Assembly (NCBI GenBank): GCA_033764955.1
Contig: JANRIL010000042.1
Span: forward strand, 96,001-160,000
DNA from: Cyanobacteriota bacterium
GTDB lineage: Bacteria; Cyanobacteriota; Cyanobacteriia; Thermostichales; Thermostichaceae
Length of the DNA: 64,000 nucleotides
Reading direction: 5' to 3'
Part shown: positions 1 through 64,000 of the stretch, piece by piece
Layout: every line of letters starts with the position of its first letter
How positions within the stretch are numbered: position 1 is the stretch's first letter
Notes under the pieces: model-generated
The model's input: only the letters and a program-made list of their open reading frames with translations
What the model was told of the DNA's origin: nothing
Databases searched by the model: none
Made by a program: the position numbers and the translations under genes

Positions 1-1
1 G

Positions 2-1531
2 ACCCGTGATATTCGTTCCGATTTATTTGCCCACATCCTGCGCCTACCTGCCCGTTTTTTCGACCGAACCCCCGTAGGCAGGTTGATCACCCGCATTACC
101 AGTGATGTGGAAGCCTTGGGGGATGTATTTTCCACGGGAACCATTGGCATAGTCAGTGATCTCTTTACCTTGCTGGTAATCGGGGTGGTCATGATCAGTC
201 AGCGCTGGGACTTGGGGCTGTTGATGGTGGGTCTGGTCATCCCGATGGCTGTCTTGGTGATCGGGCTGCAACGGCGCTACCGCGATGCTAATTTTCGGGT
301 GCGGGAGGAGCTGTCTCGTCTCAACTCCTGGCTACAAGAAAATATCTTGGGGGTGAATGTTGTCCAACTGTTTCGGCGGGAGCGTCTGAACGGGGAGATT
401 TTTCGGGATATCAATCGCCGCTATATTCAGGAAGTCGATGCCACAATTTTTTATGATTCGGTGTTGTCGGCCATTTTGGAATGGGTGGCATGGCTAGCCG
501 TGGCGGCTCTCCTCTGGGTGGGTGGGCAGCAGATTTTGCAGGCGAGTTTACCGAATTGGGTGGCTCAAACGTCGGGATCCCTCCCTCTGCCTGGTAACGG
601 GGATCCCCTTACCTTTGGCAGTCTCTACGCTTTTATTCTTTTTTCTCAGCGATTTTTTAACCCTCTCCGCCAACTGGCCGAGAAATTTACCTCTCTACAG
701 GCGGGTTTTACGGCGGTGGAACGGATCACCAGTATTTTGAACCTGACTCCTGACATTCAGGATCCCCCGCAGCCGCGCACCTTGCCCTCACAGGGAGGCG
801 GAGAAATTGCTTTTGAGCATGTCTGGTTTGGTTACTCCGAGGGGGAGTGGGTGCTCAAGGATCTCAACTTTACCGTCAGACCTGGGGAAAAAATTGCCCT
901 AGTCGGACCAACGGGAGCCGGAAAAAGTTCGATTATTCGTCTGCTCTGTCGATTGTATGAGGTGAGTCGAGGGCGAATTTTAATTGATGGGGTGGATATC
1001 CGCGATCTGACTCAAGCAGAATTGCATCGGCAGGTAGGCGTGATTTTGCAGGACGGCTTTTTGTTTGCCGGAGACATTGTGGACAACATTACCCTCGGTG
1101 AAACCGGGGAATTAGCGGCGGTACAACACACGGCTCAACAGCTCAACCTGGATCCGTTTATTCAAGATTTGCCCAAAGGCTATCAAACCTCGGTGCGGGA
1201 GCGGGGCAACAACCTTTCTAGCGGACAAAAACAGTTGATTAGTTTTGTGCGAGCCATGTGGCGCAATCCCCGCATTTTGGTCTTGGATGAGGCCACTGCT
1301 AGTTTGGACATCGGCACGGAAGCTCTTCTACAAGAGGCACTGGATCATCTTCTCGACAACCGCACCGCCCTGATGATTGCCCACCGCCTTTCCACCATTC
1401 GGCAGGTGGATCGCATCTTAGTTCTGCAACGGGGGGAACTGAAAGAACAGGGATCCCATAGTGAGCTGATGGCCTTAAATGGCCTTTATGCCAGCCTCTA
1501 CCGCCTGCAAGATCTGGGATCCCCTGGTTAG
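2..1531 (+). CDS. ABC exporter, fused permease/ATP-binding (MdlB/MsbA-like), 5' part outside window
   Basis: Frame open from base 2 (TRDIRSDLFAHILRLP...); TM helices, Walker A GPTGAGKS, signature LSSGQKQ, Walker B ILVLDEAT. Confidence 0.92.
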   Translation, partial: TRDIRSDLFAHILRLPARFFDRTPVGRLITRITSDVEALGDVFSTGTIGIVSDLFTLLVIGVVMISQRWDLGLLMVGLVIPMAVLVIGLQRRYRDANFRVREELSRLNSWLQENILGVNVVQLFRRERLNGEIFRDINRRYIQEVDATIFYDSVLSAILEWVAWLAVAALLWVGGQQILQASLPNWVAQTSGSLPLPGNGDPLTFGSLYAFILFSQRFFNPLRQLAEKFTSLQAGFTAVERITSILNLTPDIQDPPQPRTLPSQGGGEIAFEHVWFGYSEGEWVLKDLNFTVRPGEKIALVGPTGAGKSSIIRLLCRLYEVSRGRILIDGVDIRDLTQAELHRQVGVILQDGFLFAGDIVDNITLGETGELAAVQHTAQQLNLDPFIQDLPKGYQTSVRERGNNLSSGQKQLISFVRAMWRNPRILVLDEATASLDIGTEALLQEALDHLLDNRTALMIAHRLSTIRQVDRILVLQRGELKEQGSHSELMALNGLYASLYRLQDLGSPG

Positions 1532-1643
1532 CTGAATACGCTAGAGGTAGCTAACAGCCAAACACTGGATTGGTGCGGATGATTGAGAGTTTTTAGTGCC
1601 GAGTTTGATCTGATCGGTCACCCCCCATCACCGGTAGACGGCG

Positions 1644-3350
1644 TTAAACCAATGGAGACTGCTTAAAGTGATCCGGTTGCCGCAGGATATCCATCACCTG
1701 CTCGGCAGGCAAGGGGCGACTAAAGAAATAGCCCTGCACATCATCACATCCCTGCGATCTTAAGTAATGGAACTGTTCGGCGGTTTCAACCCCTTCCGCT
1801 GTAATTTGCAGATCCAAGCTTTGACCGAGGGCAATAATCGCTTTGGCAATGGCGGCATCGCTGGCTTCCTGAGGGAGGTTACGCACAAAAGACTGATCAA
1901 TTTTTAGGGTATGGATAGGGAACCGCCGCAGATAATTAAGCGATGAATAACCCGTACCAAAGTCATCTAACGCCAATCGGATCCCCATCTGATGAAGCTG
2001 TTCGGTGATGGCAATCGCCTGCTCGATATTCTCCATCAAAATACTTTCGGTCAACTCAAGCTCTAAATAAGAGATATCCATCTCGGTTTCCGCAATAATT
2101 TGGTGAATAACTTCAACCAGATGAGGCTGACGAAACTGTCTTGCGGATAGATTCACAGCAATGCTAACGGGCGGTAGTCCGGCTTGTTTCCAGCGGCGAA
2201 ATTGTTGGCAAGCAGTGCGAAGCACCCACTCCCCAATTGATAAAATTAGATCACTGTCTTCCGCAATAGGGATAAATTTTCCAGGAGAAACCCATCCTAG
2301 CGTCGGATGATGCCATCGCAAGAGAGCCTCTAAAGACAACACTTGCAACTGTGCCAGTTCGATTTTCGGTTGATAGTGTAGGTGTAGCTGCTGGCGGGAT
2401 ATGGCCTCTCGCAGTTCTTGCTCTAAATATAAACGTTCTTGAAGTTGCGAATTAACCGTTGCATCATAAAACTGATAGGTATTACGTCCTGATTCTTTTG
2501 CTTGATGTCGGGCGATGTCGGAGTTTTTGAGGAGTTGGTCGCTACTACTTCCATCGTCCGGATAGAGAGTAATTCCTATGCTGGCAGTCATGTAGACTTG
2601 CTGGTTAGGATGAATAAAAAAAGGTTGAGTCAGAACTTGCAAGACACCTTTTGAGAATTGTTCAACATTACTTGTGCGAGAAGATGGGGTATGCAAAATA
2701 GCAAACTCATCACTGCCCAGTCGACATAAAATATCATTTTCGTGCAAGCAATTGGCTAGCCGACGGCTGACTTCTCGTAACACGTGATCGCCCTGTTCAT
2801 ATCCTAATGTAGTGTTGAACTGGCTAAATCGATCTAAGTCTAATGAGAGGAGATAGAAAGCCTGGTGATTTCGCTTGGCTGTTACCAAAGTTTCTTGCAG
2901 ATAGCTATGAAACAAAGATCGATTGGGGAGTCCTGTTAGTTGGTCATAGTTAGTCAAATGCCGCAGGGCTTCGTCCAGTTGTTTGATCGTGCGAACAGTA
3001 TCCGCCATCAACGTGCCAGCTTCATCGGTAAATTGCGTGGGCAAGCTGGGCAGTTTGCGCTCACGCAGATAGTCCCGCAGAGCTTTAGAAGCAAAAGTCA
3101 TTGGCACTAATAAATGATGCAAAGCCCAAAGGGTCAAGGCCGTACCGACTAATGTTGCCAGCAAGGCAATTAAGAGCACGGATAGGATATCATCCCAACG
3201 AAAGGAATGGCTGAGGATGAAATAAAAGAGAAGTCCCAAAAGCGGCACATGAGTTCCTAGAAAAGCAATCAACATAATCTTGCTTTCATAATTTCTCAGA
3301 TAGCTGACTCTGGAGAGAAAGCTATAAAACCGTAATTCGGGGCTGTACAT
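1644..3350 (-). CDS. Membrane-anchored GGDEF-EAL protein, probable c-di-GMP phosphodiesterase
   Basis: Two N-terminal TM helices plus HAMP-like linker; degenerate GSDEF; intact EALLRW, DDFGTGYSSL, KID and EGVE motifs. Confidence 0.92.
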   Translation of the reverse strand: MYSPELRFYSFLSRVSYLRNYESKIMLIAFLGTHVPLLGLLFYFILSHSFRWDDILSVLLIALLATLVGTALTLWALHHLLVPMTFASKALRDYLRERKLPSLPTQFTDEAGTLMADTVRTIKQLDEALRHLTNYDQLTGLPNRSLFHSYLQETLVTAKRNHQAFYLLSLDLDRFSQFNTTLGYEQGDHVLREVSRRLANCLHENDILCRLGSDEFAILHTPSSRTSNVEQFSKGVLQVLTQPFFIHPNQQVYMTASIGITLYPDDGSSSDQLLKNSDIARHQAKESGRNTYQFYDATVNSQLQERLYLEQELREAISRQQLHLHYQPKIELAQLQVLSLEALLRWHHPTLGWVSPGKFIPIAEDSDLILSIGEWVLRTACQQFRRWKQAGLPPVSIAVNLSARQFRQPHLVEVIHQIIAETEMDISYLELELTESILMENIEQAIAITEQLHQMGIRLALDDFGTGYSSLNYLRRFPIHTLKIDQSFVRNLPQEASDAAIAKAIIALGQSLDLQITAEGVETAEQFHYLRSQGCDDVQGYFFSRPLPAEQVMDILRQPDHFKQSPLV

Positions 3351-3658
3351 AAATACCTCAAACCAGGATTCGTAGGGGGTTTGACAAGCTTATTCAAGAT
3401 GCGTTTCAAAAATCTCAGAATCTGTCAGCAGATTGGAGTGGGATCCCTTTCCTCTCATACTGACAAACCGGAGCCAAATTTCCTAGGCCGTTTATCTGAA
3501 AAAATCTACGCGATTGACCTAAGTTTTCCCGTTAAGATTCTTTATTTTTATTGATGGGGGATTAAGGGATTGGGGAAACATCTCCTCCCTATTTAAGGAG
3601 AAGAAAGAGAGAAAGTAGAGAAATGCCTACCCCATTCCCAACTCTGCGCTAGGGATCC

Positions 3659-4687
3659 CTAGCCCTTGAAGCTATTGCTCAAGACTCGCCCTAGGGTCTT
3701 AAAATCTTCCAACACCCGCCCGGTTCCCAACACTACACAACTGAGGGGATCGGCAGCAATATGAACCAAAATGCCTGTTTCATGGCTGATCAGGGCATCC
3801 AATCCCTTGAGGAGAGCGCCCCCGCCCGCCAACATGATTCCTCGATCAATAATGTCCGCCGCTAGTTCGGGGGGCGTGCGTTCTAGGGTGCGCTTGATAG
3901 CTTCGACAATCACTGAGAGGGGTTCGGCCATGCTCTCGCGGATTTCAGGACTTTTGACGGTGACGGTGCGGGGTAGACCCGATAGCAAGTGTAAGCCCCT
4001 TACCTCCATCATCAGCTCTTCCTGGATGGGATAAGCGGAACCAATCTGGATTTTGATTTCTTCGGCGGTACGCTCCCCAATCGTCAGGTTATGAACTTTT
4101 TTCATGTATTGGGCGATGGCTTCACTCAACTCATCCCCAGCCACTCGCACCGACTCACTCAGGACAGTTCCCTGTAAACTCAACACCGCCACTTCGGTAG
4201 TGCCGCCGCCAATATCAATGATCATATTTCCCGTGGCTTCCTGCACGGGTAAGCCGGCTCCAATGGCCGCCGCTACGGGTTCTTCTACCAAATAAACCTC
4301 ACGGGATCCCGCTTGTAGGGCGGCTTCCATCACCGCTCGCCGCTCCACCCCCGTCACTCCACTGGGGATCCCGATGACAATTCGTGGGGCGATCAGATAA
4401 CGTCCTTCATGCACACGATGGATAAAGTGCTTGAGCATCATCTCCGCCGTATCAAAATCAGCGATCACCCCATCCCGCAGCGGACGCACTGCAATGATGT
4501 TGCCGGGGGTACGTCCCAGCATTTTTTTGGCATCTTCTCCCACCGCCAGCGGTTGTTTCGTATTTTGATCAATCGCCACCACGGAGGGTTCTTGCAAAAC
4601 AATTCCCCGCCCCGCCACGTATACCAACGTATTGGCCGTTCCCAGATCAATTCCCATATCGCGGGAAAACCGACTAAACAACCCCAC
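3659..4687 (-). CDS. mreB: Rod shape-determining protein MreB
   Basis: [24 protein letters not shown] motifs; GTG at 4687 preferred over ORF start 4702. Confidence 0.97.
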
Positions 4688-5332
4688 AGTGCCCAGCTCC
4701 AAACGAGAGTCTTGAATCGTTGCCAGAGGTCAGCCTAGCGCAAGCTGCTTAACCTTGGGCTAACGTTGCCTGAATAATGTCCTCTACTATAGACGATACC
4801 CCTTGGGTTAGTCCCCCCTGGGTAGATCGTCTGGACGGGGATCCCTGCTTCTGGAATCCGCGACCGCCTGAGTGGAAAAACGTGTGGATTGGTGAGTTTT
4901 TTATCAGTGATGATTGGAGTATTAAGGCTAAATCTTAGCTATAGCTTGGTGCTTTACTATACACTCAGTTTCTGAAAGGCTGACCAAATCAGTGTTTTGG
5001 CTCGGTCAATGCGTTCTCTAATTTTTCTCCTTTTCTGTCTAGTATAAGTGGTTACCAGGTCAATTCAGGGGGATACTTGAACAGTCCTATCTGATACAGT
5101 ATTTTTTGGGTTATCTGGCAATCTGTTAAGAAATACCTTGAATAGGCAATATTCAACCCCTATTGTCGCTTATAAAGGGCAAATCTTGCGCTTGCTCATT
5201 CTTGCTCTCCCTACCCCCTGTTTGCTGAGTAACGGTAGTCAGTCAACTTGCATCGTTGCGATTTTCCTCCTCTCGCACTCACTTGCTTTTGCATGGTTTT
5301 GGGTTATTGGCTTTTTTTAGGAGATAGACCGC

Positions 5333-6544
5333 ATGACCACCCCTTCCTTTCCCCCTCATAGCGTTGTCAGTCAACTGCAACAGCTTAGTCAGGTGCAGTT
5401 TAGTGGGCGGGTTCAGATCGAGGCAGAAACCTCACAAGTCGAGGGATGGAACCTTTATTTTTGTCTGGGACGCTTGGTTTGGGCGACGGGCGGATCCCAT
5501 CCGATTCGGCGGCTGCATCGCCTGCTCAATCAATTTTGTCCGCAGAGCCAAGCTGCTCAAGAACTTCCTGCTACGGCAGCGATGCGTTGTTGGGACTATC
5601 ATTTTTTGACCTTTTTGGTAAGGCGGCAACGCATCACCCGCGAACAAGTGGTAGCGATCATCGACCAGACCGTAGGAGAAGTGCTGTTTGATGTTTTGCA
5701 GGCAGAGGCCAATGGCTTGACGGTGATTACGGATCGCCAAGAATCGTTGGATACTCCCCTCACCGTGATCAACGTTGAAGTGGTTCGGCAACGGGCGGAA
5801 GAAGCGTGGCTAAATTGGCAGCAGGCTGGTTTGGCCGATCGCTCCCCCGATTTAGCCCTATGGATTGCCCGTCCAGAGCTTCTGCGGGAGCAGGTTTCGC
5901 CAGCCGTCTTTGATCATCTCAGTCTGTTGTTAGATGGCAAGCGCTCCTTACGGGAATTAGGGGTGGTGATGCAGCAAGATGTGTTGTTGGTGGCTCGTTC
6001 CCTCCTGCCCTACGTCAGCAAAGGTATCTTGGTCTTTACCCCCGTCAAGGATCCCCAATCTACTAGCCAGCCCACCCCCCGTGAGGCCACCGATCATACG
6101 GCTCTCTATGCGGGATCCCTAGTCGCCTGCATTGACGACAGTCCAACGGTTTGTGAGACGATGCGAACCATTTTGACGCAGGCGGGTTATCGCTTCCTAG
6201 GGATCCAAGACTCTACACAGGTTTTACCCACCCTCCTGGATCGCAAGCCCGATTTAATCTTTTTAGATCTGATCATGCCGGTTGCTAACGGTTATGAACT
6301 CTGTGCCCAAATTCGCCGCATGTCTGCTTTCAAAAATACACCGATTGTCATTTTGACGGGAAACGACGGGATCATTGACCGGATGCGTGCCAAAATGGTT
6401 GGCTCCACCGACTTTGTGGCAAAGCCCATCGATAGTCAACAGGTTTTGCAAACTCTGGCAAAGCACTTAAAACAACAACCTCCCGCTTCTCTTCATTCCA
6501 CCTCCATTAGCAGTTTGCCTACCTATACCCAAGCAACCGCCTGA
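5333..6544 (+). CDS. PatA-family response regulator (PATAN + REC), copy 1
   Basis: N-terminal FSGRV..W.LYF..GRL.WA.GG..RR region; C-terminal REC (IDDS, FLDLIMP, KP); GGAG RBS. Confidence 0.9.
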   Translation: MTTPSFPPHSVVSQLQQLSQVQFSGRVQIEAETSQVEGWNLYFCLGRLVWATGGSHPIRRLHRLLNQFCPQSQAAQELPATAAMRCWDYHFLTFLVRRQRITREQVVAIIDQTVGEVLFDVLQAEANGLTVITDRQESLDTPLTVINVEVVRQRAEEAWLNWQQAGLADRSPDLALWIARPELLREQVSPAVFDHLSLLLDGKRSLRELGVVMQQDVLLVARSLLPYVSKGILVFTPVKDPQSTSQPTPREATDHTALYAGSLVACIDDSPTVCETMRTILTQAGYRFLGIQDSTQVLPTLLDRKPDLIFLDLIMPVANGYELCAQIRRMSAFKNTPIVILTGNDGIIDRMRAKMVGSTDFVAKPIDSQQVLQTLAKHLKQQPPASLHSTSISSLPTYTQATA

Positions 6545-6965
6545 TCACTCCCAAGACGAAAGACAGGGATCCCTATTTTTCAGGAGTTTACTGCGGAGCG
6601 GAGGGATTCCCGATCCAGGTGACCAAGCCCTAGATCTGGGTTGGGGTTCTCTCAGCAATTTCCCCGACCAGCATCAGACAGATAAGGGTTATTTCTAGAA
6701 CCCTCTTCGTAGTTATGCGTAAGCCAATCATCGTAGCTCTGAGCCAGAATGCTGAATATCCTCGGCATCTAAGGGACTTACGTGAAATTCAGGATGTTTC
6801 TTTTGAAGCCACCACGGTAGCGTATCTTTAGCTCCAGAAATCAATCAGCTAAAACTGCCATATATCTTCATATATCACCTTCATGCCAGTAGTATGTTGA
6901 TGTTGAGAGTGATGATTCGGCATTAGCTAAACAACGGAGCCAACAGAATTTCGCAGGACATTCTC

Positions 6966-8189
6966 ATGATCAGTCAACCCAATCAGCCCCACTGGATTCA
7001 ATTTTTGAGTGCCCGTTTTGAAGCCCTCAGTCGGATGCAATTTAGCGGACGTATGGATCTGACTACCCAGCGGGGAGCCAGTTGGGTCTTCTACTTCTAT
7101 CAAGGGAAGCTAGCGTGGGGCAGTGGGGGACGACATGCTGTGCGGCGGTGGCGGCGGTTGATGAGCCAGTTTTGCCCGCAGGTTGATCTGGAGACCCTGA
7201 CCGTGCGCGGCTCCGATCAAGGGATCCCTTGCCTGGACTATCACGCTTTGCATGTCCTGTTGAAGCGTCATGTGATCACTTATGAACAAATGCTGATCAT
7301 GGTTGACCATACTATTACGGAAATTCTTTTTGATATTTTTCAGTCCAGCGAAGATTGTAGCTATGTCTGTGACGCTCAGACCATGGCGGAATCGCCGAGT
7401 GCGCTACTGGCTCTAGAGCAAGTGTGGCCGAAAGCTAAGCAAAACTGGGATTGGTGGCATCAGGCAGGATTAGCGGATTACTCCCCCCTTTCGGCACCGG
7501 TGCTACGCCGTCAACTCAAAGATCAAGTTTCGCGGCAGGTCTATGAAACGATGGTGGCGGTTATGGATGGGCGGCGTTCCCTCAAGGACTTGGCGCTGCT
7601 GATGCGGCAGGATCTTTTGAATCTGACCCGTTCCCTTTTGCCCTATATTCAGCAGCAATCCATTGATTTGGTGGATATCCCCGATTTCGAGCCGCTTGCG
7701 TTTGCGGCGGCTCCGCCGCAGGTGAAGGGAGCATTGGTGGCCTGCATTGATGACAGCCCTTTGGTGGGACAAACCATGCAGCAGATCTTAACCCACGCCG
7801 GTTATCGCTTTGTCGGGATCCAAGATTCGGCGATGGCTCTAACCACCTTGCTGGAGCAAAAGCCCGATTTTATCTTTTTAGATCTGGTCATGCCTGTCGC
7901 TAATGGCTATGAAATTTGCGCCCAGATTCGTCGCATGTCCGCCTTCAAAAACACGCCCATTGTTATCCTGACAGGCAACGATGGCTTAGTGGATCGGATG
8001 CGCGCCAAGATGGTTGGATCTACAGATTTTATGGCCAAACCGATTGAGTCGGCGCAGGTCCTCGCCGTCCTGCAAAAATACTTGCCTTCTCAGGTTCGTG
8101 TTCTCGACTCAACAGCTCCCCTCATCCCTAACCAAGAGAACCGCCAATCCATGAGTGTGATGGGCTTACAGTATAAGCAAGCGGTTTGA
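6966..8189 (+). CDS. PatA-family response regulator (PATAN + REC), copy 2
   Basis: Same architecture as copy 1; REC domain nearly identical in protein sequence. Confidence 0.9.
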   Translation: MISQPNQPHWIQFLSARFEALSRMQFSGRMDLTTQRGASWVFYFYQGKLAWGSGGRHAVRRWRRLMSQFCPQVDLETLTVRGSDQGIPCLDYHALHVLLKRHVITYEQMLIMVDHTITEILFDIFQSSEDCSYVCDAQTMAESPSALLALEQVWPKAKQNWDWWHQAGLADYSPLSAPVLRRQLKDQVSRQVYETMVAVMDGRRSLKDLALLMRQDLLNLTRSLLPYIQQQSIDLVDIPDFEPLAFAAAPPQVKGALVACIDDSPLVGQTMQQILTHAGYRFVGIQDSAMALTTLLEQKPDFIFLDLVMPVANGYEICAQIRRMSAFKNTPIVILTGNDGLVDRMRAKMVGSTDFMAKPIESAQVLAVLQKYLPSQVRVLDSTAPLIPNQENRQSMSVMGLQYKQAV

Positions 8190-8370
8190 GCGGAGATGAG
8201 CGGGAAGAGCTGACTGGCCTGATGAAGATCTGATGGAACCTTAATGGGAGGATGCAAAAGAGAGATAGCCGGGAAATTTCCTTTGGTAAACTGAGTGATG
8301 ATTAGTATTTTTTGCCGCTACTCGTCCTTTCACCAACCCTTTACCTGTCCTTTCACCAAGTTGAGATTTT

Positions 8371-8733
8371 GTGAGCACTGTTTTAGTTGTTGAAGATAGC
8401 ACAACCGAATTAGAGATTATCAGCCGTTGCTTGCAACAAGCGGGCATGGCCGTAATTAGTGCCAAAAGCGGAGAAGAAGCTCAGACAAAATTGGCATCCC
8501 AGCAACCGGATTTGATTGTTTTGGATGTGATTTTGCCGGGTCAGAGTGGATTTGAGCTATGTCGAGAACTGCGCGCCGACAGCAAAACCTCCGGGATCCC
8601 GATTATTATTTGCTCCACCAAGGGAACCGATGTAGACAAAATGTGGGGAGATATGCTGGGAGCCAATGCCTACTTGACTAAGCCTATTGATCAGGCGGAA
8701 TTGGTTGCAGCCGTGCGCCGCTTGATTAAATAG
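8371..8733 (+). CDS. CheY-like single-domain response regulator (PixH/PilH-type)
   Basis: VLVVEDS, LDVILP, YLTKP; position in chemosensory operon. Confidence 0.92.
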   Translation: MSTVLVVEDSTTELEIISRCLQQAGMAVISAKSGEEAQTKLASQQPDLIVLDVILPGQSGFELCRELRADSKTSGIPIIICSTKGTDVDKMWGDMLGANAYLTKPIDQAELVAAVRRLIK

Positions 8734-8821
8734 TTCGGCTCTCCCTCGATTTTGTCCATTTTCTCAACCTAGCTCTCCCCAAAACGGCTGTTTCTCCCCC
8801 ATCTCTTGAGGCCATGTTGTT

Positions 8822-9316
8822 ATGGAATCTGCCTTGGCGACTCCGGCCACCGGAACGCGCTTTTTGCGGTTTTCGGTTGGTCTTGCCGAACAAGCCCTTT
8901 TATCGGTTGATCACATTCAGGATGTTTTTCCTTTGGTGATCGGAGAGATTTTGCCGATGCCGGAGGTAGCAACGGCTGTGATGGGTCTCTATAATCGGCG
9001 GGGATCCATTCTCTGGCTAGTGGACTTGGGCTACCTGCTGGGATCCCCCCCAGTAGCGACCCACTCCGCCACCACCAGTGGCTCTTTGATGACGATCACT
9101 CTAGATGTGGATCAGCAGGGGTTGGGGTTGGTGGTGCCACAGGTGCAAGATATTGAATGGCAAGATCCACAGGCTATTCAGTCGGAGCTGAGGGGGGTTT
9201 TCACTCCAGAAGTAGCTCAGTTTTTGCAGGGTTATCTTGTGGATGCTGATGCCTCTATCTTGATGGTTTTAGATCCGTTGGCACTGCTGCAAAGCAATCA
9301 ATGGCAATCGATTTGA
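8822..9316 (+). CDS. cheW: CheW adaptor
   Basis: PMPEV...MGLYNRRGSILWLVDLG CheW pattern. Confidence 0.88.
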   Translation: MESALATPATGTRFLRFSVGLAEQALLSVDHIQDVFPLVIGEILPMPEVATAVMGLYNRRGSILWLVDLGYLLGSPPVATHSATTSGSLMTITLDVDQQGLGLVVPQVQDIEWQDPQAIQSELRGVFTPEVAQFLQGYLVDADASILMVLDPLALLQSNQWQSI

Positions 9317-9575
9317 TTTCCCACCCATGCGGGCAATCTCGCCAGTATATTTTGAATAAGGATTTGGATTATTAGATCCTTTTTGATAAAGAATTTAGGG
9401 ATCCTATTCTTGTCAACTATTACCCAAATATTATGTGCCTATATTTTGAGCGTCAGTTCTCGAAAACCCAATCAAAAACTCAATAGGGTTGCTGTGGATC
9501 CCCTTCACGTCAAGACCCATTTAACAACATTTTATTGAGTCTAGTTTTTTCCATCATCCACCAAGGACACCCACC

Positions 9576-12410
9576 ATGACTGCTCTTTATCAATCGGATA
9601 GCCAGCCGTTGACTCAGACATCCCCTACCGAATCACCCGTAGAAATGCGGGATTGGTTGGCGGCGCTTGAGGCGATTCGCTCTGAACTGAATCGTTCTCG
9701 AACCCTAGAGGATCCCGAATTGCGGGAGCGATTTCATCACCTCGACCTACAAACCCAACGGTTGCAACATCAGGTGAGTGGTGTGATGCAGACGGCTGGA
9801 GCGGAGTTGTTTCGGGCGGAACGGGAACAATTGGCTCGCTTGGTCAACCCGATGCGGCAGGCTCCCGATATCTCCTCTCTCCTCAATACCTGTGTGGGGT
9901 TGATCCGCGATCAGTTGGGGGCGGAACGGGTGCTGATTTTTCGCTTTGGCAACGAACGGCAGGGATCCGTGGTCGCAGAGGCGATGGAGCAGGGCTGGAC
10001 TCCCGCCTTGGGGGAGAGCTTGCCCATCACCACCTTTGGTTTGGATGTGAGCAGCGAGTTTTTACGCTTTCCCCTCCTCAAGATGGATGATGTCAGTCAA
10101 GCCGGACTCACCCCCTATCAACGGCAACTGCTGGATCGCTTTCAGGTGAAGGCACAACTGGTGCTGGTCATCCGCGTGGCTGGGGATCCCTGGGGATTGT
10201 TGGTGGTGCAGCGCTGTCTCAAGCCGATCCTCTGGTCGGAGGCGGATCTGAGTTTACTGTCGCAGGTGGTGACCGAACTGACGCTACTGCTGCAACCCTT
10301 AGAAAGCCAAGCCGAGAGCGAGGCCAAAATCCTCTGGGAGCGTAACCTCAGCGATCTCTTAGGTAAAATGCTCGATCAAATCCGGCAGACCGCCTCGATA
10401 GAGCAGGTATTTAAGAGCATCACCGGTGATTTGCGCTCCCTCCTCAAAACGGATCGCGTGGCAATTTATCGCTTTAACCCCAACTGGAGTGGCCAATTTG
10501 TAGCGGAATCGGTGGCAGCAGGCTGGGTAAAATTGGTGGGGCAGGATGTCAACGATACCTACTTCACCGAAACCCAGGGATCCACCTATCGGCAGGGGCA
10601 GAGTCTGGTGGTTCACGACCTCGCCCAATCGGGGCATTCCGCCTGCCATCGGGAGTTGATTGAACAATTCCAGGCCAAAGCCTATGTCGTCGTGCCGATT
10701 TTGCAGGGGGATACCCTCTGGGGTTTGTTGGCGGCCTATCAAAACGCCCACCCTCGCCAGTGGCAGGTAGCCGAAATCAGTCTGCTGCAACGGGTGGGAT
10801 CCCAGTTGGGAGTAGCAGTGGATCTGGCGGCCTCCCTCAAAGAGGCGCAGCGGCAGGCAGAACGGGAACAAACCCTCACCAAAATTGTTGATCGCATCCG
10901 CCAATCCCTGGATCCGGATCCCATTTTCAAATCCACCACCCAGGAAGTGCGGCAACTGCTCACCTGTGACCGCGTCGCCCTCTATCAATTTAAGGAAGAC
11001 TGGAGCGGTGAATTTGTGGCTGAATCAGTGGCAGGGGGCTGGGTCAAGCTGCTGGGGAGCCAGGTCAAAGACAGCTTCCTGGAGCGCACCCAAGGAGGAC
11101 GCTACGTTCATAATGAGTACCAAGCCGTAGATGACATCTACGCCACTGGATTTGATGCCTGCCACCTGCAATTGTTGGAGCAATTCCAGGCGCGTGCCTA
11201 TGTGATTGTGCCCGTCTTGCAGGGAGACAAACTGTGGGGCTTATTGGCGGCCTATCAAAACAGCACCACCCGCCATTGGGAAGAGTCGGAAATCAACCTG
11301 TTGATGCAGATCGGATCCCAGTTTGGCCTGGCGCTACAGCAGGCGGAGTATCTCAACCAGTTGCGTCTGCAATCGGAACAGCTAGCCGAGGCCGCCGCCC
11401 GCGAAAAAGCGGCCAAAGAACAACTGCAACAGCGAGCCATTCAACTGCTGGTGGCGGTACGCCCGGTTTTTAACGGAGATTTGACGGTGCGTGCCCCGAT
11501 TACCGAAGACGAGGTGGGAACGATTGCTGATGCCTACAACAACACCATCCAAAGCCTGCGGAAATTAGTGGTGCAGGTGCAGACCGCCGCTAGCCAGGTG
11601 GCCGACACCATTTTGGCGGGTGAAAGCGCCATGACCGGACTCTCCGCCCAAGCCCGTCAACAGCTAGAGGAGCTGACCCAAGCCCAGAACGAGATGCAGG
11701 CGGCGGTTACGTCAACCCAGGCCGTGGTCAGCAATGCAACCCAAGTGGAAGTGGCGGTGCAACAAGCCAACCAAACTCTGCAAGCGGGGGATCGCGCCAT
11801 GAACCGAACGGTGGATGGCATCTTGGCGATTCGCGATACGGTGTCGGAAACTAGCAAAAAAATCAAACGCTTGAGCGAGTCTTCCCAAAAAATCTCCAAG
11901 GTGGTCAGCCTGATTGGCAACTTTGCCACCCAAACCAACTTGCTTGCCCTAAACGCTGCCATCGAAGCCACCCGTGCGGGGGAATATGGACGGGGATTTG
12001 CGGTAGTGGCGGATGAAGTGCGTTCCCTAGCCCGCCAGTCAGCGGCAGCGACGGCGGAGATCGAAAAGCTGGTGCAGGAGATCCAGATGGAAACCAGCGA
12101 AGTGACCGCCGCCATGGAGACTGGCATCCAACAGGTGGTGGAGGGGACCTCGTTGGTGAATGAAACCCGCCAGAGCTTGAATGATATTGTGGCTTCTACG
12201 GCTCAGATCAGCCAGTTGGTACAGCAGATTACCCACGTTACCGCTCGGCAGGAGCAGCAGGCGCAGGTGGTTACCGATACCATGACGGATGTGGCCTCGA
12301 TTGCCAGCAAAACCTCAGCCGATTCTGATCAAATTGCCCAGTCCTTCTCTCACCTCTTAAAAATGGCCGAGGCACTGCAAGCCAGTGTGGGTCAATTCAA
12401 GGTGGAGTAG
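9576..12410 (+). CDS. Soluble methyl-accepting photoreceptor: 3 GAF (2 cyanobacteriochrome-type), HAMP, MCP domain (PixJ/PtxD-like)
   Basis: GAF2 and GAF3 carry CH bilin-attachment motifs (C357, C529); MCP core [31 protein letters not shown]; no TM helix. Confidence 0.92.
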
Positions 12411-12566
12411 CGCCGGCATTCCTCTCGTATGGATAACCCTTTCCCCAGGGATGGTTGGAGGCAATTTCGCCAACGGGCGCGTGCCCTCAAGCAACGCTCA
12501 CGAGCGGTGCCCCGCCGACCGACTTTCTGCCATCCCGCTTCCCCTCACCCTCGGAGTACCTCCCCT

Positions 12567-15500
12567 ATGGCGATGGATCCCCATATTGTTGATCAGGGCT
12601 ATATGTACTTCCTGATGGAAGCCCCCGAACTGCTGCAAACCCTAGAGCAGGAGTTAGTCAGTCTCAGCCAAGAAAAAACTGTGCCCAAGGTTCACAGTCT
12701 GATGCGAACGGCTCACACCCTCAAGGGATCCGCTGCCAGTGTGGGGCTAGAGACGATCAAGACGGTAGCGCACTATCTGGAGGATGCTTTCAAAGCCCTT
12801 TACAGCCCAGAGATCGAGATCGACAGCTCATTGGAGATGTTGCTGTTGCAGGGCTACGACTGTTTGCGGATCCCCTTGATGGCAGAGTTGCAGGGATCCC
12901 AGGTGGATGAGGTAGAGATTCTGGATCGAGCCGCCACGGTGTTTGCTCAACTGCAAGAGAAACTGGGGGATTTTATGGGTCAGGAAGCCCATATCCCCAC
13001 GTCGGTGGAGCTGGGGTTTGATATTGCCCAATCGATTTTTGAAGTGGGGGTGGGACAACGCTTGCAGGATCTAGAGGCGCTGTTGCAGGAACCGGATCCC
13101 GCGGTGGTGGAGGTGGGTTTGCGCTCCCAACTGGAGGTGTTTGTGGGGCTGGCGGAATCTCTCGATTTGCCAGGATTTGGGGCAATTGCCCAGACCACCC
13201 TAGCGGCTCTCGATGCCCATCCCGATCAGGTGCTGGCGATTGCTCAGGTGGCCGTGGCCGATCTCAAACAGGCGCGGGCGGAGGTTTTGGCGGGGGATCG
13301 CCACCGTGGTGGGGATCCCTCAGCCGCACTCCTGGCTTGGTTGCTACCCCCAATGACCGAATCTGTCCAGCCAGCACCCCCCCCTGGCCACGATTTGCTG
13401 ATCCTGCCCACAACTCTCCCGCCGTTACCGGAGCTTCTGCCCCCACTACCTCCGGATCCCGATCCGATTGACTCCTTGCTTAGCGAAATTGATGCCCTGG
13501 TCAGTCAAGCGACCCAGCAAACCGCCAGCTTGGATCCTCCCCCTCCGGCTCCTCCCTCCCTGGAGTCGATCCCTCCCCTGCCCGCTCCCCCCTCCCTAGA
13601 AGCCATGTTTGCGGGCTTGGCGACGGGATCCCTATCCGATTTACCCCTCGATTTGCCCTCCAATTTATCCCCCGATTTACGATCTCATTTGCCGACGACG
13701 ACTGCATCGGTGGCTCCTCAACCCCTGGCGGATCCTCCCTCGCTGGAGGCCATGTTTGCTGGACTGGCTCCTCCGCTCCCCCCTTCCCCAAATCCAGGGA
13801 TGCCCTCAGTACTTCCTGAGTTGAAGCCTGAGTTGGCTGAACCCGCTAATTTGCCGGTGATTTCATCGGATTTACCCAAAAACTCACTGCCTCCTCCCTC
13901 TGGGATCCCTGATCTCCCCATTGCGGATCTGGCTCCTGCCACAGCCTCTTCCCCCGCCCCAAGCTCACCACCGGCGGCGAGTTCAACCTCCCTCGTACTT
14001 TCCCAAATCTGGGGATCCTTCGCCGCGACGGCTCCTAGCCAGAACCTTGTGATCGCCGATCCACCCCCCCTAGAGGCCAAATTTGCCCCACCCACCCAGC
14101 CCACCCAGCCCCGTCCCTCCGTGCGCGTAGATGTGGAACTGCTGGAGCGGCTCAACAACCTGGTAGGGGAACTGCTGATCAACCAAAATCGGCAGGCTCT
14201 CCAAAACCAAAACCTGCAACAGGGGGTGCAACAATTGCTCACCCGCCTCAGCCACCACCAGCAAACCCTGGCTCGCCTTCAGGAAGTCTCCGATCAATCT
14301 TGGATCTTGCCCTCCCTCCAGCCCCGCGATCAGAGCACCCAGCAACCCCTCACTTGGCAACAACTGGCTCGTTGGGGATCCCAGGCCAACTTTGACCAAC
14401 TGGAACTGGATCACTACAGCGACCTTCAGCTCATCCTGCAACAGGCTTTTGAAGAATGGGTGCATCTGCAAGAAGCCAGCGACGCCATCGACCTATTTGC
14501 GCGGGAAGCCAACCAAACCCTGGAAAAGCAACAGCGCATGTTGACCAGTGTGCGGGATGATGTCATGCAGGCGCGCATGTTGCCCCTGGCGGAACTGTTC
14601 AATCGATTTCCCCGCATGCTGCGGGAGTTATCCGCTAAATATGGCAAGTCTGTCGATTTGCAGATGGTGGGCAGCGAAGTTTTAGTGGATAAAGCCGTTC
14701 TGGAAAAACTCTATGAACCCCTCCTTCACCTGATCCGCAACGCCTTTGACCACGGCATCGAACCCCCCGCTACCCGCCGTGCCCAGGGCAAACCGGAAAA
14801 AGGGCGGATCATGCTGCGCGCCCACTCCCAAGGGGGACGTACCCACATCCAGGTCAGCGACGATGGCCAAGGCTTACCTATCGAGCGAATTCGGCAACGG
14901 GCGGTCGAAAAAGGCTTGTTATCCGCCTCTCAAGCCCAATCTCTGCCCCTGCCCCAACTATTTGACATTTTATTTGAACCGGGCTTCTCCACCGCCGAGC
15001 AGGTGAGCGAACTTTCCGGTCGGGGAGTCGGGTTGGATGTGGTGCGGGATCAACTGCGCCACCTGAAAGGAACCGTTAGCGTTTCCTCTCAACCTCAGCA
15101 GGGATCCAGCTTCACCCTGCAAATTCCCCAAACCCTCACCATCGCCAAGCTGCTAGTCTGTCAATCTGGGCAACGGGTTTATGCCTTTCTCTCGGATGGC
15201 ATCCAACAAATCCTCATCCCCAAATCAGACCAGATGCAAACCACCCGTGGGCAAAAAGTCCTGCAATGGGGATCCACCCTCGTGCCCGTTCGCGCCCTCT
15301 CTACCCTCCTCACCTATACCTATCCGCTGCCACAGGCACAACCCTCCGTGGAAGCTGGCTCTTCCTCTCCTCTCTTGCTCCTCCACGATCAACACCGCCA
15401 TCTGGCTCTAGAGGTAGAACAACTGCTAGGCGAACAGGAACTGGTGATCAAACCCCTCGGCAACGTAATCACTCCCCCCCCCTACGTCTATGGCTGTAGC

Positions 15501-16028
15501 ATCTTGGGGGATGGTCGGCTAGCGCTGGTGGTGGATAGCATTGCCCTCATGCAGCAGATCTTGCGCCCGATTGCCCCCGCCCCCCGCCTCACTGCCCCCG
15601 ATCGACTTGCCTTGGCTGCCCCATCCCGCTCCAGTCAACTGTTATTAGTGGTGGATGACTCGATCACCCTGCGGCAAACCCTCAGCGCCACCCTCCAGCG
15701 GGCAGGATACCAGGTCATTCAAGCCCGCGATGGTCGAGAAGCCCTCGAGCAACTGCGGCAAAACCCCACCATTCAGATGGTGATCTGCGATGTAGAGATG
15801 CCCCACATGAATGGCTTTGAATTCCTTAGTCACTGCCAAAAAAGCGGATCCCTCCAGCAGTCTCCGGTGGTCATGCTCACCTCCCGCAGCGGCGATAAGC
15901 ATCGGCAAATGGCAATGACGTTGGGAGCCTCCGCCTATCTCAGCAAACCCTACCTAGAACACGAACTGCTCGCCACCCTCCAGCAGGTGCTAACTCCTCA
16001 GCCCAGCTCACCCCCCCTCTCTCTATGA
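12567..16028 (+). CDS. cheA: CheA-type hybrid kinase (Hpt, Pro-rich linker, dimerisation, HATPase, CheW, REC)
   Basis: AHTLKG Hpt, HLIRNAFDHGIE, SGRGVGLDVV, C-terminal REC; ATG 12567 with GGAG RBS preferred over ORF start 12429. Confidence 0.93.
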   Translation: MAMDPHIVDQGYMYFLMEAPELLQTLEQELVSLSQEKTVPKVHSLMRTAHTLKGSAASVGLETIKTVAHYLEDAFKALYSPEIEIDSSLEMLLLQGYDCLRIPLMAELQGSQVDEVEILDRAATVFAQLQEKLGDFMGQEAHIPTSVELGFDIAQSIFEVGVGQRLQDLEALLQEPDPAVVEVGLRSQLEVFVGLAESLDLPGFGAIAQTTLAALDAHPDQVLAIAQVAVADLKQARAEVLAGDRHRGGDPSAALLAWLLPPMTESVQPAPPPGHDLLILPTTLPPLPELLPPLPPDPDPIDSLLSEIDALVSQATQQTASLDPPPPAPPSLESIPPLPAPPSLEAMFAGLATGSLSDLPLDLPSNLSPDLRSHLPTTTASVAPQPLADPPSLEAMFAGLAPPLPPSPNPGMPSVLPELKPELAEPANLPVISSDLPKNSLPPPSGIPDLPIADLAPATASSPAPSSPPAASSTSLVLSQIWGSFAATAPSQNLVIADPPPLEAKFAPPTQPTQPRPSVRVDVELLERLNNLVGELLINQNRQALQNQNLQQGVQQLLTRLSHHQQTLARLQEVSDQSWILPSLQPRDQSTQQPLTWQQLARWGSQANFDQLELDHYSDLQLILQQAFEEWVHLQEASDAIDLFAREANQTLEKQQRMLTSVRDDVMQARMLPLAELFNRFPRMLRELSAKYGKSVDLQMVGSEVLVDKAVLEKLYEPLLHLIRNAFDHGIEPPATRRAQGKPEKGRIMLRAHSQGGRTHIQVSDDGQGLPIERIRQRAVEKGLLSASQAQSLPLPQLFDILFEPGFSTAEQVSELSGRGVGLDVVRDQLRHLKGTVSVSSQPQQGSSFTLQIPQTLTIAKLLVCQSGQRVYAFLSDGIQQILIPKSDQMQTTRGQKVLQWGSTLVPVRALSTLLTYTYPLPQAQPSVEAGSSSPLLLLHDQHRHLALEVEQLLGEQELVIKPLGNVITPPPYVYGCSILGDGRLALVVDSIALMQQILRPIAPAPRLTAPDRLALAAPSRSSQLLLVVDDSITLRQTLSATLQRAGYQVIQARDGREALEQLRQNPTIQMVICDVEMPHMNGFEFLSHCQKSGSLQQSPVVMLTSRSGDKHRQMAMTLGASAYLSKPYLEHELLATLQQVLTPQPSSPPLSL

Positions 16029-16561
16029 CACCCACCCCTGCCCCAGACTTCCTCAAGGTGATCACCTTCACCGTGGCATCCCAACCCTTAGCCCTCCCCC
16101 TAGCCCAGGGCAAAGACAGCCCTTTTCCCGTTGTGCAACGGGTGATCCATAGCCCCGTCAGTCTGAACCACCATCCTCTACAACTGCTGCATTGGGAAGA
16201 TCAGGATGTGATCATTCTCAATCTGCACAGCCTATCCACCCCTGCTCAGGCGATCCCCCCCTTCTTAATTTTGGTGCAGACCCCCAACCAAGAATGCTAT
16301 GGGATCCCGGTTAGCGATCCCCCTAGCCTACTCGAACTCCCCCTTGCAACCATCCGCCCCCTGCCCCCCTCCTATGCCCAAAGGGATCCCCTCGGCATGG
16401 CCAGCTATATCGCCGTGTTACCCCAAAGCGGGGATCCCCTCATTCTCTTTTTGCTCGATCTCAACCGCGCGCTCCAGGTTTTAAGCCAGCCTCCCACTCC
16501 TCCATCCGGCTTATCCCCCGCCGCTGGCTCCCCCCCAACCAGGGATCCCTTCCTCCTCTAA
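16025..16561 (+). CDS. CheW-like protein
   Basis: ATGA overlap with cheA; F...LALPL...YGIPV...LFLLDL pattern typical of the terminal CheW of cyanobacterial taxis operons. Confidence 0.75.
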   Translation: MTPTPAPDFLKVITFTVASQPLALPLAQGKDSPFPVVQRVIHSPVSLNHHPLQLLHWEDQDVIILNLHSLSTPAQAIPPFLILVQTPNQECYGIPVSDPPSLLELPLATIRPLPPSYAQRDPLGMASYIAVLPQSGDPLILFLLDLNRALQVLSQPPTPPSGLSPAAGSPPTRDPFLL

Positions 16562-18087
16562 TGGGCGACTATTTCAGGGAGAGATTGAAAAGTATGGGGA
16601 TGCCAGATGGGTAAATCAAAATAAAAGGTTGTGCCTTGGTTTACCACCGAATCAAAACCAATGTGTCCCCCCAGTTTTTCGACAATGGCTTTACTGATAC
16701 TCAACCCCAAGCCCGTTCCGCCCCGTTGGCGAGTATTTGAAGAGTCTGATTGAGCAAATTTCTGAAAAATATAGCTGCGAAATTCCTCAGAGATCCCACA
16801 GCCTTGGTCAATAACTGCCACCCGACAAAATGACCCTTGCTGCGAAACTACCACTTTGACCACACTATCAGGGGGAGAAAACTTAGCCGCATTGGAGAGT
16901 AAATTGGTCAACACCTGCAAAAGGCGATTGCTGTCAGCATTCACCCAGACATCCGGATAACCCGGTTCGAGATCTACCCTCACGCCATATTGCGCCGCAA
17001 AAGCCAGATTGGCCTCAACCGACTGTTGAATAATAGGCACCAAAGCCATTGGCTGAACGTTAAATTCCATGCGACCGGCTTCAATCTTTTCGATATCCAA
17101 AATATCGTTGATCAACAGTACCAATCGTTCGCTACTGCGATAGGCAATCTCGGTTAGCGCACGGGCTTGGGCGGGTAACTCTCCCAAAACCCCTCCCACA
17201 ATTAACCCTAAAGCTCCCCGAATTGAGGTGAGGGGGGTTCTCAGCTCGTGGCTGACGGTGGAAACAAATTCATTTTTGAGACGGTCAATCTTTTTCCGTT
17301 CGGTGATGTCTTCCACCAAACCCTCGTAATGATGTAGGGTGCCCCCCTCGCCATAGACAGCGCGTGCGCTTTGAGCAATCCAAATAATTCGTCCATCTTT
17401 GCGATAAACCTGGGATTCCAGGCGGGATACCTGTCCTTTTTCTTGCAAAAGGCGAATGAATCGATGATGGTCTTCCGGTTCCAAATAAAAAAGTTGGGGC
17501 ACGCGATCACGGGAATGCTCTACCATTTCACTTGGAGATGGATAGCCATAAATACGAGCCATCGCATAATTGACATCAATATAATTGCCGTCGGGAGCGA
17601 TCTGACACATCCCTTCCATCGCATTTTCAAAAATTCCGCGATAACGAGCTTCGGCTTTGTGTAAACTGGCTTCTACCGTATCTCCATGTTCGGTGGTAGT
17701 TTCCAAAATTAACTCTAAATCGGCTTTGCTGCGGCTCAATTCTTCCGCTTTTTCGTAAAGATGATCCTCCACCAAATCCCCATGCTGGGTGGTGGTCTCT
17801 AATAAAAGTTCCAGATCGGTTTTGGTCAAATATAGTTCTTCGGTGGTGGAATGCAGGTCTTCCTCAACCGCATCCCCATGCTCAGTGGTGGTTTCCAGCA
17901 GGATCTCCAGATCCAGTTTTTCCTGTTGAAGCCTATCAAGTTCTCCCCGTAAACGCTCAAGATCCTGGACAAGGGCGGCTTTTTCTTGAGTCAGCTTGGC
18001 TACCTCAAGTTTGAGATCTTCCATTTTGAGCAGGAGATCCTTCTTAAGGGGCTTTTTGCCTGATGGATGGGGCGATTTAGCAGACAC
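16558..18087 (-). CDS. Soluble PAS sensor histidine kinase with three N-terminal 32-aa 'LE.LLETTT.HGD.VE' repeats
   Basis: SHELRTPLT H-box, NLLSNAAKF, GGTGLGL; PAS/PAC (RKDG..IW..EDITERK); start is GTG and uncertain. Confidence 0.9.
   Translation of the reverse strand: MSAKSPHPSGKKPLKKDLLLKMEDLKLEVAKLTQEKAALVQDLERLRGELDRLQQEKLDLEILLETTTEHGDAVEEDLHSTTEELYLTKTDLELLLETTTQHGDLVEDHLYEKAEELSRSKADLELILETTTEHGDTVEASLHKAEARYRGIFENAMEGMCQIAPDGNYIDVNYAMARIYGYPSPSEMVEHSRDRVPQLFYLEPEDHHRFIRLLQEKGQVSRLESQVYRKDGRIIWIAQSARAVYGEGGTLHHYEGLVEDITERKKIDRLKNEFVSTVSHELRTPLTSIRGALGLIVGGVLGELPAQARALTEIAYRSSERLVLLINDILDIEKIEAGRMEFNVQPMALVPIIQQSVEANLAFAAQYGVRVDLEPGYPDVWVNADSNRLLQVLTNLLSNAAKFSPPDSVVKVVVSQQGSFCRVAVIDQGCGISEEFRSYIFQKFAQSDSSNTRQRGGTGLGLSISKAIVEKLGGHIGFDSVVNQGTTFYFDLPIWHPHTFQSLPEIVAH
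17659..17919 (-). repeat. Three tandem 96-nt (32-aa) intragenic repeats
   Basis: KLDLEILLETTTEHGDAVEEDLH / KTDLELLLETTTQHGDLVEDHLY / KADLELILETTTEHGDTVEASLH; His at aa 70, 102, 134. Confidence 0.92.
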
Positions 18088-18116
18088 AGATCAGCGCAGC
18101 CTCACGGAAGGCACAA

Positions 18117-18461
18117 CTATTCTAGTTCCAAGATCATGCTGGGGAGGAGACGTTGCAGATTTTTTAGAGATTTGCCCTGCCAAGGAATCAGCTTGGATCC
18201 CTGAACGATGATTTTTAGGCTACCCTGCTGTCGGATTTTGAGAACAAACTTAGAGAGCATGTTAATGCCAGAACTGTTGAGAAATTGCAGATCCCGCAGA
18301 TCCAACTTGAGAGATTCCTGCTGTTGGTCGGCAGCATCCCCTAAGAGCTGAGCTACGGGGGCATATTCTTCTGTGCCCGCTAGCCGTAGGGATCCCTGGC
18401 AAACCACCGTTCCCGCTTCGGCATCGTAGTAAACGTAATAGTCGTCAGTCTTAATTTCCAT
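18117..18461 (-). CDS. STAS-like anti-anti-sigma/partner-switch protein (Slr1659-like)
   Basis: GSLRL...LDLRDLQFLNSSGI: STAS-type motif with candidate phospho-Ser (N62-S63-S64-G65). Confidence 0.78.
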   Translation of the reverse strand: MEIKTDDYYVYYDAEAGTVVCQGSLRLAGTEEYAPVAQLLGDAADQQQESLKLDLRDLQFLNSSGINMLSKFVLKIRQQGSLKIIVQGSKLIPWQGKSLKNLQRLLPSMILELE

Positions 18462-18533
18462 GCTGCAACGGCTCCTTGATTATGTCTTGCTATTCATTCG
18501 CATGATCGAAATGGGTGAGACTGGGGTAAAACC

Positions 18534-19094
18534 TTAGAGGGTTTCCGCGAGAAGTTGCACCATGGTGGTGACGGCCACCGTCTCGATATTATTGCGCTGA
18601 ATCGTCTCAAACTTCCAGCCCAATTCGGCCTGATAGTCGTTGATCATCGTCAGATATCCCAACCCAGACTGCCCCGATTCATCCGGCTCTTCGATACGCT
18701 TAACATAGAGATCCCCTGGATCAGAGGTGCTCAACTCCTGGATAAACTCCTGAAATCCTCCCACTTTAGCAGGGGCAATCGAGTTCGTGGTTAAAAAGAT
18801 CAAGTGATGGGTGTTGACATAGAGGGCAATCGTAATCGAATCACCCGTCCGATCATCGTTATATTTCATGGCATTTTCAATCAGTTCATTGGCAATAAAG
18901 CTGATGGCACTTTTGACAGGGGCAGCAATCTCACCAGGGAAGAACGTCGCCATGTAGTCCGCCATAAAATCAGCCGACAATCCACTCGTACTCCATCGTT
19001 CCTTGAGGGGAACCGAGCTAGGGGAGAACCTGAGAATTAAATACTCTTCCCCTTTAGGTAAGTCATCTCGAAATTGTCCAAAAATTTGACTCAC
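18534..19094 (-). CDS. Anti-sigma-kinase-like GHKL protein (Slr1658/SiaB-like)
   Basis: N-box ELIENAMKY and G2-like SGLGYLTM, with no His-kinase dimerisation domain; GTG start with GAGG RBS. Confidence 0.75.
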   Translation of the reverse strand: MSQIFGQFRDDLPKGEEYLILRFSPSSVPLKERWSTSGLSADFMADYMATFFPGEIAAPVKSAISFIANELIENAMKYNDDRTGDSITIALYVNTHHLIFLTTNSIAPAKVGGFQEFIQELSTSDPGDLYVKRIEEPDESGQSGLGYLTMINDYQAELGWKFETIQRNNIETVAVTTMVQLLAETL

Positions 19095-19150
19095 GGGAAC
19101 CTCTCAAATAGGGGAGTAATCAAAGAGTATAAAAGGATAGCTCTTGCCAT

Positions 19151-19900
19151 TCATTGCCGTTTTAATACCAATACCGTGATATCGTCATAAACCTTCTGAG
19201 TGCCAATGTAGTTTCGCACATCTTGAATCACTTTTTCACGAATCTGTTGGGAGGGATCCCCCCAACAGTCCACGATGATTTGGCAAAGGCGATCAACCCA
19301 TGAGGTTCTCCCGCCGGATTTTCCGCTTCCGGGATGCCGTCAGTATAAAGCACGAGGCCATCCCCTACCTCCAAAAACAGTTGAGTCTGCCCAATAAAAA
19401 GCGAGATATCCATCTCTAGACCAAGCAGAAAGCCCAAGTCTATGGTGTCAATCCGCTCCATCATTCGATTGACTCCCACCAATACCATCTCCTCGTGTTG
19501 TCCTGTTAACCATAAATGCCCTTCGTAATAATCCAGCAAAGCCAGGGTTAAGTTTTTGTCGGAATTCATCCGTTGCAGGTTTTGGTAGATGGTTTGGTTG
19601 AGGGTGCTGAGAAACTTGATGGGATCCCTTTCCTGATTGACCAGTAGGGTACGCACCGCCGTTTGAACCATGATCGTCTTCAGCGCTGAGTCGGAGGTTC
19701 TCGTGCTTGAGCCGCTCGTTTAAGATAGTGATTGCTTGGTTGGCTTGGGCAAGCTGCTGGAGGGTCTCCGGCAAGGCCACTTCTGCTAGTTTGCGCTCTG
19801 TAATATCCTCGACCGCACCTAATAATACAAACGCCGATCAGCAGCGTCACAAATGTTGTGGGCACTCTCAGAAATCCAGACCCGTTTGCCATCCTTACAG
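19151..19900 (-). pseudogene. Degraded PAS/PAC-SpoIIE (PP2C) phosphatase
   Basis: Fragments in several frames: PAC (KDGKRVWISESA...EDITERK), coiled coil ENLRLSAE, about 60 codons missing, MVQTAVRTLL...YTDGIPEAEN, frameshift near 19295, then QKVYDDITVLVLKRQ-stop; paralogous to 20978..22966. Confidence 0.88.
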
Positions 19901-20054
19901 TTGATCCAACTGAAAAATCCTCCCTCTATCACCCATACAGTAAGCTCTTAGGAAATCCAGACCAAGGGACTGACCGAGGCGGGCGATAGACTGAAGACGA
20001 CCCTTTCAGCGAGTGGTCGGGATCCTATTCATCTAGCCACCCCATAACCTGCTG

Positions 20055-20097
20055 TGTGATTTGTATCATTTCATGCTGGGGTGATGACAGATATACT
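20055..20097 (+). promoter_or_regulatory. Putative CRP-family site with class II promoter for the diguanylate cyclase
   Basis: TGTGA-N6-TCAtt (20055-20070) and TATACT -10 (20092-20097), placing the site centre near -41.5. Confidence 0.4.
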
Positions 20098-20172
20098 GAA
20101 GAAGATGGGTAGTATAAGTTACACGGGGTGGCGCAGCTTTCGTGTTTTCCCGGTGGCAATTGTGGAGTCTCT

Positions 20173-21006
20173 ATGAGCCAGTCTCATCGCAAAAAAGCTC
20201 CCCTGAAAAAGGAGCTTATCGCTCAAGTGGAGGAGTTGCGATCCGCCAACCAGCAGTTGATCAAAGATTATCAAGTTTTACTCAAGCAGTACCAGGGCTT
20301 AGAAGAGCAGTTGCAAAAGGAAATAACCGAACGCCAGAGTGTTGAAGCTCAACTACGGCAGGAGTTGGAAAAAGCCCTCAGCGACAAAGCCAACCTACAA
20401 ATCGAGCTGGAAGTGAGTGTTTCCCACGGTGATGCCGTAGAAAGTCAACTCCAAGAGGATGTTGCCCTGGCGCGCTCAGCCGCTTATCTCGATGGTCTGA
20501 CGCAAATTGCCAATCGTCGCAAGTTTGATGAGTATCTGCCCAAAATGTGGTCACAAATGATCCGTGAGCAAACCCCCATTTCCTTGCTCATGTGTGATGT
20601 AGATTACTTCAAACTTTACAACGACTTTTATGGGCACTTAGCGGGGGATCATTGCCTGCAACAGATTGCGAAAGTTTTGGCAAAGGCTGTCAAACGTCCG
20701 CTGGATCTGGTAGCTCGCTATGGAGGGGAAGAATTTGTCGGGATTCTCCCCAACACCACCAGCCAGGGATCCCTACAAGTCTGCCAACAAATTCAAGCGG
20801 ATTTAGCTACCCTCAAACTGCCCCATCTGCGCTCGCCGGTCAGTGAGTTTGTTACCCTCAGCATGGGGCTGGCGACCACAATTCCTAGCCAGGGATCCCC
20901 TTGGAATATCTTGATTACCTCCGCCGATCAGGCTCTCTACCGAGCCAAATCCCAAGGACGCAACCAAGTTTTTGCCACTACTTTTGTTTCAAGACTAATA
21001 GGGTGA
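20173..21006 (+). CDS. Diguanylate cyclase with N-terminal coiled coil and one HGD motif
   Basis: DGLTQIANRR, DVDYFKLYND, I-site RPLD, intact GGEEF; ATG 20173 after GGAG. Confidence 0.92.
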   Translation: MSQSHRKKAPLKKELIAQVEELRSANQQLIKDYQVLLKQYQGLEEQLQKEITERQSVEAQLRQELEKALSDKANLQIELEVSVSHGDAVESQLQEDVALARSAAYLDGLTQIANRRKFDEYLPKMWSQMIREQTPISLLMCDVDYFKLYNDFYGHLAGDHCLQQIAKVLAKAVKRPLDLVARYGGEEFVGILPNTTSQGSLQVCQQIQADLATLKLPHLRSPVSEFVTLSMGLATTIPSQGSPWNILITSADQALYRAKSQGRNQVFATTFVSRLIG

Positions 21007-22966
21007 TGTCATCGAAAACTTTTTGTTGACCAATGTGCTGACGCAGATCCTCAACAATTGCTTTGCGGATCCCTTGGGCGGATTGGTAACGATGGTGCCG
21101 GATTACCTCGCATAATCGTTCCAACCCATATTGTTGATGATTGAGATTTTCGGCTTCTGTGATGCCATCTGTGTATAAGACAACGATATCACCCTGATAA
21201 AGAAATACTTCTCGATGATCAATAAAGTCAATGATTTCTGGCTCTAGACCCACCGGAAAACCCAGATCAATCGTATCAATTCGCTCAGTGTTTCCATCAG
21301 CACGAACTAAAATCATTTCTTCATGTTGCCCAGTTAGTTGCAACAACCCTTTTTGGTAATCCAGTAGAGATAATGTCAGGTTTTTATCCGATTGCATCCG
21401 TTGAACATTGCCATAGATCGCTTGGTTGACGGCGTTGAGAAATTGCTTGGGATCCTTTTCATCACTAGCCAGAAGGGTTCGCACCGCCATCTGCACCATA
21501 ATCATCAAGACTCCGCTTTCTAACCCATGTCCGGTCACATCCCCGATTCCAATCTTCAGGCGTTCTCCCTGGCGAATCACATCATAATAATCACCCCCTA
21601 CTTCAGTGGCTGACTCCATAAAGCCAGCGATTTCTAAATCGGGGATTTGGTTCAGTTCTTCATCTCTGGGTAGGATCAATTGCTGAATTTTGCGGGTGAC
21701 TTCTAGCTCAGTAGAGAGACGGGCATTTTCTGCCTCTAGGCTGCGATTGAGGGAGTGAATTTGTTGGTAGGCATTAGCTAAATTGGTGGCAATTAAGTTA
21801 AAGGATCGCACCACCTGACCCAATTCATCCTGATTTTCTAAGTTTAAGTTTCCTTGATAGTTCTCCTCAACCATTTGTTTAGAGGCAACATCCAAAGCAG
21901 CAACTGTTTGAGTAACGCTCAGATAAAAAGCAATAAAGAGATAAGTCACCAACAACAAAATGATTGACAAAAATATAAAGACAAACCATTTTCGCTGCTG
22001 AAATCCTAATATTCTTAATTGTAGTAGCTGATCCATTTCGTTAGTCGTCTGCTGCCAAAAGGCAAAACTCTCTCCCAATATCTCCTGGGAAAGCTGGGCA
22101 TAAAGATGCGCGTCTGGCTGATTTAGGGGATTAATCAACAGTAGAATTTCCGAACTAAGTTTTTGACTTTGATCAGAAAAACTGGCTGCCTCTGATCGAA
22201 GACTGAGATCAATAGTCTTGCGAATATTTTGAGCAAAGGCAACATTGATCGCTTGATCCAGTTCATGTCGATAACGCTCCAGCAAAACAGCTAAACTGAT
22301 TAGGCGAGAGCGTTCTTCTAAGCTAACAAAGTTTTGAGCAATAGCTTCCTCCGCCAAGCTATGAATATCTTGCAGAAGAATCTGCATGTCTGGGATTTTA
22401 ATTAGTAGGGCATCCATCAAATAGTAGGTGTCTAGATCAGGATCTAGGATCAAATTGGATACATCCCCAACCTTTCGGATTAACCGATGGGTTTGATCAG
22501 TTAGCTCTTGATAAAGGTAGTCATAGGTAACGGGGCTGAGGCTAGATTCTAGAAGATTTTGTCGATTTTGATCAAGTTTTACCAGTTCGTCTTGAATATC
22601 AAGCACCGAATTGAGGGATTGATCGACGGTGGCTATTGCCCTCAGTTGTTCTTCTAATCGCTTTAAGTCGAGTAGTCTTTGATCAGGATTGGGAACTTGA
22701 TAGAGTTCGATACGATTTTGACCTATTTGTTCAAGGAGCTGACTGATGGGACGCAAATAGGTGGTTCCATAAATCTCCATCTGAGAAAAATGAATACGGC
22801 TATTAATTTCAGAAATCAATAAATAAACAAATAAAGTAACGGGCAGCAGAAAGAGTAAGCTAATAACAGAAAATTTCTGAAGATATTTTAGGTGATTGAG
22901 AAAACGAATCGCAGGTCTAAAAATACTCAGAGAACCCATAGAAGTTCCTTGACTGATAGCAATCAT
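20978..22966 (-). CDS. Membrane sensor PP2C/SpoIIE phosphatase (TM, periplasmic helical domain, TM, HAMP, PP2C)
   Basis: VGGDYYD, GDVTGHG, YTDGITE, DDITLL motifs; two TM helices; SNLILDPDLDTYYLMD sensor motif. Confidence 0.92.
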   Translation of the reverse strand: MIAISQGTSMGSLSIFRPAIRFLNHLKYLQKFSVISLLFLLPVTLFVYLLISEINSRIHFSQMEIYGTTYLRPISQLLEQIGQNRIELYQVPNPDQRLLDLKRLEEQLRAIATVDQSLNSVLDIQDELVKLDQNRQNLLESSLSPVTYDYLYQELTDQTHRLIRKVGDVSNLILDPDLDTYYLMDALLIKIPDMQILLQDIHSLAEEAIAQNFVSLEERSRLISLAVLLERYRHELDQAINVAFAQNIRKTIDLSLRSEAASFSDQSQKLSSEILLLINPLNQPDAHLYAQLSQEILGESFAFWQQTTNEMDQLLQLRILGFQQRKWFVFIFLSIILLLVTYLFIAFYLSVTQTVAALDVASKQMVEENYQGNLNLENQDELGQVVRSFNLIATNLANAYQQIHSLNRSLEAENARLSTELEVTRKIQQLILPRDEELNQIPDLEIAGFMESATEVGGDYYDVIRQGERLKIGIGDVTGHGLESGVLMIMVQMAVRTLLASDEKDPKQFLNAVNQAIYGNVQRMQSDKNLTLSLLDYQKGLLQLTGQHEEMILVRADGNTERIDTIDLGFPVGLEPEIIDFIDHREVFLYQGDIVVLYTDGITEAENLNHQQYGLERLCEVIRHHRYQSAQGIRKAIVEDLRQHIGQQKVFDDITLLVLKQK

Positions 22967-23017
22967 TGAGGTTGGTAATCAAACTGCAAACAGCAGGAAT
23001 AAATAGGCTTTGTCGGA

Positions 23018-23761
23018 TCATCCTAGGGCTTGCAGGATGGTTTTGACGACAGCAGCAGAATGGCGGGCAGCAAGGTGACAAAATTGCAAAAAATCGTGGC
23101 TATCTCCTTCATCACTAATTGAGCGGATCAGCAGACAAGGGATCCCGGCGTCCTGAGCCACCCGTAAAACAGCCACCCCCTCCATTTCTACGGCATCGGC
23201 CAAGGTGCGCTGATAAACCTGTTGGCGTAAATCGGCACTGGCAATAAAGATATCCCCTGTGGCAATCCTACCGTGATGCACCTGCGGCGGGGATGGTTCT
23301 CCCCACTCGATCTCCGCTTGTTTTGCTAACACCAGATGCAATAGGGCGGGATTAGCGGTAATCCATTGTTCATGCTCTCCGGGCAAAAAATCCAGGCCCA
23401 AGCGAAATCCCTCCGGTCGGCCTGTACCAAAATCATGTTCAATCGCCTGGTTAGCCAGCAAAACATCCCCCATCGCTAAGCCTGTGCGGAGGGCAGCGGC
23501 TACCCCCGTGAATAGGAGGCGATGAACGGCAAAATGATTGACCAACGTCGTGGCGGTGATGGCGGCTCGCACCTTGCCAATCCCCCCCTGCACCAACACC
23601 ACGGGATGGCCGTAGAGCTGTCCTTGATAAAATTGCCGTCCCAATAGTTGATGAACACTGACGGCGGACATCGCCGCCAATAACATGTCAATCTCTGACG
23701 GCATTGCCCCCAAAATACCCGTCACCGAGGCAGGGATGGTTAGTAAGGTAGCATCGTTCAT
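23018..23761 (-). CDS. mtnN: 5'-methylthioadenosine/S-adenosylhomocysteine nucleosidase
   Basis: GILGAMPSE, GIGKV, TGDIFI, VEMEG, IRSISD motifs. Confidence 0.88.
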   Translation of the reverse strand: MNDATLLTIPASVTGILGAMPSEIDMLLAAMSAVSVHQLLGRQFYQGQLYGHPVVLVQGGIGKVRAAITATTLVNHFAVHRLLFTGVAAALRTGLAMGDVLLANQAIEHDFGTGRPEGFRLGLDFLPGEHEQWITANPALLHLVLAKQAEIEWGEPSPPQVHHGRIATGDIFIASADLRQQVYQRTLADAVEMEGVAVLRVAQDAGIPCLLIRSISDEGDSHDFLQFCHLAARHSAAVVKTILQALG

Positions 23762-23787
23762 GGGTGAGACCTCCTCGGTTGGGTCTC

Positions 23788-24690
23788 CTAGCGCAGTCGG
23801 ATCAAAACCGGGGATCCTCCGGCGGGGCTAAACACCAACTGATAATCGGTGGAGCCTTTGGGCACATCAAAAGCGATCCCACTCCGCAAGGTAGTTCCTG
23901 CCTTGGCTTTTGTTCCTAGGGGCTGTAACCCTCGCCCTGCCTCGGCGCTCAACCCCACTGCCCGATAGCCTGTTCCTTCCCCATCGTAAGCTCCAAACTC
24001 GGTTGCCCCCAAAGAGGTTTCTTGTCCGCTGCCATTTTGAGCGGAAAACAAAACGATTAACCACTCTCCTTTGGCCTCACCGCTCACCAGAGCAGATTTG
24101 TTGCCGGGGGCTTGTACCTGATTCACGGTTATCGTCCAGTTGCCTGCTTTGACGGCTTTGCCAGGACCAGGGATCCGCGCCGCGATGGCCTTGCGATAAT
24201 TCACCAGATCGGGACGGTTGTTTTGGGCTTTGATGATGTCATCCATCTGGTTGAGGGCAGATTGAAAATCATTGGCAGCCACAGCCGCATCCACCTTAGC
24301 CAGTTTCTCTAACTCCGTCCGCAGAGCCTTCAGCCGCACATCCCCTTTGGGGTCAGGATACTCTTTGGTAACTTGATCAATCAGGGCAACCGCCTCCGCC
24401 CACCGTCCAGCCTGAAACGCTTTATCTACCTCTACCAACAGCACATAGCGTTGCCGATAGGGTTCTAAATCCCCTTTGCGATCCGGCTGTTGCTGGACAA
24501 TTTGATCAATCAGATCAATCGCCGTTTGCCATTGTCCAGCATCCACTGCCTTTTGGAATTGCTCATTCAGGCTTTGGGCAAATCCGGGCAAGCTGACACC
24601 TGGTGCGGTCAAGGCAACAGCCAAGAAGATGCTTAACCAAAGAGAAGAACGGCGCATAGGAAGCATTCCCAAACAGCGATAGATGATCAA
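23788..24690 (-). CDS. Secreted protein with helical (TPR-like) N-terminus and DUF4352-like beta domain
   Basis: Signal peptide ending GFA-Q; repeated A...WQ/WAEA..LIDQ helices; C-terminal ITVN..V...W.IV.F...N...IAFDVP; true start probably a downstream Met. Confidence 0.6.
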   Translation of the reverse strand: MIIYRCLGMLPMRRSSLWLSIFLAVALTAPGVSLPGFAQSLNEQFQKAVDAGQWQTAIDLIDQIVQQQPDRKGDLEPYRQRYVLLVEVDKAFQAGRWAEAVALIDQVTKEYPDPKGDVRLKALRTELEKLAKVDAAVAANDFQSALNQMDDIIKAQNNRPDLVNYRKAIAARIPGPGKAVKAGNWTITVNQVQAPGNKSALVSGEAKGEWLIVLFSAQNGSGQETSLGATEFGAYDGEGTGYRAVGLSAEAGRGLQPLGTKAKAGTTLRSGIAFDVPKGSTDYQLVFSPAGGSPVLIRLR

Positions 24691-24887
24691 AACGATACCT
24701 TTTTCAGAATACCCTCAGAAACCCTGGAAATGTCCCAACCAGATGGCAATACCTGATTTTCAGAAATAACCAAAGAGATTACATCAAATTACAAAATTCC
24801 CAACCAATCTGGACTCGAAAGAGAATGGGACTCATTAAAGTTGCCGTTTCTCTTGCGGACTTATCTTGAAAGAAAAGGATTGAAAAG

Positions 24888-27800
24888 ATGGGATCCCTGA
24901 GTGACGCCCAGATGCGTCTGCTGTTTGAAGCGGCAGCGGATCCCTTGTTTGTGATCACCACCCAGGGTCGGATTGTGGATCTGAACCGCGCTGCCTGTGA
25001 GTTGCTGAGGGTGGAGCGCGCGCAGTTGTTGGGTTCCTCCCTGGGGGATTTGGGGATTGCTTCCGAACCCACAAGCTGGATATCCGATGGGCAGAGGGGG
25101 GAACTGAAGCTACTACGGCAAGATGGCTCCTTTGTGGAAGGGGACTATACCCTCACCCCCCATGTCTGGCCGGATCATCACCTGCTGAGTTGGCGGGATG
25201 GCAGTCCCCACCATCCCTGGCGGCAACAATGGCAGGACAGTCAACGCCGATATCAGACCCTCTTTGAAATCTTGCCGATTGGGGTATCGCTAGCTGACTC
25301 TCAGGGCAATCTGATCGCCGCCAACCTAGCCTCGGAGGAAATTTTAGGGATCCCGGTATCTGAGCATACCCATCGCCGTTTGGATACTCCCGATTGGCAA
25401 ATCCTTCATCCCGATGGTCGCAAAATGTCACTGGAAGAACTGCCTGCTAGCCAAGCCCTGCAAAACCAGCAAGTCGTGACCGATGTTGAGATGGGGGTTA
25501 TGCGCCCCGATGGATCCCTGCGATGGCTGCATGTGAATGCCGCGCCGCTTCCCCCACCCAATCAGGGGGTGGTCACTGTCTTTATGGACATCACCGACCA
25601 AAAAGCGGCTCAAGCCAAACTGCGGGAGCAAACCGCCCGTGAACAAGCCCTCAACCGCGTAGTGCAGGCCGTTCACAGCTCCCTAGAGTTGGAGGCTGTC
25701 TTTCGGATTGCCGCCAACCAAGTGGCCGAGATTTTTCAAACGGAAGCCTCCATTGTGCAATATTTGCCGGAGCAGGGTTGCTGGCGACATCTGGTGTTGA
25801 GTGATCAGACTCCAGAGCAGCCCAATCGTCTAATGGCAGGTGACATTCCCGATCAGAATAACCCCTTTGCCGAACGCCTCAAAAACCGTGAGGTTGTTCA
25901 GGTGGAGGACACCACCAGGATTGCTGACCCAATTAACCAAGAGATTGCTCAACGAGTGCCCGGATCTTGGTTGATGGTGCCGATTGTTATGCAAGGGAAG
26001 GTTTGGGGCAGTCTCAGCCAATTTCGTTTTCAACAGATTAGCCACTGGCAACCGGAGGATGTCATGCTCAGCCAACGCATGGCGGATCAGTTGGCGATGG
26101 CGATTCAGCAATCCACCCTTTATCAGCAAATCAAAGAAACCAGCCAACGGGATGCCCTCGTCCTGGAAAGCATTGGGGAAGGAGTTTGGGATTGGGATCC
26201 CCAAACCAATCAGTCCCAGGTTTCGGGGCGCTATTGGCAGATTTTGGGCTATGAGGCCGATCGACCCGGTTACTCCAACTTAGAGCAAGAACATGCCCGC
26301 ATTCATCCCGACGACCTGGATCGGGTCAATGCCGCCATTCAAGCCCATCTGCAAACGGGGCAACGCTTTCATATTGAGTTTCGGGCGCAACATCGTCAGG
26401 GACACTACCTCTGGATCCGCGCCCGTGGACAAGCCATCTGGGATGAGCAAGGCCGTCCCCTGCGGATGTTGGGCAGCATGGAAGATATCAGCGACAAGAA
26501 ACAGATCGAACAGGAATTAGAGCATCGCGCCCAACGGGAACGCCTGCTGCGGGATATCACCCAGCAGATTCGTCAGTCTTTGGAGGTGAGCGTGATTTTA
26601 ACCTCTGCGGTGCAACAGATTCGCCTGATATTAAACGCGGATCGGGTTTTGATCTATCGGTTTCGCCCCGATTGGAGTGGCGACATGATTGCCGAATCCG
26701 TCGCGGATCCCTGGACACCCCTCCTCTCCACCCATTTGATGGATCCCTGTTTTCGGGATGATCTGGTGGTGTCCTATCAACAGGGTCGCCTCAACCGGAT
26801 CCCTGATATTCAAACCGCATCCCTGGCGGAGTGCCATTTCAACTTGCTGAATAATCTGCACGTGCGAGCCAACCTAGTGGTGCCCATCGTCAGCAACGAG
26901 ACCCTCTGGGGGCTGTTGTGTGTGCATCATTGTGCCTTCCCCCATGACTGGCAGGATTGGGAAGTGGAACTGAGCCAGCAAATTAGCGATCAGTTGGGTC
27001 TTGCGATTCACCAGGCGGAGCTGTATCAGCAGGTAAAAACGTTAGCCAGTCATCTGGAAGAACAGGTGCAGGAACGCACTCAACAGATCGAGCAAGCCCT
27101 CAAATTTGAAGCCATTCTCAAAACCATCATCGACCAAGTTCGCCATAGTTTGGATGAGAACCAAATCTTAGCAACGGTGGTGAGGGAATTGGGGGAGGTA
27201 TTGCAGTTAGAGTGTTGCGACACCGGCATTTACAACCCTGATCGCACCACCTCCACGATCACCCATGAATATATCCGCTCCGGCACCTCTGCTAAGGGCA
27301 CCACCTTTTCCATCACCGATACCCCCCACGCCGAGATCCGCTCCTTGGTGTTTTTGGGGATCCCTACCCAATTTTGTGACCTATTGCAGCCCTGCCTGCG
27401 GGAACAACCCATTGGCAAGGTTCGCCTGGTTTGCCCCATTCAGGACGAACAGAACATTCTGGGGGATATGTGGCTGGTCAAACCAACGGCGGATGGCTTC
27501 AGCCCCCAGGAGGTCAGGTTGATCAAGCAGGTGGCCAACCAATGTGCCATCGGCATTCGACAGGCTCGCCTCTATCAAGAAGCCCAGGCTCAGGTGCAGC
27601 GTCTTCAAGAACTCAATCAACTCAAAGAAGACTTTATTCATACGGTATCCCACGAGTTACGCACGCCGTTGACCAGCATGAAAATGGCTATCACTATGCT
27701 AGAAATCAGCAAACCGTCTCCCGAAAAGCAAGATTATTATCTGGCGATTCTCAAGGCGCAATGGAACCGTGAGCTGGCTTTGGTGAACGAACTGCTGGAG

Positions 27801-28310
27801 TTACAAGCCCTGGAATCGGGCACTCGTCCGTTGGTCTTAAGTTGCCTCAATTTGTCTCTCTGGATCCCTCCTTTAGTCGAGCCGTTTCATCTGCGCTGTG
27901 CCGAACGTCAGCAAGCCTTCCAGGTGTTTTTGGATCCCGCCCTTTCCCCCGTCACCACCGATCAAAGTCTCTTGGAAGGGATCCTCCTAGAGCTGCTCAA
28001 TAATGCCTGCAAATATACCCCTCCCCAGCAGCAGATTACCCTAGCCATTCATGCCCTCACCCGTCGCCTGCGAGTGGCGGTGACCAATACGGGGGTGACG
28101 ATTCCTGCCAGCCAATGCTCGCAGATCTTCGATAAATTTCATCGCATCCCCAGCCTGGATCACTACAACCAGGGGGGCACAGGCTTGGGTTTGGCGATGG
28201 TGCGGAAAGTGGTGGATTTGTTGCAGGGATCCCTGACGGTGCAAAGTAGTGGAGGCGTTACCACCTTCTGCGTTGAGCTGCCTTCTCTGGATACCCCCCC
28301 CTATCCATAG
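24888..28310 (+). CDS. Multi-sensor histidine kinase (PAS-PAS-GAF-PAS-DXCF CBCR GAF-GAF-HisKA-HATPase)
   Basis: DPCF (C621) and CH (C649) in one GAF; SHELRTPLT, NNACKY, GGTGLGL. Confidence 0.92.
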   Translation: MGSLSDAQMRLLFEAAADPLFVITTQGRIVDLNRAACELLRVERAQLLGSSLGDLGIASEPTSWISDGQRGELKLLRQDGSFVEGDYTLTPHVWPDHHLLSWRDGSPHHPWRQQWQDSQRRYQTLFEILPIGVSLADSQGNLIAANLASEEILGIPVSEHTHRRLDTPDWQILHPDGRKMSLEELPASQALQNQQVVTDVEMGVMRPDGSLRWLHVNAAPLPPPNQGVVTVFMDITDQKAAQAKLREQTAREQALNRVVQAVHSSLELEAVFRIAANQVAEIFQTEASIVQYLPEQGCWRHLVLSDQTPEQPNRLMAGDIPDQNNPFAERLKNREVVQVEDTTRIADPINQEIAQRVPGSWLMVPIVMQGKVWGSLSQFRFQQISHWQPEDVMLSQRMADQLAMAIQQSTLYQQIKETSQRDALVLESIGEGVWDWDPQTNQSQVSGRYWQILGYEADRPGYSNLEQEHARIHPDDLDRVNAAIQAHLQTGQRFHIEFRAQHRQGHYLWIRARGQAIWDEQGRPLRMLGSMEDISDKKQIEQELEHRAQRERLLRDITQQIRQSLEVSVILTSAVQQIRLILNADRVLIYRFRPDWSGDMIAESVADPWTPLLSTHLMDPCFRDDLVVSYQQGRLNRIPDIQTASLAECHFNLLNNLHVRANLVVPIVSNETLWGLLCVHHCAFPHDWQDWEVELSQQISDQLGLAIHQAELYQQVKTLASHLEEQVQERTQQIEQALKFEAILKTIIDQVRHSLDENQILATVVRELGEVLQLECCDTGIYNPDRTTSTITHEYIRSGTSAKGTTFSITDTPHAEIRSLVFLGIPTQFCDLLQPCLREQPIGKVRLVCPIQDEQNILGDMWLVKPTADGFSPQEVRLIKQVANQCAIGIRQARLYQEAQAQVQRLQELNQLKEDFIHTVSHELRTPLTSMKMAITMLEISKPSPEKQDYYLAILKAQWNRELALVNELLELQALESGTRPLVLSCLNLSLWIPPLVEPFHLRCAERQQAFQVFLDPALSPVTTDQSLLEGILLELLNNACKYTPPQQQITLAIHALTRRLRVAVTNTGVTIPASQCSQIFDKFHRIPSLDHYNQGGTGLGLAMVRKVVDLLQGSLTVQSSGGVTTFCVELPSLDTPPYP

Positions 28311-28374
28311 AAAAAACCCCCAGAATCCGCTAGCCTTTTGGTTGCTTACCCAGATCCTTTCCCATTGAGGAGCG

Positions 28375-30924
28375 ATGCTTATGGTGCTTAGGACGATCGG
28401 CATCCCCTGGCTGCAAGAGCAAACCCCGCTGAGCATCCTTTCCCAGGAGGCTCTCACCTGGTTGTGGGAGCATGGGCAAGAGCAATCCCTGCAAACCCAC
28501 CAACGCCTGGTACTGGAGGATACTCCGGTGCTGGGTCTCTACCTGTTGTTGGAGGGTCGCCTGGAAAGTTATCGCTCCCGCCAAACCGGAATGGCGTGGG
28601 CGACCAGTCTACTACCGGGATCCCTGCTGCATCTACCGGAGTTGATCCTGCAACAGCCTGCCCAGCGCACGGTGGTGGCCTTGTCGGATGTGCAACTGGC
28701 CTTTTTGCCAGCCCCTGCCTTTCGCGAGTGGATCCAGCAATTTCCCGAAGTCACCCAGGTTTTTTCCCAGCAATTAGCTCAGGAATTAGCCCAGGTTTCC
28801 GCCCAACTCCTCTACGAGCAGGATCGGCAAACGGCGCTACGCCCCTATTTGGTGACCAAGGCTAGCCGAGGGATCGTCGGCAACAGTCGCTATGCGGTGC
28901 GTCTGCGCCAACAGATCAAAGAAGCCAGCCAAGATCGGCGTCCCGCCCTGATTTTTGGGGAACCGGGGCTAGAAAAAGACAATATTGCTGCCCTGATTCA
29001 CTTCAGTTCTGCCCAGCGCCGTGAACCCATGATCAAGGTAAATTGCGCCCTCTTGCAGGCCAGTGGGTCGGAGTTGTTGGGGCGGGCGGGCGGGCGACCC
29101 GGATTGCTGGAGTGGTTGGGATCCGGAACGCTGCTGCTCAACAACGTGCAAGATCTCCATCCCGATTTCCTGCCCAAGCTAGCCAACCTGCTGGAGACCG
29201 GACGATATACCCCCGTGCGACGGCTGGAGGAACCTGTTGAGGAGCGGATCTGTCAGGCACGCATCCTGATGATTTCCGAAAAAACACTACCCACCCTGGA
29301 TCCCTGGGTAGGACATGCCATCAAGGTTCCCCCACTGCGGGTGCGCAAAGCCGACCTCAAGGCTCAGGTGGAGTATTATCTCAGCCTAGTCAGCCGTTCG
29401 CGACGGATCCCACGCCCCACAATTGCTCCCGAGGCCCTGCGTCGCCTACAAAGTTATGACTTCCCTGGCAATTTGCGGGAACTGAAAAGTCTAGTGGAGC
29501 GGGCAGTGGTGCAATCTGCTAACCCTAACGGAGGGATCCCGATTTTGGGGGAGGAGGTCTTTTGGTCTACCGGATCCAAAAGCAAACGGTTCCGCCTCAA
29601 TCTCCTTAACGCCTATCCCCGCCTGCGCAAATTTCTGCGGAGTGGCTGGTGGCCGGATGGACTGAACTGGGGGGTGGTCTTGCCCGCCTATACGGTGGTG
29701 GTCTTTCTATTGTTGTGGGGTCCGCAGGATCGCCCCCACAATCTAGGACTCAACCTATTTTGGGCGTGGTGGTGGCCAGGGATCCTCCTCGCCTTTCCAT
29801 TTGTGGGGCGGCTGTGGTGTGCGGTGTGTCCGTTTATGATCTACGGCGAGCTGACACAAAAGCTCTCCCTCTGGCTGCTACCTCGTCCCTTACGCCGTTG
29901 GCCTCGCCAAGTGATGGAGGCGGGGGGCGGCTGGTTTTTGGTGAGTTTATTTGGCCTGATTTTTTTGTGGGAAGAACTGTGGGATCTTCCCCACACTGCC
30001 TATTTGTCAGCCTGGTTGCTGTTGCTGATCACGGCAGGGGCAGTGGTGGGATCCCTACTATTTGAGCGGCGTCTTTGGTGTCGTTATCTCTGCCCGATTG
30101 GGGGGATGAATGGTCTCTATGCCAAGTTATCCATGACCGAATTGCGCGCCCAACAGGGAACCTGTTCTGCCGAATGCACCACCTACCAGTGCTACAAAGG
30201 CGGACCAGCCAAAGGGGAAGGGCAAGCCTCTTTGGGATGTCCACTTTATTCTCACCCCGCTCAATTGCAGGAAAACAAAGACTGTGTGCTCTGCATGACC
30301 TGTCTGAAAGCCTGCCCCCACCGCTCCGTCGAATTTAATCTTCGCCCGCCCGCCATCGAACTGTGGACTAGCCATACCCCCAAAGCCTCGGAAGTGGCTC
30401 TGCTGCTCCTCCTTTTGGGTGGCATTTATCTGCACCACCTCCCCCAACTGCAAGCCCTCCTGATCAATCATGGGCAAATACCTGTGAACCTGGATAGCTT
30501 TGTCGGGCATCTGGGTCTATCGCTGCTTACCCTAGGGATCCCTACCCTGGTTCCCCTCTTGGCGCATGGATTGGCTCAATGGGGATCCGTCAAACCCCGT
30601 CCCTTTTTGGAATGGATCTACGGCTATTTGCCCTTGGTGTGGGGGGGAACCTTAGCCCACTACCTGGAGGCAGGGCTACGGGAGGCGGGTCAGATTTTGC
30701 CTGTGAGTTGGCAGACCTTTGGTTTGACAGGAACCGGATTACCCACTCTGACGGCGGATCCAGCGGTGGTCAGCTTTTTACAGGGATCCGTCCTGTTGTT
30801 TTCCCTGTTCGCCTCCCTGCTGCTCCTGCAAAAAATTACGCGGCAATCCCTGCTCACCCTCCTGCCCATGATCAGTGGATCGCTACTGTTGACGGGCAGT
30901 CTATGGGGGCTGATTCTGCCATGA
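28375..30924 (+). CDS. cNMP-binding + sigma54-activator-like AAA+ + membrane 4Fe-4S (NapH/MauN-like) fusion protein
   Basis: N-terminal CAP-like domain; GEPGLEKD..A..IH, YDFPGNLREL; WCAVCP, WCRYLCP, CVLCMTCLKACP; many TM helices. Confidence 0.85.
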   Translation: MLMVLRTIGIPWLQEQTPLSILSQEALTWLWEHGQEQSLQTHQRLVLEDTPVLGLYLLLEGRLESYRSRQTGMAWATSLLPGSLLHLPELILQQPAQRTVVALSDVQLAFLPAPAFREWIQQFPEVTQVFSQQLAQELAQVSAQLLYEQDRQTALRPYLVTKASRGIVGNSRYAVRLRQQIKEASQDRRPALIFGEPGLEKDNIAALIHFSSAQRREPMIKVNCALLQASGSELLGRAGGRPGLLEWLGSGTLLLNNVQDLHPDFLPKLANLLETGRYTPVRRLEEPVEERICQARILMISEKTLPTLDPWVGHAIKVPPLRVRKADLKAQVEYYLSLVSRSRRIPRPTIAPEALRRLQSYDFPGNLRELKSLVERAVVQSANPNGGIPILGEEVFWSTGSKSKRFRLNLLNAYPRLRKFLRSGWWPDGLNWGVVLPAYTVVVFLLLWGPQDRPHNLGLNLFWAWWWPGILLAFPFVGRLWCAVCPFMIYGELTQKLSLWLLPRPLRRWPRQVMEAGGGWFLVSLFGLIFLWEELWDLPHTAYLSAWLLLLITAGAVVGSLLFERRLWCRYLCPIGGMNGLYAKLSMTELRAQQGTCSAECTTYQCYKGGPAKGEGQASLGCPLYSHPAQLQENKDCVLCMTCLKACPHRSVEFNLRPPAIELWTSHTPKASEVALLLLLLGGIYLHHLPQLQALLINHGQIPVNLDSFVGHLGLSLLTLGIPTLVPLLAHGLAQWGSVKPRPFLEWIYGYLPLVWGGTLAHYLEAGLREAGQILPVSWQTFGLTGTGLPTLTADPAVVSFLQGSVLLFSLFASLLLLQKITRQSLLTLLPMISGSLLLTGSLWGLILP

Positions 30925-31751
30925 AATCCCTAGGCGGATCCCCCCCTTGGGGACTCACCCTTCTGACCATCGGTGGATTTTTGTTTTTGCATCTGCCGCT
31001 GCTGGTGATCATTTTTTATGCCTTTAGCAGCGATGAAGCCACTCTGCGCTTTCCTCCCTCCGGGTTAACCCTGCATTGGTTTGCCGTGGCTGGGCAGCGG
31101 GTCGATCTCTGGCGGGCTCTCTGGCTATCGCTACGGGTGGCAAGTTTGGCGGTGCTGAGCGCCCTCCTGCTGGGATCCCTGGCTGCTATGGGGGTGGCGC
31201 GCCGTCGTCTGGTGGGCAACGAAGCCCTCTCGTTGCTGATCCTGCTGCCGATTGCCCTCCCCGGCATCGTCTCTGGAATTGCCCTACGCTCAGGGCTGGG
31301 CTGGCTGGGGATCCCGTTTAGCCTCTGGACGCTGGTGATCGGACACACCACGTTTTGCTTGGTGGTGGTCTACAACAACGTCTTGGCTCGTCTGCGCCGC
31401 CTCGGATCCTCCCCAATCGAAGCCTCCCTCGATCTAGGGGCTACCCCCTGGCAAACCTGGCGCTATATCGTTTTACCGGAGATCGCTACCGCGTTGTTGG
31501 CGGGTGGCCTATTGGCTTTTGCCCTGTCTTTTGATGAGATTGTGGTGACCACTTTTACCGCCGGACAACAACAAACCCTACCCATCTGGATCTTCAGCCA
31601 GCTCACCAAACCCCGCCAACGTCCGGTACTCAATGTGGCCGCCCTGCTGGTGATCGCCACTACAACCCTGCCGATTTTACTTGCCCACTTTTTGACCCAA
31701 GAGAGCAAATCCTCTGACCGTAACCCCTCCCAGCAAGTGCCTCGTCAGTAA
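30921..31751 (+). CDS. ABC permease, PotC/YdcV-like
   Basis: EASLDLGA EAA loop, AFALSFDE, QTLPIWI; ATG 30921 overlaps upstream stop (ATGA). Confidence 0.88.
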   Translation: MKSLGGSPPWGLTLLTIGGFLFLHLPLLVIIFYAFSSDEATLRFPPSGLTLHWFAVAGQRVDLWRALWLSLRVASLAVLSALLLGSLAAMGVARRRLVGNEALSLLILLPIALPGIVSGIALRSGLGWLGIPFSLWTLVIGHTTFCLVVVYNNVLARLRRLGSSPIEASLDLGATPWQTWRYIVLPEIATALLAGGLLAFALSFDEIVVTTFTAGQQQTLPIWIFSQLTKPRQRPVLNVAALLVIATTTLPILLAHFLTQESKSSDRNPSQQVPRQ

Positions 31752-31831
31752 GGCCAAGAAAATCTAGGCAGTGATTGCATAAACTCAAGGAAATGCTTTA
31801 GCATTAAAGACCGTGAAACTTTGACAAACCC

Positions 31832-32032
31832 ATGCCGAAGCTCAAAACCCGCAAAGCCGCTGCCAAGCGTTTTCAAGTAACCGGAAGCGGCAAAATCAAG
31901 CATCGTAAGACGGGTCACAACCACCTCCTCGAACACAAAACCACCAAGCGCAAGCGCAAGATTGCCGGAATGGGTTTGGTGCACGAACGAGATGTGGATG
32001 CGATCCATCTGCAAATGCCCTACAGTTTCTAG
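31832..32032 (+). CDS. rpmI: 50S ribosomal protein L35
   Basis: [14 protein letters not shown]...HLLEHK. Confidence 0.97.
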
Positions 32033-32067
32033 CCCCTTCGCCCCTGTCCTAACCCCAGCTACTTACT

Positions 32068-32427
32068 ATGTCACGAGTCAAACGGGGCAACGTCGCCCGC
32101 AACCGCCGCAAAAAAATTCTCAAGATGGCCAAAGGCTTTCGGGGAGCTGGATCTAAGCTCTTCCGCACTGCCAACCAGCAGGTGATGAAGGCACTCCGCA
32201 GTGCGTATCGGGATCGCCGCCGTCGTAAGCGGGATTTTCGCCAGCTTTGGATTGCCCGCATCAACGCCGCCTCACGGATGCAAGGGGTTAGTTACAGCCA
32301 GTTGATCAATCAGCTCAACAAATCTAATATCCTCTTGAACCGCAAGATGCTGGCTCAAATGGCCGTGATGGATCCCACTGGATTTGCGCAACTGGTGGAA
32401 GCCTCTCGTCTGTCGGTATCCCCATAA
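32068..32427 (+). CDS. rplT: 50S ribosomal protein L20
   Basis: MSRVKRG...[23 protein letters not shown]. Confidence 0.97.
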
Positions 32428-32433
32428 GGCTGC

Positions 32434-33246
32434 GTGACCGCCACTTCCCCTACATTATTTGTCACCATCAAAACCAATCTCGCCAGATTTTTTGGGGCGG
32501 GGATCCTATTGATGGACTTACTGGTCGCATCAGCCGCTTGGGCACGGTCGCTAGAGGCGGTCATCGCTTCTGGTCAGTTGCGGGTAGCGGTGAAAGATAA
32601 CCTTCCTCCCCTGGGTTTTCGTAATGACTCAGACGAGCTGGTGGGGTTTGAGATTGATCTGGCAAAAGAATTGGCACACCGAATATTGGGATCCTCGGAC
32701 AACCTGGATCTACGGGTCGTCACCAATGTAGAGCGGCTGGAGGTTGTGGTCTCTGAGCAGGTGGATCTGGCGATTGCTCAAATTGGCATCACGGCGGATC
32801 GGGCGCGGCAGGTGGATTTTAGTCCTCCCTACTACAGCGATGGCACGGCGTTGGTGGTGGCTAGAGCCAATGGCTGGAGTCGCTGGCTAGATTTGCAGGG
32901 GAAATCCGTCGGGGTTTTGCAGGGATCCGCAGCGATTCCCTACCTCTCCACCCTCCTGACCCATGTGGAGCGGATAGAAGTGGATAGCTACACCATCGGG
33001 TTAGAGCAATTGCAAGCGGGTCAGATCGCGGCTTTTGCTGGGGATCGCACGGTGTTGAGTGGGTGGTTAGCCGAACACCCTGACTACGAGTGGCTGGGAT
33101 CCCCCTTGGCGGCGGTTGGTTTGGGGGTCGCTTTTCCGAAAGGGCTGGAATCAGGATCCCTAAGTCGGCGAGTCACCCAAGAGATTGAGGCGTTGCGGGA
33201 ATCGGGGTGGTTAGCCGCGCAAGCCAAGCGTTGGGGGCTACCCTGA
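32434..33246 (+). CDS. Polar amino-acid ABC substrate-binding protein (family 3)
   Basis: GFEIDLA, IT.DR...VDFS.PYY; start uncertain. Confidence 0.85.
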   Translation: MTATSPTLFVTIKTNLARFFGAGILLMDLLVASAAWARSLEAVIASGQLRVAVKDNLPPLGFRNDSDELVGFEIDLAKELAHRILGSSDNLDLRVVTNVERLEVVVSEQVDLAIAQIGITADRARQVDFSPPYYSDGTALVVARANGWSRWLDLQGKSVGVLQGSAAIPYLSTLLTHVERIEVDSYTIGLEQLQAGQIAAFAGDRTVLSGWLAEHPDYEWLGSPLAAVGLGVAFPKGLESGSLSRRVTQEIEALRESGWLAAQAKRWGLP

Positions 33247-33326
33247 GGGGATGACTGATGTTGAGTTTGACCTATGAAGGTGACAGAGAAAATCGGCTTC
33301 GCAAAGTTGCCTTACAATGACCTTAG

Positions 33327-33560
33327 ATGTCTGGTTTACCTATGATGGATCCAATCTTTTTGGTTTATGGAGCTTACGCCGCCCTGGCAGGACTCTATCT
33401 GTTGGTCTTACCTATCCTGGCAACCTTCTACATCGACAAGCGCTGGACATCCGGTAGCTCTTGGGAAAAGGTCTTGATGTTTTTCCTGGGGTTATTCCTC
33501 TTCCCTGGCCTATTATTGGTGGGGGCATTCATTAACTATCGTCCGCAACGTCGGTTTTAA
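33327..33560 (+). CDS. ndhL: NDH-1 subunit L
   Basis: YAALAGLYLLVLP...KRW...SSWEK..MFFL.LF.FPG...G.FINYRP. Confidence 0.9.
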   Translation: MSGLPMMDPIFLVYGAYAALAGLYLLVLPILATFYIDKRWTSGSSWEKVLMFFLGLFLFPGLLLVGAFINYRPQRRF

Positions 33561-33859
33561 TCTCTGTCTTAATGTCTGTAGAGTAGTCCCTTCATTTTGA
33601 GCCATAAAATGCAAGGATAAGCTAATGCATGAACACAAGCCATAGTGTCACCGTTTAGCTAGATCACTCACTGTTTCCAGCAAAATAGTGAAAGGATGTA
33701 TTTGGGACCCGTGAGCTTCATTCTTTTTTCGATTCGTATCCCTTGCTTGCCATGAAAACGTAGGATTACAATGCATGTCACTCCGATTTTGCAACTTGTC
33801 ACTTGTCACATCACATAGGGCTAATGGATTTATTCCTGCCTGTGCTGTGAGCCAGAACT

Positions 33860-34519
33860 TTATCTGCTTGCCAAAGAAAGTTGGCTTTTGCCGAATAAAC
33901 TTTCACTGGGAAGCTCCCAACTCTGAGCTACCGAAAAAACCGGCTGAGTAATAGCTTGTCGATCCAACTCCATCACAGAAGGACGTGAGGGGAGGGAACT
34001 TAGCTCGTTGCAGGGCAGGGGAGTCGCCTGAGTATGTTGCGAAACTGTTGCTAGGAGGCGGCGGCGAAATAGCTTAAGTTGCTTTTGCTCCAGTGGTAAG
34101 GGGACATATTGCAGAAAAAGGGGATGCAGTTGCCGATTTTCCCACTCAAATTGAGCCGCCAGCTTTTGATAGAGACTGCTGGCGGCTTGAGTCCAGGAAT
34201 AGCCGGGGTTACGCTCGGCTTCGTGCAAGAAACCAATAGCCTGTGGTAACAGTTTGCTCATCCCCTGCTCGCAGGCTTCCAGTTGGCGACTTAACTCAGC
34301 ATCGGCAGCCGTCTGTTGCCGAAGAGGAGGATAAAAGGCATGACGCTCCAGTTGCAGATGCCGCGACAGCCGTTGCCGTAGCCGTTGCACCTGCAGCAAG
34401 CGGTCTTGGGGTGACCACGTTTGGCTACTGGCTTGTGTTAGGGGATAAAGCAGATCCAAAACGTCTTGGTGTTGCCCTTCGCAGAGATGGACAAGGGTGC
34501 GAGGTGAGCTTGACATCAT
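33860..34519 (-). CDS. Hemerythrin-like helical protein with degenerate metal ligands
   Basis: QH..., HLQLE...FYP.L, FEWEN..LHP pattern; start at MM 34519 preferred. Confidence 0.55.
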   Translation of the reverse strand: MMSSSPRTLVHLCEGQHQDVLDLLYPLTQASSQTWSPQDRLLQVQRLRQRLSRHLQLERHAFYPPLRQQTAADAELSRQLEACEQGMSKLLPQAIGFLHEAERNPGYSWTQAASSLYQKLAAQFEWENRQLHPLFLQYVPLPLEQKQLKLFRRRLLATVSQHTQATPLPCNELSSLPSRPSVMELDRQAITQPVFSVAQSWELPSESLFGKSQLSLASR

Positions 34520-34694
34520 CAATCCTTCCCAAGAAACAGCCGCTAAACGATGGGATCCCAACCCTTCAGCAGCTTCATCGTAACTTCATGAAGTTAATCA
34601 ATACTTGCGTGACTTCACGGAACTTGCCAGCATGAAGAGGGATCAGGGAAGCTACCCAAGTCCTTGCGGTTGGGTTGGAAGGCAGGGATCCCCT

Positions 34695-35846
34695 TCAAAT
34701 CTCACAAGACCAGATAGGTTCTCCAGGGCTTGTGGAGCGATTAACTCGCCGCGCATCTTGGATCAGCCAACTCAAATTACTTTCTTCGGTGTCAATGGCT
34801 TCCCCATCCGAAGAAATAAAATATTTGCCCAAGACCATGCGGTTACGAATATTTACATCCCCAGCAATTTGGGTGTAGTTAAAAATCATGCTTTGGTCAA
34901 TTACACAGTTGGCGTTGATCACACAGCCAGATCCAATCATGGCTGGCCCAATAATTTCTACCCCATCGGCAATCGAGGTGCTAGAGCCAATATAGACCGG
35001 AGGTACAATCTTGACACGATCCCAGTTAATGCGGAGATTGATACCCGTCCAGATGCCAGGAGCCACCTCAATGCCAGGAACATTCACGCCGTTCACTTCT
35101 CCCTTCAAAACTTTCTGAATAGCTATCCAATAGTCGGGGGTCTTGCCAATATCCACCCATTGAAAATCAGCGGTTACACCATAAAAAGGAGCACCTGCGG
35201 TCACCAAATCTGGAAAGAGATTACTGCCAATATCGTATTGGCGACCGGAAGGAATGTAGTCAAAGATCTCCGGCTCAAAAATATAGATGCCCGTATTGAT
35301 AGTGCGGCTAAGAGCTTCTTCTTGTTTGGGTTTTTCTTGAAAGGTTTTGATGCGCCCAGCTTCATCGGTGACCACAACCCCATAGCTAGACACTTCGTTA
35401 GCCTCCACCTCTCGCAGCACCACTGTGGCGATAGAGCGACGTTCCTTATGGAATTTCACCACTTCGGTAATATTGAGATCAATCAAGGCATCCCCACAAA
35501 GCACCACAAAAGTGTCATCAAAGAAGCCAGAAAAATCTTGGATCTTTTTCATGCCTCCTGCCGAACCGAGGGCTTGAGCCACGGGTTTGCCGTCCTCAAA
35601 GTAGCCCTCGAAGGAGAAACCAATCTGGACTCCCCACTGTTGTCCATCCCGAAAATAGTCTTCGATCTGTTCCGCAAGATGGCTGGTGTTGATCATGATT
35701 TGCGTGAATCCATGCCGCTTGAGGAGTTCCACCAAAAATTCCATGACGGGCTTGTGTAGGATCGGAATCATCGGCTTGGGAATGACATACGTGATTGGAC
35801 GTACCCGTGTTCCCTTCCCCGCAGCCAAAATCATGGCCTTCATCAT
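34695..35846 (-). CDS. cugP: NDP-sugar pyrophosphorylase (cyanobacterial CugP / mannose-1-P guanylyltransferase family)
   Basis: MKAMILAAGKGTRVRPIT..IPKPMIPI, FQEKP, hexapeptide C-terminus; AGGAGG RBS. Confidence 0.8.
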   Translation of the reverse strand: MMKAMILAAGKGTRVRPITYVIPKPMIPILHKPVMEFLVELLKRHGFTQIMINTSHLAEQIEDYFRDGQQWGVQIGFSFEGYFEDGKPVAQALGSAGGMKKIQDFSGFFDDTFVVLCGDALIDLNITEVVKFHKERRSIATVVLREVEANEVSSYGVVVTDEAGRIKTFQEKPKQEEALSRTINTGIYIFEPEIFDYIPSGRQYDIGSNLFPDLVTAGAPFYGVTADFQWVDIGKTPDYWIAIQKVLKGEVNGVNVPGIEVAPGIWTGINLRINWDRVKIVPPVYIGSSTSIADGVEIIGPAMIGSGCVINANCVIDQSMIFNYTQIAGDVNIRNRMVLGKYFISSDGEAIDTEESNLSWLIQDARRVNRSTSPGEPIWSCEI

Positions 35847-36130
35847 GCAAGACGCCTCCTTGACGATCACTTGTAAGCTTACTCTTTGGGGTGAACGGGT
35901 TTTTATGGCTCGCCGCAATCCAACCGATCACTTGCACAGGGATCCTTCCAATCTTAGGGAAACTCGCCCTCCTGCGGATCCGTTCTAAAAAAGTTAAGGG
36001 ATAACACTGAAAATACCTGTAGCTAACTTGCTGGCTGGGGCTGCTTGAAGGGGGATGGACAGCTTTGGGTTTCTGCTCAAGGGGTGTCATTCAAGCGAGA
36101 ATAAATAGAGATAGGTTAGGGGGCTACCCT

Positions 36131-37423
36131 GTGTTGTCGATTGCGGATCTGTCTCAACTTCCCCCCACCATTGCTTTGGGGTGGAACCATCCCCCTGACC
36201 TGACCTGGCAAAAGGTTCTCCAATCGATGTTGTCCAATCCTTTGGCTTCTCCGCCATTGCTGATCCCAGAGACTCCGGTGGCCTTGGCGGAAATGGTTAG
36301 CTATGCGGCGGAACGGCAGTGGCGATTGCTGCCCGCCGGACAGGGATCCAAACTCACTTGGGGATCCGTAATTCCTGAGGTGGATGCGGTGGTCAGCACC
36401 CAAAAACTCAACCGCTTGCTGGCTCATGCCGCCAGTGATCTGACAGCAACGGTGCAGGCCGGACTCAAACTGGTGGATTTGCAAGCAACCCTGGCGGGAT
36501 CCGGACAGTTTTGGCCTGTGGATCCCCTCTTTCCCGATCAGGCCACAGTGGGGGGGATCCTAGCAACGGGGGATGCCGGATCGTGGCGACAGCGCTATGG
36601 GGGGATCCGCGATCTCGTTTTGGGGGTGACCTTTGTCCGCGCCGATGGACAGTCGGTGAAAGCCGGAGGACGGGTGGTAAAAAATGTGGCTGGCTACGAT
36701 CTGATGAAGTTGCTGACGGGATCCCACGGTACGCTGGGGATGGTGACGGAAATGCACCTGCGCCTCTATCCGTTACCGGCTTGCCGTCAATATCTGCTCA
36801 TGCAAGGATCGGCTGAGGATCTCCCTTGCTTGGCGGAATTGGTTCATCAGGTGATGGCGGCAGGATTGTATCCGACAACCTTGGATGGGCTAGTCGAACC
36901 CGCTTGGGGATCCCAGCCGTTGGGGGTGCTGCTGGAGTGGCATGGTAGCCAGGGGGCGGTGACCGAGCAGGTGGAACAGGTGCAGCAATGGGGATCCCAA
37001 CAGGGGCTGACCGCTGATCTTTTCTTGCCTGCGGATCCGCTAATTGAGGATCTTTATCGTGGGTTTTCCGACAGTCAGGCGATTTTGCTAAAGTTGGCCG
37101 TTCCCCCCCAGCAGGCCATGTCAACCCTTGCCGCCATTCAGCAAACCTGCCCCCAGAGTCGGGTACAAATCCATTTGGGGAGTGGCTTAGGGCGCTGCCA
37201 ACTGCCTGTAGCCGGAACAACGGCGGCTGAGATCGAGCAACTGCGCGGGATGGTTGAGGCAACGGGGGGCTTTCTGACGGTGCTTCAGGCTCCCCTTGCC
37301 CTTAAACTTCAGGTAGAAGTCTGGGGCTATCGGGGCAACGCCTTGGCCTTGATGCAACAGGTGCGGCAGCAGTTTGATCCGCAAGGGCGATGGGTTCGAC
37401 CGTTTCTAGGATCCCGGTGCTAG
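36131..37423 (+). CDS. glcE: FAD-binding oxidoreductase, glycolate oxidase subunit GlcE-like
   Basis: ATVGG, GGRVVKNVAGYDLMKL.TGS.GTLG, QFDP; start uncertain. Confidence 0.82.
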   Translation: MLSIADLSQLPPTIALGWNHPPDLTWQKVLQSMLSNPLASPPLLIPETPVALAEMVSYAAERQWRLLPAGQGSKLTWGSVIPEVDAVVSTQKLNRLLAHAASDLTATVQAGLKLVDLQATLAGSGQFWPVDPLFPDQATVGGILATGDAGSWRQRYGGIRDLVLGVTFVRADGQSVKAGGRVVKNVAGYDLMKLLTGSHGTLGMVTEMHLRLYPLPACRQYLLMQGSAEDLPCLAELVHQVMAAGLYPTTLDGLVEPAWGSQPLGVLLEWHGSQGAVTEQVEQVQQWGSQQGLTADLFLPADPLIEDLYRGFSDSQAILLKLAVPPQQAMSTLAAIQQTCPQSRVQIHLGSGLGRCQLPVAGTTAAEIEQLRGMVEATGGFLTVLQAPLALKLQVEVWGYRGNALALMQQVRQQFDPQGRWVRPFLGSRC

Positions 37424-37485
37424 CCCCGCTGCCCTAACATTCATCTGACCAATTTTCCCCAGCCTGTTATACACGGGAGTTTGTT

Positions 37486-39807
37486 GTGACCTACACCGCC
37501 GCCCAACTCAAAGCCAGAGGACTCACCCCGTCGGAATACCAGATGATTGTCGAGCGCCTGCAACGGGATCCCAATCCCCATGAGCTGGCGATGTTTGGCG
37601 TGATGTGGTCGGAACATTGTTGCTACAAAAATTCCCGCCCTTTTCTGAAAAACTTTCCTACCCAGGGATCCCGTATTTTGGTAGGACCTGGGGAAAATGC
37701 CGGAGTGGTGGATTTGGGGGATGGGGATCACCTCGCTTTTAAGATCGAATCCCACAACCATCCCTCAGCAGTGGAACCCTTTCAGGGGGCGGCTACAGGT
37801 GTGGGAGGTATCTTGCGGGATATCTTCACGATGGGGGCACGCCCAATCGCCCTTCTCAATTCGCTGCGGTTTGGATCCCTGCAGCAACCCCGTCAGCAAC
37901 AGCTTCTGGCCGGAGTCGTCAGTGGCATCGCCCACTACGGCAACTGTGCAGGGATCCCAACGGTGGGGGGAGAAATGGCGGTGGATGCTTGTTATGGGGG
38001 CAACCCGTTGGTCAATGTTATGGCACTAGGGTTGATGGAAACCCCAACCATCATCAAGTCAGGAGCCGCCGGAGTGGGCAATCCTGTCTTGTATGTCGGA
38101 TCCACGACGGGGCGGGATGGCATGGGGGGAGCCAGTTTTGCCAGTGCGGAGCTAAGCGCCGACTCGCAGCAGGATCGGCCTGCCGTACAGGTGGGGGATC
38201 CCTTTTTGGGCAAATGCTTAATCGAAGCCTGCCTGGAGGCTTTTCAGACGGGGGCGGTGGTGGCGGCGCAAGACATGGGGGCGGCAGGGATTACCTGTTC
38301 CACCTCCGAGATGGCGGCGCGGGGGGGGCTAGGCATCACCTTTGACCTCGACCGCGTTCCGGTGCGGGAAACGGGGATGCAGCCGTGGGAGTTTTTGCTC
38401 TCAGAATCTCAGGAACGGATGTTGTTGGTGGCGCAGGCTGGACGGGAAGGGGAGCTAATCGACATCTTTCACCGCTGGGGTTTACAGGCGGTGGTGGCTG
38501 GAGAGGTGATAGCGGAACCGATGGTGCGGATTTGGCATCAGGGATCCATCGCGGCGGAAATTCCGGCTACGGCACTGGCGGACAACACCCCCGTCTATCA
38601 CCGCCCAATTCTATCTGAACCACCCGACTATATTCAAAAAGCGTGGCAATGGGATCCCGACCACTTACCATCTGCCTCTCCCTCAGGAATAACCTTGCCC
38701 GATGGACACAACTCCTGGAGCGACATTTTATTGAAACTACTGGCTAGCCCCACCATTGCCTCCAAACAATGGATCTATCGACAATATGACCAACAGGTTC
38801 AAAACAATACCGTAATCCTGCCGGGGGGAGGCGATGCGGCTGTCCTGCGGATTCGCTCCTCCACAATAGGGGTGGGATCCGTCCCCGTTCAACTCTCTTC
38901 CCCCAGCAAAGCGGTTGCCGCTACCCTGGATGGCAACGGTCGCTGGGTTTATCTGGATCCCTATGAAGGAGCCAAAGCTGCCGTTGCCGAAGCCGCTCGT
39001 AACCTGAGTTGCGTCGGCTCTGAGCCACTGGCGGTCACCGATAACCTCAACTTTGGCAACCCCGAACATGCCGTGGTCTATTGGCAATTGGCGGAAGCCT
39101 GCCGAGGCATTGCCGACGCCTGCCGCGCCTTGGGCACCCCCATCACGGGCGGCAATGTTTCCCTCTACAACGAAACCCTCACCGAACAGGGATCCCAAGC
39201 TATCTATCCCACTCCGGTGATCGGGATGGTGGGGCTAATCGAAAATCTCGACCATATCTGTGGACAGGCCTGGCAGGCGGTGGGGGATGCCATCTACCTC
39301 TTGGGGGGAGGAGCCACCTCCCTGGGAGGATCTGAATATCTAGCCCTCATCCATCAACAGGTGATGGGGCGACCGGCTCCTGTCGATCTGGATTTAGAGG
39401 GACGCATCCAACGTTTTTGTCGCCACCAGATCCAAGCGGGGATGATTCGCTCAGCCCATGACTGTAGTGAGGGAGGATTAGCGGTGGTGCTGGCGGAAGC
39501 CTGCCTCGGATCCAATTTGGGAGCCAGCCTGACCCTACCCGCCAACCCACAGCGCCGCTGGGATGAAATCTTATTTGGGGAAGGGGGATGTCGCATTGTG
39601 GTCACCTGTCCTGCTCCTCAGCAGCTCGCTTGGCAACAAACGCTAGAGCAGCATTTGGGTCAAGATTGGTGCTACCTGGGATCCGTAACCCCTGCTAGCC
39701 AAGGACTAACCATTCAAGAGGAAGCGGGATCCCCTCTGATTGCCCTTTCGCTCGCACAGTTGCAGCAGGCGTTTGAGTTAGATTACGGAGGAAATCAACA
39801 CCCTTGA
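37486..39807 (+). CDS. purL: Phosphoribosylformylglycinamidine synthase subunit PurL
   Basis: [40 protein letters not shown]. Confidence 0.97.
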
Positions 39808-40064
39808 AGGATGGCTTTAACCTGGGTGTTGCTGAATGAAGTATGAATCGGGCTGGGAGTCGGATATCCCAAAATCCGAGATAGCGAATCAAAGAAGTTG
39901 GGTCGTCCTATGCAAGTCATGCTGCATTTTAGTGACACAAGAAATTGCAGATTATGCCAGAGCATGGTTTCCCCACCTCTGGACGTAAGGATAGAGTTTT
40001 TCCCACTAGCCTTGCGATCCCTTACCTAAGCGTATTCCCCCATCGTTCTATCGGATGGTTGGGG

Positions 40065-40859
40065 TTACGGTTTGAGGGCATCCACTTCTAATCTGACCAT
40101 GCGGACATGGGCGAGTCCCTGGGGATCAAGAGGAATGCGTTCTAAGTACATTTCTACAAACTGACTAATAAAATCATTTCGCGCCCTTTCCGGTAGGCGG
40201 TGGGTAAAAGGCATCCAGGTTGTGCGGATCCAACTGGCTAGCCCTGCTTTACCCAAATGGGTCATATCTTTGGGCACTAATTCGAGTCGTTCAATGGTGA
40301 AGCCAGCATCCTCCAACCACAGCCTATAGTCTCGATCTCCATAAAAAAAGTAGGGGTTAGAGAAGCTATCAAAATAGGGATCCCAGGACTGGCTAGCGAT
40401 CAGTTCCGCAAAAACTTGCAAAATATCTTCGGCATTTCCCTGACCACCGCAAGAAATCACTAACCGACCCCCACAGCGCAAGGCTCGACTAGCCCCGTTT
40501 AGGAAAGCCGGATGATGATCTACCCAGTGAAGGGTTGCATTTGAAAAACATAAATCAAATTCATCGGTAAACCTAAGGGAACGGGCATCAACACAAGCAA
40601 ATGTGAGATTGGGATATTGTGTTGTCGGATAGGTACGGCTGGCATAAGCAATCATTTCTGGAGAACTATCCACCCCAACCACGCGCCCCCTTGATAAAGC
40701 GGTGGAGAAATCAGCCGTAATCTTTCCGTCTCCACAGCCAACATCTAATATCGATTCATCCCCATACCAATGAAGTTTGTGTTGAAGTTTCTCTTTTAGC
40801 TCCCTTGCCCACCGCAATTGGGCATCTGAACTTTTGGCATAGTCTTCGGGATCCCACAT
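40065..40859 (-). CDS. Class I SAM methyltransferase (trans-aconitate methyltransferase-like)
   Basis: MWDPEDY, ILDVGCGDG, GVDSSPEM, FSNATLHWV. Confidence 0.85.
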   Translation of the reverse strand: MWDPEDYAKSSDAQLRWARELKEKLQHKLHWYGDESILDVGCGDGKITADFSTALSRGRVVGVDSSPEMIAYASRTYPTTQYPNLTFACVDARSLRFTDEFDLCFSNATLHWVDHHPAFLNGASRALRCGGRLVISCGGQGNAEDILQVFAELIASQSWDPYFDSFSNPYFFYGDRDYRLWLEDAGFTIERLELVPKDMTHLGKAGLASWIRTTWMPFTHRLPERARNDFISQFVEMYLERIPLDPQGLAHVRMVRLEVDALKP

Positions 40860-41035
40860 GGCGATTTACCTAACCAGACACTGTTGAAATCACTTGGAAT
40901 CACTGCCACTACTCAGACAGCCCAACCAGTCTTCTAAGTTTTATCTTGTCTGTGGGTGGAGGATTTGGGAATGTGGTTAAGGGATGTCCCTCTAATCCAA
41001 AAAGACTAGACTTGTTGTTTCCAAACTTGCCGTCT

Positions 41036-42076
41036 ATGGATGAGCCTTTTCAGTTTGCTTATTGCTACTACGAACGTCCCTTTCGTCAGCCCCTAGCCAC
41101 TCATCACGGTGATTGGTCTCTCCGCCAAAGTCTCTTGATTCGGTTGCAGGATCAGCAGGGCAGAGTAGGGTATGGAGAAATTGCCCCCGTGGCTTGGTTT
41201 GGCTCAGAAACCCTTGATCAGGCTCTAGCGTTTTGTCGGCAACTGCCCTCTAGCCTGACCCAGTCCATCATTCAAGGGATCCCCAATCACCTGCCTGCCT
41301 GCCAATTTGGCCTAGAGTCGGCTTGGGTTGGTCTGAGGGACGCATCGGTTCACGCCAGCATCGGTTCTGCCCTCTCCCCGCAAGCTGCCCCTCCGATCCG
41401 CGTCAGTGGTTTGTTGCCAGCGGGGGAGGCGGCTTTGACAGCTTGGCAACCCCTTTGGCAACGGGGATATCGCACATTTAAGTGGAAAATTGCCGTTGAA
41501 GCCTTGGAAAAAGAGCAACACCTCTGTCAAGAGCTATCCCAGCAGTTGCCCAGATCCGCTCACCTGCGTTTAGATGCCAATGGAGGATTAACCCTTGCCC
41601 AGGCTAAACAGTGGCTAGTGTTGGCGGATCGGCTAGCAATCGAGTTTTTGGAACAGCCCTTGCCTGGGCATGAATTTTCTTCTCTGCAGCAACTCAGCCA
41701 ACAATTTATCACTCCCATCGCCCTTGACGAATCGGTGGCTAACCTTCGTCAGCTTCAGGACTGCTATCAAGCCGGATGGTCAGGAATATTTGTGATTAAG
41801 CCCAGCATTATCGGATCCCTGCTATCGTTACAATTATTTCTCAGACAGCATCAACTGGATATTGTGATTTCTTCTGTTTTCGAGTCGCCGATTGGTCTAT
41901 TTCACTGTCTACAACTGACCAAAGCGTTCGCGCCAACGAGAGCTTGTGGTTTGGGGATTGAGGATTTTTTGGATAGGGATCCCGATTGCCCTAATCTATG
42001 GCGAGCGGATTGGCGAGAAATGCAACCCTATTTTGATCGCCTATGGAACCAATGGTCAACCCAATTCCCTCTTTAG
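41036..42076 (+). CDS. menC: o-Succinylbenzoate synthase
   Basis: Enolase superfamily motifs KWK, LRLDANG, EQP, ALDES; men cluster. Confidence 0.9.
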   Translation: MDEPFQFAYCYYERPFRQPLATHHGDWSLRQSLLIRLQDQQGRVGYGEIAPVAWFGSETLDQALAFCRQLPSSLTQSIIQGIPNHLPACQFGLESAWVGLRDASVHASIGSALSPQAAPPIRVSGLLPAGEAALTAWQPLWQRGYRTFKWKIAVEALEKEQHLCQELSQQLPRSAHLRLDANGGLTLAQAKQWLVLADRLAIEFLEQPLPGHEFSSLQQLSQQFITPIALDESVANLRQLQDCYQAGWSGIFVIKPSIIGSLLSLQLFLRQHQLDIVISSVFESPIGLFHCLQLTKAFAPTRACGLGIEDFLDRDPDCPNLWRADWREMQPYFDRLWNQWSTQFPL

Positions 42077-43434
42077 TTGACTGGGATGTATTGGAATGCA
42101 AAGTTACCGAATATAGATGCTTGCTGGCAAATTTGATTGATCAAACTTTGCCCTGTTTGTTAATTATTGAGAAAGATCCCCATCATTTTTTGGCAGCTTT
42201 TTTAGCTGCCCAATCGCTATCATTGCCCATTTGCTTGGGAAATCCAGGCTGGAAAAAGCCAGAGCTAGATTTGGTCTTAGAACAGATTCGCCCCCGATGG
42301 TTATGGCGAGATCAACAATGTTTTGCTACTGAGTCACTCTACTCAATACAGACCCCAAGTGGGTCGATTGGGGATCCCTTTCCGGATCCCACAGGCTGGA
42401 TTTTGATCCCAACGGGTGGATCTTCGGGTCAACTGCGATTTGCTATCCATACCAGGCAAACATTATCCGCCGCTGTAGCAGGATTTCGAGATTTTTTTCA
42501 GGCGCAAGTTATTCATGCTGTGTGTGTGTTACCGCTTTATCATGTGAGTGGTTTGATGCAGTTTTGGCGATGTTATTTGACAAAGGGAAATTTTATTGTC
42601 ACCCCTTGGAAAGAACTAGAAGCAGGCAAAATTCCTTTGCTGGATCCCAGTCACTTTTTTTTATCTCTGGTTCCTACCCAATTGGCTCGTCTCTTGAAAC
42701 ATCAGGATTTACTAGCTTGGCTCCAATCATTCCGAGCTATTTTATTGGGTGGTGCACCCGCTTGGGCTGAACTGCTCTCGGAAGCCCGTATGCAAGGGAT
42801 CCCTTTAGCCCCCACCTATGGTATGACCGAGACGGCTGCCCAAATTTGCACACTCAAGCCAGAGTTTTTTTTAGCCGGAAAAAGCGGAGTGGGTCAGCCT
42901 CTTTCTCATGCAAATATCACTATTTTGAATGAACACAACCAACTGGTTTCTGCTCAAGAAATAGGACGAATTCACATTCAGACGAACTCACTTGCCTTGG
43001 GGTATTTCCCTCATCCCTGGCTCACCCACAAGGCTTTCACATCAGGAGATTTAGGTTATTGGGATCCCCAAGGATTTTTACATATTGTTGGGCGAGTGGA
43101 TGATTGTCTGATCAGTGGGGGAGAAAAGGTGATGGCTAGCGAAGTTGAGGCGGTGATTCGAGCCAGTGGATATGTCGAGGATATTGCTATTGTAGGTATA
43201 GGGGATCCCGAATGGGGAGATCTTTTGGTTGCCATTTATGTTCCTAAAGCAAAAGATTTTATTCTCATGGAACTACAAGACCATTTACGCCAACACTTGA
43301 GTGCCCACAAACAACCCAAACGCTGGATGGCAACCCCGTATATTCCTAGAAATCCTCAAGGAAAAATCAATCGTCCCCATCTGCGGCAGTGGATTGAGTC
43401 GTTGCCTGCTGAGTCGATTGGATCCAATCTTTGA
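42043..43434 (+). CDS. menE: o-Succinylbenzoate-CoA ligase
   Basis: TGGSSG, PLYHVSG, YGMTET, GDLG, SGGEKV. Confidence 0.9.
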   Translation: MEPMVNPIPSLVDWDVLECKVTEYRCLLANLIDQTLPCLLIIEKDPHHFLAAFLAAQSLSLPICLGNPGWKKPELDLVLEQIRPRWLWRDQQCFATESLYSIQTPSGSIGDPFPDPTGWILIPTGGSSGQLRFAIHTRQTLSAAVAGFRDFFQAQVIHAVCVLPLYHVSGLMQFWRCYLTKGNFIVTPWKELEAGKIPLLDPSHFFLSLVPTQLARLLKHQDLLAWLQSFRAILLGGAPAWAELLSEARMQGIPLAPTYGMTETAAQICTLKPEFFLAGKSGVGQPLSHANITILNEHNQLVSAQEIGRIHIQTNSLALGYFPHPWLTHKAFTSGDLGYWDPQGFLHIVGRVDDCLISGGEKVMASEVEAVIRASGYVEDIAIVGIGDPEWGDLLVAIYVPKAKDFILMELQDHLRQHLSAHKQPKRWMATPYIPRNPQGKINRPHLRQWIESLPAESIGSNL

Positions 43435-43816
43435 GGTGAATGGGTAAAGCCTGCTGCTGACGAGAATCTCGTTCTAGGCAAACATGACGAGTTTTGGCTT
43501 GGCTAACCAATCGCTGAGGATCCCTGATCAAAAAAACTTGATAGTGATTGACAAACTGGGTCTCAGAAATTGACTCGGCAGTCAATAATACGCGATAGGG
43601 ATCCCCACAAAACATCGGCAACCGAAAGTCAATCTGGGCTTCTGCTATGGGGAAAATCAGTGAATTTGCCGCAAAGAAAGAGCGGATAGGGATGCCAAAG
43701 TCCACCAGGGATTTTTCATAGGCTGCGTGGCAAAAATTAAGCACATTTACAAAATAAACTACTCCTGCCGCATCCGTATCCTGAAAGTATACCTGATTCT
43801 CAAAAATATAGGCCAT
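43367..43816 (-). CDS. menI: 1,4-dihydroxy-2-naphthoyl-CoA hydrolase (hot-dog thioesterase)
   Basis: DTDAAGVVYF motif; men cluster context. Confidence 0.82.
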   Translation of the reverse strand: MAYIFENQVYFQDTDAAGVVYFVNVLNFCHAAYEKSLVDFGIPIRSFFAANSLIFPIAEAQIDFRLPMFCGDPYRVLLTAESISETQFVNHYQVFLIRDPQRLVSQAKTRHVCLERDSRQQQALPIHLKDWIQSTQQATTQSTAADGDD

Positions 43817-43823
43817 AAACTCG

Positions 43824-44744
43824 TTATAGGCTCGACTTGCTCATCACCATAAATCCTAAACCCAAGCCCAGTCCCACCACAAAATGCAAAGAAACAGCAA
43901 TAAACTTAGAATGACTGATTTGCTCTGGCTGATGGTGATGTCGCAACAATAAGCGATTCAGTTGAATGGCAAAGGGTAAACTTAGCAAGGACGTTAATGT
44001 CAACAGTGGAAAAACTCGCCCCATCACGAAACTGAGGGTAATCGCATAGATGAACCCACAAATCCAAGGAAGCAGACGGGCAGAACCCTCAGTGCCTAAA
44101 CGAACTACAGGTGAACGTTTTCCGGCGGCACGATCATCCTCTACCTGATGAAAGTGGGAGCAAAATAGAATCAAACTAGTAGAAAGCCCCACAACAATCC
44201 CAGCGGCTAAAGCAACCCACGACCAACGGGAAGTTTGGCTGTAGTAAGCTGCTTCCACTCCTAGGGGGCCAAACGCCAAAAAACAAAGCAGCTCTCCCCA
44301 ACCCTGATATCCCCAGCGAAACGGAGGACCTTGATACAGATAACCCAGCCCACACCCTAGGAGTACCAATCCACAAACCACCCAACTTTGCTGAAGCCAG
44401 CTAATCCAAGCCACCCCCAATACCCCTATCAACAAACATAAATTTCCTATCCAAAAAACCAGCTCAGGCTGACCTGTTAAGTTAACTAATGAATGGGCTT
44501 TATTCTGATCAATACCTGTTTGTGAATCAAAAAAATCATTACTGATATTAGTCCAAGCTAGAATGCAAATAGATGAAAACAAAAACAACCCGAAAATACC
44601 TTGATGCAGAGCTTGTGTTTCTCGAAAAGCAATGGCAGTTCCTACGCAAATGGGAATAATTGCCACAATATACATAGGCGGCTTAATGGCTGCCAACCAT
44701 AGCTTCCCCTGAGTGGGAGAGATAGAAATCGGTTGAAAACTCAT
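43824..44744 (-). CDS. menA: DHNA phytyl/prenyltransferase
   Basis: WLAAIKPPMY, NDFFDSQTGID, DRAAGKRS; multiple TM helices; start may lie up to 44765. Confidence 0.92.
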   Translation of the reverse strand: MSFQPISISPTQGKLWLAAIKPPMYIVAIIPICVGTAIAFRETQALHQGIFGLFLFSSICILAWTNISNDFFDSQTGIDQNKAHSLVNLTGQPELVFWIGNLCLLIGVLGVAWISWLQQSWVVCGLVLLGCGLGYLYQGPPFRWGYQGWGELLCFLAFGPLGVEAAYYSQTSRWSWVALAAGIVVGLSTSLILFCSHFHQVEDDRAAGKRSPVVRLGTEGSARLLPWICGFIYAITLSFVMGRVFPLLTLTSLLSLPFAIQLNRLLLRHHHQPEQISHSKFIAVSLHFVVGLGLGLGFMVMSKSSL

Positions 44745-44927
44745 GCTCTGATCCTTCATCAGCAATTTTTTAAGAAATCGTTAAAATCAGTGGTTTCCAC
44801 AATATTCGACAATGAACGGGATGGATTCTCTCCTCTCCAGAGTGCTGACCATTTTACGCTGACTGGGTATGCAGATGAATCCCGCCGGTCAAAACGGATT
44901 CCCAAAGCGGCTCTGCCTGTGTCATCA

Positions 44928-46343
44928 ATGCCCCCTGTTTTGGACTTCCCTTTCGCCTTTGCAGATTGCAAAGATTTGTTGCCTTTGCTGGAGTCGGCTC
45001 ACCATTCGGCGCGGCAACAGGGATCCCCTCATTTGCTTAGTTTTGCTCAGTCTATCCCCGCAGTTGAACCCTTGGCGCTCCTGCAACAGGCGATGGAGAG
45101 GGGATCCCCTTATTTTTATACCCGTTACCCTTCCGCTCGCCCCCTCACGCTCTTGGGCATCGGCTCCGCCATCACCCTCCGCCCGCAGGGATCCCAACGC
45201 TTTCAGCAGGCTAAGCAGCATATCGCCAACCTGTTGCCCACTCTGATCCAGGCTGGGGATAGTTGGTCGGCCTTAGCCCAGCCCCGCCTCTTTTGCGGAT
45301 TTCCTTTTTTTGCCGACGCTCGGTCGCCCCTCCGCTCAACGGGCGGGATTCTGACGTTGCCCCGTTGGCAACTGGCGGCAACCCCCGATGAAACCTACTT
45401 GGTCAGCAATTGGCACATTCATCCCGATCACGACCTAACGCCCCTCCTCGCTCAGGCCACAACATTTTGCCAGGGGCTGCGTACTTTGCCTGTCCAGAAC
45501 CAGGGATCCTTGCTCCCCCTGTTGGATTGGCAACTGCCCCCCCACAGTCTTGATGCCTTTCGGCAAGGGATACAAACCGCTCTCCAGCAGATTCACGCGG
45601 GATCCCTTCACAAGGTGGTGCTGGCGCATGCTCTAGATATTCCACTGGAGCAACCCCTCCATCCGATGGCCACCTTGCGGCAATGGCAGAGGCTCTATCC
45701 CGAATGCTATGTCTTTGCCCTGCAAGCAAGAGCCGGAGCAACGTTTTGGGGAGCTAGCCCTGAGCGGCTGCTGCGGGTCGATCAACAACAGGTATGGATC
45801 GATGCTCTAGCAGGATCCGCCCCCCGTGGTCGGACAGAGGGAGAAGATTTTCGCCTCAAGCAGCATCTCCTGAACAGCCCCAAGGATCAGCATGAACACA
45901 GGGTGGTTGTGCAAGCGATTCAGCAGGCTCTGCTCAACCTAGGAATGGAGTCACCGATTTTGGAGCCACCTCAGATTCTGCAACTCTCCAGTATTCAACA
46001 TCTGCAAACCCGTATTCAGGCTGAGATTCCTAGCCATTTGCAGTTGTTGGATCTGCTGGAGGCGCTTCACCCCACCCCCGCCGTGGGGGGAGTACCTACA
46101 CCTGTGGCCTGTGACCTGATCCGCCGCCTGGAGCCTTTTGATCGGGGGTTATATGGCGCACCGCTCGGTTGGATCGATCTGCACGGCAACGGCGAGTTTT
46201 TTGTCGGGATCCGCTCGGCTCTCATGCAGCCGCAAAGCCTTCGTCTATACGCAGGGGCAGGGATCGTAGCGGACTCGGATCCCGATCAAGAGGTGGCGGA
46301 GGTCAGCCTTAAGCTAAAAGCCTTGCCATTTTTTTCCAGTTAA
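44928..46343 (+). CDS. menF: Isochorismate synthase
   Basis: KVVLA, GASPERL, ALAGS, LHPTPAVGG, YAGAGIV; start uncertain. Confidence 0.92.
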   Translation: MPPVLDFPFAFADCKDLLPLLESAHHSARQQGSPHLLSFAQSIPAVEPLALLQQAMERGSPYFYTRYPSARPLTLLGIGSAITLRPQGSQRFQQAKQHIANLLPTLIQAGDSWSALAQPRLFCGFPFFADARSPLRSTGGILTLPRWQLAATPDETYLVSNWHIHPDHDLTPLLAQATTFCQGLRTLPVQNQGSLLPLLDWQLPPHSLDAFRQGIQTALQQIHAGSLHKVVLAHALDIPLEQPLHPMATLRQWQRLYPECYVFALQARAGATFWGASPERLLRVDQQQVWIDALAGSAPRGRTEGEDFRLKQHLLNSPKDQHEHRVVVQAIQQALLNLGMESPILEPPQILQLSSIQHLQTRIQAEIPSHLQLLDLLEALHPTPAVGGVPTPVACDLIRRLEPFDRGLYGAPLGWIDLHGNGEFFVGIRSALMQPQSLRLYAGAGIVADSDPDQEVAEVSLKLKALPFFSS

Positions 46344-46420
46344 CGATGTCTGCCCTTTGATGTCATGAAACACAACCATCTGAGCAATAAAACCGAGAGA
46401 CTATACTGATAGCAAAACGA

Positions 46421-46663
46421 ATGGCACAAGCTGCCTTCCTTGATCAAAACTATGGCGGCCTCTTTACGGCAAACCCCTACTATAAACATGGCTGTCGGCT
46501 GGGCTGGATGTTGGATCCCGATGATTATTCCGTCGTGATTTTTGCCCCGCACCAAGAACCTAGTGTTTGTAGAGGCGATTGCCAGCTTTCAACCCTCAGT
46601 GGAGTTCATTTCAACTTCACAGCCGAGCCAATTTTTGCATGGCTAAAAATTGGCAATCGTTAG
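46421..46663 (+). pseudogene. C-terminal fragment of a Uma2/DUF820 family protein
   Basis: KHGCRLGWMLDP...F.AE.IF.WL resembles the Uma2 C-terminus; the N-terminal PD-(D/E)xK core is absent. Confidence 0.6.
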
Positions 46664-46780
46664 GGATCCGTAACTGCTGATGGATCCTCCACAAGCTGAC
46701 TTGGTTTTGCTGGGGTGCTGTCCATGATGGGGTTCAACGGGTATTTGGTGTCATAGGGCACAACTCATTCCGGTAACCTA

Positions 46781-46809
46781 GACAAATATATTTTTAGATA
46801 TATCTTGCC
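46781..46809. promoter_or_regulatory. AT-rich imperfect palindrome, candidate GntR operator
   Basis: GACAA-ATATAT-TTTTAG-ATATAT-CTTGCC about 50 nt upstream of an operon that ends in a GntR gene. Confidence 0.4.
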
Positions 46810-46860
46810 CGATTTCACTCCCTCAAAGCCCTTCTATTCTACATAGAGAGGAATTTCGGA

Positions 46861-47754
46861 TTGACTGCTTTGCATTTGCAATTGGACTGGAAGCCAGGTG
46901 CCCAGTTTGCGGGACTCCTATTTGCCCACTATTTGGGCTGGTACAGAGATGCTAACATCCACCTCGACATCCATCCTTGGCAACCGTTTCTCGATCCGGT
47001 ATCTGCCCTGGAACGCTCTGGTAACTGGCTGGTGATCACCGAAGATAACCTGCTGTTGCGAGCTATCGATCGCGGGGATCCCTATCGAGCGATTGGCACG
47101 ATGATGCAGTATTCCGGTTTGGGCTGGATTGCCCTCAAGTCCTCTGGGATCCGCCAACTGTCCGATTTGAAGGGAAAACGGGTGGGCATTCATGGGGATG
47201 GGGAAGCGGGGCTAAAAATTTCGCTGGCGCAAGTTGGGCTGACGGCTGAGGATGTGGAGATTGTCGAAATCGGCTACGACTATCCTGAGTTGTTAGGAAG
47301 TGGTGACTATGATGCGGTACAAACCTTGGTCATGGTGGAGCCGCTGGAATTGGCAGAAGCAGGCTTTGATTTGCAGGTCATGCCCGCCTACGAGTGGGGT
47401 TACCAAGTCTATTCGGAGGTGATAGCAACCACTGACGATCTGATCGCCAGGGATCCCGAAACTCTGCGGCAATTTTTGCGGGTGACTTGGGCGGGTTGGC
47501 GAGCCGCCTTTACCCGTCCCCGTGAAGCCAGTCAGGCGGTGGTGGAACATTACCTCAACGAATCTACTCCTGATCTTCAGCAGGCTATCTTGATGGCGAT
47601 TCAACCGTTGGTGATCGGGGATGTGGGTCTGGAGCGGCTGGGATCCATGCACCCAGAACGTTGGGCCAAAAGTATTCAATACCTAACGGACAACCATCTC
47701 CTCAAGGGATCCCTGCGCCCGGAACAGGTGATGACCACGGCTTTGCTGGAGTAA
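46861..47754 (+). CDS. NMT1/THI5-like protein lacking a signal peptide
   Basis: LQLDWKP..QFAG...A...GWY, DLKGKRVG motifs; TTG start with GAGAGG RBS; in-frame stop at 46795. Confidence 0.82.
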   Translation: MTALHLQLDWKPGAQFAGLLFAHYLGWYRDANIHLDIHPWQPFLDPVSALERSGNWLVITEDNLLLRAIDRGDPYRAIGTMMQYSGLGWIALKSSGIRQLSDLKGKRVGIHGDGEAGLKISLAQVGLTAEDVEIVEIGYDYPELLGSGDYDAVQTLVMVEPLELAEAGFDLQVMPAYEWGYQVYSEVIATTDDLIARDPETLRQFLRVTWAGWRAAFTRPREASQAVVEHYLNESTPDLQQAILMAIQPLVIGDVGLERLGSMHPERWAKSIQYLTDNHLLKGSLRPEQVMTTALLE

Positions 47755-47842
47755 ACTGGCTCCCTTGTCCCCACGTTCACCCTATTTTTCACGATTTACC
47801 CGTCACTATTTTCACTATTCACGATTCTGAGGAGACCTAACG

Positions 47843-48691
47843 ATGCTGAGACGAAAAGCGGCCTTGACCCTGGGGGGATCCCTACTCGCCTTGACTCTGG
47901 CTCTGTTGGGGGGAGGGATCCCTGGCTCTGCCCAAACCGACAACAGCCTGCAAAAGGTCATGGATGCGGGCAAATTCACCTACGGGTTAGAAGCCCAATA
48001 TCGCCCTTTTGAGTTTCGGGATGAAAACAACCAGATTGTTGGTTATGACATCGATCTGGCCAACGAAATCGCCAAACGCTGGGGGGTGAAAGCTGAACCT
48101 GTGGATACCGACTGGGCAACGGTCATTCAAACCCTTTACAACGGCGGATTTGATTTAATTTTGGGCGGGATGACTGCCACGGAGGCTCGCTACGAACGGG
48201 TAAATTTCTCTATCCCCTACATGGATGCCAGTTCCGGTTTGCTGATCAAAGCGGATTCTGGTATTCAGGATCGCCAAGATTTAGGCGGTAAGGTGGTGGC
48301 GGCGGGTGCTGGCACGCCTTCGGTGCAACAGCTTGAGATTACTGCCAAGGAGCTAGGGATCCAATACAACGGCGAGATTCGCACCTTTGACAACGATGCC
48401 ATTGCCTATGAAGCCATGAAGGCAGGGCGGATTGATGCCTATGCCAGCTCGCTGGTCAGCTTGAATGACTTTGCCCAACAGAATGAGGGTTTTGCGGTCA
48501 TTCCTTTCAAATCAGAGCAATGGGCTGCCGAATATACAACCGCCGCTTTTCGTAAGGAAGATGAGGCGTTGCGGCAAAAATTTAACGAAACTCTGTTGGC
48601 ACTCAAAGCTGATGGCACTCTTGATGCCCTACAGGAAAAGTGGTTCGGGCGGACGTTTGGCTCCCTTCCCGAAGCACCTCCTACCTGGTAG
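47843..48691 (+). CDS. Polar amino-acid ABC substrate-binding protein
   Basis: Signal peptide, YRPFE, GYDIDLA, MTAT..R...NFS.PY, KWFG. Confidence 0.9.
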   Translation: MLRRKAALTLGGSLLALTLALLGGGIPGSAQTDNSLQKVMDAGKFTYGLEAQYRPFEFRDENNQIVGYDIDLANEIAKRWGVKAEPVDTDWATVIQTLYNGGFDLILGGMTATEARYERVNFSIPYMDASSGLLIKADSGIQDRQDLGGKVVAAGAGTPSVQQLEITAKELGIQYNGEIRTFDNDAIAYEAMKAGRIDAYASSLVSLNDFAQQNEGFAVIPFKSEQWAAEYTTAAFRKEDEALRQKFNETLLALKADGTLDALQEKWFGRTFGSLPEAPPTW

Positions 48692-48774
48692 AACAGAGGT
48701 TTTGAACGGCAAGGTTTCCCAGGTGAGGGCTGGGGGATCCCCTAACCCTGAAGTCGCGTTTGCAGGAGGTCAGG

Positions 48775-49479
48775 ATGGATTTTCCCTTTATGGTGCAGAC
48801 ATTACCCCGCCTGGTTGCCCCGTTGGGCCTAACGATTGGCGTTAGCTTGGTGTCGCTGCTCCTGGCTACTATCTTGGGAGTCGTCTTGGGTCTGCTGCGG
48901 GTCATCTGTCCGGTCAACAATCCCCTGGGTTGGCTGATCGATGGCTATGTGGAATTGGTGCGGGGAACCCCGATTATCATCCAGATCTATGCCGTACATT
49001 TTTTACTTCCCCCCCTGCTGGGCAGCAAATTACCCCTCTTTTGGGAAGGGGTTTGTGCCCTCACCCTCAACTCTGTCGGCTATCAGATCGAGATTGTGCG
49101 GGCAGCGGTGCAATCCATTCCGCAGGGACAGTGGGAGGCGGCGCGATCCATTGGTATGACCAACAGAATCATCCTTTGCCGCATCTTACTACCCCAGGCA
49201 GCTCGCCAGATGATTCCCCCCTTGACCAATGAGCTATCTAATCTGGTCAAAGCCTCTTCGGTGCTGTCTGTAGTGGCTCTGTTTGAGTTACATAAAGCAG
49301 GCAGTAGTATTGCCTCCTCCAGCTTTAAGTTTGTGGAAATGCTGGCTCTCCAAGCTATTCTTTATTTTGCCCTGATCCAAACCCTCAGTTGGGGAACTGG
49401 CTATTTGGAGCACCATGTATTTCGGTATGGGCGCAAACCTTCCTCCTTTGGCACAGAAGCATGGGGGATTCGAGCATAA
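48775..49479 (+). CDS. Polar amino-acid ABC permease
   Basis: RGTPII, EIVRA..QSIPQGQWEAA, K.SS.LSV; start uncertain (48760 or 48775). Confidence 0.9.
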   Translation: MDFPFMVQTLPRLVAPLGLTIGVSLVSLLLATILGVVLGLLRVICPVNNPLGWLIDGYVELVRGTPIIIQIYAVHFLLPPLLGSKLPLFWEGVCALTLNSVGYQIEIVRAAVQSIPQGQWEAARSIGMTNRIILCRILLPQAARQMIPPLTNELSNLVKASSVLSVVALFELHKAGSSIASSSFKFVEMLALQAILYFALIQTLSWGTGYLEHHVFRYGRKPSSFGTEAWGIRA

Positions 49480-49542
49480 TGTTCAGCCTAAGATAGCGGG
49501 TTCATCGCCTGATAAGCATGGCGGGTCGCCAGGGAGAGCGGA

Positions 49543-50379
49543 ATGGTTGCGAATAAAAATAGGGAACAAGATCCACCAGCACAAAAGCCATCCCCAGAGC
49601 CAGGGCTCCCTTGGCTGCGAATCGAGCATCTCCACAAATTTTATGGGTCACTAGCGGCGGTGATCGATGTCAACTTGCAGGTGAATCGCGGTCAGCAAGT
49701 GGTGATCGTGGGGGCTTCCGGTTCCGGCAAAAGTACGCTGCTACGCTGCATCAACTATTTGGAAACCCCCAGCCGGGGTCAAATTTGGTTGGATGGGGAT
49801 CCCATCGGCCAGCATCCCATTCAGACAGCTAGCGGTATGGTTTGGCAGGCGGATACCCCCAATCAACTGGCTCGCAAACGGCGGCAGATCGGTATGGTTT
49901 TTCAGGGATTTAATCTGTTTGCTCACCTGAATGCCCTCGACAACATTGCCATTGGTCCCCACCGCGTTTTGGGTCGCCCCCAAGCGCAATGTCGAGAACA
50001 GGCCAGAGCGCTATTGGCAAAAGTACATCTGGATCGCCATGCCGATCACTATCCTTCGCAACTGTCGGGGGGAGAACAGCAACGGGTGGCGATTGCCCGC
50101 GCCCTGGCGATGGATCCCAAGCTGATCCTGTTTGATGAACCCACCTCCGCCCTGGATCCCCGCCTTACCCACGAAGTCTTGCAGGTGATGCAGGAGTTGG
50201 CGGAAGAAGGGCTGACGATGGTGGTGGTGACCCACGAGATTCATTTTGCCCGCCGCTTTGCCGATTGGGTGGTCTATATGGAGCAGGGGCAGATTGTCGA
50301 AACTGGGGCGGCGGGGGATGTTTTGAATCGACCGCAACAGGCGCAAACCCAGCGATTTCTTAGTTATGTCATGGGTTAG
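49543..50379 (+). CDS. Polar amino-acid ABC ATP-binding protein
   Basis: [29 protein letters not shown]. Confidence 0.92.
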
Positions 50380-51073
50380 GGGAATGGGTATGGAGGGAGG
50401 CAGCCCAGCTATTCTTTTTGCCCTCGATCTGGCCTTCATGCAGGAGCAACTTCCCACCCTGCTGCGGGCTGCTCTAGTTACGGTGCAACTGAGTGGTCTC
50501 GCGGTTTTGTTAGGAATTGTCGTGGGGCTACTCTTGGGTAGCTGGCGGGTGATCGGGCCAGCCTGGTTGCAGACCTTGATTCAGTGGTTTGTCAATGTTG
50601 TGCGGGGGGTGCCTCCTCTTGTGCATATTGCTATTATCTACTTTGCTCTGCCTCGCCTGGGGTTAGTCTTGAATGAGTTTTGGACAGGAGTGGCCGCCTT
50701 AACCATCATCGCAGCGGGTTACGAAGTGGAAATTGTGCGGGCGGCGTTGCAGTCGGTGGAAGAGGGGCAAACGGAGGCGGCCTTCGCCGTCGGCATGGAT
50801 CGAGGGATGACCTTGCGTTGGATCTTGCTGCCCCAGGCCCTCCAGCGGATGATTCCCCCCTTAACCAATGAGCTAGCGAATGTGATCAAGGCATCCTCTC
50901 TGCTCTCGGTAATCTCAGTGAAAGAACTGACCAAAGTGGGGAATGACCTGATCTTTGAGCATTTTGTCGTGGCGGAAGTGTTGATCCCCGTGGCTATTTT
51001 GTATGTGCTGATTGTCAGTCTGCTTACCCACACCTCCCGCTGGCTAGAAGAGCGGTTAGGGATCCCTACCTAG
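50366..51073 (+). CDS. Polar amino-acid ABC permease
   Basis: RGVPPLV, EIVRA, GQTEAA, K.SSLLSVI; start uncertain. Confidence 0.9.
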   Translation: MSWVRGMGMEGGSPAILFALDLAFMQEQLPTLLRAALVTVQLSGLAVLLGIVVGLLLGSWRVIGPAWLQTLIQWFVNVVRGVPPLVHIAIIYFALPRLGLVLNEFWTGVAALTIIAAGYEVEIVRAALQSVEEGQTEAAFAVGMDRGMTLRWILLPQALQRMIPPLTNELANVIKASSLLSVISVKELTKVGNDLIFEHFVVAEVLIPVAILYVLIVSLLTHTSRWLEERLGIPT

Positions 51074-51150
51074 GTGATTCAGCAGTTCACCACCATGATT
51101 GAGATTGAGGGCAACCGACATTTTGATAGACATTTTGATTAGGAAAACCG

Positions 51151-52110
51151 ATGAGTTTTGTGAATCAGCCCAACTCCACAGGTGTCCGTTCCTTGCCTAT
51201 TCGCCAATGCCTAGGTCCGGCAGGTGAGACCTGTATAGTAGCCTTGGCTTGGCATGTGGATGGGGAGGCCGGGGTGATCGCGGCAGCCCCAGAAGCAGCT
51301 TGGCACCTAACCGCTCTTTCGGAGGGATCCTACGGGGTTTCCACAGCTCTTCCCCGCATCTTGCAAATGCACCGTGATTTAGGGATCCCTGGGACTTTTT
51401 TTGTGCCGGGGTATGTGGCAGAGCTACATCCACAGGCCGTCGAAGCGATTGTAGCGGATGGCCATGAGGTCGCCCACCACGGTTATCGCCACGAAAACTG
51501 CTTTCCTCTGGATCTCAATGCCCAGCGAGAGATTTTCCAGAAAGGGACAGAGGCGCTCCGTCATCTGATCGGTCGGGATCCCTTGGGTTGGAGCGCGCCG
51601 TGTTGGGGAGTTAACCCCGATACCCTCAATCTGCTTTATGAACTGGGGTTTCGCTACGATTGCAGTTTGATGGAATATGACCGTCCCTATTGGTTGGCTA
51701 TCCCCCAGGGGCATTTGTTGGAGTTGCCCATCAGTATGGTGCTGGATGATTGGGGGATTTTTGGGGGTAGTCCCTACTCCGGTACGGGAGTCAATGGGAC
51801 AGCCGAGTCGGCTTATCAGATTTGGCGGGAAGAATTTGAAGGGATCCACCACTATGGGGGTTTTTTCTCCACCAGCTTTCACCCCAACTTGACGGGGCGA
51901 CCGGGGCGCTTGCGGATGCTATACCGACTGATTGAATATATGCAATCTTTTGAGCGGGTCTGGTGGGCAACCTGCGGCGAAGTCGCTGAGTACATACAAC
52001 ACCACTATCCTGTGGATCCCTCATCTAAAAACTGCGAGAGACTCCCGTCACAGCGCAGGTTGGCGGGAGAGGGAGCAAGTACAATAGATATCACATCATC
52101 TGCGCTATAA
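51151..52110 (+). CDS. Polysaccharide deacetylase family (CE4; PuuE/PgdA-like) hydrolase; last 28 aa derived from IS left end
   Basis: TFFVPG, HEVAHHGYRH, YDCS, ELP, FHP..TGRPGR. Confidence 0.85.
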   Translation: MSFVNQPNSTGVRSLPIRQCLGPAGETCIVALAWHVDGEAGVIAAAPEAAWHLTALSEGSYGVSTALPRILQMHRDLGIPGTFFVPGYVAELHPQAVEAIVADGHEVAHHGYRHENCFPLDLNAQREIFQKGTEALRHLIGRDPLGWSAPCWGVNPDTLNLLYELGFRYDCSLMEYDRPYWLAIPQGHLLELPISMVLDDWGIFGGSPYSGTGVNGTAESAYQIWREEFEGIHHYGGFFSTSFHPNLTGRPGRLRMLYRLIEYMQSFERVWWATCGEVAEYIQHHYPVDPSSKNCERLPSQRRLAGEGASTIDITSSAL

Positions 52111-53407
52111 CGTGAAGCATGACTGAACGCGCTTACCGTTACCGTTTCTACCCCACTGCTGAGCAAGAAAACTTGCTGCGTAGGACATTGGGCTGTGTGC
52201 GGTTGGTGTTCAACAAAGCCTTGGCTCTTCAGACTGAGGCTTGGTATGAACGCCAAGAACGGATGGACTATGTTCCAACTTCGGCAACTCTGACCCAATG
52301 GAAAAAGCAAGAGGATTTGCAGTTTCTCCATGAGGTTAGTTGTGTGCCTTTGCAACAGGGTTTGCGTCACTTGCAAAAGGGCTTTGCCAACTTCTTTGAC
52401 GGGCGCATCCGCTACCCGCGATTCAAGAGAAAGCACAACGGGGGCAGTGCAGAGTTCACCAAATCGGCCTTCAAATACCGTTCGCCGCAGCGGGACGGAG
52501 TCCTTGATGGTCAACTCTATCTGGCCAAGTGCGAGGATCCCCTGCCTGTTGTCTGGAGCCGTGCTTTGCCCGATGGGGTGGATCCCTCGACGGTGACCGT
52601 GAAGCTGGATCCTTCGGGGCGGTGGTTTGTGTCGCTGTTGGTGAATGATCCCACGGTGGAGGCATTGCCTGTTACCGATGGCGCGGTGGGTATTGATGCA
52701 GGATTGACCAGTTTGGTCACGCTCAGCAGTGGAGAGAAAATCTCCAATCTGCGCCACTTTCACAAACATCGCCGCAAGCTCAAGCAGGTTCAGAAGTTCC
52801 TGAGCCGCAAGCAAAAAGGCTCCAAGAACCGAGACAAAGCGCGACACAAAGTGGCACGGCAACACGCCAAAATTGCCGATAGTCGCAAAGATTTCTTGCA
52901 CAAGCTCAGTACCCGATTGGTGCGTGAAAACCAAACCATCGTCGTGGAAGACCTGGCTGTGCAGAACATGGTCAAGAATCACAAGCTGGCCAACTCCATC
53001 GCTGATGCGGGGTGGGGAGAACTGGTGCGGATGCTGGGCTACAAATGCACTTGGTACGGGCGAACGTTGGTCAAGATTGACCGCTGGTTTCCCAGTTCCA
53101 AGCGTTGTGGACATTGTGGGTACATCGTTGCGTCTTTGCCCTTGGACATCCGAGAGTGGGAGTGTTCCCACTGTCAGACTGTGCATGACCGAGATATCAA
53201 TGCTGCCCGCAATATATTGGCCGCTGGACAGGCGGTAACAGTCTGTGGAGCAAACGTAAGACCTGTAGACGGAACGTCGTGCGAAGCTAGGCATGAGTCT
53301 GGAGGGCAGTTGCGTAAAACCCGCAAGGGAAGGAAACAGAAACCTAAGTTGTGAGGCTTGGGAATCTCCCGCCACAGCTCGCAGCGTTTGGCGGGAGAGG
53401 ATGTCAA
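52025..53407 (+). mobile_element. IS200/IS605-family non-autonomous (tnpB-only, IS1341-like) element
   Basis: Left-end hairpin CTCCCGTCA...TGGCGGGAG and right-end hairpin GAAT-CTCCCGCCA...TGGCGGGAG-AGGATG-TCAA; left flank TCAT; removing the element restores a TAA stop; no TSD, no tnpA. Confidence 0.85.
52119..53354 (+). CDS. tnpB: RNA-guided endonuclease TnpB
   Basis: N-terminal YRYRFYPT..Q; RuvC I GIDAG, RuvC II VEDL, Zn finger CGHC/CSHC, RuvC III DRDINAA. Confidence 0.95.
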   Translation: MTERAYRYRFYPTAEQENLLRRTLGCVRLVFNKALALQTEAWYERQERMDYVPTSATLTQWKKQEDLQFLHEVSCVPLQQGLRHLQKGFANFFDGRIRYPRFKRKHNGGSAEFTKSAFKYRSPQRDGVLDGQLYLAKCEDPLPVVWSRALPDGVDPSTVTVKLDPSGRWFVSLLVNDPTVEALPVTDGAVGIDAGLTSLVTLSSGEKISNLRHFHKHRRKLKQVQKFLSRKQKGSKNRDKARHKVARQHAKIADSRKDFLHKLSTRLVRENQTIVVEDLAVQNMVKNHKLANSIADAGWGELVRMLGYKCTWYGRTLVKIDRWFPSSKRCGHCGYIVASLPLDIREWECSHCQTVHDRDINAARNILAAGQAVTVCGANVRPVDGTSCEARHESGGQLRKTRKGRKQKPKL

Positions 53408-53427
53408 AAATTGAGTATTGTAGTTTG
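53230..53427 (+). ncRNA. Putative TnpB omegaRNA/reRNA: scaffold overlapping the tnpB 3' end and right end, guide from flank 53408-53427
   Basis: Established location of TnpB guide RNAs; right-end hairpin and TCAA boundary visible; 5' boundary is a guess. Confidence 0.6.
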
Positions 53428-53451
53428 CCTCTGAAATGGTCACCGCATCCT

Positions 53452-54123
53452 ATGCCGTTGCCTCCTCTCTCGGATTGTCCCGAAAGCTCGTTGGCGGAGC
53501 GAGTCTATACCTCTCTCAAGGAGGCGATTCTTTCCCTACAAGTTCGCCCTAGAGACTATTTGATCATTGGAGATGTGGCAAAAGAATACAGCATCAGTCG
53601 TACCCCTGTGCGGGAGGCGCTCATTCTGCTGGAGCAGGAGGGCTGGGTAGAGAATGAAGGGCGGCGGGGGGCGCGAGTGACGGTGCCGTCTGTGCAGAAG
53701 GTGATGGAGGTGATTGAAATGCAGGCGGTTTTGGAGGGCTATGTTGCCCGTCGAGCCACTCTGATCTGTAGTGAAGCGGATCTGCAAGCCTGGGCCAACA
53801 TTTTGGATCAAGCGGAACGGGCTTGGCGAGAGGGATCCCCACATCTGAGCAGCGACTTGGGGGATCAGTTCCACGAGGCGTTAGCCAATAAGGTAGGCAA
53901 TCAACGTATCGCCAGCCAGATTGTGCAACTGCGGGAGCATATGGATCGGGTGCGCCCCCTGATCTGGAAGGTGGCTAAAGCTCCTCTGGAAGAATCGGCT
54001 CGACAGCATCGGCAGATCTGGCAAGCTATTGCGGATGGGGATCCCTTGAAAGCTGAGCAGTTGATGATGGCTCACACCCTCTGGTTTGAGTCGGAGTTGG
54101 CAGCGGCTCTTGAGCATGTGTGA
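53452..54123 (+). CDS. GntR-family regulator (FCD domain)
   Basis: ISRTPVREAL..LEQEG wHTH; FH..L...GN, QH..I..AI..GD...A...M..H FCD motifs; ATG 53452 lies outside the IS. Confidence 0.92.
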   Translation: MPLPPLSDCPESSLAERVYTSLKEAILSLQVRPRDYLIIGDVAKEYSISRTPVREALILLEQEGWVENEGRRGARVTVPSVQKVMEVIEMQAVLEGYVARRATLICSEADLQAWANILDQAERAWREGSPHLSSDLGDQFHEALANKVGNQRIASQIVQLREHMDRVRPLIWKVAKAPLEESARQHRQIWQAIADGDPLKAEQLMMAHTLWFESELAAALEHV

Positions 54124-54320
54124 ACCGCAAAAAATACAATAATCTCCTATAGACAAGTCATTTAAGTAGGAGAGCACTCGCCATTGAAGCTTTTGTCAAA
54201 TCAATTGGGATTCTTATACTTATTACCAACTTAATTTATTAGCTTGTCTCAGCACTTATTTTTCGGGTAGCCCTATTCAAGTAATGGCTATGAAATACCA
54301 GAATATTCTACAGGGTTAGT

Positions 54321-54376
54321 TTATTGAGAATAGGCAAGCTAGAGTGAGGGCTGTGGGCTTTGCTCATTCTCAATAA
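54321..54376. repeat. Intergenic inverted repeat with 17-nt arms
   Basis: TTATTGAGAATAGGCAA ... TTGCTCATTCTCAATAA (2 mismatches). Confidence 0.65.
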
Positions 54377-54643
54377 GCATCTAGCTGAATTTATCAGCAT
54401 TACCTATAGGTCACTACCAGTAAGCGAAGAAATTCTGACAATCACAGTCCATAACCCAGTTGGTAAGGGTATGCGGAATCGCTGAACACTATAGACCAAT
54501 AGAATCAGCCCCCTTGACTTGGGGATCCCCCTTCCCCCCAGGGATAGCATAAGCTGAGGGATCCAGTCTAAAAACTGTCACCTGTCAAGTTTCAAATCCA
54601 CACATCTATCACTACACTAAGGGTGTGATTTGGCTTGGTAACG

Positions 54644-56524
54644 ATGACAATAACCTCCCCAGCCCCCCTTTCCGAATCCAGCACTACTCTCTATTCGGTT
54701 TGGCAAATTTTGGCAGAGCAGCACGGCGACCTAATGGCGCTACGGGATCCCCATGCTCAGCCCGTCTTAGAAATCACCTATGCCCAGTTGTTTACGCAAA
54801 TTCAATGGTTTGCGGGCGGGTTACAAGCTCTAGGGGTCAAGCCTGCCGACAAGGTTGCCATCATTGCCGATAATTCTCCTTATTGGTTGGTAGCCGATCT
54901 GGCCACCCTCTTTGCGGGAACGGTGAATGTGCCCCGTAGCGCCACAGCAGATGCCCAGGAAATTGACTACATCATCCGCAACACCCAATGTACGACGGTG
55001 ATTGTGGAAAATCTAAAAACCTATCGGCGCATTCATGCCACCCTCGAACAGGCGGGGATCCCACGGGTGATCCTGCTTTCCGACGAAACGGCAGATGCCC
55101 TGATCAATTTTCCGCAACTGCTGGAGAAAGGACGCGCCCACGGGTTTGAGGCTCCGTCCATAGAACGGAGTGATTTGGCAACGATCATCCATACCTCCGG
55201 CACGAGTGGACAGCCCAAAGGAGTGATGCTGACCCACGGCAACCTGATGCACCAAGTGGAATATTGTGAAGTGGTGGTGCAACCCAAACCTGGCTATCGG
55301 GTGCTGGCGATTCTCCCCACCTGGCACTCCTACGAACGCTCCTGCGAATACTTTTTGCTGAGCCGCGCCTGCACCCTCATCTACACCCAACCCCGCCATC
55401 TCAAGCAGGATCTGCGGCAGGAAAAACCACACTTCTTGATTGCCGTGCCCCGCATTTGGGAAACCCTCTATGACGGCATCCAAAAAAATCTGCAAGAACA
55501 AAGCCCCTTCATGCAAAAGCTGGTCACGCAACTGTTGGGGATCAGTGAAGCCTTTGTCTTAGCCCGCCGCATCGCCACGGGGCAGTCTATTCAGCATCTA
55601 GAGGCTAATCCTAGCCAACGCTTGCTGGCGCAGCTCCAGATGCTCACCCTTTACCCGCTGCATCAGATTGCCAATCGCTTGATTTACCGTAAAATCCGGC
55701 AAGCCCTCGGCGCTAACTTCCAACACGCCATCAGTGGTGGGGGATCCCTACCCGCTTATCTCGACTTGTTCTATGAGATTGTGGGCATTTCCATTCTGAA
55801 TGGCTACGGACTGACCGAAACCTCCCCGATTTTGGCGGCTCGTCGTCCCGATAACAACGTGCGGGGAACCGTTGGCCCCCCCCTGCCCAAAACCCAGTTC
55901 AAAATTGTCCATCTCGAAACGGCGGATCCCCTCCCCCAAGGAGAAAAAGGTGTGATTCTAGCACGGGGACCGCAGGTAATGCAGGGCTACTACAACAACC
56001 CCACCGCTACTGCCAAAGTGCTTTCGGAGGATGGTTGGTTTAATACCGGAGACTTGGGCTGGCTCACCCCCGATGGGCAACTGGTGATCACCGGTCGCGC
56101 CAAAGACACAATTGTGCTGATCAATGGAGAAAACATCGAGCCGCAACCCTTAGAGGATGTCTGCCTGCAATCCCCTTATCTACAACAACTTGTGGTGGTC
56201 GGGCAGGATCAAAAGAAACTGGCGGCACTGATCTATCCCAACCTGGATGCCCTAAAAGCCTGGGCAGAAAGCGAGCAACTGAGTTTTGCCCAATCCGAAT
56301 CAGAGCTCCTGGCTAGTGCTCAAGTGCGTAGCTTGCTTCTGACCGATTTGCAACAACGCATCCGCCAGCGCCCTGGCTATCGTCCCGATGACCAGATCAG
56401 TGACTTCCGCTTTGTACCCGAACCCTTTAGCATCGACAACGGGCTGATGACTCAAACCCTCAAGATCAAACGCTTGCAGGTCAATGAGCGTTATCAAGAT
56501 CTGATTCAGCAGATCTATGCCTGA
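54644..56524 (+). CDS. aas: Acyl-ACP synthetase / long-chain fatty acid-AMP/CoA ligase
   Basis: HTSGTSGQPKGVML, GYGLTET, TGDLG, GRAKDTIVL.NGENIEP. Confidence 0.88.
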   Translation: MTITSPAPLSESSTTLYSVWQILAEQHGDLMALRDPHAQPVLEITYAQLFTQIQWFAGGLQALGVKPADKVAIIADNSPYWLVADLATLFAGTVNVPRSATADAQEIDYIIRNTQCTTVIVENLKTYRRIHATLEQAGIPRVILLSDETADALINFPQLLEKGRAHGFEAPSIERSDLATIIHTSGTSGQPKGVMLTHGNLMHQVEYCEVVVQPKPGYRVLAILPTWHSYERSCEYFLLSRACTLIYTQPRHLKQDLRQEKPHFLIAVPRIWETLYDGIQKNLQEQSPFMQKLVTQLLGISEAFVLARRIATGQSIQHLEANPSQRLLAQLQMLTLYPLHQIANRLIYRKIRQALGANFQHAISGGGSLPAYLDLFYEIVGISILNGYGLTETSPILAARRPDNNVRGTVGPPLPKTQFKIVHLETADPLPQGEKGVILARGPQVMQGYYNNPTATAKVLSEDGWFNTGDLGWLTPDGQLVITGRAKDTIVLINGENIEPQPLEDVCLQSPYLQQLVVVGQDQKKLAALIYPNLDALKAWAESEQLSFAQSESELLASAQVRSLLLTDLQQRIRQRPGYRPDDQISDFRFVPEPFSIDNGLMTQTLKIKRLQVNERYQDLIQQIYA

Positions 56525-56569
56525 GGAGTCAAGCCCAAAAGGGATCCCTTGGTGATGGACTAGGGATCC

Positions 56570-57238
56570 CTAGGGGCTAGGGGAAGGGCTGGGGCTAGGA
56601 CTAGGACTGGGACTAGGACTAGGACTGGGACTAGGACTGGGACTAGGTGTTGGGGTAGGGTTGGGGTTGACAACCACGCTCATCACCGCACTATCACTGG
56701 CGGTCAACCCGGCAGCATCATAAACCTTAACCGTCAGGTTATAGTCCCCGACTGGCACAGAACTGGGGATCTCCACAGGGATAGCAGCGGTACAAGTTTG
56801 GGATCCGGCTACACAGCCAACCGTGCCAGGGGTGTAGTCATAAATCAAGAAAACCGGAGCGTTAGCCGCCTCCACCCGAAAGGCTAGGGAACCATTCAAG
56901 CCTGCGGGAGTATTGGCAATCGCCAGTACCGTTGTAGTTAGCCCTTGATAAACCTGAGGCATCGCAGAAATCACCAGCGAGGAAGCCGCCGTGGGAGACG
57001 GGGAAGGAGTTGGAGTCGAGCTAGGGCTGGGGAGAGGGGTGGGCGTGGGCGTAAAGGAGGGAGTAGGGGTGAAGCTAGGGGTGGGGGTGCGCGTCACAAT
57101 CGGGGCGGGGGTGATAGTGACGGTTGGACTTTCATCACTCTCCCCTTGGCAAGCTACCAAGGTGGGCACCACGATGGCTAAACCCCAACCCAACGTTGAT
57201 AATGACCGGAAAGTTTGCTTAACTGACGACATATTCAT
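56570..57238 (-). CDS. Pro/Ser/Thr-rich lipoprotein with a central beta-sandwich domain
   Basis: Lipobox LVAC after hydrophobic stretch; TP/SP repeat tracts at both ends; ATG 57238. Confidence 0.7.
   Translation of the reverse strand: MNMSSVKQTFRSLSTLGWGLAIVVPTLVACQGESDESPTVTITPAPIVTRTPTPSFTPTPSFTPTPTPLPSPSSTPTPSPSPTAASSLVISAMPQVYQGLTTTVLAIANTPAGLNGSLAFRVEAANAPVFLIYDYTPGTVGCVAGSQTCTAAIPVEIPSSVPVGDYNLTVKVYDAAGLTASDSAVMSVVVNPNPTPTPSPSPSPSPSPSPSPSPSPSPSPSP
56573..56660 (-). repeat. Hexamer tandem tract encoding poly(Ser-Pro)
   Basis: (GGACTA/GGACTG)n on the + strand. Confidence 0.85.
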
Positions 57239-57535
57239 CGATTCATCTCCTACACGAAACCGGATGCTAGAAGAACCCAGCACCACGGGGTAGTGCAGGG
57301 ATACGTGACTGAGAATTAGGGGCAGACTTGGAGAAGCCTGTAAAATCAGAACCCAAGAAATACTATAGGTAGTGTCTATCCAAATCGTCAAACACTACAT
57401 AAAGGTTTAATAGCCGCCCAGACTTTTCGTTTGTCAGGCACCATCTGGAGGCAACAAAAAATACACCCCCCTCATTTCTGAGAGCCACCATCGGGGATCC
57501 CAGATCTGGAGGGGGGTGGGGAGAGGCGGGGATCC

Positions 57536-58756
57536 CTAAGGAGCCAGGGCATTCCCCCGCAGCAGACTGCCGATGGTTTTGGCCGTGACCTTGAGTTGTA
57601 CCCAGGGATTCATCGGCACCACGGTTTTGTAGAGATAGCTCTCAAAGGTCATTTTTTGTACGTCTTTGTCGGCGCACATCTCCACAAACGCCTCACGGGT
57701 GGCATCGGATCGATAAAACACTTGCTGCAAAATATCCAACACCTTGTAGGTCATGCCGTATTGCCGATCCCAGCGTTTCAGATATTGCTTGAGATCTCCT
57801 TCCGTTGGGATCCGTTGTCCACCTCGGGAGGTTTCCACAATCGTTTCCCCACACATCCGCCCCGATTTGGCGGCAAAATAGATGCCCTCTCCGGACGACT
57901 TGGTGACATATCCGGCGGCATCCCCCACCAGGGCAGCTCGTCCCACCACACGGCGAGGGCGAGGATGTTCGGGGATGGGATGAGCTTCCACTTTAATCAC
58001 CTTGCCGCCGCGAATTCGTTCGGCAGCTCTGGCGCGGATCCCCGCTTGCAGCTTCTGGATATCCGCTTGGTGAACCTTCATTGTGCCCGTCCCCACCGCC
58101 ACATGATCGGATTTGGGAAAGACCCAGGCATAAAAATCGGTGGAGACATCATCCCCCACATACATCTCCGCTCGATCCTGGTAATAGGCCATTTTGTCTT
58201 CCGGGATCCGCACCCGCTCTTGAAAAGCTAAGGCATAGTTATAGTCACCTGCCCCCATGGCTTCCGCGACTTTGGAGTGAAAGCCGTCCGCTCCCACCAC
58301 TAGATCCACCTGCAACTGTGCCGACTGTCCGGTTGCTCCCCCCTGAGAAAAATCGCTGTAGGTGATCACATAGGGATCCCGATCCTGTTTGGGAATATCC
58401 AAGTGGAGGACTTTGCCGTTGATCAGCTTAGCCCCCAGCGATTGGGCTCGTTGACGCAAAAAGCCATCCAGAATTTCCCGCCGACACATGCCAATAAATT
58501 CGTCTTCTTTGTCGAGGGCAATATCCACCTCATAGTTAGAGGGGGAGATCATCTTCATCTTGCGTACCTTGCGGTCGATGATCTCAGGCGGCAAGTCAAA
58601 CTCCTGCACCATACAAAGGGGGATCGCCCCGCCACAGGGTTTGGCATTGTCTAATTTCCGCTCAAACAAGTAGGTTTCGATGCCCGCTTTCGCCAATACT
58701 TCTGCCGCAGAAGATCCGGCGGGGCCTCCGCCCACAACAGCAACTCGTAGGGTCAA
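57536..58756 (-). CDS. chlP: Geranylgeranyl reductase
   Basis: RVAVVGGGPAG, KPCGGAIPLCM, EAHPIPEHPRP, SGEGIYFAAKSGRMC. Confidence 0.97.
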   Translation of the reverse strand: MTLRVAVVGGGPAGSSAAEVLAKAGIETYLFERKLDNAKPCGGAIPLCMVQEFDLPPEIIDRKVRKMKMISPSNYEVDIALDKEDEFIGMCRREILDGFLRQRAQSLGAKLINGKVLHLDIPKQDRDPYVITYSDFSQGGATGQSAQLQVDLVVGADGFHSKVAEAMGAGDYNYALAFQERVRIPEDKMAYYQDRAEMYVGDDVSTDFYAWVFPKSDHVAVGTGTMKVHQADIQKLQAGIRARAAERIRGGKVIKVEAHPIPEHPRPRRVVGRAALVGDAAGYVTKSSGEGIYFAAKSGRMCGETIVETSRGGQRIPTEGDLKQYLKRWDRQYGMTYKVLDILQQVFYRSDATREAFVEMCADKDVQKMTFESYLYKTVVPMNPWVQLKVTAKTIGSLLRGNALAP

Positions 58757-59159
58757 GATCCTATCTCCTTATGCCAGTCATGCCATCGTCAATACCGTTT
58801 AGCCATCGTTTTAGAGGGATCCCGATCAGGTTCCCCGCCCCCCGCACTGGCTGAAAACTGCTGGCATCGTATCACAGCTTTTTGGAGCCACCTGGCTTCC
58901 GTGACAAAGTGTATCGGAGAAAGAGCCAGAAGGATTGTGGGTTAAGGCTTAGGGAAGTTCCTCGGTTAGAGACCAACCGTTAAAAAGGGTAGCCCCAAAG
59001 GGGAGACATTATGCGACAGTATTAAAGGGTAAAGATAAGTCAAGGAACTGAGAAATTCAGTGGGGATCAGGACAAGTTACGATCAATCCGAAAAAATCGG
59101 AAAACGGCTCTTGTCTATTAAGTGTTTGGTAGGTTAGTTGAGATCAGGAGCATTGAGCT

Positions 59160-59747
59160 TTGCAGGATCAAGTAGATGCCCGTGAGCGGCTACTCAACGC
59201 GGCGGAAAAACTATTTCGAGATAAGGGATACAACGCCGTCACCATGCAGGATGTCGCCAAAGAGGTTGGCATTCGTCAGGCATCGCTTTACTACCACATC
59301 ACCAGTAAAGAACAATTGTTTGTAGAGGTGATCGAGCGGATTTGTCAGCGCCATCACATCGGACTAGAGCAAAAATTACAGATGGCCGAAGCCAATCTGC
59401 AAAGTCAGCTCCGAGCCGCCACAGAATGGTTTACCTCACAGCCTCCCCTGCATCTTTTTAGTTTGATGCACTCTGACTTGCAAGCCTTAAGTGAAGCCAA
59501 CTTTCAGCAGTTATTTGCCAGCCTCTCTCAATCAGTGTTTGCCCCGCTCATGCAAATTTTTGTAACAGCCCAACAGCAAGGCGAGATCCGTCCGGTGGCT
59601 CCCTCCACCTTAGCTGGCTATTTTTTGGCGGTGATGGATAGTGCCGCCTTCAGCAATACCCGTTGGGGCAGCACAGCGGCGCGGGAGGTGATTGCTGAGG
59701 AAATGGTTTCGATTTTGGTAGATGGCCTGCGCCCCCGCTCCACCTGA
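59160..59747 (+). CDS. TetR/AcrR family regulator
   Basis: A..LF..KGY..VTM.DVA..VGI..ASLYYH..SKEQL. Confidence 0.92.
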   Translation: MQDQVDARERLLNAAEKLFRDKGYNAVTMQDVAKEVGIRQASLYYHITSKEQLFVEVIERICQRHHIGLEQKLQMAEANLQSQLRAATEWFTSQPPLHLFSLMHSDLQALSEANFQQLFASLSQSVFAPLMQIFVTAQQQGEIRPVAPSTLAGYFLAVMDSAAFSNTRWGSTAAREVIAEEMVSILVDGLRPRST

Positions 59748-59779
59748 GAACTTTACCTGAAAAGATGCTGAGGGGCTAT

Positions 59780-60925
59780 TTAGGTTTGCTCAGCAGGGTG
59801 CTCAGGGTTAGCCTCGGCCTCTTCTGGACTGAGTCTTGGGGGGTGCTGGGTCTTGTCTGGGGGGAGATCAGAGGGACTCAACTGCAAAACCACTGAGCCT
59901 TCCGCCAGAGTAGGGGATCCCTGCCAAGGATCCAACACATCATGAATCAACACCTCTTGAATCCAGACCTGAGCCACCGCTGCCAAAGGAACGGCCAAAA
60001 ACAGACCCAACACCCCAAAAAAGGTTGCCGACAACACCTGCGCCAGCAGCGTAAATCCGGGTAGTAGGGCCACCTGCCGCGACATGATAATCGGGGTTAA
60101 GACAATACTTTCTACCTGCTGAATGGTGATGTAGAGGATCAGCACGGCAATCGGTTTCCAGGCAGAATCGGTGAGGGCTACCGTCAGGGGGGCGACTACG
60201 CTCAAGGTGGGACCGATATTGGGAATAAAGTTGAATACCCCCGCTAGCACCGCATTAGCTAACACTAAGGGCACTCCCAAAATAGCCAGCCCAACCCCAC
60301 TCAGGCACATGACTAAGGTACTGGTCAAGAGGATCCCTAACAGCCATCCCCGCAAAGAGACCTCGCAGCGCTGCAAAATGTGGCGGATACGGGGGCGATA
60401 AAAAGCAGGAAACAATCGGATAAAGGCATTGATATAAGAGTCGGGATCTACCAGCAACAGCACGGTTAAAATCACCACCAAAAATAAATTGATAAATACA
60501 TTGAGGGAGGAGGAGAAAAAAGAGAGGGAGCGGCTGATTAGTTGAGACGTTTGGGGAATGAGGGTATTAAACAGCTCTTGAACACTCGGCAACTCAAAAT
60601 CGGTGGGCAGGTTAGCTAATAAACCCTCCGCCAGTCGCTGGGCACGTCCGATCCCATCGGGCACCAGCGTAAACAACCGGCCAAACTGCTCCACAAGGGG
60701 AGGCAAAATGATGACACCCGCTAAAATGGCTGCTACCACTAGGGTTAAGGCCGTCATTGCTAAGGAAGGACCTCGACGAAAACCCAATCGTTGAGGCAGC
60801 AGGGAAAGCGTATCAACCGCTACGGCCAGCACAATCGCCCCAAACATCAACAACAAAATCTCGCGGATCTGCCAAAACAGATAGAGCAATCCCAGCAAGA
60901 CAATTAACAGCAGAGAGGGAGCCAT
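59780..60925 (-). CDS. AI-2E (PerM) family transporter
   Basis: LRGWL.G, FIPNIGP, QQVES..LTP.IM, G.LGLFLAVPL; start Met 60925 preferred. Confidence 0.88.
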   Translation of the reverse strand: MAPSLLLIVLLGLLYLFWQIREILLLMFGAIVLAVAVDTLSLLPQRLGFRRGPSLAMTALTLVVAAILAGVIILPPLVEQFGRLFTLVPDGIGRAQRLAEGLLANLPTDFELPSVQELFNTLIPQTSQLISRSLSFFSSSLNVFINLFLVVILTVLLLVDPDSYINAFIRLFPAFYRPRIRHILQRCEVSLRGWLLGILLTSTLVMCLSGVGLAILGVPLVLANAVLAGVFNFIPNIGPTLSVVAPLTVALTDSAWKPIAVLILYITIQQVESIVLTPIIMSRQVALLPGFTLLAQVLSATFFGVLGLFLAVPLAAVAQVWIQEVLIHDVLDPWQGSPTLAEGSVVLQLSPSDLPPDKTQHPPRLSPEEAEANPEHPAEQT

Positions 60926-61117
60926 AGGGGCAACAACCAATAGCGAAGAGGGCAGGCACAAAGCATCAACGGTTCGGATGTCGCCTATTTAGGTTGACCC
61001 TACTGGGAAAATTGAGCAGGTAAGACGACCTCAACGTTACGAACCTTATCACCTCTCTGAGGGGAGAAACTAGATCTGGTAGGGTTAGCTTTAGTTCTTC
61101 TCGCGGATGGTAAACCG

Positions 61118-61234
61118 ATGACTGCTGCCTACCTGCAACCCTATATGGTCTTAACAACCTGCTGGTTACTGCCTGCTGTCTCTATGGTCGCCCTTTTCCT
61201 TTGGATTGAGCGGGGCAGTCCCTCAGCCGACTAA
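61118..61234 (+). CDS. psaI: Photosystem I subunit VIII (not in ORF track)
   Basis: Hand translation MTAAYLQPYMVLTTCWLLPAVSMVALFLWIERGSPSAD. Confidence 0.85.
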   Translation: MTAAYLQPYMVLTTCWLLPAVSMVALFLWIERGSPSAD

Positions 61235-61294
61235 GGGATCCCGACAAACCGTTTTCAGGCATCCTTGTTAAGCCTAATCAAAAAAAACACAATT

Positions 61295-61330
61295 AAAAAA
61301 GGCCGCTCCTTATTGAGAGTGGCCTTTTTT
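61295..61330. terminator. Bidirectional intrinsic terminator between psaI and psbJ
   Basis: A6-GGCCGCTC-loop-GAGTGGCC-T6. Confidence 0.85.
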
Positions 61331-61385
61331 TGAGATCCCTACGGTAATCTCAGGTGGTCGATTAAGGAGGGGCAGGGATCCGTTT

Positions 61386-61505
61386 TTACATCCCCGAACC
61401 CACACCCACATAGGAGCCATAGAAAAACAGGCCGACCACCGTCAATACTCCTAATCCAGCGACGACCGCCACAATCCACAACGGGATGCGTGCTTGACTC
61501 ACCAT
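61386..61505 (-). CDS. psbJ: Photosystem II protein J (not in ORF track)
   Basis: Hand translation [39 protein letters not shown]. Confidence 0.95.
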
Positions 61506-61722
61506 GATATTCAGTCTCCCAAAATGTGATGATGCGAAATTTAGATCAAACCAACCACTTTCAGCGAACCATGTCCACTAAGTCTACAAATGATTTTCCC
61601 GGACTTGTCCGGATTTATCCCATTATTTTTGAAGGTATTTTCTGAGTAGGGGAACGTTCCCCATCAACACCGTTGTCAGCCAGGGTGCCACTCAACTTTT
61701 GTCCTCTACTACTAGTTCAATG

Positions 61723-61848
61723 CTAGTTCAAAAAGTAGCTGGAAAACAAAAGTCCAGTCACAAATATCAGCAGTAAACCGAGGAACAAAGACGTCCGGTT
61801 TAGCTCAACGGGTTGGGAATTTGGATTTTTTTGAGGTTGATCAGCCAT
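61723..61848 (-). CDS. psbL: Photosystem II protein L (not in ORF track)
   Basis: Hand translation [41 protein letters not shown]. Confidence 0.95.
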
Positions 61849-61854
61849 GAAAAG

Positions 61855-61992
61855 TTACCGTTGGAGAAATTGCATAGCGGCGATGGATCCCAAGAAGAAA
61901 ACCGTCGGGATACCTAGGGTGTGAACAGCTAGCCAGCGCACCGTAAACACGGGATAAAAAACTGGCTCGTCGTTGGAAGAAGAACTTTGCAT
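61855..61992 (-). CDS. psbF: Cytochrome b559 beta subunit
   Basis: [12 protein letters not shown]...AMQF; ATG 61992. Confidence 0.96.
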
Positions 61993-62092
61993 AGGTTGGG
62001 AATTTTTCAGTTCAGATGGATAAAACAAGATCAAACCAATTGACAAACATCACAGGCAACCCGGCTAGGGATCCCTAAAGGTGGGTTCTATC

Positions 62093-62338
62093 CTAGGGTG
62101 CAAGTTTTTCTAGTTCGCTAGCGGCATCATAGCGATCCTGCAAAATCGGTAATTCTTGCCGATCTGCCGCAAAATACTCACTGGGTCGGGGAGTGCCAAA
62201 GACATCGTAGGCGAGTCCTGTACTCACAAACAACCAGCCTGCTAAAAATAAAGCAGGAATAGTTAGGGAATGAATGACCCAATAGCGAACACTCGTAATA
62301 ATGTCGGCAAAAGGGCGTTCCCCCGTATTTCCAGACAT
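62093..62338 (-). CDS. psbE: Cytochrome b559 alpha subunit
   Basis: [19 protein letters not shown]...[12 protein letters not shown]. Confidence 0.97.
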
Positions 62339-62615
62339 CGAAGCTCCTCCAAAAACTGGAACAGGTTAATGTTTCAACCATATTATGATAGCGATTGGTC
62401 ACTCCCACCACAAAAATCTGAGAATCTCCTCTTCTTTGTAAAGTTTCGTTGCGATTCTTGCCGCTCTTCTTGATAACCTCCCTTCTGGAGAAAATGGGTT
62501 TGCGGGCAAACCGGAAGAGTTACGGCTTAGCGTAGGCAGTCCCTGTCTTTTCCCTCTTGAAGTGGGCAACTGGCGATGGGATAAGCTGACAGCAAAGGCT
62601 CGTTATGGTTTTGTT

Positions 62616-64000
62616 ATGGGTTGTTTTTCCTCGGCGCGGCTGTGGTTGATAGTGGTTTCGGCGGGGTTAGTTGGCCTGACCTCCTCCCCAGCTTTCTCCC
62701 AAACGGCGATGCCATCCTCCACGCCAATCGGCAATGCCACCCCTTCTGGGGATATCTCCTGGACACAAGCCTATGCCACCGCTCTCGAAACCCAAACGGA
62801 CTTAGTGGTCAACGGAGAACCCCTCAGCAATACCCTAACCCGCATTGAGCTGGCGGGTTGGCTAGCGGAATTTTTTGGCTATATTCCGGATCGCACTCAG
62901 GCTCAGCCCATCCGTGACATCGAAGCCGACACCCCTGACTATTGGACAGCCCAAGCCCTCTTGCAGTCGGGAGTGATGCGTTTGTATGACGGATCCGAAT
63001 TTCGTCCGTTGGGTAACATCACCAAGCTAGAAGCCCTTGCCATCATGGTGCGGGCGCTCCAGGTGGCTCCCCCCGATGCCCCCGTGATCGATGACTGGCT
63101 GGCTCAATATCAAGATGCTGGGGAAGTGCCGGAGGTGGGACGAGCCTTTGTCGCCATGGCTGGGCAGGCAGGTTTGATTTTGAATGTGCCGGATCCCCAG
63201 AAGCTCTCCCCCAATTTGGTGTTGCGGCGGGGAGAAGGTGCCGCTTTGCTGCATCAAACCTTGGTGGCCAGAGGGCTGTTGACACCGCTCTCTCCTCCGG
63301 TGGCACAGCTAGTGCCCGCTTCTGCCCCCATCGCCGCCACCACCCCGACCACCGGGATCCCTAATACCTCCCCTGAGTCCGGCAAACCAGAGATTTTGGC
63401 GACGCGGCTAACTCCTGAAACTGGCACGATTCCGGCAGGGGGATCCCTGACTATCGAAATGCAAGGCACGGCCAACGGGGAAGCCATTGCCGATATCAAC
63501 GGCACGGTTCAAGGCATCCTGATGACGGAGGTTAGTCCTGGGTTCTACCGCGCCACCTACAGCCCTACGTTGGATGACGCTTACCCCAGCCCCGATATTG
63601 GTATTCAACTGACGGTGAATGGGGCAAGCACCCGTGTCCAGCAGCGCCAGCCGCAATTGGTGATTGGCAATGCCGCTCCTCCGCCTGTCAATACGGCAGT
63701 CTTTCCCAACGGAAACGGAGTTGCTACACCGATTCCACCGGCAACACCCCCCTTGGGATCCGTCTCTCCACCCCTGCCGCTTGCCGCCAACACCCCTCCC
63801 TTGTTTAACGGCATTCAGATTCAACCCCAGCAAAATTTGCAGGAAGGCGATATCCTCACCGTCAGTGTTTGGGGAGTTAGTGGAGGTATCGCGCAGTTTA
63901 GCGTGGGAAATTTTGCTTCAACCCAACCGATGCGGGAAATCAAGCCCAATGTGTATCAGGGAACCTATGTCGTAGCCCCCAGTGACCGAGCCGTCAATCC
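62616..64000 (+). CDS. Secreted S-layer homology (SLH) domain protein, runs off window end (not in ORF track)
   Basis: Hand translation MGCFSSARLWLIVVSAGLVGLTSSPAFSQ (signal peptide)...LTRIELA...FRPLGNITKLEALAIMVRAL...LRRGEGAALL. Confidence 0.8.
   Translation, partial: MGCFSSARLWLIVVSAGLVGLTSSPAFSQTAMPSSTPIGNATPSGDISWTQAYATALETQTDLVVNGEPLSNTLTRIELAGWLAEFFGYIPDRTQAQPIRDIEADTPDYWTAQALLQSGVMRLYDGSEFRPLGNITKLEALAIMVRALQVAPPDAPVIDDWLAQYQDAGEVPEVGRAFVAMAGQAGLILNVPDPQKLSPNLVLRRGEGAALLHQTLVARGLLTPLSPPVAQLVPASAPIAATTPTTGIPNTSPESGKPEILATRLTPETGTIPAGGSLTIEMQGTANGEAIADINGTVQGILMTEVSPGFYRATYSPTLDDAYPSPDIGIQLTVNGASTRVQQRQPQLVIGNAAPPPVNTAVFPNGNGVATPIPPATPPLGSVSPPLPLAANTPPLFNGIQIQPQQNLQEGDILTVSVWGVSGGIAQFSVGNFASTQPMREIKPNVYQGTYVVAPSDRAVN

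Follow-up and report, generated by a model that had tools for sequence, protein, structure and literature searches.

A cyanobacterial slr1658/slr1659 cassette as a probable SiaABCD-like partner switch with a repeated candidate docking module on its output enzymes

We analysed a window of 64,000 nucleotides of cyanobacterial DNA and found at 16558..22966 a cassette that is likely to be a SiaABCD-like partner switch, built on a slr1658/slr1659 pair, in which a portable docking module replaces the sigma factor. The candidate module is a repeat of ~27 residues with the core E-T-T-T-E-H-G-D, present in three copies in a histidine kinase and in one diverged copy in a diguanylate cyclase. An earlier note on this DNA had described five genes here; all five open reading frames were recovered and their domains were matched by profile searches, but a broken second PP2C gene had been overlooked. 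The features are as follows.

16558..18087, minus strand: soluble histidine kinase, proposed output 1 (three repeats, PAS, HisKA with His280, HATPase_c; 509 aa)
17851..17931, minus strand: candidate docking repeat 1 of the histidine kinase (residues 53-79, His70)
17755..17835, minus strand: candidate docking repeat 2 of the histidine kinase (residues 85-111, His102; 32 residues past repeat 1)
17659..17739, minus strand: candidate docking repeat 3 of the histidine kinase (residues 117-143, His134; PAS starts 15 residues on)
18117..18461, minus strand: STAS-like putative phospho-switch protein (slr1659 superfamily, 114 aa)
18534..19094, minus strand: slr1658-family putative Ser kinase (186 aa, predicted SiaB/SpoIIAB/RsbW fold)
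about 19151..19850, minus strand: broken PP2C gene, between the kinase and cyclase genes
20128..21006, plus strand: diguanylate cyclase, proposed output 2 (coiled coil with one diverged repeat, GGEEF with RxxD I-site; 292 aa)
20374..20454, plus strand: diverged candidate docking repeat of the cyclase (residues 83-109, His100; DxLT motif 22 residues on)
20978..22966, minus strand: membrane sensor phosphatase (TM, helical extracellular domain, TM, HAMP, PP2C; 662 aa)

The STAS and slr1658-family genes, each present in a single copy in the genome, lie 72 nt apart, and the histidine kinase gene begins 29 nt past the STAS stop on the same strand. The cyclase, for which an alternative start is possible at the ATG at 20173, is on the opposite strand and separates the intact PP2C gene from the kinase-STAS pair. 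A promoter and terminator scan gave results at chance level. The claim that the cassette has no sigma factor held: of 13 sigma-70 region 2 matches genome-wide, none is on this contig, and a sigma factor was present in 1 of 117 related loci. No response regulator is tied to the histidine kinase.

The kinase is a member of the slr1658 family and the STAS-like protein of the slr1659 family; the pair is SiaB/SiaC-like. The 18534-19094 protein scored above the cut-offs of both slr1658 profiles (slr1658_cyano NF052618, 231.2 bits against 200; NF047703, 215.4 against 100) and carries an invariant N-box, N69-E70-x-x-E73-N74, but no HisKA domain, in keeping with its original description as a GHKL-like kinase. 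Its sequence had no match in the PDB, and its placement is by fold search: the predicted model (pLDDT 90) adopts a SiaB/SpoIIAB fold with SiaB as the best match (6kko_B, Z 13.3, rmsd 3.3, 148 residues aligned) and UsfX tying at 13.1. The STAS-like protein exceeded the slr1659 superfamily cut-off (NF047705, 157 bits against 100). The NSSG phosphosite motif assigned to it was borne out, since N62-S63-S64-G65 aligns with the DSSG motif of SpoIIAA (FLNSSG against FMDSSG, a weak match at E 0.014), and Ser63, which corresponds to the conserved Ser opening the phosphosite helix in canonical switches, is invariant in 98 sequences.

The membrane phosphatase has two predicted TM helices, a weak HAMP match (E 0.019), a clear SpoIIE/PP2C domain (E 4e-40) and all four metal-site motifs. 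Its gene has 41% GC against 51.5% for the genome, and of 24 relatives one carries the same sensor domain; in Microcoleus, a 50%-identical sensor PP2C lies upstream of kinase, STAS and repeat-cyclase genes. A NIT-like identity for the extracellular domain is a lead only: it gave an Atlas feature score of 0.96-0.97 and a TM score of 0.78 to NIT clusters, its own single-sequence model had a pLDDT of 54, no Pfam match, to NIT (PF08376) or otherwise, was found in six members, and a PDB sequence search gave nothing. The broken PP2C gene is 60-62% identical to intact paralogues; it lacks ~60 catalytic-domain residues, contains two frame changes and is preceded by a PAS-end remnant.

In genome-wide scoring, the four cassette copies of the repeat gave 19.6-47.5 bits and the next best hit 7.5 bits, with no copy elsewhere. 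The repeat matched no Pfam, NCBIfam or PDB family, and its identification with a known family was rejected, as searches of Pfam, NCBIfam, PDB and the Atlas returned scattered coiled-coil matches only (at most 4 of 50 members per Pfam family); our literature look-ups found no description of it. Its His is conserved in 99-100% of copies, and Thr is common at three positions. In other genomes, the repeat is fused in one to five copies to histidine kinases (including hybrid kinases), diguanylate cyclases, GGDEF-EAL proteins, adenylate cyclases and PP2C phosphatases. Its geometry is regular: 15, 22 or 36 residues separate the repeat His from the DxLT motif in 45 of 46 cases, tandem repeats are spaced by 7n+4 residues in 173 of 180, and the coiled-coil register is kept between the repeat and the fused enzyme domain. 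The N-terminal motif K-x-P-L-K-K, common to the cassette's histidine kinase and cyclase, was absent from 355 repeat proteins.

The distribution of the repeat links it to the STAS gene. Among 301 cyanobacterial genomes, the slr1658-family kinase is present in 58 and the STAS gene in the same 58; the repeat occurs in 46 of these and in none of the 243 genomes without the STAS gene, although the genomes counted are kin, with 166 of the 243 negatives from 10 families without any match. In the remaining 12 STAS genomes the repeat stayed undetected with the threshold relaxed to E 1 (best hit 0.05), so in those genomes the switch acts on other outputs. Of 77 repeat-bearing frames, 64 have a STAS gene within 5 kb, and in 50 of 80 loci the gene immediately following STAS encodes a repeat protein. 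The five genes do not form one conserved unit: PP2C, kinase and repeat protein are found together in 17 of 80 loci, and output enzymes are exchanged between genomes.

A 2:2 complex model of the STAS protein with kinase repeat 3, the one repeat it covers, scored 0.87 against 0.06 for the best of three controls, passing a mark reached by 116 of 157 solved pairs and 2 of 215 mismatched pairs, counts that hold only roughly here. Runs agreed in at least 98% of contacts, with partner pLDDT of at least 92. The modelled interface buries the Ser63 phosphosite, and the repeat His and Asp lie against STAS residues 61-66, with errors below 1 A. In 98 STAS sequences, conservation is 90% at the 22 interface positions and 68% elsewhere, a difference partly dependent on the model, which took the STAS alignment as input. 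Because SiaC-SiaD is a solved complex of like kind, the model may have passed by likeness to it.

Based on these results, we propose the following mechanism. The slr1658-family protein would phosphorylate STAS on Ser63, as its fold and the STAS motif suggest, and membrane PP2C sensors would remove the phosphate from the one shared STAS protein; these would comprise the intact PP2C of the cassette and probably four closely related paralogues encoded at other sites in the genome. Two unphosphorylated STAS molecules are predicted to clamp the repeat dimer at each site, with Ser63 against the T-T-T-x-H-G-D core; since Ser63 faces this core in the model, its phosphorylation should block binding. 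The heptad pattern gains four residues with every repeat, and the register to the following domain is fixed, so STAS clamping would determine the state of the coiled coil in the dimeric enzyme that follows. By analogy with SiaD, we lean slightly towards STAS binding activating the output enzyme. In this cassette the outputs would be the histidine kinase and, probably, the diguanylate cyclase.

The earlier note had proposed one Ser-phosphorylation switch with both enzymes as outputs. That proposal is strengthened by the repeat, which is present in both, tracks STAS and models onto the phosphosite, but the cyclase arm is less sure than the kinase arm, because its repeat copy has diverged at five core positions and the model was built on kinase repeat 3. 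The cyclase copy reads E-x-E-V-S-V-S where most copies read L-x-E-T-T-T-E, its residues at the five positions occur in at most 6% of 519 repeats, and related cyclases mostly have two repeats rather than one. The same switch could therefore have the histidine kinase as its sole live output, the cyclase having arrived by rearrangement and become unresponsive to STAS as its repeat decayed. The location of the cyclase, on the other strand and next to a broken PP2C gene, is consistent with such a history, as are the nearest relatives sharing this histidine kinase type (loci L054 and L151), which have no adjacent cyclase. We nevertheless consider it unlikely, given that the cyclase repeat has retained H-G-D as well as its flanking leucines and 22-residue register, that the catalytic motifs of the GGEEF domain are intact, and that pairs of unlike repeat outputs are found in further cassettes (L062, L085, L152, L154, L155).

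It is less likely still that the cassette works with the neighboring PatA/CheY/CheW/MCP/CheA operon in motility or aggregation control, as had been suggested from their adjacency. c-di-GMP commonly governs both processes, and a CheY- or PatA-type receiver could take its input from the orphan histidine kinase. The cassette does directly adjoin the operon, but tail to tail: transcription is convergent, and the histidine kinase stop overlaps a cheW-like stop by 4 nt. CheA, MCP, CheW and PatA were absent from all 117 related loci, which rejects taxis as a conserved context, and the cheA homologue lies more than 100 kb from the STAS and kinase genes in one genome (G014) and about 40 kb away in another (G011). 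Moreover, the sole reported slr1658 phenotype is in iron-starvation recovery and pgr5 overexpression (PMC7555055, PMC6525291).

Finally, the kinase and STAS genes occupy the same 58 genomes, so co-occurrence cannot assign the repeat to either, and its conserved His and common Thr would also suit a repeat that does not dock STAS (the slr1658 kinase phosphorylating its Thr, or its invariant His/Asp pair binding metal in the dimer, with STAS only holding the kinase), but this is very improbable because Ile, Ala, Met or Val stands in for Thr in 20-40% of copies, His and Asp lie against STAS residues 61-66 in the model, and in many Microcoleus loci STAS genes without an adjacent kinase gene still directly precede repeat proteins.

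Taking the repeat as a STAS dock, we marginally favor a broader view in which it is an undescribed plug-in input domain. In this view, one Ser-phosphorylated STAS protein, receiving input from multiple membrane PP2C sensors, would clamp this coiled-coil stutter and thereby control histidine-kinase, cAMP and c-di-GMP output side by side, with feedback onto those PP2Cs that carry the repeat. If true, partner switching would have a branch without sigma factors, spanning cyanobacteria, Beggiatoaceae, Chloroflexia and Poribacteria. The repeat would then also provide the link that is missing downstream of Slr1658, and as a graft of 27 residues it could place other dimeric enzymes under phospho-control. 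For most non-canonical STAS proteins no target is known (PMC8256260), and the locus points to a sequence-defined docking module that could predict targets of slr1659 switches in any genome.

The closest characterized system is SiaABCD of Pseudomonas aeruginosa (PDB 6KKO, 7E6G; PMC8457831, PMC7647112), comprising the PP2C SiaA, the kinase SiaB, the STAS-like SiaC and the cyclase SiaD. Both systems have a HAMP-PP2C sensor, a SiaB-fold kinase and a small STAS-like phosphoprotein (putative in the cassette), and neither has a sigma factor. SiaD is the solved example we found of a cyclase stalk clamped by a STAS-like protein: SiaC uses N67/T68/S69 to bind a pair of stalk motifs spaced by 32 residues (PMC8457831). 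The cassette STAS is likewise predicted to clamp repeated dimeric-stalk motifs via its phosphosite, and the 32-residue spacing recurs in the histidine kinase. However, all four cassette proteins fall far below the Sia family cut-offs: the membrane PP2C scored 64.7 bits against SiaA (NF038263, cut-off 700) despite the common TM-HAMP-PP2C layout, the kinase 20.7 against SiaB (NF038262, 85), the cyclase 138.7 against SiaD (NF038266, 290), and STAS 16.4 and 15.9 against the SiaC profiles PF09345 (DUF1987, 24.5) and NF038265 (150). The phosphosite is Ser rather than the Thr of SiaC. The repeat profile did not match SiaD 7E6G at E up to 10, and homology to the SiaD motif was rejected, as the stalk profile aligns 7E6G only from the DxLT region onward. 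Besides GGDEF domains, the repeat module is borne by histidine kinases, adenylate cyclases and PP2Cs, and STAS control would extend to the first two.

The canonical RsbU/RsbW/RsbV and SpoIIE/SpoIIAB/SpoIIAA systems and the cyanobacterial NfsS/NfsR, Slr1861/Ssr1600, HmpUWV and HenR/All4160 systems share with the cassette a PP2C, a GHKL Ser kinase and a STAS protein with a conserved Ser motif. In the canonical Rsb and SpoII systems the kinase holds a sigma factor, whereas in the cassette STAS itself is predicted to act as effector, on a separate enzyme that bears the repeat, unlike the output-fused STAS of HenR/All4160. The literature describes the target of HmpV as unknown. The repeat resembles the S-helix (PMC1592074), a parallel coiled coil of ~30-40 residues before kinases, cyclases and PP2Cs, but it is confined to STAS-bearing genomes, is usually N-terminal with no preceding sensor, and has the central ERT signature of the S-helix in 0 of 111 repeats.

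The cassette kinase and STAS fall within the families of the Synechocystis PCC 6803 slr1657-slr1658-slr1659 locus, and in another genome (G047) repeat-repeat-GGDEF, kinase and STAS genes are consecutive. A published table lists Slr1657 as 'XXX-GGDEF', leaving its N-terminus unnamed (PMC10124867), and slr1658 is described as a putative two-component gene (PMC7555055, PMC6525291) in whose mutants pgr5 rises about a thousandfold, no signalling chain being known for this effect (PMC6525291). Our model predicts that Slr1658 acts through Ser phosphorylation of Slr1659 on the Slr1657 cyclase.

The cassette (16558..22966) contains all five ORFs described in the earlier note, together with a broken PP2C gene that it overlooked, directly upstream of the slr1658-type kinase gene.

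16558-18087, minus strand: histidine kinase (output)
18117-18461, minus strand: STAS-like slr1659-type protein, 114 aa
18534-19094, minus strand: slr1658-type kinase, 186 aa
about 19151-19850, minus strand: broken PP2C, with ~60 catalytic-domain residues gone and two frame changes
20128-21006, plus strand: diguanylate cyclase (output)
20978-22966, minus strand: intact membrane PP2C

The 186-aa protein scores above the slr1658 family HMM cut-offs and the 114-aa protein above the slr1659 cut-off. Each is single-copy in the source genome (48 contigs, 89% complete), and judged by sequence the cassette belongs to the slr1658/slr1659 type of regulator pair. The N-box of the kinase-like protein is invariant across 42 aligned sequences, and its predicted model (pLDDT 90) has its best fold match in Pseudomonas SiaB (Z 13.3, rmsd 3.3, 148 aligned), with further matches to UsfX (Z 13.1) and SpoIIAB (Z 11.8) and histidine-kinase domains well under these (Z 6.7 or less). 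Alignment places STAS Ser63 in register with the SpoIIAA DSSG motif, and a sigma-factor search of the cassette's contig, C5, found none, as the note had stated. Catalytic motifs are intact in the histidine kinase, cyclase and PP2C.

Both outputs begin with related N-terminal regions that carry a 27-residue repeat, present in three copies 32 residues apart in the histidine kinase and in one copy in the cyclase. A profile seeded from other genomes' loci and database matches (possibly including the kinase's own entry, and excluding the cyclase) scores the kinase copies at 47.0, 39.8 and 47.5 bits and the cyclase copy, which is atypical at five core positions, at 19.6 bits; the next-best match in the source genome scores 7.5 bits, and reversed ORFs of fetched loci reach at most 3.2 bits. 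The consensus of 519 distinct copies is K-x-D-L-E-I-L-L-E-T-T-T-E-H-[GAS]-D-x-[IV]-E-x-x-L, with His obligatory in this count and at 99% in a separate one. No family in Pfam, NCBIfam, PDB or Atlas searches covers the repeat.

We modelled two STAS chains with two copies of histidine kinase residues 108-156. The complex scored 0.87 in three runs versus 0.06 for the best control, with contact agreement of at least 98% and partner pLDDT of at least 92; the score mark is reached by 116/157 solved versus 2/215 mismatched pairs, counts that are only rough for this job. Because SiaC-SiaD is already solved as a like complex, the pass may come from likeness, though a Sia structure is matched by the profile of neither chain at E-values as high as 10. 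In the model, the repeat T-T-T, His, Gly and Asp contact STAS L61-S64, I66, N67, S70, S98 and N101, on the conserved STAS face (90% versus 68%). Ser63 lies within this predicted interface beside the repeat Asp, where there should be no room for a phosphate.

With near-duplicates removed, the last repeat His stands 15, 22 or 36 residues ahead of the GGDEF DxLT motif in 45/46 cases (22 in the cyclase here) and 24, 31 or 38 residues ahead of the H-box in 6/6, and tandem repeats are spaced by 25, 32, 39, 46, 53, 60, 67 or 74 residues in 173/180 cases. These values imply that every repeat extends a heptad pattern by four residues and keeps its phase with the enzyme, behaviour that would suit a coiled-coil control element.

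The profile matches 418 clusters at 50% identity. By approximate blastp labels, a subset of them confirmed by Pfam, the best 150 comprise 43 GGDEF, 30 histidine kinase, 15 adenylate cyclase, 3 mixed, 2 PP2C, 30 under 200 aa and 27 other. When 25 of these 27 were searched in Pfam, 21 proved to carry PAS domains, among them one that also has a ParA-like ATPase and two that also have AAA_35; another is an SDH protease, and three matched no family. Proteins P0375, P0311, P0374 and P0378 join the repeat to an SDH/ClpP-like serine protease, an HTH-PAS-ParA-like ATPase and AAA_35 proteins. PP2C phosphatases are fused to the repeat at L061:6209-7372 (Nostoc minutum) and L130:8346-9386 (Chloroflexia), possibly forming a feedback loop onto the switch itself. 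Short repeat proteins of ~165 aa without a Pfam domain lie near STAS genes (L061:8618-9103, L067:12645-13160, L138:1709-2209) and could be decoys or further kinds of output.

The earlier note expected the five genes to co-occur. This held for kinase and STAS, found in the identical 58 of 301 cyanobacterial genomes, and did not extend to the wider set, PP2C, kinase and repeat coming together in 17 of the 80 STAS-centred loci described below. The repeat occurs in 46/301 genomes, every one among the 58, and in 0/243 others; these and the following counts are patterns rather than tests, since related genomes are not independent. It was not detected at E up to 1 in 12 genomes with STAS and kinase (G056, G150, G178, G184, G204, G212, G236, G240, G244, G274, G301, G317; loci L140-L150). 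A STAS gene lies within 5 kb of 64/77 repeat-bearing frames (45 genomes). STAS is present in 15 of 25 near relatives, and 14 of those 15 also carry the repeat; the 10 lacking STAS gave no match to a single-protein query. A set of 80 named STAS-centred loci, the best 80 of 543, has the repeat in 53, directly downstream of STAS in 50, and the kinase in 48; many of these loci come from Microcoleus, some are truncated where a contig stops, and they may overlap the other sets. Of the 56 repeat ORFs in them, 29 encode histidine kinases and 13 encode adenylate cyclases, with 4 GGDEF, 2 PP2C and 8 other. Cassettes with two different repeat outputs recur (L062, L085, L152, L154, L155). The repeat was also found in genomes of Albibeggiatoa, Parabeggiatoa, Poribacteria and Chloroflexia; this search covered five genomes, one of them a Thermostichus, and all five contained it. 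At L044:4938-5633 and L049:9573-10262, a tandem double-STAS protein adjoins a hybrid kinase-receiver-PP2C fusion, which would join a two-component input to the switch.

With the cyclase on the opposite strand, the intact PP2C probably does not share a transcript with the kinase, STAS and histidine kinase genes. In Microcoleus, a protein 50% identical to it stands at the head of a gene cluster for kinase, STAS and repeat-adenylate cyclase, and this connects the PP2C type with the switch. The extracellular domain of the PP2C here gave no match in Pfam and resembles NIT nitrate/nitrite sensors in Atlas, a lead only. The source genome encodes four further intact close paralogues elsewhere, which have Cache and/or HAMP domains and whose catalytic regions show 49-73% identity:

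C5:33121-35250, PP2C paralogue
C5:36341-38329, PP2C paralogue
C36:35184-37013, PP2C paralogue
C2:27420-29528, PP2C paralogue

Many PP2C inputs may thus converge on a single switch with one STAS protein and one kinase.

The histidine kinase gene lies tail to tail with a cheW-like gene of a taxis operon (PatA-CheY-CheW-(GAF)3-MCP-CheA-CheW, window 6966-16561). The link to motility or aggregation drawn from this adjacency was not upheld: taxis genes occur in 0/117 related loci, cheA homologues are unlinked wherever contigs permit checking, and the arrangement looks local only. The GAF-rich MCP, which we take to resemble PixJ, suggests a photoreceptor. Elsewhere in the window, 24888-28310 encodes a large histidine kinase with PAS/GAF domains that has no response regulator gene beside it, and the ORF at 33860-34561 has a spaced His/Glu pattern, presumably like that of a hemerythrin-like domain.

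Published work reports that slr1658 mutants raise pgr5 roughly a thousandfold through an unknown signalling chain (PMC7555055, PMC6525291), gives Slr1657 as 'XXX-GGDEF' (PMC10124867) and proposes DUF1987 proteins as general modulators of adjacent proteins (PMC8457831). The main text of PMC13712970 does not mention slr16xx, DUF6272 or SiaB; its supplement may list such clusters. Further related work is found in PMC4614683, PMC7647112, PMC8256260, PMC1592074 and bioRxiv 10.64898/2026.04.08.717354. Our search, which covered few subscription journals, found no published account of the repeat or of slr1658/slr1659 as a Sia-like switch. The cassette is predicted to work like SiaABCD, yet it falls outside that system by family cut-offs. 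The two SiaC sites of SiaD are likewise 32 residues apart, according to PMC8457831, the same spacing as the repeats of the histidine kinase here. The new element is a portable candidate docking repeat that would join the switch to several enzyme classes.

Follow-up and report, generated by a model that had tools for sequence, protein, structure and literature searches.

A probable non-autonomous, tnpB-only insertion element of the IS200/IS605 family at the end of a polysaccharide deacetylase gene in a member of the Cyanobacteriota

IS608 of Helicobacter pylori, which encodes its own tnpA, carries subterminal imperfect palindromes and duplicates no target sequence when it inserts 3' of a tetranucleotide; its cleavage sites are matched to 4-nt guides that the Figure 1 legend of PMC5934647 gives as GAAT (GR) for TCAA (CR) on the right and AAAG (GL) for TTAC (CL) on the left. 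ISDra2 of Deinococcus radiodurans likewise has its own tnpA and uses a 5-nt motif, TTGAT; according to passages of PMC8612924, an RNA is made there from the tnpB 3' end together with the right end and takes its guide from the flank, the TAM is the target in the left flank, the DNA targeted is the donor joint, and D191 of TnpB is catalytic. For ISGst5 and ISGst2 of Geobacillus stearothermophilus, both tested experimentally, a preprint by Meers et al. (bioRxiv 10.1101/2023.03.14.532601) describes the TAM of ISGst5, TTCAT, as the native left-flank motif and the TEM that closes its right end as TTCAC, and in both elements an occupied site escapes targeting because the right-end motif, though related, is a different one; ISGst5 carries IscB and not TnpB, whereas the TnpB of ISGst2 uses TTTAT.

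Between a polysaccharide deacetylase gene and a GntR/FCD regulator gene in the window (the whole 64,000-nt stretch of DNA that was analysed), the 1383 bp at 52025-53407 on the + strand are very probably a non-autonomous IS200/IS605-family insertion element, and we place the same high confidence in the reading as a whole, in which a Y1 transposase would be supplied in trans and TnpB would act with an omegaRNA. The element is selfish mobile DNA of a well-known kind, with nothing unusual about it. It has a single tnpB between IS605-type ends and no transposase gene, a type known in ISfinder usage as the IS1341 group.

The anatomy of the element can be read from both sides. In the host flank on the left lies TCAT (52021-52024), the left cleavage and target site, followed within the element by the left guide GAGA (GL; 52038-52041), which sits inside CTCCGAGAGA, is conserved across all close copies and directly precedes the left subterminal imperfect palindrome (52042-52069), whose arms, CTCCCGTC and GGCGGGAG, have one T/C mismatch and covary between copies. 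On the right, GAAT (GR; 53362-53365) directly precedes the right subterminal palindrome (53366-53397), and the element closes with TCAA (53404-53407), its last four bases and right cleavage site. With 17 nt at the left end and 10 nt at the right, the spacing resembles that of IS608. Folded as single-stranded DNA the right hairpin has an energy of -13.3 kcal/mol, a value that none of 200 shuffles reached (z -3.2), and shows compensatory changes in 5 of 10 pairs. The left hairpin is weak by itself: the centroid structure is the hairpin, at -7.3 kcal/mol, and 46 of 200 shuffles fold at least as well (z -0.73). Imperfect palindromes are thus subterminal at both ends, there are no terminal inverted repeats, and the insertion lies 3' of a fixed tetranucleotide between flanks (...CCCTCAT and AAATTG...) without target-site duplication. 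The positions given in the original prediction were all exact.

The boundaries and the target motif are established by comparison with related copies, a check that the original prediction had proposed. The close set consists of eight related copies from five genomes (the window element, L002, L004, which equals L041, L027, which equals L040, L068, L048, L008 and L009). In 8/8 close copies with a readable left end, GAGA precedes the hairpin foot and a TCAT is found 16-17 nt ahead of that foot, the base on the 5' side of this TCAT being variable; in 8/8 copies with a readable right end, GGAATC, the hairpin and GAGGATGTCAA follow one another and the copies stop at TCAA, beyond which the flanks differ. 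Similarity between copies starts and stops at 52025 and 53407, so that the predicted boundaries are borne out by the shared ends. One of the relatives is a second intact copy in the same genome, at 86% identity. In a search for solo right ends, GAGGATGTCA occurred 18 times in the genome versus 3 for the reversed control, the full right-end context being present, on inspection, only in the two known copies, so that the search brought up no family of miniature derivatives. The other TnpB genes of the genome (L088, L089 and L092) belong to different subfamilies and are uninformative on target choice.

We also compared guides with cleavage sites in more distant relatives. Readable guides and hairpins were present in 17 of 33 upstream regions scanned, and among them GAxA went with TCAT in 11/11 and AAxA with TTAT in 6/6; the scan used a looser hairpin rule, as stricter scripts missed many imperfect palindromes, and even this rule, itself still strict, picked up no hairpin in 14 of the 33 regions. 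At right ends, GAAT was found with TCAA in 10 cases and GAAG with TCAC in 2. As guides covary with cleavage sites across distant relatives, an IS608-style pairing rule is supported, in which a 4-nt guide at the foot of the hairpin reads each site, with one exception seen by eye: the distant element L057 pairs a TAAA guide with TTAT and does not obey first-position pairing. This covariation backs the earlier deduction by IS608 pairing that GAGA calls for a TCxT target, which is present as the TCAT at 52021-52024. The GAAT/TCAA combination, which had been equated with the right pair of IS608, is identical to that in the PMC5934647 legend, whereas the left pair differs (AAAG/TTAC there, GAGA/TCAT here).

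The insertion has altered the end of the upstream gene. The polysaccharide deacetylase gene, as now read, runs from 51151 to 52110 (+ strand; Pfam PF01522, E 3e-15), and its last 29 codons (52024-52110) are left-end sequence of the element. With the reading frame starting at 51151, TCA at 52021-52023 is codon 291, and T52024 together with the AA at 53408-53409 makes TAA, so the pre-insertion gene would end TCA-TAA. The prediction that excising 52025-53407 restores this stop codon therefore holds by arithmetic, and the resulting tail and spacer fit unoccupied orthologues: 16 amino acids would follow the WWATC motif in the restored gene, compared with 13-24 in orthologues and 45 in the occupied gene. 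Downstream, the GntR/FCD gene (53452-54123, + strand; Pfam PF00392 and PF07729) has its likely start, set from the orthologues in genomes G011 and G013, at 53452, 44 nt beyond the right end of the element. In both of these genomes the deacetylase gene is next to the GntR gene in a syntenic arrangement with the site unoccupied; G011 has a spacer of 43 nt, and excision here would leave one of 42 nt.

From these junctions the exact empty allele is predicted to be TCAT joined to AAATTGAG, that is GATCCCTCAT and then the present right flank. The original prediction proposed finding it in related genomes, and the outcome was divided: the diverged syntenic empty sites fit, while the exact TCAT-AAATTGAG junction was found neither in relatives nor in metagenome scans by exact match (0 matches for a 22-nt stretch of the right flank and 0 for a 20-nt stretch of the left flank). 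The genome set searched has no member of the same genus, and the empty sites of G011 and G013, with an identity of about 73%, differ from TCATAAATTGAG; they are too diverged to bear on the exact junction.

The 411-aa product of tnpB (52119-53354, + strand) contains the Pfam domains HTH_OrfB_IS605 (PF12323), OrfB_IS605 (PF01385) and Cas12f1-like TNB (PF07282), and scores 362 bits against the NCBIfam model NF040570 (guided_TnpB; cut-off 100) and 386 bits, under the cut-off of 425, against NF038281 (IS200_TnpB). It aligns end to end with ISDra2 TnpB (structures 8bf8, 8ex9, 8exa and 8h1j, E 1.4e-64, residues 3-370). The proteins have a D/E/D triad and zinc cysteines in common: D193, E277 and D359 align with D191, E278 and D361 of the ISDra2 chain, of which we take E278 and D361 to be catalytic, and both CxxC pairs (C330/C333 and C349/C352) align as well, in agreement with the earlier observation that the RuvC residues and the Zn finger are intact. 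The gene is under purifying selection, with a dN/dS of 0.08-0.17 among six copies. Family membership and these residues suggest that the protein is an RNA-guided nuclease that would cleave DNA, and the "active" of the original prediction is an inference of this kind.

A scaffold of about 180 nt with a conserved, covarying consensus fold, overlapping the tnpB 3' end and the right end of the element (53227-53407, + strand), is predicted to form the omegaRNA, as in ISDra2. The fold comprises 42 pairs, and compensatory changes are seen in 17-18 of these; two-sided changes number 18 versus 2-4 in slid controls, and 96.1% of cells are paired versus 35-51% in those controls. Such a fold is as expected of an omegaRNA scaffold, which would be transcribed. 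An Rfam search returned no omegaRNA family, only two weak matches, Sernc389 and snoZ173, both far below the gathering score, which we take as chance. As a promoter scan of 51950-53520 found no sigma-70-like site, we propose no omegaRNA promoter. The predicted guide portion (16-20 nt) is the right flank at 53408-53427 (+ strand), which reads AAATTGAGTATTGTAGTTTG; its identification as the guide in the original prediction agrees with the position rule of ISDra2 as given in part of PMC8612924. The 16-mer and the 20-mer of the guide are each unique in the genome, and no second guide target adjacent to TCAT lies within 4 mismatches genome-wide. By analogy with the described systems TCAT would serve as the TAM, a prediction from the landing motif that is consistent with its invariance in 8/8 close copies. 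ISDra2 uses the longer TTGAT, while here the base 5' of the tetranucleotide varies among the copies seen. In the terms that the preprint uses for ISGst5, TCAT and TCAA would correspond to its TAM/TEM pair.

Taken together, these features suggest the following course of events. The element would have arrived as single-stranded DNA by means of a Y1 (HUH) TnpA supplied in trans, and would have landed precisely 3' of the TCAT that overlaps the deacetylase stop codon (TCA-T, then AA), 44 nt upstream of the GntR/FCD gene. TnpA would not read the cleavage sites directly; these would instead be recognized through DNA-DNA pairing with 4 nt at the foot of each subterminal hairpin, so that GAGA pairs with TCAT at the left end and GAAT with TCAA at the right end. 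The omegaRNA would have its 3' tail transcribed from the host flank (AAATTGAGTATTGTAG...), and in the manner of ISDra2 and the ISGst elements the TnpB-omegaRNA complex may then cut a chromosome copy after excision, where TCAT is followed by the guide match, with recombinational repair from an occupied copy restoring the element. At the occupied locus the guide match follows TCAA instead of TCAT, which would protect it from cleavage.

No match to Y1_Tnp (PF01797) was found in this assembly (89% complete, 48 contigs); the domain is present in 19 of the 22 other genomes of the taxonomic family. The element itself does not encode tnpA, as only 94 nt separate its left end from tnpB. With no room for tnpA and no PF01797 in the assembly, we regard it as a non-autonomous tnpB-only member of the family rather than an autonomous IS605, and the lack of a transposase in this assembly makes present-day transposition doubtful. 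The two copies in this genome, both intact, differ by a dS of 0.46 with a dN/dS of 0.13 and are thus old paralogues that give no sign of recent transposition. TnpA-bearing IS605 elements in genomes G019 and G005 were considered as a source of the transposase, and none could be shown to be the partner: their hairpins are similar and they share a GGGATAGGAG box, but their guide and cleavage tetranucleotides are others, the right end of L035, one of this group, being TCAC. The CTCCCGCC hairpin is common to the window element and relatives such as the G019 element. As to the host, the original prediction called it a probable thermophile, a claim that we do not carry forward; the only figure bearing on it is a crude estimate from proteome composition, about 42 C.

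The same observations bear on whether the locus could be an immobile relic, in which TnpB and the omegaRNA are retained for some purpose, selfish or useful to the host, in which transposition has no further part, for instance homing between the chromosome copies that a polyploid cyanobacterium has, or action at the promoter region of the GntR gene under direction of the guide. The failure to find TnpA in the assembly, the age of the two intact copies and the 44 nt between the right end and the GntR start would all suit such a relic. We nevertheless consider it unlikely, as IS copies often fail to assemble and no more than 89% of the genome is in the assembly, tnpB-only elements are commonly found with no resident TnpA, the ends are fully IS-like with guides and cleavage sites intact, the catalytic residues are intact, unlike those of known nuclease-dead regulatory TnpB derivatives, and the genome offers the guide no second target. 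The tnpB-only lineage has stayed intact under purifying selection with no Y1 detected in the assembly, and each of the two copies directly adjoins a GGGATCCC-type palindrome that is highly iterated in the genome. We consider it quite improbable that this reflects either persistence of TnpB-omegaRNA through homing alone, for example among multiple cyanobacterial chromosome copies, or iterated palindromes that give this element family favoured places to land on single strands. Least credible, and contradicted already, is the idea that GGATCCC 5' of TCAT belongs to the element or that the element is of the IS607 type (serine recombinase): both own-genome copies do carry GGATCCC 0-2 nt before TCAT and IS607_TnpB also matches (212 bits), but the GGATCCC in the window is deacetylase coding sequence (V-D-P of the tail, preceded by a Y-P conserved in orthologues), GGGATCCC is a genome-wide repeat with 4915 occurrences, GGATCCC is absent beside TCAT in the copies of other genomes, the IS607_TnpB score is under its own cut-off of 350 and under the IS200_TnpB score, and the ends show the hairpin-plus-guide anatomy of Y1 elements.

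The preferred reading, a tnpB-only IS200/IS605 element moved by a Y1 transposase in trans and maintained by TnpB-omegaRNA, has little wider biological weight, as the element is of textbook style and the mechanism that we propose has already been published. It does provide a clean worked example, in which comparative data fix the ends, the target motif and the guide; the covariation of guides with cleavage sites in cyanobacterial elements is evidence from nature for the IS608 pairing rule. The literature searched yielded no paper in which "TnpB" and "TCAT" each occur as a complete word, and the locus offers a testable prediction, a short 4-nt TAM (TCAT) for a 411-aa nuclease. As this predicted TAM and the element's own end, TCAA, differ only at the base adjacent to the target, discrimination between self and non-self would rest on a single position.

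Reading of the window sequence placed TCAT in the left flank at 52021-24, GAGA at the left hairpin foot (52038-41) before an imperfect palindrome (52042-69), a 411-aa ORF, tnpB, at 52119-53354, GAAT (53362-65) at the right hairpin foot, before the other palindrome (53366-97), and TCAA at 53404-07 followed by AAATTGAGTATTGTAGTTTG, bearing out all of the coordinates in the original prediction. Every IS200/IS605 structural feature sought was found apart from carriage of a transposase, and as it has no transposase of its own, the element is a tnpB-only, non-autonomous member of the family. A TATAAC/TATAAT box, kept in most related elements compared, lies 10-16 nt 5' of the tnpB ATG within a small inverted repeat (TCACAT...ATGTGA type; 52085-52118); its position suggests that a promoter lies near enough to the ATG to leave the tnpB mRNA almost without a leader.

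The window's own genome carries a second intact copy (L002; 86% identity), and more copies were drawn from a search of 40 relatives and a search of one genome per species. The left end could be read in eight copies (window, L002, L004=L041, L027=L040, L068, L048, L008 and L009). In all of them TCAT lies 16-17 nt 5' of the hairpin foot, into which a conserved CTCCGAGAGA leads; the base 5' of TCAT is variable and sequence farther left is unrelated among copies. Likewise, all eight readable right ends (window, L002, L004, L027, L005, L011, L008 and L009) consist of GGAATC, the hairpin and GAGGATGTCAA, with flanks diverging from the very next base. Because the copies share these ends and many BLAST matches to the 40 relatives stop at query 2207-2208 (window 53406-07), the element spans 52025-53407 (1383 bp), the limits originally proposed.

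Several of these loci have further peculiarities. L011 (G015:C10) derives from an element of the same family by an internal deletion, which took out most of tnpB and joined the left-end-proximal part to the final ~250 nt, comprising the omegaRNA region and the right end. At about 2794-2957 of L027, ~160 nt past the right end of the copy in genome G005, another right end (GAATC, hairpin, GAGGATGTCAA), belonging to a related element, lies in convergent orientation on the minus strand. L048 and L042 encode close TnpB relatives (67% and 81% identity, respectively), and their contigs belong to MAGs that bear the labels Tatlockia and Patescibacteria, which may reflect mis-binning or transfer; at its left end, L048 shows the same TCAT/GAGA. 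GGATCCC occurs at window 52014-52020, and the palindrome GGGATCCC is highly iterated in this genome (4915 copies versus 81 for CCCTAGGG). Both own-genome copies lie 0-2 nt 3' of GGATCCC, a pattern seen post hoc with n=2, as do only 161 of the genome's 27827 TCAT sites; copies in other genomes are not beside the iterated palindrome.

According to the introduction of PMC5934647, cleavage sites are recognised because they base-pair with the guide that adjoins the hairpin foot, and for IS608 the legend to its Figure 1 pairs the left guide AAAG with TTAC and the right guide GAAT with TCAA. The mapping used in the original prediction (guide bases 1, 2 and 4 with site bases 2, 1 and 4, respectively) is consistent with both pairs. 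A scripted search of 33 upstream regions for a guide and hairpin gave 17 usable regions, leaving out 14 that did not match the script's rule, one cut at a contig end and L065, which yielded a spurious row only; a spurious additional L008 row was also excluded from the guide count. GAGA or GAAA accompanied TCAT in 11/11 usable regions with such a guide, and AAAA or AATA accompanied TTAT in 6/6, although independent events are fewer than rows, as three TTAT rows come from related Microcoleus genomes and three TCAT rows from one MAG. By eye, most of the 14 regions missed by the script fall into the same two classes, with the exception of L057 (TAAA with TTAT) and the unreadable L052 and L067. At right ends, GAAT occurred with TCAA in ten and GAAG with TCAC in two. 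This natural covariation at both ends backs the IS608-style pairing rule.

Upstream lies a polysaccharide deacetylase ORF (51151-52110; PF01522) and downstream a GntR/FCD regulator, assigned by Pfam, whose ATG, placed from orthologues, is at 53452, 44 nt past the element. As TCA at 52021-23 is in the deacetylase frame, excision of 52025-53407 gives TCA-TAA, rebuilding the stop codon that the insertion had been proposed to split. Past the conserved WWATC motif, orthologous deacetylases (L006, L010, L030 and L007) have 13, 13, 13 and 24 residues; the window gene has 16 when restored and 45 as occupied. Genomes G011 and G013, only ~73% identical, have the same neighbours with no element between them, and the stop-to-start spacer is 43 nt in G011 versus 42 nt in the restored window. 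The similarity of restored tail and spacer to those of the orthologues agrees with a precise insertion at the deacetylase stop codon. The exact empty allele, TCAT|AAATTGAG, was not found among the relatives searched, none of the same genus, and two exact-match metagenome scans returned 0 matches.

The 411-aa ORF matched the Pfam families HTH_OrfB_IS605, OrfB_IS605 and Cas12f1-like TNB domain, and scored 362 bits against NCBIfam guided_TnpB (cut-off 100), 386 bits against IS200_TnpB, under the strict cut-off of 425, and 212 bits against IS607_TnpB. Among solved structures, ISDra2 TnpB chains 8bf8, 8ex9, 8exa and 8h1j were matched over residues 3-370 (E 1.4e-64). D193, E277 and D359 aligned with D191, E278 and D361 of the chain, the last two of which we take to be catalytic, and both CxxC pairs aligned, in keeping with the intact RuvC residues and Zn finger first described. 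D191 of ISDra2 TnpB is a catalytic residue that has been mutated (PMC8612924). dN/dS was 0.08-0.17 across six copies; for the own-genome pair it was 0.13. Compared with six other copies, this pair has 21 nt inserted in frame (window about 53265-53285), which lengthen the TnpB tail by seven residues and map to a loop of the omegaRNA fold as predicted. Ten matches to the TNB domain were counted in the genome; they represent several subfamilies, and some are broken or lie at contig ends.

Across eight copies, the last 180 nt are much more conserved than the remainder of the gene and share a fold of 42 pairs, 17 with compensatory changes. Counted on a structure predicted from the same alignment, which biases the result in its favour, 96.1% of cells were paired versus 35-51% with partners slid 1-3 columns, and 18 pairs had two-sided changes versus 2-4 in slid controls; among 500 shuffles, the observed value was reached by 0/500 on four of five measures and 2/500 on the fifth. 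One helix is the right-end hairpin, also constrained as DNA, while helices 53250-55/53309-13 and 53343-50/53355-62, with four and five compensatory pairs, have no known DNA role. A search of Rfam matched no family, and the conserved 3' fold is what a predicted omegaRNA scaffold should look like.

The intact tnpB ORF and catalytic residues, the dN/dS values and the conserved RNA fold speak for a nuclease that may well work. As neither the 16-mer nor the 20-mer of the guide recurs in the genome, with 0 TCAT-adjacent sites within four mismatches, the empty allele is the only conceivable target. Several findings count against present mobility. Judged by a dS of 0.46, the pair of copies in this genome is old. 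Y1_Tnp (PF01797) had no match in the window's own assembly (89% complete, 48 contigs), whereas 19 of the other 22 family genomes have 1-20 matches each. IS605 elements that do carry TnpA in relatives (L035 in G019, L097 in G005) closely resemble the window element in their hairpins and contain the GGGATAGGAG box, but their guide and cleavage tetranucleotides are different. The group thus plausibly includes a compatible transposase, though not demonstrably in this genome. The host had been called a probable thermophile, which a crude proteome-composition estimate of about 42 C (IVYWREL fraction 0.402 over 2172 long ORFs) does not establish; the regression behind it is reportedly that of Zeldovich et al. 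2007.

No paper in the literature search contained both whole words 'TnpB' and 'TCAT', although TCAT may well be listed in the TAM tables that supplement large screens of TnpB, and none contained both 'TnpB' and 'Thermosynechococcus'. By analogy, the element would work like ISDra2, IS608 and ISGst elements, in which, as here, the predicted TAM is the left-flank motif and the guide is the right flank. In the ISGst account (10.1101/2023.03.14.532601), the motif that closes the element is related to the TAM without being identical to it, and the occupied site is therefore spared; here the two motifs, TCAT and TCAA, differ solely at the base adjoining the target. The anatomy originally read is right, the active nuclease and thermophilic host proposed with it stay putative, and the element belongs to an already known kind of IS200/IS605 tnpB-only element.
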